From: an uncultured Alphaproteobacteria bacterium
GTDB taxonomy: Bacteria; Pseudomonadota; Alphaproteobacteria; Rhizobiales; Hyphomicrobiaceae
Direction of reading: 5' to 3'
Assembly: GCA_963753045.1 (NCBI GenBank)
Contig: CAVWAT010000011.1
Span: 21,306-85,305 of the forward strand
DNA length: 64,000 nucleotides
Part shown: in pieces, positions 1 to 64,000 of the stretch
How the letters are laid out: each line of letters begins with the position of its first letter
Numbering within the stretch: position 1 is the stretch's first letter
Made by a program: the position numbers and the translations under genes
The notes under the pieces: model-generated
The model's database searches: none
What the model was told of the DNA's origin: nothing
The model's input: the letters and a program-made list of their open reading frames with translations, nothing else

Positions 1-12
1 GCCTTCACCGGC

Positions 13-1332
13 GTGATTGATGAGATCCTGGCGGCTGACAAAGATCGTCCCAAGAAGCAGCGGCACACGTCCAAGCGGATCTTCGAGCGGCTGCGCGACG
101 AGCACGGTTTTACCGGCGGCATCACGATCGTGAAGGACTACGTCGCGGGCTGGCGCCAGCGGAGCCAGGAGATGTTCGTGCCGCTCGCGCATCCGCCGGG
201 GCATGCGCAGGCCGACTTTGGCGAAGCGCTGGCCATCATCGGCGGGGTCGAGCGCAAGATCCACTTCCTGGCGATCGATCTGCCGCACTCCGATGCGATC
301 TTTGTCGTGGCCTATCCGGCGGAGACGACGGAGGCGTTCTGTGACGGCCACGTCAGGGCGTTCGAGTTCTTCGGCGGCGTGCCGCAATCGATCCTCTACG
401 ACAACACCAAGATCGCCGTTGCCCGCATTCTCGGCGATGGCCGCCGCCAGCGCACGCGCGTGTTCAGCGAACTGCAATCGCATTACCTGTTTACGGATCG
501 GTTCGGCCGTCCCGGCAAGGGTAACGACAAGGGCAAGGTCGAGGGGCTTGTCGGCTACGCGCGGCGCAACTTCCTGGTGCCGATCCCGGTGTTCGACAGT
601 TTCGATGCGTTGAACGCGCATCTTGCTGGAGCGCTGCCGGAAGCGGCAGGGCGACCGGCTGCGCGGTCATGACGGGACGATCGGCGAGCGGCTGGAGCAT
701 GACCTCGCCGTCTTCCAGAAGCCGCTGCCAGCGCCTTACGACGCCTGCGACAAGCGCCCGGGTCGCGTCAACTCGCTGTCGCTCGTGCGCTACCGCAACA
801 ACGATTACTCAGTGCCGACAGCCTACGGACACCAAGAGGTTCTGATCCGTGGCTACGTCCATGAGGTCGTGATCTCGTGCGGCGCGCGAGATCATCGCGC
901 GGCATCCGCGCTCCTATGAGCGCGAGGACTTTGTGTTCGATCCGCTGCACTACCTGGCGTTGCTCGAACAGAAGACCAACGCGCTGGATCAGGCCGCACC
1001 GCTCAGCGACTGGGTGTTGCCGGAGGCGTTCGCAACGCTGCGCCGACTGCTCGAAGCGCGCATGGGCAAAAAGGGCAAGCGGGAGTTCGTCCAGGTGCTG
1101 CGCCTGATGGAGACGTTCACGCTGGATGATGTCGCGGCCGCCGTGCGACGACGCCATTGAGCGCGGCGCGGTTGGCTTTGATGCCGTCAAGCATCTGGTC
1201 CTGTGCCGGATCGAGCGGCGGCCGCCGCGGCTGGACATGACGATCTATCCGTATCTGCCCAAGGCCGTCGTCGCGACGACATCGGCGCGGTCGTACATGG
1301 ATCTGCTGCTGGCACAGGAGGTGGCAGCATGA
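13..1332 (+). pseudogene. istA: IS21 transposase IstA, split over several frames
   Basis: AQADFGE, SILYDN, GNDKGKVEGLVGY motifs; the frame continues through ORFs 623-919, 933-1160 and 1126-1332. Confidence 0.9.
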
Positions 1333-2175
1333 CCGACACGCCGCAGATCCTGCTGGCGCATCACCTCAAGGCGCTGAAGCTGCCGACGTTCCTGCGCGAG
1401 TACGACAAGGTCGCCCAACTGTGTGCGGCCGAAGGCGTCGATCATCCCCGCTACCTGATGCGGCTGGCCGAACTGGAGATGATCGATCGTGAGCGGCGCA
1501 TGGTCGAACGCCGGATCAAGGCGGCCAAGTTCCCGACCGTCAAAAGCCTCGACAGCTTCGACTTCTCGGCGTTGCCATCGCTCAACAAGATGGCGGTGCT
1601 GGAGCTGGCGCGCTGCGATTACATTGAGCGGCGCGAGAACATCATTGCCGTCGGCAACTCCGGCACCGGCAAGAGCCACATCGCCCTCGGGCTTGGTCTG
1701 GCAGCCTGCCAGAAGGGCTGTCGGTCGGCTTCATCACCGCTGCTGCCCTGGTGCACGAGACTGCATCGAAGCCCGCGACGAGAAGCGCCTGCTGCGCCTG
1801 CAGCGTCAACTGGCCGGCTACAAGCTGCTGATCATTGATGAACTGGGATACGTGCCGCTGTCGCCAACCGGCGCCGAACTGCTGTTCGAGGTGTTCTCGC
1901 AGCGATACGAGCGCGGCTCGACGATGGTCACCAGCAATCTGCCGTTCGACGAGTGGACATCCGTGTTCGGCTCGGAGCGCCTGACCGGCGCCTTGCTCGA
2001 CCGCCTCACCCACCACGTCCACATCCTGGAGATGAACGGCGACAGCTACCGCCTCGCCGAAAGCAAACGCCGCTCACGCAAAGCCAAGCCGCCACCGGCA
2101 GCAACCCACCAAGAAATAAGACGAACAAGCAAGAAGGCCCCCGATATCGGGGGCCTTCTTGCTTGCCGTCAGTGA
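1329..2175 (+). pseudogene. istB: IS21 AAA+ helper ATPase IstB, frameshifted near 1720-1760
   Basis: Walker A GNSGTGKS, Walker B LLIIDE, TSNLPF, ALLDRL; ATG overlaps the istA stop. Confidence 0.9.
2126..2165. terminator. 40-bp perfect palindrome near the istB 3' end (possible bidirectional terminator)
   Basis: caagcaagaaggcccccgat|atcgggggccttcttgcttg. Confidence 0.6.
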
Positions 2176-2223
2176 TGTACTTTTGCTCCGGCCAACTGAT
2201 GCAAAATTACTCCGGCGTTGACA

Positions 2224-2998
2224 TCTCAATTTCCTCGCGCTTGAACATCGCGCCCTGAACATCATCGAGAATCTCAGCGTGCATCTCCTGGAGTGCGATT
2301 CGTGTGCCGCCGAATTCGGCCTCCATTGCCTCGATGTAACCGGGCGGAAGCGCGATGTTGTCCGTTGTCTTACCCTTGATAAGCCGCACACCCTCACCGT
2401 CGCGCTTCACCATCTCCCTCAGCCACTCAACGGGCTTCGGCGTGGTGAAAATCAGGATGCGCGGGCTTGCGCTTTTGCGTAGGCAGAGGTTGGTGTTGCT
2501 CCACAGCTCAGCCCAGTTTTTAGGGGTGATGTTGCACGCCTCGTCTATCAGGGCGCAGTCGATCTCAGGACCACGAAGACGACCCGGCTTTTCAGCGCTG
2601 AAACCTCGGATTTGAGAGCCGTTAGCAAAGTCAATTGTCAGCTTACTCTTGTTGTAAGCGGTCTCCAACGACCCGCCAGCGAGCAGCCATTCAGGGCATA
2701 TTGTGGCAATGCCGGACACTCCTTCAAAGTTGGTCATCTGAAGGTCGTTTATCGTTGGCGCTATGAAGGCAAGGCGCTGTTTGGCCCGTCTGGCGGCACG
2801 CCATATTGCCTCATTAGACGATGCGAAGGTCTTTCCCCATGCGCGCCCCGCGAGTGCGATTGTTGTGCGTTCCCCCTGGTCAAGAATGATCTGCTCGGGT
2901 CTGAGCATGTCCAAGACCTTTAGCCGCCATTGGATCAACCGTTGCACTTCGGGTGGTAGGTCTGGAAGCACCTCCAGAAGTTGTGATTCCGGAGTCAT
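2224..2998 (-). pseudogene. Phage terminase large subunit, ATPase half only, interrupted by IS21
   Basis: Walker A AGRAWGKT, FSAEKPGRLRGP, Walker B ALIDE, TTP coupling motif; the frame runs into the IS21 end at 2223 and the nuclease domain is absent from the window. Confidence 0.88.
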
Positions 2999-3540
2999 GT
3001 CGTCGCTTTTTTCGTGGCCACGGCATCGAGCAAATCAGCGATGCTGCCCAACTCAATTTTCGGAGACGCTAACTCGTTGTCTTTATCGAACAGGTTCACA
3101 TGGCGTGCTAGGGCGTCGAGAGCTTTCATGCGGTCCGCGAGTCTAACTTCAATCGTCTGGTCTTTGCCCCGCTTCTGCTGCACGTGGCTGATTGCCAACA
3201 GCTGGTCCTCAGTCATCTCGTCACTGCTTTTGAGGGTGACTTTTCCGTTATCCCAGCGGTAGTAATCCTTGGGGTTGGCGTTGGCGATCGCGATGTATCT
3301 GCGCAAAACCCAAGCGGCGTCGACGGCAAATTGCTCTTCACTTTGTTTCTTAACTTGATTGGATAACTCTCTAATCCTTATGGCAACCTTATCGTTCGTC
3401 GCCAGCTGGCTTGCTGCCACATGGATTGATTCCGGCTTCATGCGAGAGGTGCTGTAAACCGCCTTGTAGGCCTCTGTCGCAGACCCATGCAAAGCCACAT
3501 GCTGAGCGAAGGCTGCCTGCTTCTTGGTTAGCTGTTTCAT
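2995..3540 (-). CDS. Phage terminase small subunit
   Basis: LTKKQAAFAQHV..SATEAYKAVY N-terminal HTH pattern, DRMKALDALARH; overlaps the terL start. Confidence 0.85.
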   Translation of the reverse strand: MKQLTKKQAAFAQHVALHGSATEAYKAVYSTSRMKPESIHVAASQLATNDKVAIRIRELSNQVKKQSEEQFAVDAAWVLRRYIAIANANPKDYYRWDNGKVTLKSSDEMTEDQLLAISHVQQKRGKDQTIEVRLADRMKALDALARHVNLFDKDNELASPKIELGSIADLLDAVATKKATT

Positions 3541-3791
3541 TCGTCGTCACCTTGCAGTGCGGTCCTGATGTGACGGGCCAGTTTGCGACCCAAGCTGAAA
3601 GCGGCGCAGCCTTTACTGTTGCGTGCTGCGATGTCGGCTGCCTTCACGATTTCATGATCGACCGGATGGCCTCCCGGTATTTTGGCGAGGGCATCGATCA
3701 GCGTTAAATCGCCGATCACGAATGCAGCGTCGCGCCATAGCGTTAGCGTCCGGCGGGGAATTTCCAGCTCGTGCGTCATGATGGTTTCCAT
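3537..3791 (-). CDS. Hypothetical phage protein (84 aa)
   Basis: ORF overlapping the terS start, in the same co-oriented run. Confidence 0.6.
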   Translation of the reverse strand: METIMTHELEIPRRTLTLWRDAAFVIGDLTLIDALAKIPGGHPVDHEIVKAADIAARNSKGCAAFSLGRKLARHIRTALQGDDE

Positions 3792-3908
3792 TGCAGTAGT
3801 TGGGGGAGAAGAGCCTCATTATTCCCCCCGGAGAGGCTCCTCTCGACCCCGGCGTTGGACAGCGAGGATACAGCGCCAACTTTACGATGTGCGGGTGTGT
3901 GTTTCCGA

Positions 3909-4181
3909 TTACTGCTTGGCGCTTCGGCGCTTCTGGTCTTCGTCGTATTCCAGCTGTAGGGCGATCCAGCGGGATGCTGGCCACTCGTCGATCGCACCCA
4001 GCTTGTCGGCGAGGTAGTGCGATGCTGGAATTTGGCCCTTCATGAACCATTCCAGCTGCCATAGTGGAATGCCAAGCGATTTAGCTATCAGGACTGGTGA
4101 TTCGTTGCTCTGCTCGACTATTGCGTACTGGAACACCGCGCCCGGATCGGGGACTGTTCTGAAGATTGCTAGGCGATCCAT
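3909..4181 (-). CDS. XRE/HigA-like helix-turn-helix protein
   Basis: IAKSLGIPLWQLEWFMKGQIPAS..LADKLG..WIALQLEYD resembles the HigA fold pattern. Confidence 0.6.
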   Translation of the reverse strand: MDRLAIFRTVPDPGAVFQYAIVEQSNESPVLIAKSLGIPLWQLEWFMKGQIPASHYLADKLGAIDEWPASRWIALQLEYDEDQKRRSAKQ

Positions 4182-4183
4182 GC

Positions 4184-4579
4184 TCAGTGCCTCGTTGTGG
4201 CTTGCTCGGGATCGCAGGCGGTTTTGACCAGCTCCACCGTGATGTGCTCAGTGACGCTCTGCGCGATCCTGGAGCGCTCTTGGGCATCTGTACCGGCCAC
4301 GGTCAGGATCATGTGAACTATGGCTTCAGTAGCGCCTTTCAGCAGCGTGGGATCGCCTTGGACGGCAGCGTCGCGATCGTCGGGCTCGATAGGTAGCGCC
4401 CAGTGGGTTGGCTGTGGGTCCATAGGCGGAGCGCTTTGCGTGCCCCTGTTCGTCCATAGGCCGTCAGCGGTGCGTGACGCGATGTGAATGCGTTCCTGAC
4501 CGGCGATGCCGACCAATACCATTTGCGGATGATCTGGCGCCGTCTCTATGGGCTGCCAGTTGATTATGGGTTCAAGCAT
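4184..4579 (-). CDS. DUF551-like phage protein
   Basis: WQPIETAP N-terminus and PTHWALP motif. Confidence 0.7.
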   Translation of the reverse strand: MLEPIINWQPIETAPDHPQMVLVGIAGQERIHIASRTADGLWTNRGTQSAPPMDPQPTHWALPIEPDDRDAAVQGDPTLLKGATEAIVHMILTVAGTDAQERSRIAQSVTEHITVELVKTACDPEQATTRH

Positions 4580-4781
4580 ATTTGCCGATCCTCAGAGCTT
4601 TCTCGACATCAGAGCGCAGCAAGACCGGATGACCCATTGGCTTGCTGGTGTCGATCGCCGGTTTCGGCAACAAGCCGATCTTGACCAGCCGCATTACTGC
4701 ACAGCGCAGCACTCCGGCTAACTCCGCAACAGCGCGGCGGCCCAGGATGTGAGACTTCTCAGCGTCGTAGAGTGATATGTC
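4572..4781 (-). pseudogene. Second AlpA/excisionase-like HTH frame with no canonical start (missed by the ORF track)
   Basis: Hand translation gives ..HILGRRAVAELAGVLRCAVMRLVKIGLLPKPAIDTSKPMGHPVLLRSDVEKALRIGKYA*; the stop lies just inside the 5' end of the downstream gene. Confidence 0.55.
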
Positions 4782-4920
4782 TTATTGGCCCCTTATTGGC
4801 CGTTAATTAGCCCTTTAATAGCCGTTCTATTGGCGCCAAAGGTTAACGTGGCGAGAGAAGTGTAAGCGAATACAGCGGCTTGCGGCGCGTCGAATTGGCC
4901 CTTTTATTGGCCCCTTTTGG
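4781..4920. repeat. Cluster of degenerate 11-bp direct repeats (consensus ~cttattggccc)
   Basis: cttattggccc, cttattggccg, ttaattagccc, tttaatagccg, ttctattggcg, plus about 3 more copies at 4893-4920. Confidence 0.7.
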
Positions 4921-4927
4921 AACCCTG

Positions 4928-5263
4928 TTAGTTTCCCGACCCATTTGCAGCTGTCGCCCAATGCTTCGGCTTTTGACTGAAGGGCTGCCATTTCCTGATT
5001 TTGAGACACCTAGTGTCTTCCGTTGTCAGCCCAACGCCCTTAGCGATATCCATTCGGATTTGATGTTTGTCTTCTCCTGGAAAGTAGGTTTCAACCTTTC
5101 CAGTGATACCCTGCGCCGCCAATTCTCGGCAGGCAGTGAATTCGGGGTCTCTAGCGGCTTCAACGATGGTTTCTCCATTAAACGAGACATTGAACCGCTC
5201 GTGCTTACTGCCGTACCCAGACCGCCAAATCTCCGGACGATGGATCATGTAATTAGCCCCCAA
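4928..5263 (-). CDS. Hypothetical phage protein (111 aa)
   Basis: Co-oriented ORF with protein-like composition. Confidence 0.6.
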   Translation of the reverse strand: MGANYMIHRPEIWRSGYGSKHERFNVSFNGETIVEAARDPEFTACRELAAQGITGKVETYFPGEDKHQIRMDIAKGVGLTTEDTRCLKIRKWQPFSQKPKHWATAANGSGN

Positions 5264-5267
5264 ATAG

Positions 5268-5312
5268 AAAAACCGCCCTAGAACGCCAGTAGAGGGGTGC
5301 TAGAGCGGCTTT
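5268..5312 (-). terminator. Intrinsic terminator
   Basis: Minus strand GCCGCTCTAG..CTAGGGCGGT plus T5; the G-U pairs fit the minus strand. Confidence 0.55.
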
Positions 5313-5378
5313 GTTGTTTCCCGGTGGCGCAACCCCTGGAGCGGTCCTGAAAACCGCTGTGGGGTCGCCCCGTACACG

Positions 5379-5642
5379 CTAGCGTGCGTTTTCTTCGGGC
5401 ATATCGCACTGAAGGTAAGTTGCTGGGTCGTCAGTTGGCATGAAAGCCACGACATTGGCGTATGGGCCATCAGGATCGCCGTAGGTGACGATCGCGTATT
5501 GGTCCCTGGGTCCGTAAACCCCGTACGACTGACAACATTGGCGGCGGATTTTGTAATAGGCGCCGGACCACCGTCCTGGACCGGGCGGTGGCTTGGGGAT
5601 GTTCTTTTCCCACCTTTTGCGCTGTGCCTGACTGAATATCAC
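5379..5642 (-). CDS. Hypothetical phage protein (87 aa)
   Basis: ORF 9 bp downstream of rep, same strand. Confidence 0.6.
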   Translation of the reverse strand: MIFSQAQRKRWEKNIPKPPPGPGRWSGAYYKIRRQCCQSYGVYGPRDQYAIVTYGDPDGPYANVVAFMPTDDPATYLQCDMPEENAR

Positions 5643-5651
5643 CCCTCCTGC

Positions 5652-7172
5652 CTATGCTGCCATCTTCTGTTTGGTAAGCATTTTATCTACCTCAGACCAT
5701 CCGTTGATTAGGGAGTAATTCTCTCTGTGCTCCTCATAGTGCCGACCACGCCGAATCATCTCCTCGGCATACTCAAGCGTCTCTTGGTATCCGTGCCGAC
5801 CAACCACAATCTCGGCATTGTCATAGTCGCTTGCCATGTCGTCGGTGAATACGAAGCCGCAACCGCCCATTTCGTTGAAGCGAACCATGAACTGGTTGAT
5901 ATTAGTGATGCTGTCGGGCGGTGCCTTGTGCAGAGTGTTGGCGAGTTTGCAGGTGACCAACTTTAGCGAATTCATCCAAGCTTTGCGCTCAGCGCCGAAC
6001 TGCCTCTCGATTTCATCGTAGACGGTTTGCAGGGCGCGCCTTGGAGGCATATGGGGCTGGAGGGTCATGACACCAGCTGCAATGCGCACGATGGCTGCTG
6101 CCCCTGCTGGTGACGCGACCTGAAAGTGTACTCGGTTTTCAGTGTGGGTTTTCAGAAGGGCAATATGCTCGTCGACGCTGTAGACTGCTGCGACAGCTTC
6201 AAGGTCTTCCTGGTTCGCATCCTCGCCGCCTTCGACTTCATCAATCATGCCGAATGGTTTCAGTTGTTCGATCTGCCAGCGGTTCTTGTAGTCAGATTGA
6301 TCGATGCTGTTCATCCAGCCCAGGAGACGATCGATTTCAAACACTTCCTGAAAACAAAAATCATGTGGGTGCGTGTCGTTCGCTTGCGACGACACGTAGT
6401 CACCGTTAGGTGACCTGCGTGAACAGTTCTTAGTGCGTGGAGAGTTCTTCCTAAGTGTGTCTGCCCTCTTTGGGCATGCCCTCTTTGGGTATACCTTCTC
6501 TGGGTATGTGGCTTCCTCGATGTCCATTTGGGCGTCGGACGCAGATTTACGGTGCTCTTGAGCGTCCTCAGCTTGGGCATATGGCGCCTTGCTCTTGCAC
6601 AGGTAAACCCGGTTTCCAAGGCGGCCAGTTTCAGGGTTACGAGGCCTATATGACGTGATGTACTTAGATAGCTCCCTAAGGACCTTCTGCGCGACACGGA
6701 TCGAGAAACCGAATCGCTTTGCAATCTTGTTTGCGTATGTCTGGAGGTTTGCGCGAATGAACAACAGGACCGCAACCTGTCGGCTTGTCAGACTTCCATC
6801 AAACAGGTCTTCATAAGCCCTCTGATAGCCGCCTCGATTGCTCGGCATCTTCAGTTGCTCTTGGGCGTACTGCTTGACGTGGCGCCCTCTTTTTGGCTGC
6901 GAGCGCTCAAGGAACCCAAGCTCCTGAGCTTCCCTCTGTGCCTTGTAGTACCTATTCCGACAGAACCGGATACCACGTTGGCCGCTTGGCAGCGTAATAC
7001 CGAGACGAATATCATGCTCGTTGAATGCGTATCGATCACCAACAAACAATCCACGCATGGCCAGCATAACCAAGGTGTCCTCTGACACAGCTGGATTGAG
7101 CGTTAATTTGTGTGGCACCTCAGAAAACCGAACTTTCTGATGTTTCGTCTTTTGACTTTCAAAGTTAGTCAT
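5652..7172 (-). CDS. Putative replication initiator with tandem winged-helix regions (506 aa)
   Basis: Basic N-terminal HTH-like segments, internal iteron-like repeats, and position directly downstream of alpA. Confidence 0.6.
   Translation of the reverse strand: MTNFESQKTKHQKVRFSEVPHKLTLNPAVSEDTLVMLAMRGLFVGDRYAFNEHDIRLGITLPSGQRGIRFCRNRYYKAQREAQELGFLERSQPKRGRHVKQYAQEQLKMPSNRGGYQRAYEDLFDGSLTSRQVAVLLFIRANLQTYANKIAKRFGFSIRVAQKVLRELSKYITSYRPRNPETGRLGNRVYLCKSKAPYAQAEDAQEHRKSASDAQMDIEEATYPEKVYPKRACPKRADTLRKNSPRTKNCSRRSPNGDYVSSQANDTHPHDFCFQEVFEIDRLLGWMNSIDQSDYKNRWQIEQLKPFGMIDEVEGGEDANQEDLEAVAAVYSVDEHIALLKTHTENRVHFQVASPAGAAAIVRIAAGVMTLQPHMPPRRALQTVYDEIERQFGAERKAWMNSLKLVTCKLANTLHKAPPDSITNINQFMVRFNEMGGCGFVFTDDMASDYDNAEIVVGRHGYQETLEYAEEMIRRGRHYEEHRENYSLINGWSEVDKMLTKQKMAA
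6462..6506. repeat. Three 15-bp iteron-like repeats inside rep (putative origin)
   Basis: tgccctctttgggca, tgccctctttgggta, taccttctctgggta; unit is dyad-like (TGCCC-N5-GGGCA). Confidence 0.6.
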
Positions 7173-7180
7173 GTTAACTT
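7152..7180 (+). promoter_or_regulatory. Sigma70-type promoter antisense to rep, straddling its start codon
   Basis: TTGACT (7152-7157), 17-bp spacer, TAACTT (7175-7180). Confidence 0.6.
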
Positions 7181-7185
7181 AGTTC

Positions 7186-7246
7186 CATATTGTAGATAAA
7201 AATTAAGCCGCCCAGACCCGGCAAGGTCATTTGGGTGGCTTTTTTT
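7186..7246 (+). ncRNA. Putative ~60-nt countertranscript (antisense) RNA
   Basis: The promoter above, plus terminator stem agccgccca-gacc/ggtc-tgggtggct (G-U pair valid only on +) and T7 at 7240-7246. Confidence 0.55.
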
Positions 7247-7282
7247 GTGGCCTATGGGTTGGCGCGAATTGTGCCGGTTAGG

Positions 7283-7531
7283 TTACTTGATCTCGTTGAT
7301 ACGCAACGCTTCCTCAATCTCAGCACGCAGCCAGATTTTTTTGCTGCTCTTACCACCGCAACCAATCTTTCTCGGCGGCGGAATAATCTTTGCTGCGACC
7401 AGAGATTCCGCATTGCGACGGGTGATGCCGTAGCAGCTGAGGTCCTTGATGCCGACGATAGGCTTCTTGGTCGTCATATCCATTCCCATTCTCTCGCCGT
7501 GTGTGTGGTTTCCAAACAAAAAACACCGCAC
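7283..7531 (-). CDS. AlpA/excisionase-like HTH regulator
   Basis: Short basic protein ending PPPRKIG..IWLRAEIEEAL. Confidence 0.7.
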   Translation of the reverse strand: MRCFLFGNHTHGERMGMDMTTKKPIVGIKDLSCYGITRRNAESLVAAKIIPPPRKIGCGGKSSKKIWLRAEIEEALRINEIK

Positions 7532-8598
7532 AAGCGGATTGCCATGCGGTGTTCATCTGAGCATACGTGCGCTCAATTCTATTTGCATAATACACGGTAT
7601 AAGCTTCTATGGCAACCCATATTTAGTCATTTTATACTTTCTCGGCAGCAAACTGAGCCACCATCCGCCAATAGCCCCCAATTCATAGGCGTTAGCGCCG
7701 GGAACTTTTTTTCAATTATCTTGCATTCGGTCTGCAATTCGCTATGTTTCCGGTTCGGAATAGCCATCCGAGACGTCCATAGGCCACAAATACGGGACTA
7801 ATCACCAGCTCTGCCAAGGCTGTTGATTCGCACGAATTGAGGGGGCGGGAATCGATTGGCAGCGGTTCCCGCCTTTATTGCATCTTCTATTCCCGAGTCA
7901 TTTCCGATCGTTTTCGTTCCAGTTTTGTAAATAAGCTGGGAACTTGATTGTTCGCCCCCTCAAGAGCGCCGAGCTGCCTGGCACCGACGCTATCGCCCTT
8001 TCGCCTAGGTGGGCGACGGGCTTGCATCTCGCAACGAAACTTATTTGGGGCTCTCATCTAAGCAAAAACGTAGCGTTGAGGCTTGTAATCTGGTTCTGGC
8101 GCTCTGTTTCATTATTTGTTTCGGTCACCCAATGTTGAAGTTGTATGTCGGTCGCATGGCTCACGAGGTTGCTGCGTGAGAGCCGTTCTGCTTTGAAGGC
8201 TCAATATCCCGACACGTGATTAAATCCCTCTCAGCGGTCAACTGCGTGTCCCTTCCCAGGAAAGCCTCCAGACCTCCGGGAAGAATTGTTCAGGTCTAAC
8301 CCCTGCTTTCCGCCGCAAGGCATCCGCAATCCGCGCACTTTAAAAAGTCGGCGAGAATGAAAGAGGTTTGCAAAGGGTCGCCAAGCTGCATATACCGCCA
8401 CCCGTTTGAAAACAAAGAGTATAAATCGAGGCCCGGCGATCGATCCTTGAAGTTTCGACATGCCCTGGGTTGCATCGAAGGTAACGAAAGGTTTCCCCGA
8501 CATTGCCAGCGACGCGGTCGAAGACAAGCAGACATCACGTGACCAAGACTTCGGCCTGGTCCTTTCAGCTGCACTCAGAAGTTGTGAGGCTTGCCCAT

Positions 8599-8640
8599 AA
8601 AAGAAGCCCGACGCAGGGGTGTCCGAGAACCTGCGCCGGG
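8599..8640 (-). terminator. Intrinsic terminator-like hairpin
   Basis: Minus strand cccggcgcagg..cctgcgtcggg followed by cttctttt. Confidence 0.5.
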
Positions 8641-8787
8641 CCGGTGAACGGGTAGACCTGGAGGACGAATGCAAGCAGTGCTCACGCCCGGACGCCGTTC
8701 GCACTCCAGTAATATTCTGCGCCGCCTACGATGAACATCGGAACTTGAGAACCGCGCGATCGGATTTGTCGATCGCTGATCCGAAAA

Positions 8788-8825
8788 GGCCCGGCATTGG
8801 GGCTCGATCAACCCAATGCCGGGCC
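8788..8825 (-). terminator. 14-bp perfect inverted repeat, terminator-like
   Basis: ggcccggcattggg-N10-cccaatgccgggcc, with a T4 tail on the minus strand. Confidence 0.5.
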
Positions 8826-9407
8826 AAAATTTCAGGGAGCGCGAGGTGGTTGCGGCTTCAAAAGCGCTCGACCCGAATGGAACGCGATCGAGCATTGGTG
8901 CAATGACCGAACTGTGGCTCTCCGCGCCCCACGTTATATCGATTTGTTGATAAGCAGCGCTCGGTGCGCGCCGAACGAGTGCGGGGCCCACGTTTCACAT
9001 GGACCGTTCTGACGATGAGTTGGAAAGGCCGCCAGCTCAATCATCGACGGGGGGAGCGCGTCGATCTGCCAGAGAAACGTGTCATATTGGGAACTAGTTC
9101 TCGGCGTGTCGGACTTCCCCACAGAAGAGCGTCGCCGTGTGGAAAAAAGCCCCTGCAACCAGGGCATTTGGGCGACGCAAAACTGAAAGACTTTTTCTCG
9201 ATCAACCGGACTTGAGTTGCATTGTGAAGTGGTTCGTCGCCGCCACTGCCGTTGCTCAGCGGCTCACTGCCTTGGTATTCGCGCGGGTCGACATTTCAAC
9301 GCCGATTTGCGTTGCACAAAATAGAAACACTAAGTGATGGCAATCAGCCTATTCGAACAGCACAAGTGAGTGTAGCGGTTGAGGTGCAAGGGGGACTTGC
9401 AGAGGGA

Positions 9408-9464
9408 GAGGCGAGAGCAAACCAGGGTCGTTAACGGGGGGTTAATATGGTTCGCTCTCGCCTC
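9408..9464. repeat. 17-bp inverted repeat with inner ttaac/gttaa stem
   Basis: gaggcgagagcaaacca..tggttcgctctcgcctc (one mismatch). Confidence 0.5.
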
Positions 9465-9640
9465 AGCTGCAGCGATCACAGACGTTGGCCAAAAGTCCAA
9501 CCGGACGCGCAGACAATAATCGCGTAGCTGATCGCGCCGTTGAAAGCGAAGTCATTCTCGAAACACCCGCCATCAACTTGTAATGACGACTTTGAAATAA
9601 AGATGGCGCGTCAGTTGTATAGGTCTTTCTGGTGGCTTGG

Positions 9641-18045: not shown

Positions 18046-19747
18046 TCACGCTTCCCCGGGCATGGGGGGCGCGTCCGGCATTCGTTCGGACATGCGTGCC
18101 CGTGCCGCCGCGATCGGCTCGTTCAGCGCAGCGCCGAGGTCCGGACGCTCCAAGAAGACGTTCTCGGGACCGATCGCGGCCGCAAGGCCGGTCCGTTCGA
18201 GCTGTCCGCGGAGTTCCTCGCTCACGCCGGCCAGCATTAGCGTTCCATCGGCGCGCTCCAGGGCGGCTGCGTAGCGGCCGAGCAGCCGGATCACCGTGCT
18301 ACCGAGGTCGTCGACATCGCGCAGGACAAGGATAAGCGTCGATGCCCCGTGCGCTCTCCACCTCGGGAAGTTGCGGCTCCAGCACCTGCGCGGAAGCAAA
18401 GAAGAGCGAGCCGCGGATGCGCAGCACCCGAACCTCGCCGGGCCCGAGCGCGCAGCGGGGCCGGTCTCTCGATCGGAAAGCCGCCGTCGACAAGCTCGAA
18501 TTCGCGTACCTCGATGCGGTTCGACATCCGCAGGATCTGCAACAGGAACGACAGTGCGACGCCGATCAGGATGGCGAATTGCAGCGGCAGAAACAGCGTC
18601 GCCACGAAGGTCGCCACCATGGCCGCCCGCGCCGGCCGCCCTGTCGCCCAGACCGCCCGGATCGATTCGGGCTGGATGTTCTGGAAGCCCACGACGAGCA
18701 GCAGCCCGCCGAGCGCCGCCATCGGCACCAGTTTGACCAGATCGACCAGCAGCAAGACGATCAGCACTACGAAGGCGCCGGCGAAGATGTTCGCCCAGCG
18801 CGAGCGGGCGCCAGCCTGGACGTTGACCGCCGTGCCCGACATCGACCCGCCGCAGGGAATGGCGCTGAACGCGCCGGCCGCGAGATTGGCCGCGCCTTGC
18901 CCCACGAAGTCGCGCGAGGTATCGGGGAAGCTGCCGTCCGGGTTCGGATAGCTCTGGCCGACCCCGGCGCCCTGGATCAGGCCGATGATCGCGATCGCGA
19001 AGGCCGGCAAGGCGATTGCTGGCAATTGGGCAAGGTCGGGCAGGACCGGGTAGGGCAGGCTGCGCGGGATGGTGGCGATGTCGCCCACCAGCACCGCCGT
19101 GCTTTCGCCGGCGACCTGCGCCATAACGACGGCGAGTCCGTCGTCGCAGCCAGCGCGAGGATCAACGCGAACTTCCGTGCGGGCGTGCGCTGGAAGGCGA
19201 GGATCAGGGCGACGGTCGCGATACCGAGGGCGACGGTCTGGCGGATCGAGGATGCGCCAGTTCATCGCCGTATGCGCGAGGCGCAGAAGATGGTTCGGTT
19301 GGTCGCTCGAAAAGCCCGTGATGTCCGACACCGAGCCGAACATGATGAGAAGCGCGATGCCGGTGATGAAGCCGGTCATCACGGCGATGGAGACGAAGCG
19401 GATCAGCCGTCCGAGCCGCAGCAGCCCGAAAACCATCTGGAAGGCCCCCACCAGCAGCACCAGCGCCACGAGCGCTCCCAGCTTCTCTTCGCCCTCGAAC
19501 GGATCAAGCGCCTCGCCGGCCGCCACGGACAGACGCGCCGGTCGTCGAGACGTTCATGAACACCGAACTGGTGAAGAGCGCGCCAACCGGCATCGCCACC
19601 ATCAGGGCATAAAGCCCAGCCACAGGATTGACGCCTGGCCAGAATGGCGTTGGCCATGCCCTGCGGCACGTTGACGATGGCGAAGGTCGCGCCGGCCACC
19701 AGGTCGGCGCCGATGTTCCCACGCTCCAGCTTCAGCTCGGCCGGCAT
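18046..19747 (-). pseudogene. SulP-family anion permease with STAS domain, frameshifted
   Basis: DLVAG..VNVPQGMA, AVMTGFITG, GQGAANL, GSLFFAS (STAS). Confidence 0.85.
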
Positions 19748-19834
19748 GCGCCATCGTCCCGGCCTTTGCCTGAGACCCGGGATCCGGGGGACCGTAGGCA
19801 GTTCGCCGCTGCGCTTCTTGGACGCGACTCGGTA

Positions 19835-21873
19835 TCACTCCGGCACGACCTCCTTCATTTCCTCGGTATCGAAGGGATCGTGCGCCAGCGGGCGCCGGGC
19901 GCCTCCTGCTGCGTGCCCGGGAAGACCTCGAAGGTCGGCGTGAAGTCGACGAGCATGCCGGCGAGCGTGCTGCAGGATCGACGGGTCGCCCTCGACTTTC
20001 GCCGTGCCGTCCCCCAAATGCGCCTCAAGGGTCTTGGCGCCGATCAGCGTCTCGTCGAGGTCCGCGCGGTTGATCGTCAGCGTCAGGTCGGCGTCTGGCG
20101 GCCTGATAGCCCTTGATATTGGTCAGCGTCGCGTTGCTCAGTTCGACGATGAACTCCTCGCCGTTGTCCGGCGTGATCAGGTTCATGGTGAAGCGATGTC
20201 CCTCGGCCTTCGCGCTGTCCATCCGGATGCCGAGGAAGTTCAGGAACAGCTCGGTCGACATCGCGCGGATCACGTCCGGCGCTCGACGCTTGGCGATCGC
20301 GCCCTGCGGGAATGCCCGAGCGCAGCTCGAGGCCCCGGCGAGGAAGCTGTTGCGCAGCCCGGGGTTCTCCTGCTGGTAGCCGATCTGTTCGAAGACGTCG
20401 GCCAGCAGGTCCTTGGCCTCCTGGTTGTCCGGCTCGGCGTGGACGAGCTTGTTCAGGATCTCGACGGCCAGCATGTAGTCGCCCGCGTCGTAAAGCTTCG
20501 CTGCCTCGGGCGAGGATCGCCTCCGCCCCGCCCATCATCTCGACGTAGAGCGGGGCCGAGTCCTCGGGCGACAGCGGGATCAGCGTGGCCGGGTTGCAGT
20601 CCCAGAAGCCCAGGATAGCGCTGGATCACGCCGCGGGCGTTGTGCTCGGGCGAGCCGTGGTAGCCGCGGCACGTGCCAGTGCTGCTGCAGGCTCTCCGGC
20701 AGCTCGTAGACGTTGTGGATCTGGTTGATCGTGACGCCCGTTGTTGGCGTGGTGCAGCACCTGGTTGTTGCATGTTGGCGTAGATGTCGCGCTGGGCGCG
20801 CAGCACTTCCTGGATCCGGTCGTTGCCCCAGCGCGGCCAGTGGTGCGCGGCGAACATCACCTCCGCCTCCTGCCCGAAGCGATAGAGCGCCTCGTCGATG
20901 TATTTCGACCAGTTGAGCGCGTCGCGCACCGGCGTGCCCCGCAGCGTGTAGATGTTGTGCAGGCGTGGCGTGACGTTCTCGGCCATCCAGAGCGCCTTCA
21001 TCCCGGGGATGTAGGTGTTCATCTCCGACGGCGCCTCGGTGTTGGGCGTGTTCTGGAAGACCATCGGGATGCCGTCGACCTCGAACTCCTCGAAGGCCTC
21101 GCTGACGATCGCGCGTCGGCGCGATCAGGCGTGACGGCCCCGCGCGACGTGCCTTGGCCGAGGCCCTGCGTGACGTAGCCGTAGGGGTCGACCGGCAGCA
21201 GGACGCCGTACTGGTAGAACGCCCGGCGGTTCATCGCGTTGCCGGCATAAACGTTCTCGGCGACCGTGTTGTCCATGAAGCCCGCGGGCGCGATGATCTC
21301 GACCTTGCCGGCGCGCACGTCCGCCTCTCGACACCACGCCCTTGATGCCGCCCCAGTGGTCGACATGGGTGTGCGAATAGATCACCGCCGTGATCGGCAG
21401 GCCGTCGCCCACATGCTCTCGGAAGAGCTCCCAGCCGCCGCGCGGGCGGTCTCGGCCGTGATCAGCACGTCGAACACGATCCAGCCGGTCTTGCCGCGCA
21501 CGAAGGTCATCTGCGACAGGTCGAAGCCGCGGATCTGGTAGATGCCGGGGACGACCTCGTAGAGCCCGTAGTTCTTGTTCAGCTTGGCCTATGCGCAGCA
21601 GCGACGGGTGGATGCTGTCGTACGGTGTCGGCTTCGTCGATGAAGGCGAACTTGCCCATGTCCCAGGCGACGTGCCCGGCATCGGCCGTGATCTGCATGT
21701 CCTCCATCTTCGCGATCAGGCCGCGCGCACATTCCTCGAAGTCGCGCGTGTCGTGGAAGGGCAGGCGCGTGCGCGCGCTGGCCGGAGAACCGCGCACGGG
21801 TATGGTCGGTGGGCATCTTGCCCTTGGGGTGGAAATGCGGTTGGTTCGGGTTCCGGTGCGTGGGAGCGGTCAT
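19835..21873 (-). pseudogene. Alkyl/aryl sulfatase (SdsA1-like: metallo-beta-lactamase, dimerisation and SCP2 domains), many frameshifts
   Basis: [58 protein letters not shown]. Confidence 0.85.
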
Positions 21874-22472
21874 CGGCGTACTTCCTGAAAGGCTTCTTCT
21901 AAATGAGCCCAAGCTTGCTGCATCCGGCGCTTTCTGTCAAAGCAGCCAACCGCTGTGCGCTGGAAGCACGATGTGTTTGACAATTCTATCTGAGCGAAAG
22001 CTGTTATTGACGCCCACGGGGGTGTGTTGACTGCTTCCACACATCATGCATTAGGTTCTCGATCATCCTTCAGCCCTCATAAATCTTGCCTTACGCAATG
22101 AGGGCGGTTTACCCTATTGCCCGACCTCGAGGCTCTGCCAATGCGGAGAATTGCGTCGTCGGGATGTGGAGGAATATATGAGCCGCAGGGCGGGGCGCAG
22201 TCCCCTCGCAGCTCTTCTACTGCATTCTCGCCGCTACCCATCGACTTCGACCACCGCGCGTACGACATGATTAGCGATCTCGAGGACCTCACGATCAAGA
22301 AGCCCACCGACCAGCAGCCGGATGAGGCGCATGGCCCAGGCGGACCGGTAACAATGACCGGGCCGCCTAAGCAAAGCTTACATGCATCCACGATGGCACC
22401 GCAGCCCCACCAAGAGGAGCATCGTACTAGTCGAAGACAATTGTCGTCATCAAGCCATAAGTATAGTTTAGT

Positions 22473-22972
22473 ATGAAAGCGCGTGACTTCGGGGAATTAG
22501 GGCACAATCCATTATGGTAGCTGACCATAACGCTTACACGCGAGGAGCGCTATCGCCGCCGCGCAGCCTGTACCACGGACAGCGGTGAGCCATTCCTGCT
22601 CGACCTCGCCGGGGCCACCTACCATGGCGATGGCCTGGCACTTGACGATGGCCGCTTCGTGGCGGTCCGCGCCGCCGCTGAACCTCTCTTGCAATTACCG
22701 CCGACACGTCGTTGGGGCTGACCAAAATCGCCTAGCACATCGGCAATCGTCCCACCCCGGCTGAGATCACCGCAGCCGCTATTTACATCGAGCCAGACCA
22801 TGTACTGGCTGACATGGTGCGCCGGCCGGGTGGTAACGTCACTGAGGTGACCCGACCCTTTGAGCCGGGAGGCGGCGCCTATGGCGGCCACGGCAGCCTC
22901 GAGCGTGGCCACCATCACCACGCCTACCATGACCACGCCGGACGCTGCCATCACGGCCATGAGCAAAAGTGA
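22473..22972 (+). pseudogene. ureE: Urease accessory protein UreE pseudogene
   Basis: Hand translation: EERYRRR, FLLDL, GDGLALDDGR, AAAEPL, IA*HIGNR (TAG at the conserved Trp), PDHVLADM, PFEPGGGAY and a His-rich tail. Confidence 0.8.
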
Positions 22973-23400
22973 CGCTTGACGACACTTCGGCTCCGCCACG
23001 GCCCAACTCGGCCTTTGCCGATTTCACTAAATCTTTCTCTTGTCGCAATTAATTAAGAGACCCGTGGACACCGAAATCGGCCACGTTACCGCAATTGCGA
23101 CCACAATTGGCCAATAAGCGTATCCTATACCGCCATAGCCGAGTTATGGCCAGACTTGGTTGGCGCAAGGCAACGAGATTGAAACCCTAATTGCGTAGAT
23201 TCCCACGATGAACGTTGGTATTTTCACTGTCACTGTTCTATTGGCCAGAACCACTAGATTTGTCGCTGCCCTTAAAACAGCCTACATGCGGCATGGCGAA
23301 CAGTGACATCTAGAACGCCATGAGACACAGCTACAGCGTCGGTTCCCGGAACAAACCCGATAGCAATTACCAGCTTGGCAGGTCGGCTCTGGCTTGTAGG

Positions 23401-23625
23401 TTATTGGATCAGATTCAGCGCCTCGTCAACCAATCCGAGCAAAGCTTCCGCTGAAACTTCGGACCTTCCAGAAATCAGCTTTTCGATCTTCGTTGCCGGA
23501 ATCATGATGTCTAGCTGTTTCTGTGAGGAGGCGGGCAAGTACATTGCCATTAATGCCCCACAAACGAGCAGTACGAACAGGAGCAGAGACATAGGAGTTT
23601 TCATAATCTTCTTTCGAATTGTCAT
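23401..23625 (-). CDS. Hypothetical small protein with an N-terminal hydrophobic segment
   Basis: ORF only, in an AT-richer stretch. Confidence 0.35.
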   Translation of the reverse strand: MTIRKKIMKTPMSLLLFVLLVCGALMAMYLPASSQKQLDIMIPATKIEKLISGRSEVSAEALLGLVDEALNLIQ

Positions 23626-24069
23626 ACCATAAAGTTGTAGTGGCCTTAAAAAATTTTCTTGCTAGCTCGGCATAACAATCGCCGCCCTCTATTAAAAGCG
23701 GGTGCGGTTGAAATAGCATCGCCCTTGGAAATACCGCTTCGGGGACAGTGGCCCTTTGCTATAAAGCGTGACCAGCCCTGCTTGGACAAATCTTCTTCAG
23801 GACCGGCGATACCATGCCGGGATAGGCCCAGGGGCACCAGGGTTAACCGCCACGCTCAGCGTCGACCTACTGCTCACCACCTAAGGATAGCGTTCTATGT
23901 CGCCCAGATGTCGTGGGTCTACATTCCAGGCAATATATCAAAACTGAATAAAAACACGAGAGGGAGCTAGACGGTGACGGCAAAGCCTGCCGTTAGAGCG
24001 GAATGAACAAGCAGTATTCACGAAGTCAAGGCGTCGTCATAACATCCGACACACCTGTATCGGCACTGC

Positions 24070-25125
24070 CTATATGTCTTCAGAAGTCGTAGGCTCGTCT
24101 GTATCAGTGCGCAGCAGAACCGCGAGCGGGCGCATGTTCTCATTGGCATCGAGCATCACGATCAAGATAACAGTCAGCGGTACTGAAAGAAAGACGCCAA
24201 TCGTGCCAAGCAGCCATCCCCAGAAGATCAAAGACAAGAATACGGTCAACTTGGAGATACCAAGGCCCTGTCCCATAAAGCGTGGCTCCAGCACATTGCC
24301 AATGATCGTATTTGCGGCAATGAAGCCGACGGCAACGAGCAGTGCCGACTTCAAGTCGGCTTGAACAATCGCCAACAAGACTGGAGGAATCATCATCAGT
24401 ATGGCGCCAACGAAGGGTATGAAGTTCAAGACAAACGCGAGGATGGCCCATAGTGCGGCGAAGTCGATTCCCAAGGCCCACAAAAAGATCCATACAACCA
24501 GCCCCGTCGCGAAGCTGGAGATGATCTTGATCAACATGTACTGGCTGAGGGACTTAAGCACACGGTCGAATTGATCTTGAAAACTCTCCGAGGCACCAAA
24601 GGCTTTCCTTATTCTTGGTCCCAGTTTCGAAGCTTCTGCCAAAATGAATGCGACGGTCAGCAAAACAGGGAGGCCGACGCCCAGCGTATTTCCGATGCCC
24701 GCCAGCGTGGCACGGACGAGAGTGACGACTTTGCGAGCGTCGACCATGTCTGGAAGCGCGGCCCGGAAGCCTTCTAGGCCTGCAGCCTCCAACCAGTTTC
24801 CAAGCTGCTCGCTCAGCAATTCGACACGCTGCTGATAGCCCGGCAGATTTTCCCGGAAGCCTTCCAGACCACTGGTCACCAGCAAGGCCAGGATGCTTCC
24901 AAAATCAAACAGCACAAACAGTATGGTCGCCAAAGCTATCCACTTGGGAACGCCATGCCGCGTCATCCACCGCAACGCTGGTAGGGACACGATCGCAATG
25001 AAAACAGCCAGCAGAACTGGACTGAGTACCGGAGCTGCCAAGTTCACAAACAGCAGCGTAACCGCGACAGCTGCAATTATGATGAGAGACTGCGAAAACG
25101 GGGAGAAGTCCTGCAACTGCGTCAT
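24070..25125 (-). CDS. AI-2E family transporter
   Basis: FVLNFIPFVG, GNVLEPRFMG..L, FWGWLLG..G..LSVP. Confidence 0.9.
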   Translation of the reverse strand: MTQLQDFSPFSQSLIIIAAVAVTLLFVNLAAPVLSPVLLAVFIAIVSLPALRWMTRHGVPKWIALATILFVLFDFGSILALLVTSGLEGFRENLPGYQQRVELLSEQLGNWLEAAGLEGFRAALPDMVDARKVVTLVRATLAGIGNTLGVGLPVLLTVAFILAEASKLGPRIRKAFGASESFQDQFDRVLKSLSQYMLIKIISSFATGLVVWIFLWALGIDFAALWAILAFVLNFIPFVGAILMMIPPVLLAIVQADLKSALLVAVGFIAANTIIGNVLEPRFMGQGLGISKLTVFLSLIFWGWLLGTIGVFLSVPLTVILIVMLDANENMRPLAVLLRTDTDEPTTSEDI

Positions 25126-25238
25126 CGGAGCATCATTTCTCAGGCAGACTCGCTATAGAGGTGCGATCCGGCCGGACGCCGTTTATTATGTCAAGTGGAT
25201 CCTTACTCTTGCCAAGCTACGAACCGATCGATGGTTAC

Positions 25239-25841
25239 TCAAGTTTCAACTGTCGCGCCGCTGGTGCCCGCCCGAGTTGCCCGGAAAAGCAACCAAATCG
25301 ACATGCCCAGAACAATCAACTCGGCCGCAAGAACGATAACCACCGACATAAGTGTAACTGCGTCAGCAGCGGTAACGAACTCAACCGAAGCGCCACCTCC
25401 GGTTGGGGCGATCATGACGCCTGGCGGCACAGTCAGTAAATTAAAGAGAAGCCTCCCGACCGCGCTAAGAAGCAAGATCATCGAAAAGAAGATACCAATA
25501 GATCCCGCCCAGATGCCGATCCAGACTATGTTTGTTACAGCTTCTCGGGGTGGCCGGCGTTCGGGATCTGCAATCTTTTTTGCCAGAACCATATATCTGT
25601 AGAACCAGAACGTCGTGAATAAGAGAACCACTAGACTTCCAATGGATAGATAGTTTGAAAAATCTATCGCAAAAGCACGTGTGGGCTCCGGCGCCCTTAA
25701 AAATAGGAGGTATATAAGGAGCGCCAGTGGAATGATTAAAAGGGCCAACTGGATCCAAAACCCAAATCGTCCAATACGAGAAAAATCCCGAGACAATCGC
25801 TCTGGGTTGTCAAGTGGATGAAATTTTCTAGTGCTTGGCAT
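25239..25841 (-). CDS. DUF3611-like membrane protein
   Basis: RIGRFGFWIQL, four TM helices, ELIVLGMSIWLL. Confidence 0.7.
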   Translation of the reverse strand: MPSTRKFHPLDNPERLSRDFSRIGRFGFWIQLALLIIPLALLIYLLFLRAPEPTRAFAIDFSNYLSIGSLVVLLFTTFWFYRYMVLAKKIADPERRPPREAVTNIVWIGIWAGSIGIFFSMILLLSAVGRLLFNLLTVPPGVMIAPTGGGASVEFVTAADAVTLMSVVIVLAAELIVLGMSIWLLFRATRAGTSGATVET

Positions 25842-25870
25842 AATTGACTTTAGTGCTTGGTATAATTGAC
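25829..25870. repeat. 22-bp-period tandem duplication spanning the DUF3611 start codon
   Basis: tagtgcttggcataattgac / tagtgcttggtataattgac. Confidence 0.7.
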
Positions 25871-26290
25871 CGCCTTTTCCGAGGCAGACTTTCCTACCGA
25901 CATGGTTGGTGCTGCGGCAAGCACCTCAACCCCATGAGCATTTCCGCGGAAACCCGAATCATCGAACGCGGCCCGCTTCCCTCCGGCACATAGACGCTTC
26001 ACTTTCTATACTGAGACATGCTTCAACCGCAATAGTCTGTCAGTAGGACTTAATGCCACTTTTGATCTCGTTCCCGATAATGTCAGTACGTCACAACAGA
26101 ACTTCGAGGAAAGGTGGTAACTTCCTCAAATCGGAGGTGCGTTACCGCCATTGACGCCGATCAAATCCGAAGCGTCGCCCGTTGTATAGTTTACCAAGTA
26201 ACGGTGCGCCCACGTTCGGCTGCATGCATGGCTTCGAGTGCTCCGAGCGTATATTTGGAGGTCCAGTAGAACTACTACTAGGTACTGGCT

Positions 26291-27379
26291 ATGAGCTCAG
26301 AAAATCGTATCCCTGTCGACTTGGCACTCCAAGGAGGCGGCTCCCATGGAGCATTCACCTGGGGTGTCCTTGATCGACTACTGGAGGACGACCGGCTTCA
26401 CGTCGATGCCATAAGTGGTACGAGTGCTGGTGCAATGAATGCTTGTGCAGTCGTAGAGGGGCTCGCCCATGGGGGTCCGGAGGCGGCTCAGGAGAAGCTC
26501 CGAACCTACTGGATGGCTGTCAGCAAGGCCGCCCTTTTCAGCCCGCTGCAGCGCTCCTATTTGAACCGCGTTAGAGGGCGATGGGCCCTTGCTGATTTGC
26601 CAGTATTTCGCTGGTACAAGAATTTCTTCCGAAACTTTTCTCCCTACGAACTGAACCCATTTGGCTTAGATCCGCTGCGGGACCTTGTGAAGAAGACTTT
26701 CGACTTCAATGGCATCAACAACTGCAATTCTGTTCAGCTGTTCCTTGGCGCTACGAATGTGCGGACGGGACGCCCTAAGGTTTTTCGCCAGCCCAACATA
26801 AGCGTCGATGCAGTGCTGGCATCCGCATGTCTACCATTCCTGTCACACACCGTTGAAATCGACGGTGAAGCTTATTGGGATGGCGGCTACATGGGTAATC
26901 CACCACTCTTCCCCTTGGTGGACGAGACAAAAGCGCGAGACTTGATCATTGTCCGTATAAATCCCTTCGAGAGGCCTGAAATCCCGAAGTCGGCTTACGA
27001 AATCGACGACCGTCTCAATGAGATTACGTTCAACGCAAGTCTCCTAAAAGAACTTCGTTCCCTCTATTTTTTGGCGGAGATTATTCACGAGGAGAATCTC
27101 GAAAGAGAAGCCTATCGCGACACGCGCTTGCACTGCATTGCCGCCGACGAACAAATGCGTAAGCTGGGCGCTTCAAGCAAGCTCAATGCTGAGTGGAAGT
27201 TCTTAGAATTTCTTCATGACCTTGGTCGACGTACGGCTGATGATTGGTTAACTAAGCATGGGCAGGACCTCGGGGTTCGAACGACCTTCAACCCCCACTT
27301 CGTTCTGGAAGAGAGCCTTCGGCCCGCCCATCTCATGAGCGGAACGCGCAATCCAGCAAAGGCTAAATCGACACCATGA
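26291..27379 (+). CDS. Patatin-like phospholipase/esterase
   Basis: LQGGGSHG, GTSAG nucleophile elbow, YWDGGY. Confidence 0.92.
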   Translation: MSSENRIPVDLALQGGGSHGAFTWGVLDRLLEDDRLHVDAISGTSAGAMNACAVVEGLAHGGPEAAQEKLRTYWMAVSKAALFSPLQRSYLNRVRGRWALADLPVFRWYKNFFRNFSPYELNPFGLDPLRDLVKKTFDFNGINNCNSVQLFLGATNVRTGRPKVFRQPNISVDAVLASACLPFLSHTVEIDGEAYWDGGYMGNPPLFPLVDETKARDLIIVRINPFERPEIPKSAYEIDDRLNEITFNASLLKELRSLYFLAEIIHEENLEREAYRDTRLHCIAADEQMRKLGASSKLNAEWKFLEFLHDLGRRTADDWLTKHGQDLGVRTTFNPHFVLEESLRPAHLMSGTRNPAKAKSTP

Positions 27380-27497
27380 TTGGCGTAATTACGGTTGTCG
27401 TCGCGCTTGTCTTACTCATGGATCTGGCGTACCGGGGCATCACCTTGCTGATCATTGCACCAGCTATGGCCGTTCTGGCTGCTGCGCTTAGTGGTGG
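27376..27497 (+). pseudogene. N-terminal fragment of a GntP-like permease
   Basis: ATGA overlap with the patatin stop; MIGVITVVVALVLLMDLAYRGITLLIIAP, then truncation. Confidence 0.55.
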
Positions 27498-27620
27498 TGG
27501 TCCTCCCGCACTGAAGCGGTCCGACTCGCAGTAAGGGTATTGACCTTGAGGAGGACTAACTGATGGGCAAGAGCAACCAAGCCGGAAGAGATCGTTTCAA
27601 AGCTGCGCCAAGTGGATGGT
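27497..27620 (+). mobile_element. IS3 left-end and orfA fragment
   Basis: GAGGAGG SD, then KPEEIVSKLRQVD. Confidence 0.6.
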
Positions 27621-27738
27621 TCCTGCATTGCAAGAACTTTCTTAAGCTTGGCATCTCAGTCAGGAGCGGTCTTGTAGCGAATGAAGGGTGACGGAGGCGA
27701 CAGGCCATAGGGCGACATTCGCTGGACATGGTGCTTTG

Positions 27739-30515
27739 TTAAAACTCCGCTCCTGATTGACTTGCCGCAACTTCCGAAGGACGCCGAAACGCCAGGCGCA
27801 TCTGCTTTTCTGTTTCTATCAGGGCGAAGAAAACAACGCCGACGGCAACGATCAAGACGCCGTCGAAGAACGATACAGCATGCGTTCCAAATACCGCCTG
27901 CATCGGGGGCAGGTAGGTGATCGCGAACTGCGCTGTGGTCACGCCAATCACACAGGCCCATACGACCCTCGTTCCTCGCACGGCCTCCCAGGTCAGTGAT
28001 GTCCCATGGATGTTGCGGATGAAGAAGAGATGGAAGATCTCCAGGACGACAAGCATGTTCATTGCCATCGTCTGGGCAAGCGCAAGCGGATAACCTCGAT
28101 CGGTTGCATATGTGAAGATCCCGAACACGGCGAGCAGGAACAGGCCGGAGACCAGGACAACGTGCCAGATCAAATCGCCCGTTAGCAAGGGTTCGTTGCG
28201 TGGCCGCGGAGGCCGTCGCATCGTGCCAGGCTCCGTTGGCTCGAAAGCCAGTGCAAGGCCAAGCGTGATGGCTGTGATCAGGTTGATCCAGAGGATCTGC
28301 ACGGCCGTGATCGGCAGCGCCATACCGGCAAACAACGCGACAACGATCGTCATCGCCTCACCCGCATTCGTTGGGAAGCGTCCAGCTAATGACCTTCTTG
28401 ATGTTGTCATAGACCGTCCGGCCTTCGCGGACTGCTGCGGCAATCGAGGCGAAGTTGTCGTCGGCAAGGACGAACTCCGCGGCTTCCTTGGCCGCCTCGC
28501 TGCCCTTAAGCCCCATTGCAATGCCGGCATCGGCGCGCTTCAAGGCCGGTGCATCGTTGACGCCGTCACCGGTCATTGCCACCGTCAGGCCGCGCGACTG
28601 CAGCGCGCTGACGAGGCGAAGCTTATGCCCGGGCGATGTCCGCGCAAAAATGTCCGTATCGGCCGCCATACTTGCCAAAGACGCATCATCCATCGCCTCG
28701 ATCTCGGCGCCGGTGAGGACACGGTCCGTATTCATCAGACCGATCTGGGCAGCGATGGCGCGTGCCGTCGCCGCATGATCGCCCGTGATCATCTTGACTC
28801 GTATTCCGGCTGCATGACATTCGGCGACCGCGTCGATTGCCTCAGGCCGAGGCGGGTCAATCAGGCCGATCAAACCGATCAGCGTCAGCTGTCCGTCAAG
28901 ATCGGAGCTGTTCAGCACCGTATGCTCCGGCGCGACAGCGCGGCTCGCGACCGCGATGACCCGCTGTCCTTCCGACGCCAGGCTTTCCAGCATCTCGTGC
29001 CAATGGTCTGGATCAAGTGGCGCTGCGCTTCCGTCGGCAGCCCGCTGGTCCGCGCACATCGAGAGCACGGCTTCCGGAGCCCCCTTGACATGAATGAAGG
29101 CGTGGCCCTCGTGGTCGTGATGCAGCACCGCCATGTAGCGATGCTCGGTATCAAATGGGATTACGTCGGTTCGTGTCCAGGAGCGCAAAGGTCATGCCCT
29201 TCGCCTGTGATTTTCCCGGCCAAGGCGAGCAGTGCACCTTCCATCGGGTCACCGTCCGCACTGCCAGCCGTCACCCACACGATTCAGCATGGCGTCGTTA
29301 CACAGCCCTGCCGCGCGGGCAAACTCCATCAGAATGGCATGATCTTTGGGGTTCACGTCCGCATCACGCCACCGGATCGCGCCTTCGGGCGAATAACCTT
29401 CACCACCGATAGAATAGATGTGTTCAGCTGCGGCGAGCGTTGCCGCCAGCATCTCGTTACGAGTGAGCGTACCGGTCTTGTCCGAGCAGATGACCGATAC
29501 GGAGCCGAGCGTTTCGATTGCGGGCAATCGGCGCACAATGGCGTTGCGCCTTGCCATAGCCTGGACCCCGATCGCCAGCGTAATCGTCAACACCGCAGGT
29601 AGGCCTTCGGGAATTGCGGCCACCGAAAGGCCCACAACGGCCATGAAGAGTTCGCTGAACGACATGTGGCCGACAAGTAACCGTAGGTCAGCAGGCAGGC
29701 GGCAATAATCAGGATGAATACGGTCAGCCAGCGGGCGAAGACATCCATCTGACGCACGAGCGGCGTGGCCAACGTTTCGATTTTGACAGCATGCCACTGA
29801 TCGAACCGATCTCGGTGTGCTTGCCGGTCGCTACCACGACGCCGCGCCCGTGCCGGCCACAACCATCGTGCCGCTAAACAACATCGAGCGGCGGTCGCCA
29901 AGCGACGCATCGAAGGAAACCGGGGCGGTGGTCTTTTCAACCGGTACCGATTCGCCGGTGAGTATCGCTTCCTCGGCCTTAAGACCGCGAGAAGCGACAA
30001 GTCGCAAATCGGCCGGCACGCGATCGCCAGCTTCTACCAACACAAGATCGCCGGGCACCAGATCTGCCGCGTCAACGCTCTGCGTTGTCCTCGCGAAGCA
30101 CGCGGCACGCGGCGACAACATATCCCGGATTGCCTCCATTGCCTGTTCCGCGCGGCCTTCCTGGATGAACCCGATCACGGCGTTGACGATCACCACCGCG
30201 AGGATGACGCCAGTATCGATCACGTGGCCGAGCGCGGCTGTCACCGACTGCCGAAGCGATCAGAACGTAGATGAGCAGATTGTGGAAATGGACCGGAACC
30301 GTAAGACCGGGCTGCGCTTGGGTGGTTCGGGAAGGCGGTTTGCGCCGAAGGTGTCGCGTCGCCTGACGGCTTCCTCGGCGCTCAGCCCTTCAAATCCGTC
30401 TCGAGCTGCGTCCAGTGCGTGTCTCGGCCGTCAGGCCATGGAATGCCGTGTCCAGGCTCTGAACCCTTCCGGTTGTACTCCAGGCTGAGGCAGACGACTG
30501 CGTTGAAATGCTCAT
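27739..30515 (-). pseudogene. Cation-transporting P-type ATPase (P2-like), several frameshifts
   Basis: TGES, IPEGL, DKTGTLT, KGAPE, MITGDH, TGDGVNDAP. Confidence 0.92.
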
Positions 30516-30641
30516 GACACTTGTTTCTCTTCGGTGTCGATACCGCGGATGTCGGTGCGTTCCTCTTCCGGTGCGCCGGACAACAGCTCTACGGCGCGAT
30601 CGGCGGCGTCCTGGAACGGTTCGAGCACCATGTCCGCGCTG
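30512..30641 (-). pseudogene. C-terminal fragment of a TrkA-N/Kef-type K+ transport protein
   Basis: ADMVLEPFQDAADRAVELL; stop overlaps the ATPase ATG; cut by an IS21-type end. Confidence 0.55.
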
Positions 30642-30671
30642 AACTGGCCTAACTTTGCTCCGGCGTTGACA
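30642..30671. mobile_element. Isolated IS21-type terminal repeat
   Basis: aactggcctaactttgctccggcgttgaca, sharing ctccggcgttgaca with 2210-2223. Confidence 0.7.
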
Positions 30672-30675
30672 CGCA

Positions 30676-31059
30676 TTGATGTTCATGGCTCTGTCACCGT
30701 CGCAGTTGAGTGCGGCAGACGACGACGACAAGGACAAGTGCGAGGGTTTAGAATGGCCAGAGCCATCACCGCAACGGAGTTGGCTTCGCATAACGGTCAT
30801 GGGCGGCAAGACCTTCGACATGATGCTTGACGCTCCCCTGCGATACCAGTTTGGCGAAAAACTCACTCTACAGGGCACCGCTCACGGCAAGACCGGCAAG
30901 GAGTATTCCGTTGTTGGCATCAAGGAATATTGGACGATTCAGGACTACCACAAACACATCCCCGGATGCGGAAACCCCAAGCATCACGTCCAACAGTTCA
31001 TCCACCACATCACGGTCTCACCATCGGCGAGCATCGATAGAGGGAAGCCTAGCGAATAA
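30676..31059 (+). CDS. Hypothetical protein, possibly 5'-truncated
   Basis: Protein-like ORF starting next to the IS21 end remnant. Confidence 0.45.
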   Translation: MMFMALSPSQLSAADDDDKDKCEGLEWPEPSPQRSWLRITVMGGKTFDMMLDAPLRYQFGEKLTLQGTAHGKTGKEYSVVGIKEYWTIQDYHKHIPGCGNPKHHVQQFIHHITVSPSASIDRGKPSE

Positions 31060-31080
31060 TCGAGTCGATGAGCGAGCGTG

Positions 31081-31560
31081 ACTAGGTCCGCCGCATCCAT
31101 TTCAGATTGCCGCTCCTTTCTTCGACGGTCATTGACGGGAGGGGCGGCATAGGGCGACGAAACCTTTAGAGATTTCGGTGTTGTCGCCCTTTCAATTCGA
31201 ATCGCGCGCTCTCAGGTCGGGGGAACTTTCCTGACTGAGCAGCGATGAGCGGGGCAACGATTTTTGGTCATCTCGTTGCCCCGCACTCGTTCAAATTCAT
31301 GGTGGCGAGGTTCCTAGTCGCTGTGATGTGTGACTGAGGCGCATTATCTCGCCGCTTCTGTCACTTGAGCCGGAGTTGGGGTGGGTTCTCAGCTCCGGCT
31401 CAGTCCGTTTCAGTAAGGCGTTCGTCACCAGCGAAACGGCATCACGCCGTGGGCTTCCGGCGCTTTCTAATCCATCAGGTCTCCTTTGATTGTTGCGAGA
31501 GGCGGGTTGGGCAACGCCGGGTGTCTATCAAGCAGGCACGCTCAACCCGCCGTTTTCGTT
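31081..31560 (+). other. Hairpin-dense non-coding region (candidate structured RNA)
   Basis: At least 5 stems of 8-15 bp; G-U pairs consistently favour the + strand. Confidence 0.4.
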
Positions 31561-31885
31561 CGTTCGCAGGTAGGCTTTGGGATCTTGGCTTGAGCTGGGC
31601 CAGACAAGCTTAGCGTCGCCATCCACAAGCAGGCAATGGCTACGCGCGCCGCGACTGAGCACCTCATCAAAACCGGCATTTTTCCCACTTCCCGGTCTTC
31701 CAGTTCTTGCACTTGCTGTACTTGCGCCGCTGCGCGTCCGTTACGTGATTAAACCTGTGATGCAAAGCATACATCAGGTTTTTTTGAGCGAGCTTCCGGC
31801 TTAACTGTTTCCATCTCAGTCTCCGATGGAATGGATCAGGTGGCGTTGGCGCCTCACGCTCTGATGCCGCCCGACTCTTTCACCC

Positions 31886-32104
31886 ATGGAGGTCGCCTTG
31901 ATCGCGGATCCCGACACGCAAACATTTTGGATGATCGATCGCCCTGGAATCCTCGCCGGAGAAGCTGAATGGCTAGACTACTACGCCAAGATAGCTGAGG
32001 CGCTAGAGGCGCATCCTGAGTTTAAGGCAATGCAGCAAGAGGCAGAGCACGCGCTTTGGATGCTCTTGAACGGCGACTGCGAACACGGCGACGACTTGAA
32101 CTAG
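31886..32104 (+). CDS. Hypothetical protein (72 aa, 5' end uncertain)
   Basis: Acidic helical ORF next to the tRNA. Confidence 0.45.
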   Translation: MEVALIADPDTQTFWMIDRPGILAGEAEWLDYYAKIAEALEAHPEFKAMQQEAEHALWMLLNGDCEHGDDLN

Positions 32105-32162
32105 ATTTGAACTAACGAAGTTCGTTAGCCTACGAATCAAACCGTTAAGTCATTGATTTGAT

Positions 32163-32239
32163 TGGTGACCCCGACAGGATTCGAACCTGTGACCCTCAGA
32201 TTAGGAATCTGATGCTCTATCCTGCTGAGCTACGGGGCC
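32163..32239 (-). tRNA. tRNA-Arg(CCT)
   Basis: GGCCCCG..TCAGA-TTCCTAA-TCTGA..GGTTCGAATCC..CGGGGTC-ACCA cloverleaf with encoded CCA. Confidence 0.97.
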
Positions 32240-32846
32240 TTATTTTTTCAGCGGACGATGTAACCAACTGAAGTTCACTGGACTCCGTCCAGCGCCGAAC
32301 TGGTTATTACATGTCGTTTATTGACCCCGTAATCCAGAACTATCTATCAGAGATCACAAATCCCTCCAACATCCCACACATCATCGCGCTGGACAGGCCC
32401 TCGCCTTCGTCAACGGCTCCATCGATGACCACCAGACGAAAACCAGCTGTCCGCTTTTTGGCATCTGTTCGTAGGCAATGCGGCCTCTCCAACCGGCATT
32501 GAACCTGCGCTCCCCAGAGCCGGCCGCCAACAAGTTGATCCCATTATTCCAGGGGTCCGTTATGATGCCCATCGCAGCTTCGGTTGACTTGTGCACCGCA
32601 GCATGCAACATGACCGCTGCAGTTACCTGGGCGATTTTCGACGCTGTAGGTGCATGAAGCGACGGACGTGCATGGCGTCTCGTATCGTCCTTGAGCGCCA
32701 GCATGTCCGCCATACGAGCTCCCCAGATACATTTTCCCAATAGATTGCCCCAGCCATGGGGGCGTCGAGCTTTGGATTCCGGCAAGCGGAACGCAACCCA
32801 TGCGTTGCCGTGCGCGCGGGATCCGACGACACATGAAAGCGACTAA

Positions 32847-34418
32847 GTGACCCAATTTAATGAACTTGGCCTTGCCGCGCAGATCCTAAAGGCGCTTGAA
32901 GGCGAAGGTTACACCACTCCGACTCCCATCCAGGCTCAGGCCATTCCGGCGGCAATTGCAGGCTCCGACATCCTCGGCATCGCGCAAACCGGCACCGGCA
33001 AGACGGCGGCTTTCGCACTTCCTATTCTGCATCGCCTGGCCACGAACCGTACCCCGACCCCGCGTAAGGGTTGTCGGGCACTGATACTTTCTCCAACACG
33101 CGAACTCGCGTCCCAAATCGGCCAAAGCTTCAAGACCTATGGCCGGCACCTTGGCCTAACAGTTGGCATCGTGTTCGGTGGTATTCCGCATGGGCCCCAG
33201 ATACGGACGCTGGCAAAGGGTGTCGACATTCTGATCGCGACCCCTGGCCGCCTCCTCGATCATATCGCGGACCGCAAGGTCCAGCTCAGCGGCACGGAAA
33301 TCCTGGTCCTCGACGAAGCCGACCAAATGCTCGACGCTGGATTCTTGAGACCGATCCAGCGGATCATTTCAAACCTTTCGGCGCGGCGTCAAAGCCTGCT
33401 GTTCTCCGCAACGATGCCGAAAGAAATTGCGCACCTCGCCGACAACTTGCTGCGCGAGCCGGTTAAGGTCTCGGTTACTCCAACTGCCACGACGGTTGAT
33501 CGTATTGCGCAGCGCATCATCTTTATTGAAGCCAAGAAGAAGAAGGCGCTCCTTGTTGAATTGTTCGCCGACGAAGCGATGTCGCATACATTGGTCTTCA
33601 CGCGCACCAAGCGTGGCGCGGACCGGGTTGCCCGGCATCTGACCGCCTGCGGCATCGATACTGCGGCCATTCATGGCAACAAAAGCCAACGCCAGCGCGA
33701 AATTGCACTCAACGCATTCCGCGAGGCGAAGATCAGGGTGCTGGTAGCAACCGATATCGCGGCGCGTGGGATCGACGTCGATGGCGTCTCTCACGTCGTC
33801 AATTATGAGATGCCTGAAGTTCCCGAAGCCTATGTCCACCGTATTGGACGAACCGCGCGAGCCGGTGCCTCAGGCAGCGCGATTTCTCTCTGTGATAACG
33901 AAGAACGCGATCTATTGCGGAGCATCGAAAGGCTGATACGCCAGACAATCCCAACCGTCGATCGTCGCAATGACAGCACGTTGACGGCCGAAGCAAAGGG
34001 AGCTGGCAGAGAGAGCAGGCCACGCACGAACCCTCACAAGTCGCAACGCGCTGCAGGAGCGAATAAAGCCCCAGGTAAAACGTCACGCAGTTACGGAGAG
34101 GGCAAGCGCCGCCGGCCAGAAAGAAAGGCCGAGCACGCACCCGATCAACACCAAAGAAATGATGAAGCCGGTGGTGATCAGCAAAAGATCGCCCAGGCGA
34201 AACCAGATTTCAGGGCAGCCCCCCGCAAGCAGCCTCGTCCAAAAGCGCGGCGCCCCAAGCCTCAGGATGGCACCGCTCGTCCAGCCCGCAAGCCAAACCG
34301 GAATCTGTACAGCGCGTCCCGTGTCAGCGTAACAGCCGAATACGCCAAGCGTCATCGCAGTATGCTGTTACGCCTTGGTCCCTGTCAGGGCCATTCGGAT
34401 GCCTGCTTCACGGATTAA
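32847..34418 (+). CDS. rhlE: DEAD-box RNA helicase (RhlE-like) with a basic tail
   Basis: AQTGTGKT, PTRELA, TPGRL, DEAD, SAT, ARGID, HRIGRTAR. Confidence 0.93.
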   Translation: MTQFNELGLAAQILKALEGEGYTTPTPIQAQAIPAAIAGSDILGIAQTGTGKTAAFALPILHRLATNRTPTPRKGCRALILSPTRELASQIGQSFKTYGRHLGLTVGIVFGGIPHGPQIRTLAKGVDILIATPGRLLDHIADRKVQLSGTEILVLDEADQMLDAGFLRPIQRIISNLSARRQSLLFSATMPKEIAHLADNLLREPVKVSVTPTATTVDRIAQRIIFIEAKKKKALLVELFADEAMSHTLVFTRTKRGADRVARHLTACGIDTAAIHGNKSQRQREIALNAFREAKIRVLVATDIAARGIDVDGVSHVVNYEMPEVPEAYVHRIGRTARAGASGSAISLCDNEERDLLRSIERLIRQTIPTVDRRNDSTLTAEAKGAGRESRPRTNPHKSQRAAGANKAPGKTSRSYGEGKRRRPERKAEHAPDQHQRNDEAGGDQQKIAQAKPDFRAAPRKQPRPKARRPKPQDGTARPARKPNRNLYSASRVSVTAEYAKRHRSMLLRLGPCQGHSDACFTD

Positions 34419-34614
34419 AGTGGAGCAGGCCGGCAACTGTTCGCCGTCAGCACTCACAGGACAGATTGAGCTGATTGCGCAAGAGAGACCGTCCGGTTCA
34501 TCGTAACCCCCAGGAGGGAGACGATGACTGATAGGAATGAGCGCTGTCCGGGCAGCGCAGACACGACCGTCCGGGACATTCGTAGAGCGACGCGCCCGCA
34601 TGCAAGGAGCCCGC

Positions 34615-35412
34615 ATGCCCAAGTCCATCGTTGAGCAACAATTCGGCCCCTCGGCCAAAGCCTACGCCGAATGTGAAGTTCACCGCAGCGGTGCTAGTCT
34701 CGCCCTGCTTGTTGAATTGGTCGAGCCGCAATCCCATTGGCACGCTCTCGACGTTGCCACAGGCGCAGGACACACAGCAATGAGCTTCGCCCCTCACGTG
34801 GCTCACGTGATCGCCAGCGACATCACCGCCGAGATGCTGAGCGAGACTGGTAAGCTCGCCGCTGAACGCGGCCTCGCAAACGTTTCGACCGCCACCGCCG
34901 ATGCACAAGATCTTCCCTTCGAAGCCGAACGTTTTGATCTGGTAACCTGCCGGTTGGCCGCCCATCACTTCCCCGCCATCGGCCGCTTCATCGAAGAGGC
35001 CCACGCCGTCCTGCGCCCCGGTGGCATACTCGCCGTTGTCGATAATGTCCCGCCCGACCAGGACACAGTGCCGGGGCTGACGGCCAGCGATGTTTCAACC
35101 GTCGCAGAAGCCTACAATGCATTCGAAAAACTGCGTGATCCAAGCCACGCCCGCGCACTCAGCGTTGAGGAGTGGACCGAACTCAAACGCAAGTCCGGAT
35201 TCGAACCGCGAAGCTGTACGTTGCTGGAAAAGGAAATGGCTTTCCGGCCCTGGGTTGAAAGGATGCGTTGCACGCCCGAGACTGTGCGTCAGCTGGAACA
35301 GATCATCCGGCAGCCGTCCGCCCTATCAACCTTCCTGAAGCCACACGATGACGGCGAAGAACTTCATCTCACGCTACGCGAGGCGATCCTGGTTGCCCAA
35401 AAACACCCATGA
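34615..35412 (+). CDS. Class I SAM-dependent methyltransferase
   Basis: LDVATGAG, FDLVTCR, LRPGG; AAGGAG SD before ATG 34615. Confidence 0.88.
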   Translation: MPKSIVEQQFGPSAKAYAECEVHRSGASLALLVELVEPQSHWHALDVATGAGHTAMSFAPHVAHVIASDITAEMLSETGKLAAERGLANVSTATADAQDLPFEAERFDLVTCRLAAHHFPAIGRFIEEAHAVLRPGGILAVVDNVPPDQDTVPGLTASDVSTVAEAYNAFEKLRDPSHARALSVEEWTELKRKSGFEPRSCTLLEKEMAFRPWVERMRCTPETVRQLEQIIRQPSALSTFLKPHDDGEELHLTLREAILVAQKHP

Positions 35413-35696
35413 GCTGATCGGCTCTCGCATCCCGCTCCAACACAGCGGTTGGTCCATTACCGCACCACGCGAGAGTCAATCAAACCTGCCGGGGTTGAAA
35501 TGTGGCCACTTACGGGCCAGCATAAAGATGAGGGCTGAGCGAAGGGGGCAACGGGGCCGGAGACGCCGAAATCGAGCATTAAAAGCTAAATACTCGAGGT
35601 GGTCAGTCAGAAAGAAACCAAACATTAATCATGTTCCCGACACATATTTACAGCTGTTTATGCTGAATGGTGGGATTGGGAATGAGGGGCGCATTC

Positions 35697-36215
35697 ATGA
35701 GACCGATAGTATTACCGGTGCTTCTGGCAATCGTGGCGGTGAGCCTTATGCTGTTCGCTCCCCCAGCCGCGGCTGAAAACCCGCCAAGTCCGGAAGAATA
35801 CGTCGATTACGTCGGTGGGGATGCACGCATTCTGCCGGCAGGCGGCCTCAAGCTCGATGGCGCTAAGCAATTGTGCGGGCGGCGCCCGACGGTACTAGAT
35901 CCCAATCTCGACGATTACGGCGCCGCTTACCCCGGCTTCCTGATCATGAATCCGAAACTACTCGCGCGCGTCTCGTCCCCCGTAAAGAAGTGGATTTACG
36001 CGCATGAATGCGGGCATCAGTTTCGCGGACCTGACGAAGAGACGGCCGACTGCTTTGCCGTCCAGCGCGGTCGCCGCTATGGCTGGTTAACTCCGCAGGG
36101 GCTCGATGAGGTTTGCAACTTCATATCCCCGGCGAAGGGCGACATGATGCACCTTCAAGGTTCTTATCGCTGCGAATATATGCGCAAGTGCTTCGCAGAT
36201 CCCACGGTTCGCTAA
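35697..36215 (+). CDS. Secreted protein with an HExxH metallopeptidase-like motif
   Basis: Signal peptide; WIYAHECGH..EETADCFA. Confidence 0.7.
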   Translation: MRPIVLPVLLAIVAVSLMLFAPPAAAENPPSPEEYVDYVGGDARILPAGGLKLDGAKQLCGRRPTVLDPNLDDYGAAYPGFLIMNPKLLARVSSPVKKWIYAHECGHQFRGPDEETADCFAVQRGRRYGWLTPQGLDEVCNFISPAKGDMMHLQGSYRCEYMRKCFADPTVR

Positions 36216-36379
36216 CCTGCCTCCCAAGGCGGCTGTTTGGCCGCCGCTAATCCCCGGACACCCAAGACCGAATACTCTGGTCAGCTCAACAGCGGATTAC
36301 CGGGAGACCGTCGGTCGGCATGCGCGGGACCGAACTGGCAAAGAACATCTTGGCGTTGGCCGAAGTCGTGCACCGCTAG

Positions 36380-36769
36380 TTGGGCGCCCTATCCCAATTG
36401 GAGCCGGAGCATAAGGCGCGGGCCGCCCGTTACGCCGAAGCGATCGCCAATACTTTGGCCTATGCCGCCGATGCGCTATCACAGATCGACGGTCGCTCAG
36501 CCAACCCCGCGACCAGCCTCAAGGCCCGCCGTACTGCGATTAGAGAACTCGGCCGTGTCCACGGCTATGTCACAACCATTGTCGAGGTTCTCCAGCATCG
36601 TCTTGACGAGCGCCGCTTGGCTGGAGTTAAAAAGCAGCTCGAGAGCCTTGATCAAGGACCGCTGCGAGTGCTTAGTGAGGATGAACCCGTCTCCAGCGAG
36701 CTTCGCATCGATCAACTCTATGCTGTCGAAGGCTACTTCCGCGCTCTATCTGACAGCCTGCGGGTATGA
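36380..36769 (+). CDS. Hypothetical protein (129 aa)
   Basis: Helical ORF upstream of leuD. Confidence 0.65.
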
Positions 36770-36813
36770 CACACGCCGCCTCCAATCGAGATGGCCGCTT
36801 CCGGGAGACCAAA

Positions 36814-37419
36814 ATGGACAAGTTCACGACGCTCACGGGCATCGCCGCGCCGCTACCGATCCGTAACGTCGACACCGACATGATCATCCCGAAGCAATTC
36901 TTGAAAACCATTCACCGCACGGGCCTCGGCGAGACACTCTTTTTCGAGATGCGTTACGATCACCAGGGCATGGAGAACCCAGACTTCGTTCTCAACAAAC
37001 CTGCTTACCGGAAGGCTTCGATCCTAGTCGCAGGCGATAACTTCGGCTGCGGGTCCTCCCGGGAGCATGCCCCCTGGGCCCTGCACGACTTTGGTATCCG
37101 CTGCGTCATTGCCCCAGACTTCGCTGACATATTCTACAGCAACTGCTTCCAGAACGGCATGCTTCCGATCAGGCTCCCAGGAGCCGATGTCGACAAGCTG
37201 ATGGACGATGCCGAGCGCGGCGCCAATGCGATGATAACGATTGATCTGGAGGCTCAAGAAATCCGCGGACCCGACGGAGGCGTGATCAAGTTCGAGATTG
37301 AGCCATTCCGCAAGCATCGCCTCCTCAACGGCCTCGACAACATTGGCCTGACCCTGGAGAAAACCGAAAAGATAAAAGCCTTCGAAGAGGAGGCCGCGAC
37401 CAAATACCCTTGGCTGTAA
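36814..37419 (+). CDS. leuD: 3-isopropylmalate dehydratase small subunit
   Basis: [33 protein letters not shown]. Confidence 0.97.
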
Positions 37420-37468
37420 CGAACACCGCTCCCCGATGTACACCACCGGACCACCGGAAAACTGAGCG

Positions 37469-39106
37469 ATGAGAACCGGGGAGCGGAACGGTTTTATCGG
37501 AGACATCTACGGCGGTCTGACAGCCGCCGTTGTGGCATTGCCGCTGGCGCTGGCCTTCGGCGTTGCTTCAGGCGTCGGTGCGATTGCGGGCCTCTACGGC
37601 GCCATCGCCGTCGGCTTCTTCGCCGCTGTATTCGGTGGCACGCCAAGCCAGGTTTCCGGCCCCACCGGCCCGATGACCGTGGTGATGGCGACGATCGTCG
37701 CTCAATTTGCCGACAACCTACCCCAGGCATTCGCCATCGTCGTTCTCGGCGGACTACTGCAGATCGCTTTCGGCCTTATGCGCGTCGGCCGATATGTCTC
37801 CTACACCCCCTACTCTGTCGTCTCCGGCTTCATGTCGGGGATCGGGGTTATCATCATACTGATCCAAACCTTGCCGTTTGTCGGCGCTGCCGCCGTCAGT
37901 GGCGGACCGATGGGCGCCGTGATGTCCTGGCCCGCCGTTGTCCACGGTATCAACACCGATGCGCTGATGATCGCATTGCTCGCGCTCGCCGTCATGATCT
38001 TCTGGCCCAACCGGTTCGGCCGCTATCTGCCTGCACCGTTGGCTGCATTGATCGCAGGTACACTCGCCGGCCTGCTCGTTTTCCACACCGCCCCCGTTAT
38101 CGGCGACGTGCCCACCGGACTTCCTGCGTTGCGGATACCGAGTGTGGAGCTCGCCAGCCTCCCAGCGATTGTCGAGCCGGCGCTCATTCTCGCTCTTCTC
38201 GGATCAATTGACAGCCTGCTGACCTCCCTTGTAGCCGATTCAATCACAAGGAGCCGCCACGACTCCAACCGTGAATTGATCGGCCAGGGCATCGGCAACG
38301 TCGCTGCCGGATTGATTGGAGCGCTACCTGGAGCCGGTGCCACGATGCGCACCGTGGTCAACGTTCGCGCCGGTGGACGAACCCGACTGTCTGGCGCGCT
38401 TCATGCCCTCATATTACTGGCGCTTGTTCTCGGCCTGGGCCCCATCGCCGAGCAGATCCCCCACGCCGCCTTGGCCGGCATACTGATGAAAGTTGGCTGG
38501 GACATTATCGACTGGTCGTACTTGAAGAGGTTCCGCAGCGCCCCGCGCGACAAACTCACCATCATGCTGGTTACGCTAACTCTGACGGTATTCGTCGACC
38601 TTATCACGGCAGTTGCGGTCGGCTTGATCTTGGCCGGATTTGTTACCGCGCGTTGGATGGAGACCGAAGAATTGAAGGGCGTCACCCAGTTGGCGCTTCC
38701 CGAGAACGAAGATTCGCTCAGTGGGGCTGAACGCGCCGCTCTCAAGCGCAACAACGGCAAGATCGCTCTTTTGGCCCTACGCGGGCACTTTTCTTATGCC
38801 TCCGCGCGCGAATTGGTGCAGCGAGTTGGGATGGGCATATCTGGCTATCAGGTCGCCATTTTCGATTTCACCGAAGCTGCTCATATCGACACCAGCGCGG
38901 CACTGTCGATTGAAGCCATGCTTGAGTTGGCTCAAGAAGAGGTCAAAGGCATCTTCGTCAGCGGTCTATCCGGCTCTGCCGAAGAAACCCTCACCCGGCT
39001 TGGCGCCCTCCAGCATGTGCCTGAATCACACATCACCCAGACGCGGATGCAAGCGATCGAGTGCGCCACTGCACTTTTGAAAGATCTGGAAAATGCACCG
39101 CCATAG
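37469..39106 (+). CDS. SulP-family (BicA-like) anion transporter with STAS
   Basis: GGLTAAVVALPLALAFG, SGPTGPM, NRELIGQG, GAGATMRT. Confidence 0.92.
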   Translation: MRTGERNGFIGDIYGGLTAAVVALPLALAFGVASGVGAIAGLYGAIAVGFFAAVFGGTPSQVSGPTGPMTVVMATIVAQFADNLPQAFAIVVLGGLLQIAFGLMRVGRYVSYTPYSVVSGFMSGIGVIIILIQTLPFVGAAAVSGGPMGAVMSWPAVVHGINTDALMIALLALAVMIFWPNRFGRYLPAPLAALIAGTLAGLLVFHTAPVIGDVPTGLPALRIPSVELASLPAIVEPALILALLGSIDSLLTSLVADSITRSRHDSNRELIGQGIGNVAAGLIGALPGAGATMRTVVNVRAGGRTRLSGALHALILLALVLGLGPIAEQIPHAALAGILMKVGWDIIDWSYLKRFRSAPRDKLTIMLVTLTLTVFVDLITAVAVGLILAGFVTARWMETEELKGVTQLALPENEDSLSGAERAALKRNNGKIALLALRGHFSYASARELVQRVGMGISGYQVAIFDFTEAAHIDTSAALSIEAMLELAQEEVKGIFVSGLSGSAEETLTRLGALQHVPESHITQTRMQAIECATALLKDLENAPP

Positions 39107-39111
39107 GGAGC

Positions 39112-40053
39112 CTAAACCTGATCATCGGTTGCTACTTGTGCCACCTGACCTGCTTCCCAGCCAATCAGCGCCAACTTGCGCGTCAGCCCCCAATGATAGC
39201 CTCCAAGACCTCCATCGGCACGCAACACACGGTGACAGGGAACCACGAACGACAGCGGGTTCTTGCCAACCGCCGTACCGACGGCACGTGCCGCACGCTC
39301 AGTGCAAACCTGCCGGGCAACATCGCGGTAGCTGACCGCGTGCCCCACCGGGATCGTCAGCAGCGCCTGCCAGACCCGGACCTCGAAGTCGGTACCGATC
39401 ATGATGAGCCGCACCGGCTCCGCCGAAGACCACCGCGCCGGATCGAAAATAACGTCGATGAACGGCTGCGTTTTTTCGGGTGATTTCGTCAGAGTGGCGC
39501 CAGGCCAACGGCTGCCGAGATCGACGAACGCATCGTGTGGCGTCTGCCCCTTGTCTTCATCGACAAACGCAAGTCCTGCGATCCCCCGCTTGCTGGCGAC
39601 AGCCACCGCCTCCCCAAAAGGCGTCGCGTGCACGCCCCAGGCCAACTGCAGGCCAGCCCCGCGGCGCTTGAAATCACCAGGCGTCATAGCTTCGTGAGTA
39701 ACAAACAGATCGTGCAGTCTGCCGGCCCCGGACAATCCGACAGTATGTGCAGTCTCCAGAACGCTTGCGCTGTCCTGGAGCAAACGCCGGGCCCGGTCGA
39801 GCGCGATCGCGGCGCTGAAGTCTTTCGGCGAAAGCCCGCACCAACGCTTGAACAATCGCTGACAGTGCGACGGGGAAAGCCCCAGATGCTCGGCAAGTAC
39901 ATCAAGGCGGGCCGGCGGCTGATCATCACGCTTCAAAAACGCAATAGCTCGCCGGATGGTCGCATAGTCCTGCGTGCGCAGGTCGGCGACCGTACCGGCC
40001 TGTTCTGCAATTTCCGTGATTTCGACCATCGGGAGCCCTTCGTTCGAACTCAT
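39112..40053 (-). CDS. ada: Ada-type AraC-HTH plus methylated-DNA-protein-cysteine methyltransferase
   Basis: HLGLSPSH..RLF, RLHDLF, GTDFE..VW, VPCHRV, GGYHWG. Confidence 0.9.
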   Translation of the reverse strand: MSSNEGLPMVEITEIAEQAGTVADLRTQDYATIRRAIAFLKRDDQPPARLDVLAEHLGLSPSHCQRLFKRWCGLSPKDFSAAIALDRARRLLQDSASVLETAHTVGLSGAGRLHDLFVTHEAMTPGDFKRRGAGLQLAWGVHATPFGEAVAVASKRGIAGLAFVDEDKGQTPHDAFVDLGSRWPGATLTKSPEKTQPFIDVIFDPARWSSAEPVRLIMIGTDFEVRVWQALLTIPVGHAVSYRDVARQVCTERAARAVGTAVGKNPLSFVVPCHRVLRADGGLGGYHWGLTRKLALIGWEAGQVAQVATDDQV

Positions 40054-40122
40054 GGGCCCCGGATCTAACGCGGTCGCGAGGGCAAAGGCGACCCGATTCT
40101 TGCTCCAACCGAATTGCTACGC

Positions 40123-40620
40123 CTACTGCGTGCGTGCGCTCATCAGCGCCGAACGAAGAGCTTCAACAAACTCGCGACGCTCGTCGTCGCTCAAAAACCG
40201 TCCAAACACCAGTTCGCGGCCGTGCGAGGTCAGCCACATAATGGTTCGCCCATCGGTTTCCTCCGTGAGCCCCACACGCACCCAATAAGGATTGAAATCG
40301 TATGATTGCGCACGGCCTCTGGGGTCCACACGCGTCAGCTTTAACAGCTGCCGCGACAGCTCGACCGTCTCATACTCACGCCCGGAACGGTAATTCAGCC
40401 TAAAAGCAACGTAGATCAGCAGCACGTCGAGCCCGAAGAATCCGAGAATGGGCCAAGCGCCGAGCAACAAGAAATACATGCCAACGACGAAGCTGACGAG
40501 CGCGATCGACGACATCAAAACCAGAAAGCCGAAGGGACTGAGCGAGCGATGCGGTGTCAGAATTGCGTTGAACGTTTCCGCTGGTTGCGCTTCTTGTTGT
40601 TGCTCTTCCATCCAACTCAC
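40123..40620 (-). CDS. DUF2244 family membrane protein
   Basis: LTPHRSLS, GAWPILGFFGLD, FNPYWVR, FGRFL. Confidence 0.85.
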   Translation of the reverse strand: MSWMEEQQQEAQPAETFNAILTPHRSLSPFGFLVLMSSIALVSFVVGMYFLLLGAWPILGFFGLDVLLIYVAFRLNYRSGREYETVELSRQLLKLTRVDPRGRAQSYDFNPYWVRVGLTEETDGRTIMWLTSHGRELVFGRFLSDDERREFVEALRSALMSARTQ

Positions 40621-40680
40621 CTGTCGTGCAACGGCATCGACGTCCTTTCGCGAAGCCCGAAACCGGTTCTACCCAGCCCC

Positions 40681-41622
40681 ATGAAAGCCAACAAAGCCAT
40701 CAAAGCCAAGACAACTTCAAAAAAAACAAACAAGGCCACGAAACCCTCCGCTGCCCCGACGGCGGTAACTCAGCAATCGCCCAAAAAACCGGCAGCCGCG
40801 AACGAGCAGCCAAAACGCTCCAAGCCGGCACAGAGCCCCGCCGCCGCCAAAGCCTCTCGTGTAAAGCCAAAACCAAAAGCCCCCAAGAAACGCCGTCGCC
40901 CCTCGGTATCTCCCGAAACTGTCGAAGCCATTTTCTCCCGGTTTTTCGAAATCGAGCCGGAACCGAAGGGCGAACTGGAGCATACCGATGCTTACACCCT
41001 TCTAGTCGCCGTCGTTTTATCCGCTCAAGCCACCGACGCCGGCGTCAATAAGGCCACCCGCGCTCTCTTTGCCGCCGCCGATACGCCTGAAAAAATGGTC
41101 ACGATCGGCGAAGACCGTGTGCGCGAAATGATCAAGACCATCGGGCTCTTCCGCAACAAGGCCAAGAACGTCATCGCCTTATCACGCAAGCTCATCGACG
41201 AGCACGCAGGCGAGGTTCCGCGAGACCTCGCAGACCTTGAAAGCCTCCCGGGAGTCGGCCGCAAAACCGCTAACGTCGTGCTCAATGTCTGGTTTGGCGA
41301 GCCGGCAATGGCCGTTGACACACACGTTTTTCGTATCGCCCATCGGCTCGGCTTTTCAAAGGGCAAGACGCCGGAGGAGGTGGAAGCCGATCTTCTTGCC
41401 ATTGTCCCACGGCAATACGGCGTACCCGCCCACCATTGGCTGATCCTGCACGGGCGCTATCTGTGCAAGGCACGCAAGCCGGAGTGTTGGCGTTGTCCGA
41501 TCCGCGACCTATGCCCGTACAAGAAAAAACGCCGGCCCCCAATCGGTAGGCCGGCGTCCGAGAACGTTTTCATGTCGAGCGGATTTCAATTGACCGCTGC
41601 GACCGCAATCAGTGCCAGATGA
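40681..41622 (+). CDS. nth: Endonuclease III with a Lys/Pro-rich N-extension (start uncertain)
   Basis: LSAQATD, LPGVGRKTANVV, VDTHVFR, C-KARKPEC-x2-C-x5-C. Confidence 0.93.
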   Translation: MKANKAIKAKTTSKKTNKATKPSAAPTAVTQQSPKKPAAANEQPKRSKPAQSPAAAKASRVKPKPKAPKKRRRPSVSPETVEAIFSRFFEIEPEPKGELEHTDAYTLLVAVVLSAQATDAGVNKATRALFAAADTPEKMVTIGEDRVREMIKTIGLFRNKAKNVIALSRKLIDEHAGEVPRDLADLESLPGVGRKTANVVLNVWFGEPAMAVDTHVFRIAHRLGFSKGKTPEEVEADLLAIVPRQYGVPAHHWLILHGRYLCKARKPECWRCPIRDLCPYKKKRRPPIGRPASENVFMSSGFQLTAATAISAR

Positions 41623-42028
41623 CCGCGAGAAGGCGACGACCCACGCGCGTCCTTAGCTCGTCGCACTCGATGGTGCGGTCGCCGTCTGGATTAGCAGCGT
41701 AAAAGCGCCCCCGAACGAGCCGGGTCCACTCAACGCGGTCCAAGCCCCTGCGTTTGATTTTGTTGTAGCGATCAAAAGTCTTCGGACCGATACGGCCACG
41801 GACCTCGTCGTATTCCAGCGTGAAATCGCCGTCCGGGTTCAGCGCCCGGAATGTCGCCTTGCCGGCACGTTTGGCTTCGAAAATATTCAGCTTGCCGTCG
41901 CGATTACGATCATACTTGGCGATGACCTTGCAGGCGTGGGCTCCGGCTTCAACAACGGGTGCTGTCACGGTTGCTGTAAATCCCACGGCGACGGCTGCCG
42001 CGAGGCTTATTGCGATCTTTGATTTCAT
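41609..42028 (-). CDS. Secreted four-loop EF-hand protein, divergent lanmodulin-like
   Basis: Signal peptide; loops DRNRDGKLNIFE, NPDGDFTLEYDE, NKIKRRGLDRVE, NPDGDRTIECDE separated by 12/13/12 residues, the LanM spacing. Confidence 0.8.
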   Translation of the reverse strand: MKSKIAISLAAAVAVGFTATVTAPVVEAGAHACKVIAKYDRNRDGKLNIFEAKRAGKATFRALNPDGDFTLEYDEVRGRIGPKTFDRYNKIKRRGLDRVEWTRLVRGRFYAANPDGDRTIECDELRTRVGRRLLAVIWH

Positions 42029-42272
42029 TTATTGGACTCCGATTGAACAACAAGCAGGCAGCCTCCGGACAGGGAGCGCATCTTTGCAACGATCCCAAGC
42101 CGCAGCGACCCCTACCAAGTTGATGTCGCGCGTGAGCCCTAGCACCTCAAAGGTTTCATTAAAAACTAAATTTCGCGCTGCAGCATTTGGCCGCAAGAGG
42201 CTGCGACAAAACGCAAACAAGCGGGACCCTCCGGTCCCGCTTGGGTTGACTACTCTTTTATGTTGTACCGGC

Positions 42273-42727
42273 TCAGGTCCTAACGGCTTCCCTGTCCCAA
42301 AGACGAGCTTCACTCAGCGCGTCGCCCGCAACAACCAGTCCCGCGCCAAGAAGCACGACATCTTTCAAAAGGAACTGGCCAGGAACCACCGACAGTGCCA
42401 GAAACCCTCCGAGGCTTGCTTCCCAGCCAGGCGCCGACAAGATGAAGGTCAGCGTGACCGCCGTCGTCGCTGCGACAAGAAAACCGCCAACAAAACGGCA
42501 GTGGCGATTTCAACCGTGCCGATCAGGTTTGCGACGCCGCGCACGTCAAGAATGCTGTAAAGCCAGTATAATATTGGGCTAGAGCCAACCAGGCCCTGAA
42601 TGGCGTTGGCTTCATAGGCAGTAAATTTCATTGCCCCAATCCACGCAAACACGAGGGCTAGACCGTACAGGATCACCTTGCCACCGAGTGCGGAGACAGC
42701 GTTGTTTGAAATCGAGTAATTGCTCAT
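42273..42727 (-). pseudogene. YkgB/RclC (DUF417) membrane protein, one frameshift
   Basis: WIGAMKFTAYEA..I..LV..SP, then in a shifted frame TLTFILSAPGW..GQFLLKD. Confidence 0.8.
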
Positions 42728-42902
42728 GATCATCATCCTCTCTCGCGTTTCCGCGATCTGAATTCCATTTTTACGACGACGTCTCGCGTCGGCGTTGTCC
42801 CCAATATGCATTTGGAGCCGATTGGTTCATAACACACTTCTGTGAGTTGTTGACTTTTTGATCCCAAACCCGATCTCTAGTGCAAGTTGAGGAGATTGGA
42901 CC

Positions 42903-43499
42903 ATGGCGCGACCGCGCGAATTCGATATCGACGATGCCATCGCAAAAGCCGTCGAAGTGTTTTGGCTGAGGGGCTATGACGGCGCTGCCCTACCCGACTT
43001 GCTGGACGGAATGGGGATCGCGAGGGGCAGCCTGTACAAAGCCTTCGGCGACAAGAAGCAGCTCTACCTTCGCGTGCTGCAAAGGTATGATGAAGTTGCC
43101 GTGGCGGGCGCTGTTGAACGACTTACAGACCCAAGCGAGCCCGATGGCGTCAAGCGTATCGCCCGCCTCTTCGACTCGGTCATTGATGTTGTCCGTGAAG
43201 GAGACCGAAAGGGCTGCCTGATGTGCAACGCCGCTGCCGGTCCCGCTTCCGAAGACGCCGATATCGGCAGGGTTGTTTCAAGAATGCTGACCAGGATGAC
43301 GCAAGCCTTCGCCGCCGCGCTGCAGGCTTCCCAACGGGCCCAAGAATGGCCCCAAGAAGCTCAGGAAGCCGAGGCGGAAAGCCTGACTGCTTCTTATGTG
43401 GGTTTGCGCATTCTCGCCAAGGCCGGCGAGCCGGCCGACCGGCTGCAAGCCGCTGCCGATGCGGCCGTCGGCAAAAGCCTTCGTAGCGGGAAGGTCTAG
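42903..43499 (+). CDS. TetR-family regulator, divergent from the DUF417 gene
   Basis: MARPREFD..FW..GY..GSLYKAFGDK, KGCLMCN. Confidence 0.92.
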   Translation: MARPREFDIDDAIAKAVEVFWLRGYDGAALPDLLDGMGIARGSLYKAFGDKKQLYLRVLQRYDEVAVAGAVERLTDPSEPDGVKRIARLFDSVIDVVREGDRKGCLMCNAAAGPASEDADIGRVVSRMLTRMTQAFAAALQASQRAQEWPQEAQEAEAESLTASYVGLRILAKAGEPADRLQAAADAAVGKSLRSGKV

Positions 43500-43521
43500 A
43501 GCGGTTCAGAATTGCTTCCAG

Positions 43522-44331
43522 CTAATTCTGAACCGCTCTATAATCCCTCGCCACGCCGTCCATCCGCATGGCGAGGCCAGCCTTCGCCATATGCCGCTTA
43601 GCGTCACCGATAGTGTGCGTTCCGAAATGGAAAATGGAGGCGGCAAGTACAGCACTCGCATGCCCCTCTCGGACTCCATCGACCATATGATCGAGGTTAC
43701 CGACACCGCCCGAAGCAATGACTGGAACCGACACCGCATCTGAAATCGCCCGCGTCAGCGCCAGATCGAATCCGGCCTTGGTTCCATCCCGATCCATCGA
43801 CGTGAGTAGAATCTCACCCGCACCAAGATCGACCACCTCCGTGGCGTAAGCGACGGCGTCAATTCCAGTCGGCTTACGGCCGCCGTGCGTAAAGATCTCC
43901 CACCTGAGCGGTTCCCCGGAAGCCGACACCTGCTTAGCGTCAATGGCGACAACGATGCACTGGGCGCCGAATTTCCCGCTGGCTTCACGCACGAACTCCC
44001 GACGGTTGACCGCCGCGGTGTTGATCGAAACCTTGTCGGCGCCAGCTTCCAGCAGCTTGCGCACATCCTCGATCGTTCGCACACCGCCACCGACGGTCAA
44101 CGGCATGAAGCACCGCTCCGCCGTCTCTTCTACGATGTGAAAAATCGTGTCGCGGTCTTCGTGGCTGGCGGTGATGTCGAGAAAGCAAAGCTCGTCCGCG
44201 CCGGCTTCATCGTACGCGGCCGCAGCTTCGACGGGGTCGCCGGCGTCAATGAGGTCGACGAAGTTGACGCCCTTGACGACACGGCCGTCCTTGACGTCGA
44301 GGCAGGGAATAATGCGGATCTTCAGGGTCAT
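43522..44331 (-). CDS. hisF: Imidazole glycerol phosphate synthase cyclase subunit
   Basis: [40 protein letters not shown]. Confidence 0.97.
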
Positions 44332-44388
44332 GGCAAACAAGTAGCCCGGCGGCAAATCGACAGCAAGCACCCCGTCATCATCAATCCT

Positions 44389-45612
44389 TCACCGTTCACC
44401 CGCCAGCCACGCCACCGCGCCCCGACCAGCCGCCGCCCCAGTGGCGAATGACGCCTGCAGAAGATACCCCCCTGTCGGCGCCTCCCAATCGAGCATCTCC
44501 CCAGCTACAAACGCGCCCGGGCGCCGCTTCAGCATGAAGTTGCTGTCGATCTCCCCCAGCGCAACTCCGCCCGCCGTAGAGATTGCACGGTCAATGGGTG
44601 CCGTCGCCGTGAGGTGAACCGGCACCGCTTTGATCAGCCGTGCGAGGTCTTCAGGGGGCAATTGGCCAAGAGCATCGGGTAACGATAGCGCCGCCTCGTG
44701 CAGCAGCCCGATCGCAACCGGCGATAAGCGCGCCCCCTTGCGCAGATAAGTCGACATTGATTGCTTTTTGCGGGGCGCTTGCAGCAATTTCTCCAAGTCG
44801 CCCTCCGTCAGGTCCGGACGCAGATCAATGGTGATCGTTGCGCAACCTTCCGTGGCGATGGCTTCCCGCAAAACAGCGGACATCCCGTAGATCGCCCCGC
44901 CTTCAAGCCCATTCGCGGTAATCAACGCCTCGCCGCGAACCATCGCGCCACCGAAACCGATCCCAATTCGCTTCACTGGCACGCCTTGAAACCGCTCGCG
45001 GAAAGCATCCGACCAATCGACGCAAAAACCGCAGTTGGACGCTCGCAATGCCACCACGTCGATCCCAGCTCCCCGCAGGATCTCGACAAAACTGCCGTCT
45101 GACCCAAGCCGCGCCCAACTCGCCCCGCCCAGCGCCAGAACCGCAGCATCGGCCATGACCGTGGTAGGCCCATCCGGAGTCTCGAACAGAAGGGCACCCG
45201 ATGGCTCCCAACCCAGCCAGCGATGTCGCGTCCTAACCGTGACACCGAGCTCATCGAGCCGCCGCAGCCACGCCCGCAACAGCGGTGAGGACTTCATGGA
45301 CTTTGGGAAAACACGGCCGCTGGAACCAATGAACGTCTCCTGGCCAAGTCCGTTACACCAGGCTTCGATGGATGCTGGCGGCAAAGCCTCGATCGCCGGC
45401 CGCAAAGCCTGTTCACTGACGCCGTATCGGCTGAGAAACGCATCCAGGTTCTCACTGTGCGTCAGGTTGAGCCCACCACGGCCCGCCATCAGGAACTTGC
45501 GCCCGACCGTCGGCATCCGCTCGAAGATGTCGACCGAATGTCCCGCACCGGCGATCACTTCGGCAGCCATCAAACCGGCAGGGCCGGCTCCGATAACGGC
45601 AACGATGCTCAC
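44389..45612 (-). CDS. HI0933/TIGR03862-like flavoprotein
   Basis: VIGAGPAG, GRGGLNLTH, GRVFP, TAGGV, GEMLDWEAPTGGY. Confidence 0.9.
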   Translation of the reverse strand: MSIVAVIGAGPAGLMAAEVIAGAGHSVDIFERMPTVGRKFLMAGRGGLNLTHSENLDAFLSRYGVSEQALRPAIEALPPASIEAWCNGLGQETFIGSSGRVFPKSMKSSPLLRAWLRRLDELGVTVRTRHRWLGWEPSGALLFETPDGPTTVMADAAVLALGGASWARLGSDGSFVEILRGAGIDVVALRASNCGFCVDWSDAFRERFQGVPVKRIGIGFGGAMVRGEALITANGLEGGAIYGMSAVLREAIATEGCATITIDLRPDLTEGDLEKLLQAPRKKQSMSTYLRKGARLSPVAIGLLHEAALSLPDALGQLPPEDLARLIKAVPVHLTATAPIDRAISTAGGVALGEIDSNFMLKRRPGAFVAGEMLDWEAPTGGYLLQASFATGAAAGRGAVAWLAGER

Positions 45613-46112
45613 TCCGTAGCTTCCGCAATAATTTCTGAGAGGAGCGCGTCGATCTTGCCAAACGCCTTCCGCGTCAGCTTCGACGGCCCCGGAATAAACC
45701 GCCGATAGCCGACCACGACCTGCCCAGGCATCGACCGCTCTTCGAAGACGAACACAACATAAGGGCAAACGGCGATGTTGTAGGGATTGGCGCTCACCGC
45801 ATCGTGGGTGAGTTTAGCGGAACAAAACTGCACATACTTCGCCGCAATGAACGGCGACTTGACGCCCTTTTCCGTAACGCTCCCAACCGTTTCACTCGTC
45901 CGCTCGAGCATCGTATCGACATGGCCGACGTAATCGATCACGAGCCCGCGGTTAACGATGGCGTCCTTCACATCTTGCAGGACTTCAGCGAAATCAGCCT
46001 GTTTGACCGCCGACTTGTAACCCCGCTTTTCCATCGCCACCGCAGGACCAAGGGGAACGGTCAACACCGCGAAAAGCGCGAGCAGTATCCAAATACGGTG
46101 CAAAATCGTCAT
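45609..46112 (-). CDS. DUF302-like exported protein
   Basis: Signal peptide; FCSAKL..NIAVCPY. Confidence 0.75.
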   Translation of the reverse strand: MTILHRIWILLALFAVLTVPLGPAVAMEKRGYKSAVKQADFAEVLQDVKDAIVNRGLVIDYVGHVDTMLERTSETVGSVTEKGVKSPFIAAKYVQFCSAKLTHDAVSANPYNIAVCPYVVFVFEERSMPGQVVVGYRRFIPGPSKLTRKAFGKIDALLSEIIAEATE

Positions 46113-46351
46113 GGCGACATTCCTCCATGGACGTCTTTCTACTGCCGAAAGTTTCAATGGTTCGTGCGCAACGAGAACCAAAAGTAAAGCACCCACAAAG
46201 GGCGTCAATGATTGCCATCAAGCAACCAGGCGACACACGTAAACAGGCTAGGCAACGATTCCGATAACAAATGGACCGCTTGCCACTATCCACCGCCACT
46301 CCTTTTCGCGTACCAGTATGGAATATTGTCGGATTTTGGAGAGGTCACCTC

Positions 46352-47769
46352 ATGGACCTACCGCTCGCTGTCGATCTGGCCCGTATCCAGTTTGCGTTCA
46401 CGGTTTCATTTCACATCATGTTTCCCGCCTTCACCATCGGGCTTGCATCTTATCTCGCTGTCCTGGAAGGCCTTTGGCTATTGACCGGACGCAAAGTCTA
46501 TATCGACACATTCAGGTACTGGATGAAGATCTTCGCTGTGTCGTTCGCCATGGGCGTCGTCTCCGGCATCGTCATGAGCTACCAGTTCGGCACCAACTGG
46601 AGCGTCTTTTCCGATAAGACCGGACCCATCCTCGGGCCGCATGATGGGTTATGAGGTGTTGTCCGCCTTCTTCCTCGAGGCCGGTTTCCTCGGTGTCATG
46701 CTGTTTGGCATGGACCGCGTTGGCAAGGGTCTGCATTTTCTCGCCACCCTGCTGGTTGCGTTCGGCACCTTCTTTTCCGCGTTCTGGATTCTGTCCGTCA
46801 ACAGCTGGATGCAGACGCCGGCAGGCTACGCTATCAACGACGTCGGCCAGTATGTCCCTGCGGACTGGTGGGAAATCGTTTTCAATCCATCGTTCCCATA
46901 CCGGCTGGTGCACATGGTGCTGGCTGCCTACCTCACGACTGCCTTCGTGGTCGGCGCAGTCGGTGCTTGGCACATCCTGCGCGATAAAACCAACGTGAGT
47001 GCGCGCCTGATCGTTCTCGATGGCCATGTGGATGGCCGCTGTGGTCGCCCCAATCCAGATCTTCGCAGGCGACGTCCACGGCCTCAATACGCTTGCGCAT
47101 CAGCCGGCCAAGATCGCCGCCATGGAAGGACACTATGAGACCGCAGAGGGGCGCTCCGCTGATCCTGTTCGGCTTCCCCGATATGGAAGCTGAAGAGACT
47201 CGACTACGCTATCGGGATACCCAAGCTCGGCAGCCTCATCCTGACCCACGAGTGGGATGGCGAAGTTAAAGGGCTCAAGGCCTGGCCGAAGGAGGAAAGA
47301 CCCTATGCGCCGGTCCTGTTCTGGAGCTTCCGGATCATGGTCGGCATTGGCTTTTTGATGGTTGTCATCGGCGTTTGGTCGCTGATTATGAGGTTCAGTG
47401 GCCGACTCTACGAACCAAGTCTCCTCCACCGATCGGCAGTGGCGATGGGACCGATGGGATTTGTCGCCGTGCTTGCCGGCTGGATAACAACAGAGATGGG
47501 CCGCCAGCCTTACACCGTCTACGGCCTCCTCAAGACCGTCGAACTCCGCTTCACCACTCGATGCGCTAGCAGTGTCGGTATCGCTCACCGCTTTTGCGGT
47601 CGTGTATTTCGTCGTGTTTGGCGCCGGCATTTATTATCTGCTGCGAATGATGGCCAAGCCGCCCGAAAGCGACGAGCCAGGCCTACCGGAAGACAAACCG
47701 ATTCGTTCAGCTGGGATAACGCCAACCCCGCCACTGAGAACCCCCGGCGCTGTCCAACCTAGTGAGTAG
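46352..47769 (+). pseudogene. cydA: Cytochrome bd oxidase subunit I, frameshifted
   Basis: LARIQFAFTVSFH, GIVMSYQFG, EAGF, HQPAKIAAMEG, GWITTEMGRQP. Confidence 0.92.
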
Positions 47770-47778
47770 GAGCCCAGT

Positions 47779-48783
47779 ATGGAACTCGATCTGGCATTCA
47801 TCTGGGCCGTTTTGATTGCTATCGCAGTCCTTGCCTACGTCTTGCTCGACGGCTTCGACCTCGGCATCGGCATTCTGTTTCCGTTCCTCAAGAACGAACG
47901 CCAACGCGATGTCGCGATGAACACGGTCGCCCCGGTCTGGGACGGCAACGAAACCTGGCTGGTCCTAGGCGGCGGCGGACTCTTCGCTGTCTTTCCGCTT
48001 GCCTACGCGGTCATCATGCCAGCCCTTTATGCCCCCATCATCGCTATGCTTCTTGGGCTCATATTCCGCGGCGTCGCCTTCGAATTCCGCTGGAAGGCCA
48101 ACCGCTCGAGAGCCATTTGGGATTGGTCATTCACACTAGGTTCGCTGACGGCTGCATTTGCTCAGGGCATAATGCTCGGAGCTCTCGTGCAGGGTATTGA
48201 GGTCGCAGACCGCGCCTATGCCGGCGGCTGGTGGGATTGGCTGACGCCGTTTCAGATTGCCACCGGAATTGCCGTTATTATCGGCTACACCCTACTTGGC
48301 GCCACCTGGTTAATCGTGAAAACCGAAGGTGACTTGCAGGAGCAGGCTTACCGTTGGGCCAAGACAGCCGGCATCGGTACAATCGTGATGATCGGCATCA
48401 TCAGTCTTTGGACACCGTTCTTGAATGACATCTTCATGCAACGCTGGTTGGCCTTCCCGGCGATTGTCTATGCCGCTCCGGTGCCAATCCTGGTGCTAGC
48501 GGCGGCTTTCAGCCTCTACAAGGGGTTGCAGATGCGCCGCGAACTGCAACCGTTCCTTTCTGCCTTGGCCTTGTTCGTATTGTGTTTCATCGGCCTTGGC
48601 ATCGGCTTCTTCCCGTACATGGTCCCACACTCGATCACGATCTGGGACGCCGCCGCCCCCGATTCGAGCCTGCTCTTCCTGCTTGTGGGTGCGTCGGTCC
48701 TATTACCACTGATCCTGGCCTATACCGCCTACTCGTACTGGGTGTTTCGCGGCAAGATCCGCGAAGGAGAAGGTTACCACTGA
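47779..48783 (+). CDS. cydB: Cytochrome bd oxidase subunit II
   Basis: LDGFDLGIG, PVWDGNETW, RGVAFEFR, AYSYWVFRGK. Confidence 0.96.
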   Translation: MELDLAFIWAVLIAIAVLAYVLLDGFDLGIGILFPFLKNERQRDVAMNTVAPVWDGNETWLVLGGGGLFAVFPLAYAVIMPALYAPIIAMLLGLIFRGVAFEFRWKANRSRAIWDWSFTLGSLTAAFAQGIMLGALVQGIEVADRAYAGGWWDWLTPFQIATGIAVIIGYTLLGATWLIVKTEGDLQEQAYRWAKTAGIGTIVMIGIISLWTPFLNDIFMQRWLAFPAIVYAAPVPILVLAAAFSLYKGLQMRRELQPFLSALALFVLCFIGLGIGFFPYMVPHSITIWDAAAPDSSLLFLLVGASVLLPLILAYTAYSYWVFRGKIREGEGYH

Positions 48784-49019
48784 TGCCGTATGGCGGGCCG
48801 CGGCAAGACCAGCTCAACGCCGGCTTGCCGAGTGTTGACGGAAACGAGCTCAACACCGGCTTGGCCTCCAACACAGCCCCAAGCGGTGATGGCGGATCGA
48901 ATGCCAGCGCTCAAGCACCCCGCCCATTCCTGCTTCGCCTGGCCTGGTTCATCGCTATTTGGGCCGCAAGCGTGGCCGCTCTCAGCCTGGTTGCGGCCCT
49001 GATTCGGCTCGCGTTATAG
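48783..49019 (+). CDS. DUF2474-like small membrane protein
   Basis: ATG overlaps the cydB stop; RLAWFIAIWAASVAAL..LIR. Confidence 0.7.
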   Translation: MPYGGPRQDQLNAGLPSVDGNELNTGLASNTAPSGDGGSNASAQAPRPFLLRLAWFIAIWAASVAALSLVAALIRLAL

Positions 49020-49260
49020 AAACTCCTCATAACCAGCACCTCAAGACAGGGAACCGCATTCCCCCTTTGCACCTCCCGGCGCATAGGAACCACTGCGCCG
49101 CCCACATACAGAAAATAAAATCCCAAGATGGGAGCATGAGGAACATTTTTTCTCTTATCGACTAAAATTAGCTAGAATTTAGCAAATCATTTCGCTATTT
49201 ACTCTCATAAGGCTTCAATGACGCGGCGCAAAAGCTGCGCGCCTGGAGATCATTTGCGAA

Positions 49261-49641
49261 ATGAAGACGATCCACATCCACGTTGAGCTTCCCGATGGCA
49301 GTCGCCACACGCTAGAGGCTCCCGAAGGCTACCGGGTGATGGAAGTCATCCGCGACTACGGCCTTCCAATTAAAGCCGAATGCGGCGGCGCATGTGCTTG
49401 TGCGACATGCCACGTCCGCATCGCGGACGAGTGGGTGCAGCGGGTCATCCCACCACGCGACGATGAATTGGACAAACTCGATGAGATCCACAGCGCCGAC
49501 GACAACTCGCGCCTGTCATGCCAGCTGCTGACCGACACCGCCATCGACGGTCTTGTTGTCAGGCTTGAAGCCGACAGCATGTCCAACGCCAACTTACCGC
49601 GCGTTGAATACGCACGCCCAACATTGGAGGTCGCGAGCTGA
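49261..49641 (+). CDS. 2Fe-2S ferredoxin
   Basis: AECGGACACATCHV..SRLSCQ. Confidence 0.93.
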   Translation: MKTIHIHVELPDGSRHTLEAPEGYRVMEVIRDYGLPIKAECGGACACATCHVRIADEWVQRVIPPRDDELDKLDEIHSADDNSRLSCQLLTDTAIDGLVVRLEADSMSNANLPRVEYARPTLEVAS

Positions 49642-49645
49642 ACCG

Positions 49646-50497
49646 ATGCGTACCTTCCCAGAACACGACAATACTGTTACGCCGCTGCGCCCAACAGCGC
49701 GCGTTTTACTCGTTGGCGCCGGTCCTGGTGATCCGGAGCTGCTGACGCTGAAAGCCGTTCGCGCACTCGGAACCGCCGACGTCATCCTCTATGATGAACT
49801 CGTCGACCGGAGCGTCCTTGAGCACGCCCACAGCGAAGCCACGTTGATCCACGTCGGCAAACGCGGCGGCCAGCCAAGCTGGAAGCAGGCCGACATCCAC
49901 GAACTCATCCTCGAGCACGCCAGCACCGTTCAGATGATTGTACGCCTAAAAGGCGGCGACCCCTTCGTCTTCGGCCGCGGTGGCGAGGAAATCGCCGCAC
50001 TTCGTTCCGCCGGGATCGAGGTTGAAGTGATCCCAGGGATCACAGCCGCAGTAGCGGCCGCCGCCTCGACACAGGTCCCTCTAACGCATCGGGACCTTTC
50101 CCGCACTGTCACGTTCCTTTCCGGCGCCGGTCCAGGTCATGGCCTGCCAGACTTCACCCATATCGACATGGCAGCGCTCAACGACGGCCAGCACACCATC
50201 GCCGTTTACATGGCCGTGAGGACGGCGGGCGCTCTCGGCCGGACGCTCTTGAACGCCGGTTGGGCCGCGCATACCCCGGTGCTGGCGATTGAGAATGCCT
50301 CAAGACTGGGCGAGCGCCGTGTCCGCGCAACGGTTCAAGACCTTGCATTGCGGCCACAGGCACTTGCCCTGCAAAGCCCCGCCATTTTGCTAGTCGGACG
50401 CGTCGCTGGCCTGCCTGTGCATGGCCGCGTCGACAACGTCGTCGAAACCACAACCGAGCGGGTTCAGACCCAGAATCAGGAGCTTGCTTATGCCTAA
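49646..50497 (+). CDS. cobA: Uroporphyrinogen-III C-methyltransferase (siroheme synthesis)
   Basis: VGAGPGDPELLT, RLKGGDPFVFGRGGEE, PGITAA. Confidence 0.93.
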   Translation: MRTFPEHDNTVTPLRPTARVLLVGAGPGDPELLTLKAVRALGTADVILYDELVDRSVLEHAHSEATLIHVGKRGGQPSWKQADIHELILEHASTVQMIVRLKGGDPFVFGRGGEEIAALRSAGIEVEVIPGITAAVAAAASTQVPLTHRDLSRTVTFLSGAGPGHGLPDFTHIDMAALNDGQHTIAVYMAVRTAGALGRTLLNAGWAAHTPVLAIENASRLGERRVRATVQDLALRPQALALQSPAILLVGRVAGLPVHGRVDNVVETTTERVQTQNQELAYA

Positions 50498-50777
50498 CGT
50501 CATCACCGCGAATAGGCTGGAAGACGGCATCGTTGTTTACTTGTCCGAAGACGACAAGTGGCTGACCGACCTCGCCTCGGCCCGCGTCGCCGACGACGAG
50601 GCCGACTTGGAGAATCTGTCCGCCATCGCCGGTCAGGCCGCCGCTGATCAGCTCATTGTCAGCGCGTATTCCATGGCCGTCGACCTGAACGAGGGAACAC
50701 CTCAGGCCAAGTCCGTCCGCGAGCAAATCCGCGCCTCACATCGTCCGACCATTATTGCCGTCACCGAGATCCACTGA
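50490..50777 (+). CDS. DUF2849 protein
   Basis: VITANRLEDGIVVYL..REQIRA..PTI. Confidence 0.88.
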   Translation: MPNVITANRLEDGIVVYLSEDDKWLTDLASARVADDEADLENLSAIAGQAAADQLIVSAYSMAVDLNEGTPQAKSVREQIRASHRPTIIAVTEIH

Positions 50778-52435
50778 TGTACAGCTACGATGAATTCGAC
50801 CGTGACTTCCTGCGCGACCGGAACCGAGAGTTCCGCACGCAGGTCGAGCGCCGTCTGGCTGGTCAACTCTCCGAGGACGAGTTCAAGCCGCTGCGGCTGA
50901 TGAACGGCCTCTACCTGCAGCTCCATGCTTACATGCTGCGGGTGGCGATCCCCTACGGTGTGCTATCCGCCCGCCAGCTCCGCCAGCTGGGCATGATCTC
51001 GCGCCGCTGGGACAAGGGGTTCGGACACTGGACAACCCGCCAGAACATCCAGTTCAACTGGATCAAGCTGGTCGACGTTCCAGATATTTTGGAAGCCCTG
51101 GCCGAAGTCGACATGCACGCTATCCAGACCAGCGGCAATTGCATTCGCAACGTCACAGCCGACCCCTTCGCGGGTGCCGCCGCCGACGAAATCGAGGATC
51201 CACGGATCTGGGCGGAAGTTCTTCGGCAGTGGTCGACCAACCATCCCGAATTCACCTTCCTGCCGCGCAAGTTCAAGATCGCCATCACGGGCGCACTTGA
51301 AGACCGCGCGGCCATTGCCTTCCACGACATCGGCATCCGTATTGTCGGCGGTCCAAATGCAACCATTGGTTTCCGTATCTATGTTGGTGGCGGACAAGGT
51401 CGCACGCCTTATGTCGCGCAGGAGATGAAAGAATTCCTGCCACCCGAGCAGTTGCTATCGTACCTGGAAGCCATGCTGCGCGTCTATAATCTGCACGGCC
51501 GGCGGGACAACATCTACAAGGCGCGTATCAAGATCCTGGTCAATGCGATTGGCGTCGACGCCTACCGCAATCAGGTGGAAGAAGAGTGGGAGCGCATCCG
51601 CGGCGAGGAGATCGATCTGCCCGCGGATGAGGTCGCCCGCATCCGGGCGCACTTCGCGCCGCCGGAACTTCCTGCCAAGCCCGTCGACAATACCGAACTG
51701 CGGAAGGCGCGCGCCCAAGACAGCGGCTTCGACCGTTGGGTTCGTCACAATGTGCTCCCTCATAAGAATCCCGACCACGCAATCGTCTCGGTCGCCTTCA
51801 AGGAGTTCGGTCGCCCACCCGGAGATGCAACCGCCGAGGAAATGCAGCGGGTCGCGGATGCTGCCGACAGGTACAGCCGCGGTGAGGTTCGTGTGACCTA
51901 CACACAAAACCTGATCTTGCCGAACGTCGCGCGGGCCGATCTCGTCGATCTCTACGAAGACCTGAAGTTCGCCGGCCTGGTCGCCGGCAACACGGATCTC
52001 ATCACCGACATCATCGCCTGCCCGGGCCTTGACTACTGCAACTTGGCCAACGCCCGCTCACTTCCCATCGCGCAGGACATTACCGCGCGCTTCGCCGATC
52101 CCGAGCGGGCCGAAGCGGTTGGCGAATTGCGGCTCAACATCTCCGGTTGCATCAACGCCTGCGGGCACCATCATTCCGGCCACATCGGCATTCTCGGCGT
52201 CGATAAGAAGGGCACCGAGCACTATCAGATCACGCTCGGCGGGTCGCCTGGCGACGACGCCGCGATCGGCGACATCGTCGGACCGAGTTTCCCAGCCGAA
52301 GACGTACCCGATGCCATCGAAATAATCGTCGATACTTATCTGGCCCAGCGCCGAGATGACGAGACCTTCCTCGCCACCTACGCCCGCGTCGGAGCCGACC
52401 CCTTCAAGGAGGCCCTCTATGGAACACCGCGTTGA
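50777..52435 (+). CDS. cysI: Sulfite/nitrite reductase hemoprotein (ferredoxin-type)
   Basis: TTRQNIQ, GNCIRN, LPRKFKI, ACPGLDYC..SGCINACG. Confidence 0.93.
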   Translation: MYSYDEFDRDFLRDRNREFRTQVERRLAGQLSEDEFKPLRLMNGLYLQLHAYMLRVAIPYGVLSARQLRQLGMISRRWDKGFGHWTTRQNIQFNWIKLVDVPDILEALAEVDMHAIQTSGNCIRNVTADPFAGAAADEIEDPRIWAEVLRQWSTNHPEFTFLPRKFKIAITGALEDRAAIAFHDIGIRIVGGPNATIGFRIYVGGGQGRTPYVAQEMKEFLPPEQLLSYLEAMLRVYNLHGRRDNIYKARIKILVNAIGVDAYRNQVEEEWERIRGEEIDLPADEVARIRAHFAPPELPAKPVDNTELRKARAQDSGFDRWVRHNVLPHKNPDHAIVSVAFKEFGRPPGDATAEEMQRVADAADRYSRGEVRVTYTQNLILPNVARADLVDLYEDLKFAGLVAGNTDLITDIIACPGLDYCNLANARSLPIAQDITARFADPERAEAVGELRLNISGCINACGHHHSGHIGILGVDKKGTEHYQITLGGSPGDDAAIGDIVGPSFPAEDVPDAIEIIVDTYLAQRRDDETFLATYARVGADPFKEALYGTPR

Positions 52436-53555
52436 TCTGAGAACCGCCACGATAGCAGATACGTCTACCGGGATTACTGAGTTACCTGTAACGGCGTCTC
52501 GCGATGAACGCACGGCAGCCGTTGTGGAAGCGGTCTTGCACGACAAGGCCATCGCTATTCCCTTCGCCAAGTTTAACGACGGGCGCGGCTTCAGCGTCGC
52601 TCACCTGCTTCGTAGCGACCACGGTTTTCGCGGAGAAGTTCGTGCCACGGGACACGTGATCCCCGACCAGGCCCTACATCTACTGCGCGCTGGCTTCGAT
52701 ACCGCCAATCTGAAGACCACAGAGTCACTCCTCCATTGGCGCAGATCACTATCCCACTACCAAGGCGCCTATCAGAAAGCTGCTCGCAATCCCTTGATGC
52801 AGCGCCGGCTGGCAAGCCAGCACATCAAAGGCGAGCAACGTGCCGCAACCCTTTCCGATCAGCTTGAAAAGATGCCGGATCTAACCGAACGCATCCGCAG
52901 CATCGCCGGCTCAACTAATGGCCGTCTCGCCTTCTCGACCAGCCTCGGCGAGGAAGACCAGGCAATTCTCCACGCCATCTGCGATGCAGGCATCGACGTT
53001 GATGTGTTCACACTCGACACGCTGCGGCATTTCCCCGAGACCGTGGAAACTCTGCAGCGGACCGAACAGCATTACGGCATCCGCATCCGCGTCGTGACAC
53101 CTGATCCGACTGATCTGGAGGAGCTGATTGATCGCGACGGCGAATTGGGTTTCCGGACATCGGTGAATTCGCGCAAGGCATGCTGCATGATCCGCAAGGT
53201 GCTCCCGCTCAACCGCGCCCTGAAAGGCAGCGCCGGATGGATCACCGGATTGCGCCGCGGACAATCCACCGAACGCTCCGATATTGCCCATGCGGTCTGG
53301 GATACGAGCCTTGAGTTGATCAAGACGAGCCCGCTGGCCGATTGGACCGATACGCAGCTCAACGATTACATCGCCGCAAACAGCATCCCCGTGAATCCAC
53401 TTCACGCCAAGGGCTTCACCTCCATTGGCTGTGAGCCCTGCACGCGCGCCGTTGGCCCAGGCGAAGGTCCCCGCGCTGGCCGTTGGTGGTGGGAAAACGA
53501 GGATGGCAAGGAATGTGGTTTGCATGGCAACGAGCGCCAACTCGAGGTCGCCTGA
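52419..53555 (+). CDS. cysH: DUF934::APS reductase (CysH) fusion
   Basis: N-half FAKFNDGRGFS..LR..GEVRATGHVIPDQ; C-half LDT..HFPET, CCMIRKV, WITGLRR, SIGCEPCT, ECGLH. Confidence 0.85.
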   Translation: MEHRVDLRTATIADTSTGITELPVTASRDERTAAVVEAVLHDKAIAIPFAKFNDGRGFSVAHLLRSDHGFRGEVRATGHVIPDQALHLLRAGFDTANLKTTESLLHWRRSLSHYQGAYQKAARNPLMQRRLASQHIKGEQRAATLSDQLEKMPDLTERIRSIAGSTNGRLAFSTSLGEEDQAILHAICDAGIDVDVFTLDTLRHFPETVETLQRTEQHYGIRIRVVTPDPTDLEELIDRDGELGFRTSVNSRKACCMIRKVLPLNRALKGSAGWITGLRRGQSTERSDIAHAVWDTSLELIKTSPLADWTDTQLNDYIAANSIPVNPLHAKGFTSIGCEPCTRAVGPGEGPRAGRWWWENEDGKECGLHGNERQLEVA

Positions 53556-53624
53556 CAACCACACCGCAATTTGGTCGAATTCTCAGAGGCGCCCGCCCTG
53601 CACCACAGAAAAAGCCTCTGACAT

Positions 53625-53660
53625 CAGGGTAGCGGTCCCCCCGCTGCCCTGTTTGTTTTT
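53625..53660 (+). terminator. Intrinsic terminator after the cys operon
   Basis: cagggtagcgg..ccgctgccctg plus tttgttttt. Confidence 0.7.
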
Positions 53661-53877
53661 GGGATCACGCTTAACCGAACAATAACCGTCTCCGCGCGAA
53701 AATCAGCTGCAGAAGCCAGCGCAGGAAGAATGGAAGCGTCCGACCGAACTTTCTTCAACAGTCTGACCGGCCTGTGTCGTCAGGAACAGCAGGACGCCGG
53801 CTCCTCCCGCATAGTGGGTTCATCAGACGGCAAGAACAAACCGCCACAAATACTCAAGCAATTCGGGAGCAGGAACC

Positions 53878-54147
53878 ATGAACACCAAGTTATTGACCGT
53901 ACTAACCTTCGCAGTTGTCGCCGTAACGTCCACTCAGGCTTCCGCCGTCAGCAGCTCTGTTAGAAATGCCTGTATCGGTGATTATCTTTCCTACTGCAGC
54001 TCCCACGCTCCCAACAGCCCCGGCGTCCGCCGCTGCATGCGCGCCAACGGTTCGAAGCTGTCGCGCCGCTGCGTCACCGCTCTGACCAAGGCTGGTTATG
54101 TTTCCAAGAGGAAGACGCGCCGCCGGGCCGCCAACTTGGGTCGGTAA
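53878..54147 (+). CDS. Small secreted cysteine-rich protein
   Basis: Signal peptide; AC..DY..YC..RCM..LS..C pattern. Confidence 0.8.
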   Translation: MNTKLLTVLTFAVVAVTSTQASAVSSSVRNACIGDYLSYCSSHAPNSPGVRRCMRANGSKLSRRCVTALTKAGYVSKRKTRRRAANLGR

Positions 54148-55150
54148 GACAGACTTCTCCTCAACGGTAGGATTATTCGGCGGGCCCAATCGGCGCGCCG
54201 TTTCTTTTTTACTGAAAGCCATGCGAAAATACTCGCCGACCCGGACATCAGCTCAGGACGCCCCGTCGGCAATCATGAAAACGCAACGCAGCCCGGATCA
54301 ACCATTCCCACTGTTACGGCGGACGACCCGACGCTACGCCCTGGCCACAGCAGCAACGCTGATAGCCGTCCTGCAATTGGCCTTCGCGCAAAACGTGAAC
54401 GCCAACAGCATCGACACCGCGCTTATTCTTGCTGTCGACACCAGTCAGTCCGTGAACCAGGAGCGCTTTCGCCTGCAAATGGACGGCATCGCGGCCGCGC
54501 TGGAAGACCCTGGTGTGATCAACACCATCCTCGGTGGCCCCCGCGGCGCCATCGCCATCATGCTGGTGTCATGGTCCGACCACTCGCATTTCCTGTTACC
54601 CTGGACTCTGGTCCGCTCCAAACAGGATGCCCTCGATACCGCCGGCCGGATCCGGCGCCTGCCGCGGCAGGTCGGCGAATACACCTGCATGGCGCGGATG
54701 CTGCGAACCCTGAAGGAAACCGTGCTCGAAAGCGTACCCTTCAATCCGCTGAAGACCGTCGTCGACGTTTCCGGTGACGGCATCGACAATTGCGAATCCG
54801 AAGCCAGCCTCACGCGGGCCAAGGACGACGTCGTCAAAACCGGCGCGGTTATCAATGGTCTGCCGATAATCGTCGACAGCACACGCCTTGTTGGGGAAGG
54901 CGCCTACCGTGCCCCAGGTGCCGGCCTAGTCCAGCTAATCCCTCCCGATCAACGCGAACGGATCACGCTCAAGTCCTGGTACGAGCGCAATGTCATCGGC
55001 GGTTTCGGCGCATTTACCATTGCTGCTAACGGGTATCGTGACTTCGCCCGGGCCATGCGCAGCAAGTTTGTCGTAGAGATCAGTTGGGCAGCCGAAGCAA
55101 ACCGCATTGACCCAGATGAGCTGCCACAGCCGACGGTCAAGCTGCGGTAA
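54098..55150 (+). CDS. DUF1194 vWA-domain exported protein (true start probably ~54220-54275)
   Basis: LILAVDTSQSV (MIDAS-like), VVDVSGDG..N, INGLPI, VIGG.GAF. Confidence 0.85.
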   Translation: MFPRGRRAAGPPTWVGKTDFSSTVGLFGGPNRRAVSFLLKAMRKYSPTRTSAQDAPSAIMKTQRSPDQPFPLLRRTTRRYALATAATLIAVLQLAFAQNVNANSIDTALILAVDTSQSVNQERFRLQMDGIAAALEDPGVINTILGGPRGAIAIMLVSWSDHSHFLLPWTLVRSKQDALDTAGRIRRLPRQVGEYTCMARMLRTLKETVLESVPFNPLKTVVDVSGDGIDNCESEASLTRAKDDVVKTGAVINGLPIIVDSTRLVGEGAYRAPGAGLVQLIPPDQRERITLKSWYERNVIGGFGAFTIAANGYRDFARAMRSKFVVEISWAAEANRIDPDELPQPTVKLR

Positions 55151-55297
55151 GGTCTTTGTGCATGAATATTGCGCCAAACCGAACTTTGTGTCAGCGTTTT
55201 ACATAACTCCGCCCTGCGCACAACATAGCTCCAACCCGTTGGCCGCGATTGGCCGGCTAGCTGGTAAGAGCTTCTGATCCAGGTATGAAGGCTGGAC

Positions 55298-56482
55298 GTG
55301 GCGCAAGAAGGTGGACGCAAGGGAGGATGGACGTTGCACTGGGAAGATTGGTCGCCGTGCACATGCGGCATCCACGTTGCTTTTAGCACCGCAGATTCGG
55401 TCGCGGACGCGATTGTCGAACTGCGCGCCAATCTTCCAGATCCAAGTTTCTCCCACCTGATCGCATTTTTCTCCCCCAGACACGATCCCTCAGCCGTCGT
55501 TGCTTGCCTGACAGAGGCTTTTCCAGGCACACCCTTCAGCGGTTGCACGACGTCCGGAGAGATTACACCGACCGGGAATTGCGGCGGCAGTATTCAGCTG
55601 ATCGCCTTTGAAGCGTCGCGCTTCCGCTTTGTCAGCGCGGTCATTGAGAACGCCAGCTGTTCCGGCGTTGAGGATGCCTCCCACCTGGCCCGCCGTCTGA
55701 AGACACAAATTTGCGACCAAGGCAATGCTGCCAACAAATTCGGCTTACTGTTAACCGACGGTCTTGCGAACCATGAAGAGACATTGGTTGCGGCTGTGAA
55801 TTGGGCTTTGGGCGACATTCAATTGATCGGTGGCTCGGCTGGCGACGACTTGCGCTTTAAGGATGCAGCTCTGATCCACAACGGTGGAGCCGTCAAAGAT
55901 GCCGCCATCTTGATGCTCGTCGAGACCGATGTTCCCTTTCACGCCTTCAAGACACAGAACTTCGATCCGACGCCGACCAAGCTCGTTATCACCGCAGCTG
56001 ATGCGGAGCGCCGCATCGTACAGGAATTCAACGCCGAACCGGCCGCCCTTGAATACGCCAACGCCATCGGGCTGATACCCAATGATCTTGGGCCGTTCAG
56101 CTTCGCCTCGCATCCACTCGTCGTGAAGGTTGGCAACGATTACTACTGCCGCTCTATCCGCAACATGAACCCGGACGGCAGTTTGTCGTTCTTTTGCGCG
56201 ATCGATGTTGGCCTAGTGCTGACCGTGGCCCGCCCGACTGATCTGGCCGAAGCAACCGAAGCCAAACTCGCCGAAGTCGACAAACTCTTGTCGGGTACGC
56301 AGTTGATCCTCGGCTTCGATTGCATCCTGAGACGCCTCGACGCCGAAAACCGCCAAATGGGCAACCGCATGGAAACGATCTACAAACGCCATAAGATCGT
56401 TGGCTTCCATACCTACGGGGAACAATACAACGCCATGCATTTAAACCAGACCCTAACCGGGATAGCATTTGGCGCACCATGA
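55298..56482 (+). CDS. FIST-domain sensor (NosP-like)
   Basis: GCTTSGEI, GGSAGDD, EFNAEPAA..YA, GFDCILR, GFHTYGEQ. Confidence 0.9.
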   Translation: MAQEGGRKGGWTLHWEDWSPCTCGIHVAFSTADSVADAIVELRANLPDPSFSHLIAFFSPRHDPSAVVACLTEAFPGTPFSGCTTSGEITPTGNCGGSIQLIAFEASRFRFVSAVIENASCSGVEDASHLARRLKTQICDQGNAANKFGLLLTDGLANHEETLVAAVNWALGDIQLIGGSAGDDLRFKDAALIHNGGAVKDAAILMLVETDVPFHAFKTQNFDPTPTKLVITAADAERRIVQEFNAEPAALEYANAIGLIPNDLGPFSFASHPLVVKVGNDYYCRSIRNMNPDGSLSFFCAIDVGLVLTVARPTDLAEATEAKLAEVDKLLSGTQLILGFDCILRRLDAENRQMGNRMETIYKRHKIVGFHTYGEQYNAMHLNQTLTGIAFGAP

Positions 56483-56552
56483 ACAGTAACGACCTCAACA
56501 CAGCCCGCTAAACGGGACCGTATTAGAGCCAAGCTCAGGCGAAACCGACCGC

Positions 56553-57899
56553 ATGCCCCAATCAACTCCACAAACCCTCAATCGACAGCTGGAAAAGCTT
56601 ACCAAGATTAACGCCGCGCTCATCGAACGTGTCGAACGGTCGGTCGAGCAGCAGGGCAACGCCTACTCTCTTTTCACCGCGGCAATCGGGCTGGAAAACC
56701 AGGTTCGCCAACGAACCGACGAGCTCCAGGAAGCCCTTGAAAGGCTTGAACGCTCCAACGATGCACTGGTCGACGCCCGCGACGAGGCAGAACGGGCCAA
56801 TGAAGCAAAGACGCGCTTCTTCACTGCTGTTGGCCACGATCTACTGCAGCCATTGCACGCCGCCCGGTTAACCGTCTCTGCACTGGGTGAAAGCAACGAG
56901 ATTTCCGAAAACAAGAAGCTCGCGGATCAGATCGACCACGCCCTGTCTTCGGTCGAGGATCTGCTGCGCACGATGCTCGACATCACCAAGATCGAAACCG
57001 GCGTTACCCAACCCGCCCCGCGACCGATGTCGCTGAGCGACCTGTTCCACTCTCTGCACGTTGATTTTGCCCCGATCGTGACTGAGAAGGGTCTCGCTCT
57101 CACTGTAGACGCGCACGGCTTGGACGTCGTTTCCGATCCACCCATGCTGCGCCGAATCCTTCAAAATCTGTTGTCGAACGCCGTGCGCTTCACCGATGTT
57201 GGGCAGGTCACGCTGCAGGCCGAGCGGCACGGCGACAAAGTCACGATCAAAGTCACGGACACCGGCCCAGGCATACCCGAGAATGACCGCTACCGAATCT
57301 TCGAAGAATTCCAAAGCGGCTCAAATGTGCGCCCGGCCCGCGATGGCGGCTTTGGGCTCGGGCTCTTCATCGTCAAGCGCATGGCGCACGCCTTGAATCA
57401 CTTGGTCACTTTGGACTCAGAACCCGGAACAGGCTCGACATTCACAGTGCATGTGCCGTTCGCGGGGCAAACCTCAAGCATCGTTGACAAGGCAAAGCGG
57501 GCAGAAACACGCAAGGCCCAGTATGGCTTCGCTGATGTCCACGTGATGGTGATCGAGAATGATCTCAACATCATCGCGGCCACTAAGACCTTGCTCGACC
57601 AGTGGAATTGCCAGACATTTCCAGCAACCGATCTCAAACAAATCGAAGACTACATCGCCACCGCCGAGCAGCCGCCGGCGATCATCCTCGCGGACTATCA
57701 CCTCGAAGACGATGAGTGCGGCCTGACAGGTGTGGCGCGGCTTCGCTCAGCCTGGAACACCCAAATCCCCGCGATTGTGATAACCGCGGACCACGGGACA
57801 CAGTCTGCTTCGGCGGTGAAGGCGGCCGACTGCGAACTCCTCTGCAAACCTATCCGGCCAGCAGAGCTACGTGCCTTGATGCAGCATTTGTTGAACTGA
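56553..57899 (+). CDS. Cytoplasmic hybrid histidine kinase (NahK-like)
   Basis: INAALIERVERS N-terminus, GHDLLQPL H-box, NLLSNA, DTGPGI, GFGLGL, receiver ILADY..KP. Confidence 0.92.
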   Translation: MPQSTPQTLNRQLEKLTKINAALIERVERSVEQQGNAYSLFTAAIGLENQVRQRTDELQEALERLERSNDALVDARDEAERANEAKTRFFTAVGHDLLQPLHAARLTVSALGESNEISENKKLADQIDHALSSVEDLLRTMLDITKIETGVTQPAPRPMSLSDLFHSLHVDFAPIVTEKGLALTVDAHGLDVVSDPPMLRRILQNLLSNAVRFTDVGQVTLQAERHGDKVTIKVTDTGPGIPENDRYRIFEEFQSGSNVRPARDGGFGLGLFIVKRMAHALNHLVTLDSEPGTGSTFTVHVPFAGQTSSIVDKAKRAETRKAQYGFADVHVMVIENDLNIIAATKTLLDQWNCQTFPATDLKQIEDYIATAEQPPAIILADYHLEDDECGLTGVARLRSAWNTQIPAIVITADHGTQSASAVKAADCELLCKPIRPAELRALMQHLLN

Positions 57900-57931
57900 G
57901 CGCACGCCACGCAACAGCGACAGTGCGACGC

Positions 57932-58597
57932 TCAAGCCCCGCTCAATCCCGTGGGCCTCTCGTCGGGCAACACGACCTTGGACACTTCGATCACCGCCTG
58001 CGTCCGCGATGCGACACCAAGCTTGCGCAGGATTTCGGAAACGTGCGCCTTCACCGTGGTCTCGCCAACGCTCAATTCGTGCGCGATCTGCTTGTTGAGC
58101 AAACCCTGCTTCAGCATATTCAGAACGCGCAGTTGCTGCGGCGTTAGCGACTTCAGCCGGGCAATGATCTCAACCGTCTCATTGGTCGCCGAATTGGGTG
58201 GCTCGTACCCCGGAGGCAGACACACCTCGCCGTTCATCACACCCTAAATCGCACCAGCGAGTTCCGGCTTGCGCACCGCTTTTGAGATGTATCCCGATGC
58301 GCCGCATGTCATCGCCCGATGTATCGTGTCTGGTTCTTCGATCGCCGAAACGATCACCACCGGAAGCTTCGGGTGCCGCGCCCGCAGTTCGAGGAGGCCT
58401 TCAAAGCCTCTGGTCCCCGGCATGTTGAGATCGAGGAGCACCAGATCGAAGACACCGCCCCCCTCGATGGCATCGAAGGCCGAAGCCAGGGAATTCGCCT
58501 CGGCGATCTGCGCCTCGGGAAAAGCCGTGTTAATGGCCAACTTCATGGCATCAAGAAACAGGGGGTGATCGTCAACGACGAGAAAACTCTCTGGCAT
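57932..58597 (-). pseudogene. NarL/LuxR response regulator (ErbR/AgmR-like) split by an in-frame TAG at 58244-58246
   Basis: VVDDHPLF, LLDLNMPG, GYISK receiver; LTPQQ..NKQIAHEL..TVKAHVSEILRKL HTH in the same frame after the stop. Confidence 0.85.
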
Positions 58598-58776
58598 GTT
58601 GCTGGTTTCCAGGAAGCTGGTTGCGACCGCAATGTCTGCCATAACTCTAGCCTTCACAACGTAAACTGCAATCGTGGCCGGGAAAATCATGCCTAGTGAA
58701 TAGAAAGGGGATAAGCAGTCGTGTACCGCTTACCCCCGAATTCGTCGATCGAGCCTGTGCTCAAACGTCGATCCGC

Positions 58777-60576
58777 TTACTTCGCAGCAAGGGACTTCGG
58801 CAGCTTGAAGGTCCAAACCATGCCGCCCTGATTCAGGTGCGCAACGGTCTTGGCGACTTCACCACCCCACAACGGAACAGCACCGCCCCAGCCGGAAACA
58901 ACCGTGATCATCTGCTCACCGTCCTGTTCCCAGGTGATCGGCGAACCAACGATGCCGGAGCCCGTGTTGAATTTCCAAAGCACCTTGCCGGTCTTGGCAT
59001 CGAGTGCTTTGAGGTACCCTTCAGGCGTGCCGGTAAAGACGAGACCGCCGCCCGTCGACAGAACACCACCCCACAACGGAGCGTTGTTCTTCATTGTCCA
59101 GACGATTTTACCGGTTGCCGGATCAACAGCCTTCAGAGCACCAATGTGATCGTCGAAGATCGGCTTAATCGTAAAGCCGGCGCCCAGGTACGCCGCACCA
59201 GCCTTGTAAGTAACCGGCTCGTTCCAAATATCCATGCCCCACTCGTTGGCGGGCACGTAGAACAATTTGGTGGCTGGCGAATAGGAGATCGGCATCCAGT
59301 TCTTACCGCCGAGGAAGCTCGGGATGGCGAAGACCGAGCTGCCCTTCTTGCCGTCTTTTGAGGCTGTTGGATCTCCGGGACGGTTGGCAGGATCGTAAAT
59401 CGGACGGCCGTTCTCATCGAGCCCAATCGCCCAGGTAATTTTCTCAACAAATGGGAAGCCGCGGATGAACTTACCGTTCTCGCGGTTCAGGACATAGAAG
59501 TAGCCGTTACGGTCGGCCGTACCGACTGCTTTGGTGCCGTCGAGGTCGAACGAGACGACTTCGTTGACGCCATCATAGTCCCAGCCGTCGTTGGGTGTGG
59601 TCTGGAAGCCCCACTTGATCTCACCGCTTTCCGGATCAATCGCGAGACGCGAGCACGACCATTTATTGTCGCCCGGACGCATATGGCTATTCCACGGCGC
59701 CGGGTTGCCGGTTCCCATGAAGATCAGCTTGGTGTCCGGATCGTAAGTGCCGCCGAGCCAAGTGGCTGCACCACCGGTCTTCCACAGATCGCCCGGCCAG
59801 CTTTCATTCTTCTTGCCGGTCATCGTGGAGTCTACGCCATTGAGCGTACCCATATGGCCTTCGATGGTGGGACGCGACCAGACTAGTTCGCCATCGTCGA
59901 TCTTGCGAGCTTCGACCCGGCCGATGATGCCGAATTCACCACCGGAAACACCGGTGACCAGCAGCGGCCCGTGTGCTTTGGAAGGTACTATGAGCGGAGC
60001 TGCTGTATACGAGTAGCCCTTCTTGTAATCGTCGATCTTCTTCTTCCAGACGACCTTGCCGGTCTTCCGGTCGAGCGCAACGAGCTTGGCGTCGAGCGTA
60101 CCGAAAATCACCTTGTCGCCGAACAGTGCGGCGCCACGGTTGATAACATCACAGCAAGGCAAAATGCCTTCGGGCAGCCGGGCATCGTACTGCCAAATCT
60201 CCTCGCCCGTTTTGGTGTCGATCGCCCACATACGGCTGTAGGACCCGGTGATGTACATCACGCCGTCCTTGACCAGCGGCTGGGTTTCCTGACCGCGCAT
60301 CTTTTCGCCGCCGAGCGACATCGTCCAGACCGGAACAATCATATCGACGTTGCCGGTATTGACCTTGTCGAGAGGGCTGTAACGCTGACCCTGCGGACCC
60401 AGGCCATTGCTGACTACGTCCTCAGTTGTCTTGGCGTCGTTAACGATGTCATCAATAGTGACATCTGCCAGTGATGGCTGCGAGATTGCAACCGACAGCG
60501 CAACCGCACTGGCGGAAAGTACCCACTTCCTCATGTTCGGCGTTCCCCTTGTTGCTAGTTTGTTGACCGAATTCAC
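58777..60576 (-). CDS. exaF: PQQ-dependent alcohol dehydrogenase, lanthanide-type (ExaF/PedH-like)
   Basis: Signal peptide, vicinal CC, W-rich beta-propeller repeats, active-site [19 protein letters not shown]. Confidence 0.9.
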
Positions 60577-60893
60577 GCTCTAATTGCGCCCAGGGTTTCG
60601 GTTTCGCCCAGGCGATTACTCAGCTGCAATGCAGCCTAGAAGGGCCTTTCAGGGATGAGAAAGCGCCAGTGGCGTATGGAAGGTGACACCAACCAAGGCT
60701 TTCCGTCTCCGGCACAGTTTCTTGCGAAAAAGGCCAGCGACACGGTAACGCAGGTGGTGCAAGGCTCTAATTGCCAAATAGTACAGGAAACCGGGCAATT
60801 CGGCGTGTCGAGAAAAGAAACTTTGGAAGCTAGCCCCGGACAAGCTGCATACCAAAAGAACAGAAACGTTTCCCAAGCGCCGCAATGCGGATC

Positions 60894-64000: not shown

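What the first reader, a model, noticed from the sequence alone, without database searches (positions are those of the whole stretch)
7152..7246. Plasmid-style countertranscript RNA over the start of a phage-like replication gene
Seen: a near-consensus promoter TTGACT-N17-TAACTT on the + strand straddles the rep ATG (7170-7172). It is followed 60 nt later by a GC stem with T7 whose G-U pair only works on +. All surrounding genes are on the - strand, so the terminator has no other transcript to serve. Established: repABC plasmids use a ~55-60 nt ctRNA in the same geometry just upstream of repC. Inference: this satellite/prophage-like element controls replication with a ctRNA, a combination I do not recall being described.
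Basis: partly seen in the sequence, partly recalled or inferred. Interest (0 to 1): 0.7.

Follow-up and report, generated by a model that had tools for sequence, protein, structure and literature searches.

The report
Predicted antisense RNA guarding an initiator-like gene
A strong promoter and a strong terminator on the "wrong" strand outline a likely ~60-base antisense RNA gene just upstream of a putative replication-initiator gene in a decayed integrative phage-like element; the design is already known from plasmids and phage lambda, and here it is predicted from sequence only.

Summary
TTGACT(7152-7157)-N17-TAACTT(7175-7180) straddles the ORF506 start codon on the + strand. It is followed by a 14-bp GC hairpin and T7 (7205-7246) with a G·U pair that exists only on +. 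"Near-consensus" is overstated (8/12). However, the matches sit at the most informative positions and a TGn extension is present. A weighted score ranks the site 2nd in the window, equal to lambda pO.

Only two promoter+terminator units 35-160 nt long exist in the 64 kb (0.065 expected). Both flank the small alpA-like gene.

A distant relative (L010; 30% and 39% protein identity) repeats the whole layout, including an antisense promoter whose -10 contains the homologue's start codon. Most other homologous loci lack it.

No RNA data exist and no Rfam family matches. The "rep" and "alpA" labels rest on fold, synteny and nearby iteron-like repeats, not on any family model. The element is a remnant cut by insertion sequences.

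Best reading (0.55): a cis-antisense RNA of about 60 nt that represses ORF506. It resembles pMV158 CopG/RNAII/RepB and lambda pO/oop more than repABC. It is a new member of a known kind.

The parts
7152..7157 (+). -35 hexamer TTGACT of the antisense promoter. It lies in codons 6-7 of ORF506.
7172..7180 (+). Extended -10: TG (7172-7173), t, TAACTT (7175-7180). The complement of the ORF506 start codon (7170-7172) sits in the spacer just before it.
7187..7246 (+). Predicted ~60-nt antisense RNA, with the start site inferred at A7187, 7 nt after the -10. It has an AU-rich single-stranded 5' tail (7187-7204), a hairpin (7205-7241) and U7 (7240-7246).
   Evidence: the start site is inferred, not measured
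7205..7246 (+). Intrinsic terminator: 14 bp with a 3-nt bulge, a 6-nt loop, G7210·U7236, and T7. It is the third best terminator-like structure in the window and the best with a run of T7 or longer.
7195..7241 (-). The same hairpin read on the sense mRNA. It has one A·C mismatch (-19.1 against -21.6 kcal/mol) and the tail UUAAUUUUUAUC. It is a possible leaky attenuator and is the target of the antisense RNA.
7183..7186 (-). Shine-Dalgarno-like GGAA of ORF506, directly abutting the 5' end of the region complementary to the antisense RNA.
   Evidence: read directly
5652..7172 (-). ORF506: tandem winged-helix N-terminal half, a disordered linker and a helical C-terminal domain. It is a putative initiator or DNA-binding protein from an unannotated family.
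7283..7477 (-). 64-aa alpA/excisionase-like winged-helix gene. Alternative starts lie at 7483 and 7489.
7587..7615 (-). Sense promoter TTGCCA-17-TATTAT. It is the third best sigma-70-like site of the window and the only good promoter upstream of the alpA-like gene and ORF506.
7514..7554 (-). Promoter-proximal sense terminator (13-bp stem plus UUUUUUGUUU). It begins about 26 nt after the inferred start site and lies ahead of the alpA-like gene.
6986..7015 (+). Second antisense promoter-like site, TTGGCA-18-TATCAT (10/12, 4th best in the window). It would give an antisense RNA of about 225 nt ending at the same terminator.
4782..4913 (.). Six same-orientation copies of TTATTGGCCC-like 10-mers, partly at 11-bp spacing, in a non-coding gap downstream of ORF506. 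This is a candidate iteron-type origin or operator array.

Best explanation
Positions 7152-7246 (+) are a small cis-antisense RNA gene.

Proposed sequence of events:
1. RNA polymerase starts at a sigma-70-type promoter that overlaps the first codons and the start codon of ORF506.
2. It makes an RNA of about 60 nt: an 18-nt AU-rich single-stranded 5' tail, then a GC hairpin, then U7.
3. It stops 36 nt short of the stop codon of the alpA-like gene.

Target:
- ORF506 has no good promoter of its own. It is read from the promoter at 7615 through the alpA-like gene and the spacer.
- The antisense RNA is fully complementary to that spacer, from -74 to -15 relative to the ATG. The duplex would end exactly at the GGAA Shine-Dalgarno-like element.

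Most likely action:
- Pairing occludes or restructures the ribosome landing zone, or makes the duplex a target for a double-strand RNase. Either keeps synthesis of ORF506, the putative initiator, low.
- Polymerase sitting at or firing from the antisense promoter probably also hinders incoming sense transcription.
- The same hairpin on the sense strand, weakened by an A·C mismatch and a broken U tract, may add a leaky stop.

Shown: the sequence anatomy, its statistical rarity, and repetition of the layout in one distant relative.
Inferred: the transcript itself, its start site, its effect on ORF506, and that ORF506 is a replication initiator.
For: 1. Promoter quality. TTGAC at -35, a 17-nt spacer, TGn, and T-12/A-11/T-7 at -10. 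Weighted score 15.4 bits, rank 2 of about 68,000 scored sites in the window, above lambda pO at 15.1.

2. Terminator quality. -21.8 kcal/mol with T7, third best of 21 terminator-like structures in the window. RNA fold z = -3.87.

3. Joint rarity. 0.003-0.012 such promoters are expected in the 80-nt zone. Only two promoter+terminator units exist in 64 kb against 0.065 expected.

4. Strand asymmetry. The hairpin is more stable on the antisense strand in three lineages: window -21.6 vs -19.1, L010 -21.9 vs -16.7, L003 -26.3 vs -23.4 kcal/mol. In L010 and L003/L004 there is no sense-side T run.

5. L010 repeats the layout. Its 70-aa gene is 39% identical to the window's 64-aa gene, with a pairwise BLASTP E-value of 2e-11. 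Its ORF506 homologue is 30% identical. The locus reads: sense promoter, leader terminator about 67 nt on, alpA-like gene, antisense terminator ending 1 nt from the stop codon, and the best antisense promoter of the locus (TTGGCG-16-TATCAT), whose -10 holds the complement of the homologue's ATG.

6. Modest enrichment. Strong antisense terminators lie within -300..+80 in 2-3 of 12 independent homologue loci against 0.34 expected.

7. No promoter of 10 bits or more for ORF506 lies in the spacer, so the target region sits on the bicistronic mRNA.

8. The architecture equals pMV158 RNAII: a 17-nt AU-rich tail, a GC hairpin and a U tail, lying in the copG-repB spacer just upstream of the repB initiation signals (PMC4485353).
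Against: - There is no transcript evidence of any kind.
- By plain hexamer count the promoter is 8/12, which is chance level. The weighted score uses E. coli frequencies recalled from memory, and the host is unknown, probably an alphaproteobacterium.
- The 55 nt around the start codon are 26-30% GC, which favours promoter look-alikes.
- Nine of 12 homologous loci, including the closest relative L008 (33% identity), show no comparable unit.
- The spacers cannot be aligned, so there is no covariation test.
- The hairpin also looks like a sense-strand terminator (-20.1 kcal/mol with a T5 run).
- The element is a remnant flanked by insertion sequences, so the unit may be inactive now.
- ORF506 has no match to any known initiator family.
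Confidence: 0.55

Rival explanations
1. The hairpin serves the sense strand. It would be an internal intrinsic terminator or attenuator between the alpA-like gene and ORF506, one of three - strand terminators (7554-7514, 7241-7195, and a hairpin about 5310-5273 with a T run at 5272-5268) that punctuate an early operon read by leaky read-through or by antitermination. The + strand T7 would merely be the A-tract that often precedes strong terminators, and the + promoter would be a chance product of the AT-rich start region.
For: - The sense-strand version scores -20.1 kcal/mol with a T5 run. It is 5th of 21 in the window.
- Two further strong - strand terminators lie in the same 2.3 kb.
- A promoter-proximal terminator ahead of the alpA-like gene fits antitermination-type control. 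In Pseudomonas aeruginosa, AlpA target promoters carry a terminator beginning 26 bp after the start site (PMC7969949).
- L016 has sense terminators after its alpA-like gene.
Against: - On the sense strand the stem has an A·C mismatch and the U tract is interrupted right after the stem (UUAAUUUUU).
- This reading does not explain a top-2 promoter at the right distance on the other strand.
- In L010 and L003/L004 the corresponding hairpins have T runs only on the antisense side.
Confidence: 0.2
2. The promoter matters and the RNA does not. As proposed for lambda pO against pR, firing of the antisense promoter over the ORF506 start would throttle incoming sense transcription by polymerase collision or occlusion. 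The terminator would only keep that transcription out of the alpA-like gene, and the 60-nt product would be a by-product.
For: - The geometry matches lambda pO/oop, checked on the lambda sequence. The pO -10 CATAAT contains the complement of the O start codon, the -35 lies inside O, and the terminator follows about 77 nt on.
- For lambda, promoter interference rather than oop RNA was concluded to affect pR transcription and replication (PMC3985674).
- The convergent promoters at 7615 and 7152 are only about 430 bp apart.
Against: - The RNA has the tail, hairpin and U-tract design of effective antisense regulators. Its target also ends exactly at the ribosome-binding element (PMC4485353).
- In L010 the antisense RNA is about 185 nt and well structured, with z = -3.1.
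- Both mechanisms may act together.
Confidence: 0.12
3. It is a relic or a coincidence. The element is a decayed fragment, and the promoter-like and terminator-like sequences have no present function, or the RNA acts in trans on something else, such as a helper phage or a host transcript.
For: - The large terminase gene is cut by an IS21-type element near 2207.
- IS3 and IS110 copies begin near 9678, and no integrase remains.
- Near-identical copies occur only in a few low-depth metagenome runs, with no sequence variation to show selection.
Against: - ORF506 and the alpA-like ORF are intact.
- The same layout is kept in L010 despite more than 60% protein divergence.
- The joint rarity of promoter and terminator argues against coincidence.
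Confidence: 0.13

Closest known systems
pMV158 CopG / antisense RNAII / RepB copy-number control module (also R1 CopB/CopA/RepA)
   Same: - A small DNA-binding regulator gene is co-transcribed with a downstream initiator gene.
- A short countertranscript is encoded wholly in the spacer.
- The RNA consists of a 17-18-nt AU-rich single-stranded 5' tail, a GC hairpin with a bulge and a 6-nt loop, and a U tail.
- The target lies immediately upstream of the initiator's translation signals (PMC4485353, PMC5717011).
   Different: - The element here is an integrative phage- or satellite-like element, not a rolling-circle plasmid.
- The small protein is predicted to be a winged helix of excisionase type, not a ribbon-helix-helix.
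- ORF506 is unrelated to RepB.
- The RNA here is about 60 nt against 48 nt.
- Nothing has been shown experimentally.
Phage lambda pO promoter and oop RNA
   Same: - An antisense promoter lies over the start codon of the replication initiator gene, convergent with the early promoter.
- The RNA is short (77 nt in lambda, about 60 nt here).
- It ends at a GC hairpin plus T run next to the upstream small regulator gene (PMC3985674).
   Different: - oop overlaps the 3' end of cII and lowers cII expression through RNase III. Here the RNA stops 36 nt before the alpA-like stop codon and covers the leader of the downstream gene instead.
- There is no homology to cII or O.
repABC ctRNA (inc-alpha; Rfam ctRNA_p42d)
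   Same: - A short antisense RNA with its own promoter and terminator lies in the spacer just upstream of the initiator gene.
- The homologues of ORF506 that carry an organism name are all alphaproteobacterial, as are repABC replicons (PMC3155836).
   Different: - No Rfam match.
- There is no repA, repB or repC.
- The repABC mechanism forms a terminator in the repC leader after pairing. Here only 15 nt follow the target, so that mechanism does not fit.
AlpA or Q-type antitermination units (Pseudomonas aeruginosa AlpA; lambda PR'-tR')
   Same: A strong promoter is followed within about 26 nt by an intrinsic terminator next to an alpA-like gene. This is conserved in L010 (PMC7969949).
   Different: - That unit lies upstream of the alpA-like gene itself, outside the finding.
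- The small protein has no sequence match to AlpA or to Pfam AlpA/HTH_17 models.

Membership tests
repABC ctRNA (Rfam ctRNA_p42d and other ctRNA families) | Sequence and structure match to the curated covariance models | tested here: not met
   cmscan of 6900-7700 at E <= 10 lists no ctRNA family. The whole window at gathering thresholds yields only a tRNA.
repABC ctRNA (Rfam ctRNA_p42d and other ctRNA families) | Located between repB and repC of a repABC operon | tested here: not met
   The neighbours are a 64-aa winged-helix gene and ORF506. Neither matches ParA, ParB or RepC models, or any other model.
repABC ctRNA (Rfam ctRNA_p42d and other ctRNA families) | Pairing makes the initiator leader fold into an intrinsic terminator (PMC3155836) | tested here: not met
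   Only 15 nt lie between the end of the complementary region (7187) and the ATG (7172). No downstream terminator can form there.
pMV158-type Cop protein + antisense RNA + Rep module | The antisense RNA lies entirely in the spacer of a bicistronic regulator-initiator mRNA, immediately upstream of the initiator's translation signals | tested here: met
   The predicted RNA spans 7187-7246, the spacer spans 7173-7282 and GGAA lies at 7186-7183. No promoter of 10 bits or more lies in the spacer. This is prediction only.
pMV158-type Cop protein + antisense RNA + Rep module | RNA made of an AU-rich single-stranded 5' tail, a GC hairpin and a 3' U tract | tested here: met
   Minimum-free-energy and centroid folds of 7187-7246, compared with PMC4485353.
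pMV158-type Cop protein + antisense RNA + Rep module | Initiator of the rolling-circle RepB family and a ribbon-helix-helix CopG | tested here: not met
   No Pfam match. ORF506 is a tandem winged-helix protein. The small protein is predicted to have an excisionase-like fold.
pMV158-type Cop protein + antisense RNA + Rep module | The RNA is made, turns over fast and inhibits initiator translation | not testable with these tools
   No RNA runs hold the sequence.
Lambda pO/oop | Antisense promoter overlapping the start of the initiator gene, with a short terminated RNA | tested here: met
   Window. Lambda checked on NC_001416.
Lambda pO/oop | The RNA overlaps the 3' end of the upstream regulator gene (cII) | tested here: not met
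   The T run ends at 7246 and the alpA-like stop codon lies at 7283-7285. In L010 the RNA ends 1 nt from the stop codon.
AlpA / HTH_17 excisionase-like proteins (the small upstream gene) | Match to Pfam Phage_AlpA or HTH_17, or to a solved AlpA | tested here: not met
   No Pfam family at E <= 1. No PDB sequence match to AlpA.
AlpA / HTH_17 excisionase-like proteins (the small upstream gene) | Excisionase-type winged-helix fold, positioned beside an integrase in related elements | tested here: inconclusive
   The single-sequence model has pLDDT 75. Its best hit is the GIsul2 excisionase 8c3t (TM 0.63-0.69, E 0.06). Related loci carry HTH_17 genes and P4-type integrases.
Replication initiator (the 'rep' label for ORF506) | Homology to a known initiator family (Rep_3/RepA, RepC, lambda O, DnaD-like) | tested here: not met
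   No Pfam, PHROG or NCBIfam match. No tblastn hit in 72,556 plasmids or 50,697 phages, even with a homologue as query. Foldseek finds only generic winged-helix regulators.
Replication initiator (the 'rep' label for ORF506) | Tandem winged-helix DNA-binding domains, iterons nearby, and the replication slot of an integrative element | tested here: inconclusive
   Two winged-helix units within residues 15-200. Six phased TTATTGGCCC-like repeats at 4782-4913. Synteny of integrase, small HTH gene and ORF506 homologue in L003, L008 and L011/12.

The most novel reading that the evidence does not exclude
The window and L010 may share a so far undescribed two-switch control cassette of a family of small integrative, satellite-like elements, probably alphaproteobacterial.

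- Switch 1: a strong promoter is closed after about 65 nt by a promoter-proximal terminator ahead of an alpA-like gene. This would be opened by antitermination or read-through, possibly by the AlpA-like protein itself.
- Switch 2: an antisense RNA, fired from a promoter over the start codon, holds down a new, unannotated family of tandem winged-helix initiator proteins.

Together these would give plasmid-style copy-number or induction control in an integrated element.
Probability: 0.3. Interest if true: 0.6.

Novelty: new member of a known kind. Interest (0 to 1): 0.45.

Why it matters
If the RNA is real, antisense control of an initiator gene would extend beyond its classic settings in plasmids and lambda. 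It would reach a family of small integrative phage-like elements whose central gene, the ORF506 family, has no annotation at all. About 90 distant relatives exist, and they sit beside integrases.

It would also give a handle on how such elements keep replication silent while integrated. The conserved paired layout (leader terminator before the alpA-like gene, antisense RNA before ORF506) offers two simple, testable switches.

If the RNA is not real, the case is a caution. An AT-rich gene start next to a bidirectional-looking terminator can mimic a small RNA gene.

Tried and rejected
RNA family searches:
- Rfam found only a tRNA at gathering thresholds, and only noise at E <= 10 around the site.

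Searches for close relatives, all empty:
- E. coli genomes.
- Phage and plasmid collections, with ORF506 and with homologue P0010.
- Species-representative genomes, viral contigs and JGI metagenomes, with ORF506, P0003, P0004 and the alpA-like protein.
- The word-indexed protein search returned only near-identical fragments. I also spent one search on a profile that added nothing.
- Alignments A1 and A5 were too diverse for locus searches.

Sequencing runs:
- Seven runs hold the sequence, but only as low-depth contigs identical to the window. There was no RNA and no variation.
- No RNA run exists for the Hyphomicrobium locus.

Other leads:
- A degenerate pattern for the hairpin found two unrelated generic terminators in viral contigs.
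- Structure search of ORF506 gave only generic winged-helix hits.
- DNA alignment of the spacers of the window, L010 and L008 is not meaningful (51% column identity). A shared GCAAGGTC word is within chance, so I could build no covariance model.

Change of view:
- I first dismissed the promoter as chance on the plain 8/12 count. I reversed that after position-weighted scoring and the comparison with lambda pO.

Rejected interpretations:
- A real + strand protein gene ending at the terminator. The + ORFs there lie antisense inside a supported coding region.
- A repeated REP-like element. The hairpin is unique in the window.
Full report
**What is there**

On the + strand, TTGACT (7152-7157), a 17-nt spacer and TAACTT (7175-7180) straddle the complement of the start codon (7170-7172) of a 506-codon - strand ORF (5652-7172). 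T7172-G7173 adds a TGn extended -10. Seven nucleotides after the -10 lies A7187.

From there the sequence reads as follows:
- an 18-nt AU-rich stretch;
- a hairpin (7205-7241) of 14 bp with a 3-nt bulge and a 6-nt loop;
- a run of seven T (7240-7246).

The 60-nt RNA folds at -22.9 kcal/mol (z = -3.87). G7210·U7236 is a pair only on the + strand. On the - strand it becomes an A·C mismatch, and the trailing tract is UUAAUUUUUAUC. All credible genes from 2207 to 7480 are on the - strand.

**Is it more than chance?**

By plain hexamer count the promoter is 8/12. That makes 'near-consensus' an overstatement. There are 119 sites at least as good in the window, and the built-in scan did not list it.

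The matches, however, are the informative ones: TTGAC, T-12, A-11 and T-7, with optimal spacing and TGn. I scored all sites with a position-weighted scheme built from sigma-70 frequencies recalled from memory, so the scheme is approximate.
- The site scores 15.4 bits and ranks 2nd of all sites on both strands. It ranks 4th without the TG term.
- Ranks 3 and 4 are the - strand promoter at 7615-7587 and a + strand site at 6986-7015.
- The known lambda pO promoter scores 15.1 in the same scheme.

Under Markov nulls of local composition, a site this good in the 80 nt before the terminator is expected 0.003 times (49% GC) or 0.012 times (30% GC). The terminator is the third best of 21 terminator-like structures in the window.

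Only two pairs of strong promoter and strong terminator 35-160 nt apart exist in the whole window, against 0.065 expected. One is this unit. The other is a - strand unit (promoter at 7615, terminator ending near 7518, about 63 nt). The two face each other across the small gene at 7477-7283.

**The neighbours**

The labels 'rep' and 'alpA' are not supported by any family model. Neither protein matches Pfam, PHROGs, NCBIfam or PDB sequences.

ORF506:
- It has about 90 distant relatives (25-35% identity) in an exhaustive search.
- Many relatives carry MarR_2- or HTH_36-type winged-helix hits in the N-terminal half.
- An AlphaFold model (pLDDT 82) shows two winged-helix units, a disordered linker and a helical C-terminal domain.
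- Foldseek finds only generic winged-helix regulators.
- No member is found in 72,556 plasmids or 50,697 phage genomes.

The 64-aa protein, modelled from a single sequence (pLDDT 75), best matches a transposon excisionase (8c3t, TM 0.63-0.69, E 0.06).

Synteny helps. Homologues lie beside P4-type integrases or a resolvase, with small HTH_17/AlpA-like genes, in Hyphomicrobium and several metagenome contigs. Six phased TTATTGGCCC-like repeats at 4782-4913 could be iterons. 'Putative initiator of an integrative, satellite-like element' is thus a reasonable but unproven reading.

The element in the window is a remnant. The large terminase gene is cut by an IS21-type element near 2207, and IS3 and IS110 copies start near 9678.

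**Related loci**

No close relatives exist in the collections I could search. The runs that hold the sequence carry identical, low-depth contigs. There is therefore no alignable variation and no covariation test.

I compared architecture across 12 independent homologous loci.

L010 repeats the whole design:
- Its ORF506 homologue is 30% identical. Its upstream 70-aa gene is 39% identical to the window's (pairwise BLASTP E-value 2e-11).
- The best sense promoter of the locus is followed about 67 nt later by a terminator, then the alpA-like gene.
- An antisense-only terminator follows (-21.9 kcal/mol antisense against -16.7 sense, with no sense T run). Its T run ends 1 nt from the stop codon.
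- The best antisense promoter of the locus, TTGGCG-16-TATCAT, has a -10 that contains the complement of the homologue's ATG.
- This predicts a structured antisense RNA of about 185 nt.

Other loci:
- The two Hyphomicrobium loci L003 and L004 (91% identical to each other) have an antisense-only terminator 180 nt upstream but no clear promoter.
- Strong antisense terminators occur in 2-3 of 12 loci against 0.34 expected.
- Nine loci, including the closest relative L008, show nothing comparable.
- L016 has sense terminators instead.

The trait is therefore patchy, but it recurs in a way that a sense-strand attenuator would not explain.

**Mechanism**

ORF506 has no promoter of 10 bits or more in the spacer. 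It must be read from the promoter at 7615 through the alpA-like gene and the hairpin.

The predicted RNA is complementary to positions -74 to -15 of that mRNA and stops exactly at the GGAA ribosome-binding element (7186-7183). The most likely action is inhibition of ORF506 translation, or cleavage of the duplex. Interference between the convergent promoters is a probable second layer, and the weakened sense-strand hairpin may act as a leaky stop.

The attenuation mechanism of repABC plasmids forms a terminator in the leader after pairing (PMC3155836). It does not fit here, because only 15 nt remain before the ATG.

**Comparison with what is known**

- *pMV158 CopG/RNAII/RepB.* This is the closest match in design. 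A small regulator gene is co-transcribed with the initiator gene. The 48-nt countertranscript has a 17-nt AU tail, a GC hairpin and a U tail. It lies in the spacer just upstream of the initiator's translation signals (PMC4485353; also R1, PMC5717011).
- *Lambda pO/oop.* This is the closest match in a phage. On the lambda sequence, the pO -10 CATAAT contains the complement of the O start codon, the -35 lies inside O, and a hairpin plus T run follows about 77 nt on. pO activity influences replication (PMC3985674).
- *Known ctRNA families.* Membership fails, because no Rfam match was found.

The repABC analogy is the weakest of the three. The claim that such a combination is undescribed in phage-like elements overlooks lambda.

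**Verdict**

The sequence observation is confirmed and is beyond chance. The best explanation is a cis-antisense RNA gene repressing ORF506 (confidence 0.55).

The rivals are:
- a sense-strand attenuator with a chance promoter (0.2);
- promoter interference without a role for the RNA (0.12);
- a relic, a coincidence or a trans-acting RNA (0.13).

It is a new member of a known kind, of moderate interest. The main added value is the conserved paired layout shared with L010 and the unannotated ORF506 family.

Noticed in passing
window 7514-7615 (-); L010 1582-1685 (+): The third best sigma-70-like promoter of the window (TTGCCA-17-TATTAT) is followed about 26 nt after its inferred start site by a 13-bp terminator, just ahead of the alpA-like gene. 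This makes a leader of about 63 nt. L010 has the same arrangement (TTGACA-19-TAAATT, about 67 nt, T6). It resembles promoter-proximal terminators of Q- or AlpA-type antitermination units (PMC7969949).
   Followed up: partly
window 7244-7257 and 7777-7790: A perfect 14-bp inverted repeat (TTTGTGGCCTATGG / CCATAGGCCACAAA) brackets the alpA-like gene together with its promoter and leader. The left arm overlaps the last three T of the T7 run. My rough estimate is about 0.02 expected for the 7.4-kb region searched. There are no further good copies in the window, and the similarity does not extend beyond 14 bp. It could be a pair of operators or a recombination site.
   Followed up: partly
window 4782-4913 and 5250-5259: Six same-orientation TTATTGGCCC-like 10-mers, partly spaced 11 bp apart, lie in a non-coding gap downstream of ORF506. 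A seventh lies at 5250. This is a candidate iteron array or origin.
   Followed up: partly
window 6986-7015 (+): TTGGCA-18-TATCAT (10/12, 4th best site in the window) lies inside ORF506 on the antisense strand. It would give an antisense RNA of about 225 nt covering the first 150 nt of ORF506 and ending at the same terminator.
   Followed up: partly
window 7160-7176 and 7618-7634: A 17-nt direct repeat (82% identity) around TTAGTCAT. The sequence at the ORF506 start (TAACATGACTAAC on the - strand) recurs immediately upstream of the -35 of the 7615 promoter. It is possibly a shared operator.
   Followed up: no
window 6462-6508: A 15-bp tandem repeat of 3.1 copies lies inside ORF506. It encodes part of the low-confidence linker (residues 207-267).
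   Followed up: no
window 13-2207 and 9678-16500: The phage-like segment is a remnant. The large terminase gene (N-terminal domain only, 2207-2998) is cut by an IS21-type element whose istB is itself frameshifted. IS3- and IS110-family copies fill 9678-16500. No integrase is left.
   Followed up: partly
window 5268-5310 (-): Another strong - strand terminator (-21.6 kcal/mol, T5) follows the 87-codon ORF (5379-5642) that sits just downstream of ORF506.
   Followed up: no
window 8631-9045 and 9390: One metagenome contig skips 413 nt (8631 to 9045). Several contigs have loose ends at 9045 and 9390. This points to a repeat boundary or structural variant just beyond the element.
   Followed up: no
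L003 2757-2800 and L004 2650-2690: The Hyphomicrobium homologues carry an antisense-only terminator (-26 to -29 kcal/mol, T5) 180 nt upstream of the gene. It lies between a 199-codon ORF and the homologue, inside an element with a P4-type integrase, an HTH_17 gene and a GTA-gp10-like gene.
   Followed up: partly
window 5652-7172 (-) and proteins P0003-P0090: ORF506 belongs to an unannotated protein family of about 90 representatives at 50% clustering. It has a conserved tandem winged-helix N-terminal half (motifs such as FGxLPN and RFGWSRPTA). No member occurs in the plasmid or phage collections.
   Followed up: partly

What the first reader, a model, noticed from the sequence alone, without database searches (positions are those of the whole stretch)
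41609..42028. Cationic lanmodulin-like protein with rewired EF loops in a genome with a lanthanide-type dehydrogenase
Seen: signal peptide plus four 12-residue loops spaced 12/13/12, with inter-loop segments AKRAGKATFRAL, VRGRIGPKTFDRY, WTRLVRGRFYAA and tail LRTRVGRRLLAVI. Established (sequence recalled from memory): Methylorubrum LanM has the same spacing with ALAAGSAAFDKL, LKGRVSEADLKKL, YLAAVEAQFKAA, LASPAGSALVNLI and D-P-D-x-D-G-T-x-D-x-x-E loops; calmodulin-type spacing is about twice as long. Differences here: EF3 has lost its ligands (NKIKRRGLDRVE), EF1 lacks Pro2, EF2 and EF4 keep Pro2 but have Asn1, non-Gly6 and Glu9; two Cys could staple the N-terminus to EF4; my hand count is ~26 K/R vs ~16 D/E. 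Inference: a distinct LanM subfamily with fewer sites and shifted size selectivity, or a partner- or surface-binding role, of possible use in rare-earth separation. It is not next to the TonB/ABC lanthanide uptake genes that usually flank lanM.
Basis: partly seen in the sequence, partly recalled or inferred. Interest (0 to 1): 0.82.

Follow-up and report, generated by a model that had tools for sequence, protein, structure and literature searches.

The report
Cationic, disulfide-stapled lanmodulin with dead EF3
This small secreted protein of a marine-sediment Filomicrobium is a true but unusual relative of lanmodulin, the bacterial rare-earth-binding protein: it is strongly basic, carries a conserved cysteine pair and has lost one of its four metal loops, which makes it an untested scaffold for rare-earth chemistry but not a new kind of protein.

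Summary
Window 41609-42028 (-) encodes a 139-aa protein with a signal peptide and four 12-residue EF loops spaced 12/13/12. The mature chain has 26 K/R against 16 D/E (pI 10.1). It is a genuine lanmodulin (LanM) homolog: phmmer E 4e-17 to 6e-16 against solved LanMs, and a full-length NCBIfam LanM hit of 90 bits, below the 135-bit equivalog cut-off. The AlphaFold model (pLDDT 93) matches LanM crystal structures at TM 0.87-0.92.

It belongs to a monophyletic, strongly purified subfamily of about 40 sequences, all from Filomicrobium or Hyphomicrobiaceae metagenome genomes. The gene always sits between a hisF-like gene and nth.

EF2 and EF4 carry exactly the Hansschlegelia-type lanthanide ligand set (N1 D3 D5 T7 E9 E12). 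EF1 is a canonical Ca-type loop. EF3 is a conserved cationic loop (N-x-I-K-R-K-G-L-D-R-x-E) that lacks ligands 3 and 5. The two cysteines co-occur perfectly across LanM relatives. A PedH-type, lanthanide-signature alcohol dehydrogenase lies 17 kb away.

Metal binding, selectivity and any partner role are untested. Mattocks et al. 2023 (supplement) had already noted one such Hyphomicrobiaceae ortholog and the two-cysteine group. I therefore rate it a new variant of a known kind, interest about 0.5.

The parts
41609..42028 (-). Whole ORF of the lanmodulin-like protein (139 aa plus stop)
41945..42028 (-). Predicted Sec signal peptide, res 1-28, MKSK...VVEA|G. It is not a lipobox, because the residues before Cys33 vary among homologs.
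   Evidence: Sequence inspection
41612..41944 (-). Mature protein, 111 aa, pI 10.1, 26 K/R vs 16 D/E. AF2 pLDDT 92.9; LanM three-helix-bundle fold.
41930..41932 (-). Cys33, in the N-terminal helix before EF1; partner of Cys122
   Evidence: Invariant in 51/51; co-occurrence 69 both / 121 neither
41876..41911 (-). EF1 DRNRDGKLNIFE: canonical Ca-type ligand set D1 N3 D5 (K7 backbone) N9 E12, with Arg2 in place of Pro2
41804..41839 (-). EF2 NPDGDFTLEYDE: Hans-type ligand set N1 D3 D5 T7 E9 E12; 9/12 identical to Hans-LanM EF2
41729..41764 (-). EF3 NKIKRRGLDRVE: degenerate, conserved cationic loop (D3->Ile, D5->Arg, Gly6->Lys/Arg; keeps N1, D9, E12)
41711..41713 (-). Arg106, equivalent of the Hans-LanM dimer residue R100 (Lys in 32/40 subfamily members)
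41657..41692 (-). EF4 NPDGDRTIECDE: Hans-type ligand set, invariant Arg6, and Cys at loop position 10; the best-conserved loop of the clade
41663..41665 (-). Cys122 (EF4 position 10), partner of Cys33
42037..42040 (-). Shine-Dalgarno GGAG, 8 nt before the ATG
42119..42195 (-). Conserved upstream block (TGCGGCnAAaTGyTGCAnnGCrAAA ... GGTGCTAGGGCTCA), a probable promoter/operator of this gene
58777..60576 (-). PedH-type PQQ alcohol dehydrogenase with the lanthanide-signature Asp (WDYDG, res 331-336): candidate client and context, not adjacent

Best explanation
The gene encodes the lanmodulin ortholog of a Filomicrobium/Hyphomicrobiaceae lineage: a small periplasmic protein with the LanM three-helix-bundle fold.

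Shown: homology, predicted fold, purifying selection, transcription, positional orthology, loop chemistry, charge, and cysteine covariation.

Inferred mechanism: after Sec export, Cys33 (N-terminal helix) and Cys122 (EF4 position 10) form a disulfide that staples the termini. EF2 and EF4 carry the same N1/D3/D5/T7(C=O)/E9/E12 set that gives 10-coordinate La(III) sites in Hans-LanM, so they are the high-affinity lanthanide sites. EF1, a canonical D-x-N-x-D-G-x-L-N-x-x-E loop, is a weaker Ca/Ln site. EF3 no longer binds metal. Its Ile3 packs into the core and its Lys/Arg at positions 2, 4, 5, 6 and 10 neutralise the remaining D9/E12. The loop is therefore held in a holo-like shape without a cation, as in the Ca-independent EF loops of S100A10 (my own knowledge).

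Together with about 13 subfamily-specific Lys/Arg gains, this removes the carboxylate repulsion that keeps canonical apo-LanM disordered. The protein is then probably more pre-folded, binds two or three Ln(III) ions rather than three or four, and presents a basic surface. Its likely job is periplasmic lanthanide buffering or hand-off for lanthanide-dependent quinoproteins such as the PedH-type enzyme 17 kb away.
For: Homology and fold:
- NCBIfam LanM hit, E 9e-26, full length.
- PDB LanMs at E about 1e-16, while calmodulin-like proteins score E > 0.3.
- AF2 pLDDT 92.9. Foldseek TM 0.87-0.92 and rmsd 1.2-1.4 A to 8FNS/8DQ2, against TM < 0.55 for all other EF-hand proteins.

A real, functional gene:
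- 51 homologs.
- dN/dS 0.06-0.27 with saturated dS.
- Metatranscriptome contigs cover the ORF; X25 gives 420 nt at 41646-42065, 98.8% identical.

Loop chemistry and conservation:
- EF2 and EF4 ligand positions are 93-100% conserved. The EF3 cationic loop is equally conserved (G7, D9 and E12 in 40/40; I3 and L8 in 38/40).
- The Hans ligand set is defined in Mattocks 2023.

Disulfide: 69 sequences have both Cys and 121 have neither. The only singletons are three N-terminally truncated fragments and one with a doubtful N-terminus. Mattocks et al. proposed the same disulfide.

Charge: pI 9-10.4 in the subfamily against 4.1-6.5 for most relatives.

Orthology: the slot hisF-like/LanM/nth/DUF2244/ada is shared with relatives that still have an intact EF3.

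Lanthanide context: PedH-like enzyme with WDYDG.
Against: - No metal-binding data exist for any member known to me.
- The NCBIfam score is below the LanM equivalog cut-off (90 vs 135 bits).
- EF1 has lost D3 and D9 and looks like an ordinary Ca site.
- The gene is not linked to lut/TonB uptake genes or directly to the dehydrogenase in any of 23 loci.
- The Cys-Cys distance and the EF3 side-chain geometry could not be measured, because model coordinates are not exposed.
- AlphaFold predicts holo-like folds regardless of metal, so 'pre-folded' is conjecture.
- Whether these genomes also hold a canonical LanM is unknown.
Confidence: 0.6

Rival explanations
1. It is a periplasmic Ca(II)-binding or Ca-stabilised EF-hand protein that descended from lanmodulin but no longer has a lanthanide-specific role. 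This is how public annotation names its relatives.
For: EF1 is a textbook Ca-type loop, and carboxylates were lost at EF1.3, EF1.9, EF2.1, EF3.1, EF3.3 and EF3.5. It scores below the LanM equivalog cut-off. It has no lut/TonB neighbourhood. Homologs are named 'calcium-binding protein' or 'EF-hand domain-containing protein'. Diep et al. 2026 describe LanM-like clusters C2/C3 with Ca-like loops and flat rare-earth selectivity.
Against: EF2 and EF4 keep the full Hans-type set with four carboxylates plus Asn1, which gives 10-coordinate La sites. Pro2 is retained in EF2 and EF4. Seawater and sediment Ca is millimolar, so a Ca site would be permanently saturated and uninformative. A lanthanide-type PedH is present in the same region.
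Confidence: 0.2
2. It works as a lanthanide-dependent dimer along a new interface, as Mattocks et al. suggested for the one Hyphomicrobiaceae ortholog they saw. Arg106 (= Hans R100) of one chain would contact D3/E9/D11 of EF2 of the other, giving light-versus-heavy rare-earth discrimination.
For: Arg106 aligns with Hans R100, and EF2 of the window protein has D3, E9 and D11.
Against: Across the subfamily this position is Lys in 32/40 and Arg in only 8/40, and R100K abolishes dimerisation in Hans-LanM. EF2 position 11 is Asp in only 16/40. The subfamily is not part of the Hans cluster. No multimer model could be run.
Confidence: 0.12
3. Metal binding is vestigial. The conserved basic surface and the cationic EF3 loop bind an anionic partner (PQQ, a lanthanophore, LPS or polyphosphate, or an acidic protein such as the dehydrogenase) and that binding is the real function.
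For: There are thirteen subfamily-specific Lys/Arg gains at conserved positions, including EF3.2, EF3.5 and EF3.6, R103, K/R106, R118 and R132. pI is about 10 against about 4.5 for canonical LanMs. The PedH-like enzyme is mildly acidic, pI about 5.9.
Against: Near-invariance of every ligand position in EF1, EF2 and EF4 argues that metal binding is still selected. No partner gene is co-located or co-conserved.
Confidence: 0.08

Closest known systems
Hansschlegelia quercus lanmodulin (Hans-LanM; PDB 8DQ2/8FNR) and the Hans cluster (e.g. the Ancylobacter lacus protein, 9PI2)
   Same: Same fold (TM 0.91, rmsd 1.3 A) and best sequence matches (E 4e-17 and 2e-16). Same 12/13/12 spacing. EF2 and EF4 use the Hans ligand set N1 D3 D5 T7 E9 E12 with a non-Gly residue at position 6. 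A basic residue sits at the R100-equivalent position.
   Different: About 37% identity, and a separate clade (Hans cluster 200/200). Hans-type loops sit at EF2 and EF4, not EF1-3. EF3, the Hans dimer contact and a high-affinity site, is dead here. The weak canonical loop is EF1, not EF4. There is a Cys pair. pI is 10.1 against 4.7-4.8.
Methylorubrum extorquens AM1 lanmodulin (Mex-LanM; PDB 6MI5/8FNS)
   Same: Signal peptide, size, four loops spaced 12/13/12, Pro2 in some loops, three-helix bundle (TM 0.87-0.92).
   Different: 37.5% identity. Mex has four D-P-D-x-D-G-T-x-D-x-x-E loops with D9 and two waters. Here only two loops keep Pro2, position 9 is Glu or Asn, and one loop is non-functional.
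The 'unclassified Hyphomicrobiaceae' LanM and the 'two-cysteine LanM group' mentioned in Mattocks et al. 2023, Suppl. Fig. S23
   Same: The description fits this subfamily exactly: Arg at the R100 position, EF3 lacking several Ln ligands, D11 in EF2, and cysteines near EF1 and EF4 with a proposed periplasmic disulfide.
   Different: That was one sequence and two sentences in a figure legend, with no charge analysis, clade definition, synteny or biochemistry. Here the variant is shown to be a conserved clade of about 40 members. The proposed dimer residues are not conserved.
Sister Hyphomicrobiaceae two-cysteine LanMs in the same hisF/nth slot (e.g. P0044, P0046, P0058; loci L010-L021)
   Same: Positional orthologs with an identical EF4 DGDRTIECDE loop and the Cys pair.
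   Different: EF1 is D-P-D-x-D-G. EF3 is intact (NPDKDGSLSMGE, DRNKDGRLSRGE) or decayed in other ways (DTIIKDGRIGMLE with a one-residue insertion; DIIKLKGLNLGE). pI ranges from 4.8 to 9.7.

Membership tests
Lanmodulin (LanM), criteria of Mattocks et al. 2023 (PMC10232371) | Four EF-hand motifs | tested here: inconclusive
   Four 12-residue loops lie in register with LanM, but EF3 lacks ligands 3 and 5 (I, R). Three are competent and one is degenerate. Diep et al. 2026 also admit '3 EF-hand orthologs'.
Lanmodulin (LanM), criteria of Mattocks et al. 2023 (PMC10232371) | Adjacent EF hands separated by 12-13 residues (<14), not ~25 as in calmodulin | tested here: met
   Spacers are 12/13/12; the criterion is quoted.
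Lanmodulin (LanM), criteria of Mattocks et al. 2023 (PMC10232371) | At least one EF hand with Pro at position 2 | tested here: met
   EF2 NPD... and EF4 NPD.... Pro2 is present in 22/40 (EF2) and 19/40 (EF4) of the subfamily.
Lanmodulin (LanM), criteria of Mattocks et al. 2023 (PMC10232371) | Shorter than 200 residues and secreted to the periplasm | tested here: met
   139 aa. The N-terminal signal peptide was judged by inspection; no dedicated predictor was run.
Lanmodulin (LanM) | Three-helix-bundle fold with metal sites on the periphery | tested here: met
   Predicted model only: pLDDT 92.9; TM 0.87-0.92 to 8FNS/8DQ2/8FNR, next-best fold TM < 0.55.
Lanmodulin (LanM), NCBIfam NF053806 equivalog | Score at or above the curated cut-off (135 bits) | tested here: not met
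   90.4 bits, E 9e-26, model positions 7-131 of 132. It is a homolog, but PGAP would not name it lanmodulin; public relatives are named calcium-binding, EF-hand or hypothetical.
Lanmodulin (LanM) | Picomolar Ln(III) affinity, ~10^8 selectivity over Ca(II), Ln-induced disorder-to-order transition | not testable with these tools
   Needs purified protein (CD, ITC, competition titrations).
Lanmodulin (LanM) | Encoded with lanthanide uptake/utilisation genes (lut cluster, xoxF); typical but not defining | tested here: not met
   Neighbours are nth, DUF2244, ada, TetR and hisF-like. The PedH-type ADH is 17 kb away. No TonB receptor was found in the ORFs scanned.
Hans cluster of LanMs (metal-sensitive dimers) | R100 plus EF3 D3/E9/D11 dimer network; N1/E9 loops at EF1-3; monophyly with Hans-LanM | tested here: not met
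   EF3 lacks D3 and D11. The R100 position is K in 32/40. The Hans cluster is a separate clade, 200/200.
EF-hand superfamily (Pfam PF00036) | Score above the gathering threshold | tested here: met
   EF-hand_1 at 30.9 bits against a 25.4-bit cut-off.
Lanthanide-dependent PQQ ethanol dehydrogenase (PedH/ExaF type); context gene 58777-60576 | Extra Asp two residues after the catalytic Asp (D-x-D), and closer to PedH than to the Ca-dependent ExaA | tested here: met
   WDYDG aligns with PedH WDFDG. E 3e-258 to 6ZCW against 7e-200 to 1FLG. That the Asp is diagnostic is established knowledge (Keltjens 2014; Wehrmann 2017), not tested here.

The most novel reading that the evidence does not exclude
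A pre-organised, cationic lanmodulin. The disulfide and a Lys/Arg-filled EF3 would keep the bundle folded without metal. Only two Hans-type sites (EF2, EF4) would load lanthanides. The conserved basic face would dock onto an anionic partner (the acidic quinoprotein, PQQ, a lanthanophore or the outer-membrane inner leaflet), making it a true hand-off chaperone rather than a buffer. Its site geometry and electrostatics would give a rare-earth selectivity profile unlike any characterised LanM.
Probability: 0.15. Interest if true: 0.75.

Novelty: new variant of a known kind. Interest (0 to 1): 0.5.

Why it matters
Lanmodulins are the leading protein scaffolds for rare-earth separation. Their selectivity is known to vary by clade in ways that the EF loops alone do not explain (Diep et al. 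2026).

This clade combines features not found together in any characterised LanM:
- Hans-type sites at EF2 and EF4;
- a dead, cation-filled EF3;
- a terminal disulfide;
- a net charge of +10 instead of about -9.

If it binds lanthanides, it offers three things. First, a natural test of how charge and pre-organisation affect affinity and selectivity. Second, a more robust, disulfide-locked scaffold. Third, a case where EF4 rather than EF2/3 is the conserved site.

Biologically, it extends lanthanide handling to marine-sediment Hyphomicrobiaceae that carry PedH-type enzymes. If it does not bind lanthanides, it documents how a lanthanide protein decays into an ordinary EF-hand protein.

Tried and rejected
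- Exact-protein look-up of the window protein found no contig, so the source genome is not in that index. The closest relatives are a 96%-identical ENA metagenome protein (P0001) and a 93%-identical match in a Filomicrobium MAG (L002).
- The genome-collection scan used only the pattern DRTIEC[DA]E. tblastn with Mex, Hans and window LanM found just one LanM-like gene per locus and in the window.
- Model coordinates are not exposed, so the Cys-Cys distance and EF3 salt bridges could not be measured. Cysteine co-occurrence was used instead.
- The sequences of the 696/621 LanM libraries are not held as text: no hits for KGLDR or RTIECDEL in the Mattocks supplements, and no Diep supplements are held. 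Whether a member of this clade was already assayed cannot be told.
- My regex-defined wider groups ('DRTIEC', 'all two-Cys') were not monophyletic in the NJ tree (0/200), so no claim is made about a single origin of the Cys pair.
- Linkage to the quinoprotein cluster was looked for. In L018 the SBP and SoxYZ-like genes lie about 8 kb from the LanM gene, but SpoVR/PrkA stress genes intervene. I rejected this as evidence of an operon.
- Rfam found nothing credible around the gene. The upstream motif occurs nowhere else in the window, so no shared regulon with pedH could be shown.
- Lipoprotein reading rejected: the residues before Cys33 do not form a lipobox and vary among homologs.
- Non-coding or chance-ORF reading rejected.
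Full report
**1. What is in the sequence**

Window 41609-42028 on the minus strand is an ATG-initiated ORF of 139 codons. A GGAG sits 8 nt upstream of the ATG. The product begins with MKSKIAISLAAAVAVGFTATVTAPVVEA|G. This has a basic n-region, a 22-residue hydrophobic core and a V-E-A cleavage motif. I judged it by eye; no signal-peptide predictor was available.

The mature 111-residue chain contains four 12-residue loops:
- EF1: DRNRDGKLNIFE
- EF2: NPDGDFTLEYDE
- EF3: NKIKRRGLDRVE
- EF4: NPDGDRTIECDE

The loops are separated by 12, 13 and 12 residues. The mature chain has 26 Lys+Arg against 16 Asp+Glu, giving pI 10.1. This includes the Mex-LanM inter-loop segments recalled from memory, which match the 6MI5 sequence printed.

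**2. It is a lanmodulin homolog, not a generic EF-hand protein**

- Pfam sees only single EF-hand motifs (EF-hand_1, 30.9 bits).
- NCBIfam aligns the whole protein to the lanmodulin model NF053806 (positions 7-131 of 132, E 9e-26). The score is 90.4 bits, below the 135-bit equivalog cut-off.
- Against all PDB sequences, the only significant hits are the four solved lanmodulins: 9PI2 at 3.9e-17, 8DQ2 at 1.8e-16, 6MI5 at 5.5e-16 and 8FNS at 1.9e-15. Calmodulin-like proteins start at E 0.35.
- An AlphaFold2 model built on 51 homologs has mean pLDDT 92.9 and pTM 0.87.
- Foldseek places that model on the Nd-Mex-LanM and La-Hans-LanM crystal structures at TM 0.87-0.92 and rmsd 1.2-1.4 A. Every other EF-hand protein stays at or below TM 0.52.
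- Identity to Mex- and Hans-LanM is about 37.5%.

**3. It is a real, expressed and selected gene**

- The 5.8-billion-protein search returned 51 relatives at 37-96% identity.
- Pairwise Nei-Gojobori dN/dS among eight orthologous genes is 0.06-0.27 with saturated synonymous sites.
- Sediment metatranscriptome assemblies hold contigs that coincide with the ORF. Run X25 has a 420-nt contig at 41646-42065, 98.8% identical. Runs X26, X27 and X30 have shorter pieces. In X25 the flanking 4.5 kb is almost empty.
- Logan contigs cannot exclude DNA carry-over, so this is supportive evidence, not proof.

**4. A defined subfamily**

Aligning the 51 relatives with 148 representatives of the wider LanM family (5,696 proteins at E <= 1e-3 and 646 at E <= 1e-10 in 1.84 billion) shows 40 sequences that share the EF3 pattern N-x-[IF]-x-x-[KR]-G-[LIV]-D.
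- They form a clade in a neighbour-joining tree: bootstrap 167/200, or 197/200 without the outlier P0055. The Hans cluster forms its own clade at 200/200.
- Their nearest outside relatives are other two-cysteine proteins with the EF4 loop DGDRTIECDE.
- At 50% identity, the clustered library returned only two of its members as representatives (P0038 and the outlier P0055), which suggests a small group.
- All 20 genome loci found are metagenome-assembled genomes labelled Filomicrobium, Hyphomicrobium, Hyphomicrobiaceae or unclassified Alphaproteobacteria/Pseudomonadota.
- The DNA of the window recurs in subsurface, sediment and marine-sediment metagenomes.
- Public names for members are 'calcium-binding protein', 'EF-hand domain-containing protein' or 'hypothetical protein', never lanmodulin.

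**5. Positional orthology**

In the window the gene lies between nth (convergent, overlapping by 14 nt), DUF2244 and ada on one side. On the other side are a TetR gene, a truncated DUF417 ORF, a hisF-like gene and an HI0933-like flavoprotein.

The order hisF-like / LanM / nth / DUF2244 / ada is kept in the loci of close relatives (L001-L009) and in several distant two-cysteine relatives whose EF3 is intact or differently decayed (L010, L011, L019, L020, L021, and partly L015). The dead-EF3 protein is therefore the lineage's version of a gene that has sat at this locus since before EF3 decayed. It is not a recently duplicated paralog at this locus.

No locus shows TonB-dependent receptors or lut-type ABC genes nearby. 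Only one LanM-like gene is present per locus and in the 64-kb window. Whether the genomes hold a second, canonical lanM elsewhere could not be tested.

**6. Loop chemistry across the subfamily**

- **EF2** is N39/40, D39, D39, T40, E37, E40 at positions 1, 3, 5, 7, 9, 12.
- **EF4** is N37, D39, D38, T38, E36, E38 at the same positions. This is the ligand set that Mattocks et al. describe for the 10-coordinate La(III) sites of Hans-LanM: monodentate N1, bidentate D3, D5, E9 and E12, and the T7 carbonyl. The window's EF2 is 9/12 identical to Hans EF2.
- **EF1** is D-R-N-x-D-G-K-L-N-x-F-E. It has three carboxylates and two amides, and Arg replaces Pro2. This is a canonical calmodulin-style loop.
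- **EF3** keeps N1, D9 and E12. It has Ile at position 3 (38/40), Arg at 5 (29/40), Lys/Arg at 6 (40/40), Gly at 7 (40/40) and Lys/Arg at 2, 4 and 10. It cannot offer the position 3 and 5 carboxylates.
- EF3 is nevertheless as conserved as the working loops, so it is under selection for something other than metal binding.
- Sister lineages show independent EF3 decay: DTIIKDGRIGMLE with a one-residue insertion, and DIIKLKGLNLGE.
- EF4 is the most conserved loop of the whole two-cysteine group. This is the opposite of canonical LanMs, where EF4 is the weak site.

**7. Charge**

Thirteen positions are Lys/Arg in at least 70% of the subfamily but in fewer than 35% of other LanMs: K38, R41, K46, K57, K61, K87, EF3.2, EF3.5, EF3.6, R103, K/R106, R118 and R132. 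Six loop carboxylates are lost. Core pI is 9-10.4 for nearly all members, against 4.1-6.5 for most relatives; Mex is 4.3 and Hans 4.8. A few unrelated LanM-like proteins are also basic (P0081, P0107), so basicity is rare but not unique.

**8. The cysteine pair**

C33 lies seven residues before EF1, in the predicted N-terminal helix. C122 is at EF4 position 10, at the start of the exit helix. Both are invariant in 51/51 homologs.

Among 194 LanM-family sequences, 69 have both and 121 have neither. The four exceptions are three N-terminally truncated fragments and one sequence with a dubious N-terminus. This all-or-none pattern, together with periplasmic export, supports a disulfide. I could not measure the distance because coordinates are not exposed.

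**9. Context with a lanthanide enzyme**

The ORF at 58777-60576 (-) is a PQQ alcohol dehydrogenase that matches lanthanide-dependent PedH (6ZCW, E 3e-258) better than Ca-dependent ExaA (1FLG, 7e-200). It has W-D-Y-D-G where PedH has W-D-F-D-G. The second Asp is the accepted lanthanide signature; that is established knowledge and was not tested here.

It is followed by the 'quinoprotein relay' zinc hydrolase, a SoxYZ-like carrier and a solute-binding protein, and is preceded by NosP and a NahK-like kinase. The distance to the LanM gene is 17 kb, with sulfur-assimilation and cytochrome bd genes between them. This shows that the organism uses lanthanides, not that the two genes are functionally linked.

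**10. What the literature already says**

- Mattocks et al. 2023 define LanMs by four EF hands, 12-13-residue spacing, at least one Pro2 and fewer than 200 residues.
- Their Supplementary Fig. S23 legend states that a single LanM outside the Hans cluster, from an unclassified Hyphomicrobiaceae, has Arg at the R100 position. It adds that its EF3 'lacks several Ln(III) ligands' and that EF2 has D11, so it might dimerise along a distinct interface.
- The same legend notes that a group of LanMs has two cysteines near EF1 and EF4, probably forming a disulfide. That description fits this subfamily.
- My data qualify the dimer idea. The position is Lys in 32/40 members, EF2 D11 occurs in only 16/40, and R100K abolishes Hans dimerisation.
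- Diep et al. 2026 assayed 621 orthologs, including 're-added 3 EF-hand orthologs'. Their sequence list is not held, so a member may already have been measured.
- Valdes et al. 2024 treat only four-EF-hand Hyphomicrobium LanMs.
- No paper in the library links Filomicrobium to lanthanides.

**11. Interpretation**

Most likely (0.6) this is a periplasmic, disulfide-stapled lanmodulin. It would have two Hans-type lanthanide sites (EF2, EF4), one weaker canonical site (EF1) and a structural, self-neutralised EF3. The basic residues would replace the charge compensation that metal ions provide in canonical LanMs.

Homology, fold, selection, loop chemistry, charge and cysteine covariation are shown. 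Disulfide formation, metal stoichiometry, pre-folding and the physiological role are inferred.

The rivals are:
- a Ca-binding descendant (0.2);
- a lanthanide-dependent dimer on a new interface (0.12);
- an anion- or partner-binding protein with vestigial metal sites (0.08).

**12. Verdict**

The protein fails the strict 'four EF hands' and NCBIfam equivalog tests, but it meets the spacing, Pro2, size and fold criteria. It is best filed as a divergent LanM-family member, a new variant of a known kind.

Interest is about 0.5. It is a conserved, uncharacterised and chemically odd LanM clade that is easy to test and relevant to rare-earth separation. However, it was already glimpsed by specialists and has no functional data.

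Noticed in passing
window 42119-42195 (-), about -90 to -167 from the LanM-like ATG: A ~75-bp block (TGCGGCnAAaTGyTGCAnnGCrAAA ... TTGAGGTGCTAGGGCTCACGCGCGAC) is nearly invariant upstream of the gene in seven orthologous loci, although the surrounding intergenic DNA is unalignable. It occurs once per locus, is unique in the window, and has no Rfam match. It is probably a promoter plus operator or a 5'-UTR element.
   Followed up: partly
window 55298-63723: The PedH-type lanthanide ADH (58777-60576) sits with a 'quinoprotein relay system' Zn hydrolase (TIGR04558), a SoxYZ-like carrier (TIGR04557) and a solute-binding protein. Directly beside them are a NosP nitric-oxide sensor and a NahK-like hybrid kinase, a possible NO-responsive control of alcohol oxidation.
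   Followed up: partly
window 1-16050: Mobile or degraded DNA with lower G+C (0.51-0.56): two rve integrase fragments, phage terminase small subunit plus a 263-aa N-terminal piece of the large subunit, and an IS110 transposase. This looks like a prophage or IS remnant.
   Followed up: no
window 42449-43499; loci L002-L004 vs L005-L007: A TetR gene and a DUF417 ORF lie between hisF-like and the LanM gene in the window and in L002-L004, but are absent in L005-L007. The DUF417 ORF is only 120 aa and matches profile positions 9-60 of 175, so it is probably truncated. This is an indel in otherwise conserved synteny.
   Followed up: partly
window 40549-41622 (+): The endonuclease III (nth) ORF carries a ~110-residue Lys/Ala/Pro-rich, histone-H1-like N-terminal extension before the HhH-GPD domain (Pfam match starts at residue 153). 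Its 3' end overlaps the LanM-like stop by 14 nt (convergent genes). The ortholog in L001 is also long (307 aa).
   Followed up: no
window 41936-41944 (-), mature N-terminus G-A-H; subfamily alignment columns 30-31: Most subfamily members have His at position 2 or 3 of the predicted mature chain, just before Cys33 (GHH-C, GAHAC, HGHVC). With a free N-terminus, X-X-H would be an ATCUN-like Cu/Ni motif. This depends on the unverified cleavage site.
   Followed up: no
loci L010-L021 (e.g. L011 9884-10327, L010 9896-10324): In sister two-cysteine LanMs, EF3 has decayed independently in other ways (DTIIKDGRIGMLE with a one-residue insertion; DIIKLKGLNLGE), while EF4 DGDRTIECDE stays invariant. In this Hyphomicrobiaceae lineage EF3 is the expendable loop and EF4 the constrained one, the reverse of canonical LanMs.
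   Followed up: partly
window 18291-19526 (-) and 37469-39106 (+): There are two SulP-family genes. The first (411 aa) matches only the C-terminal part of the Sulfate_transp profile and lies in a high-G+C patch (0.63-0.68), so it may be a truncated copy. The second is full length with a STAS domain.
   Followed up: no
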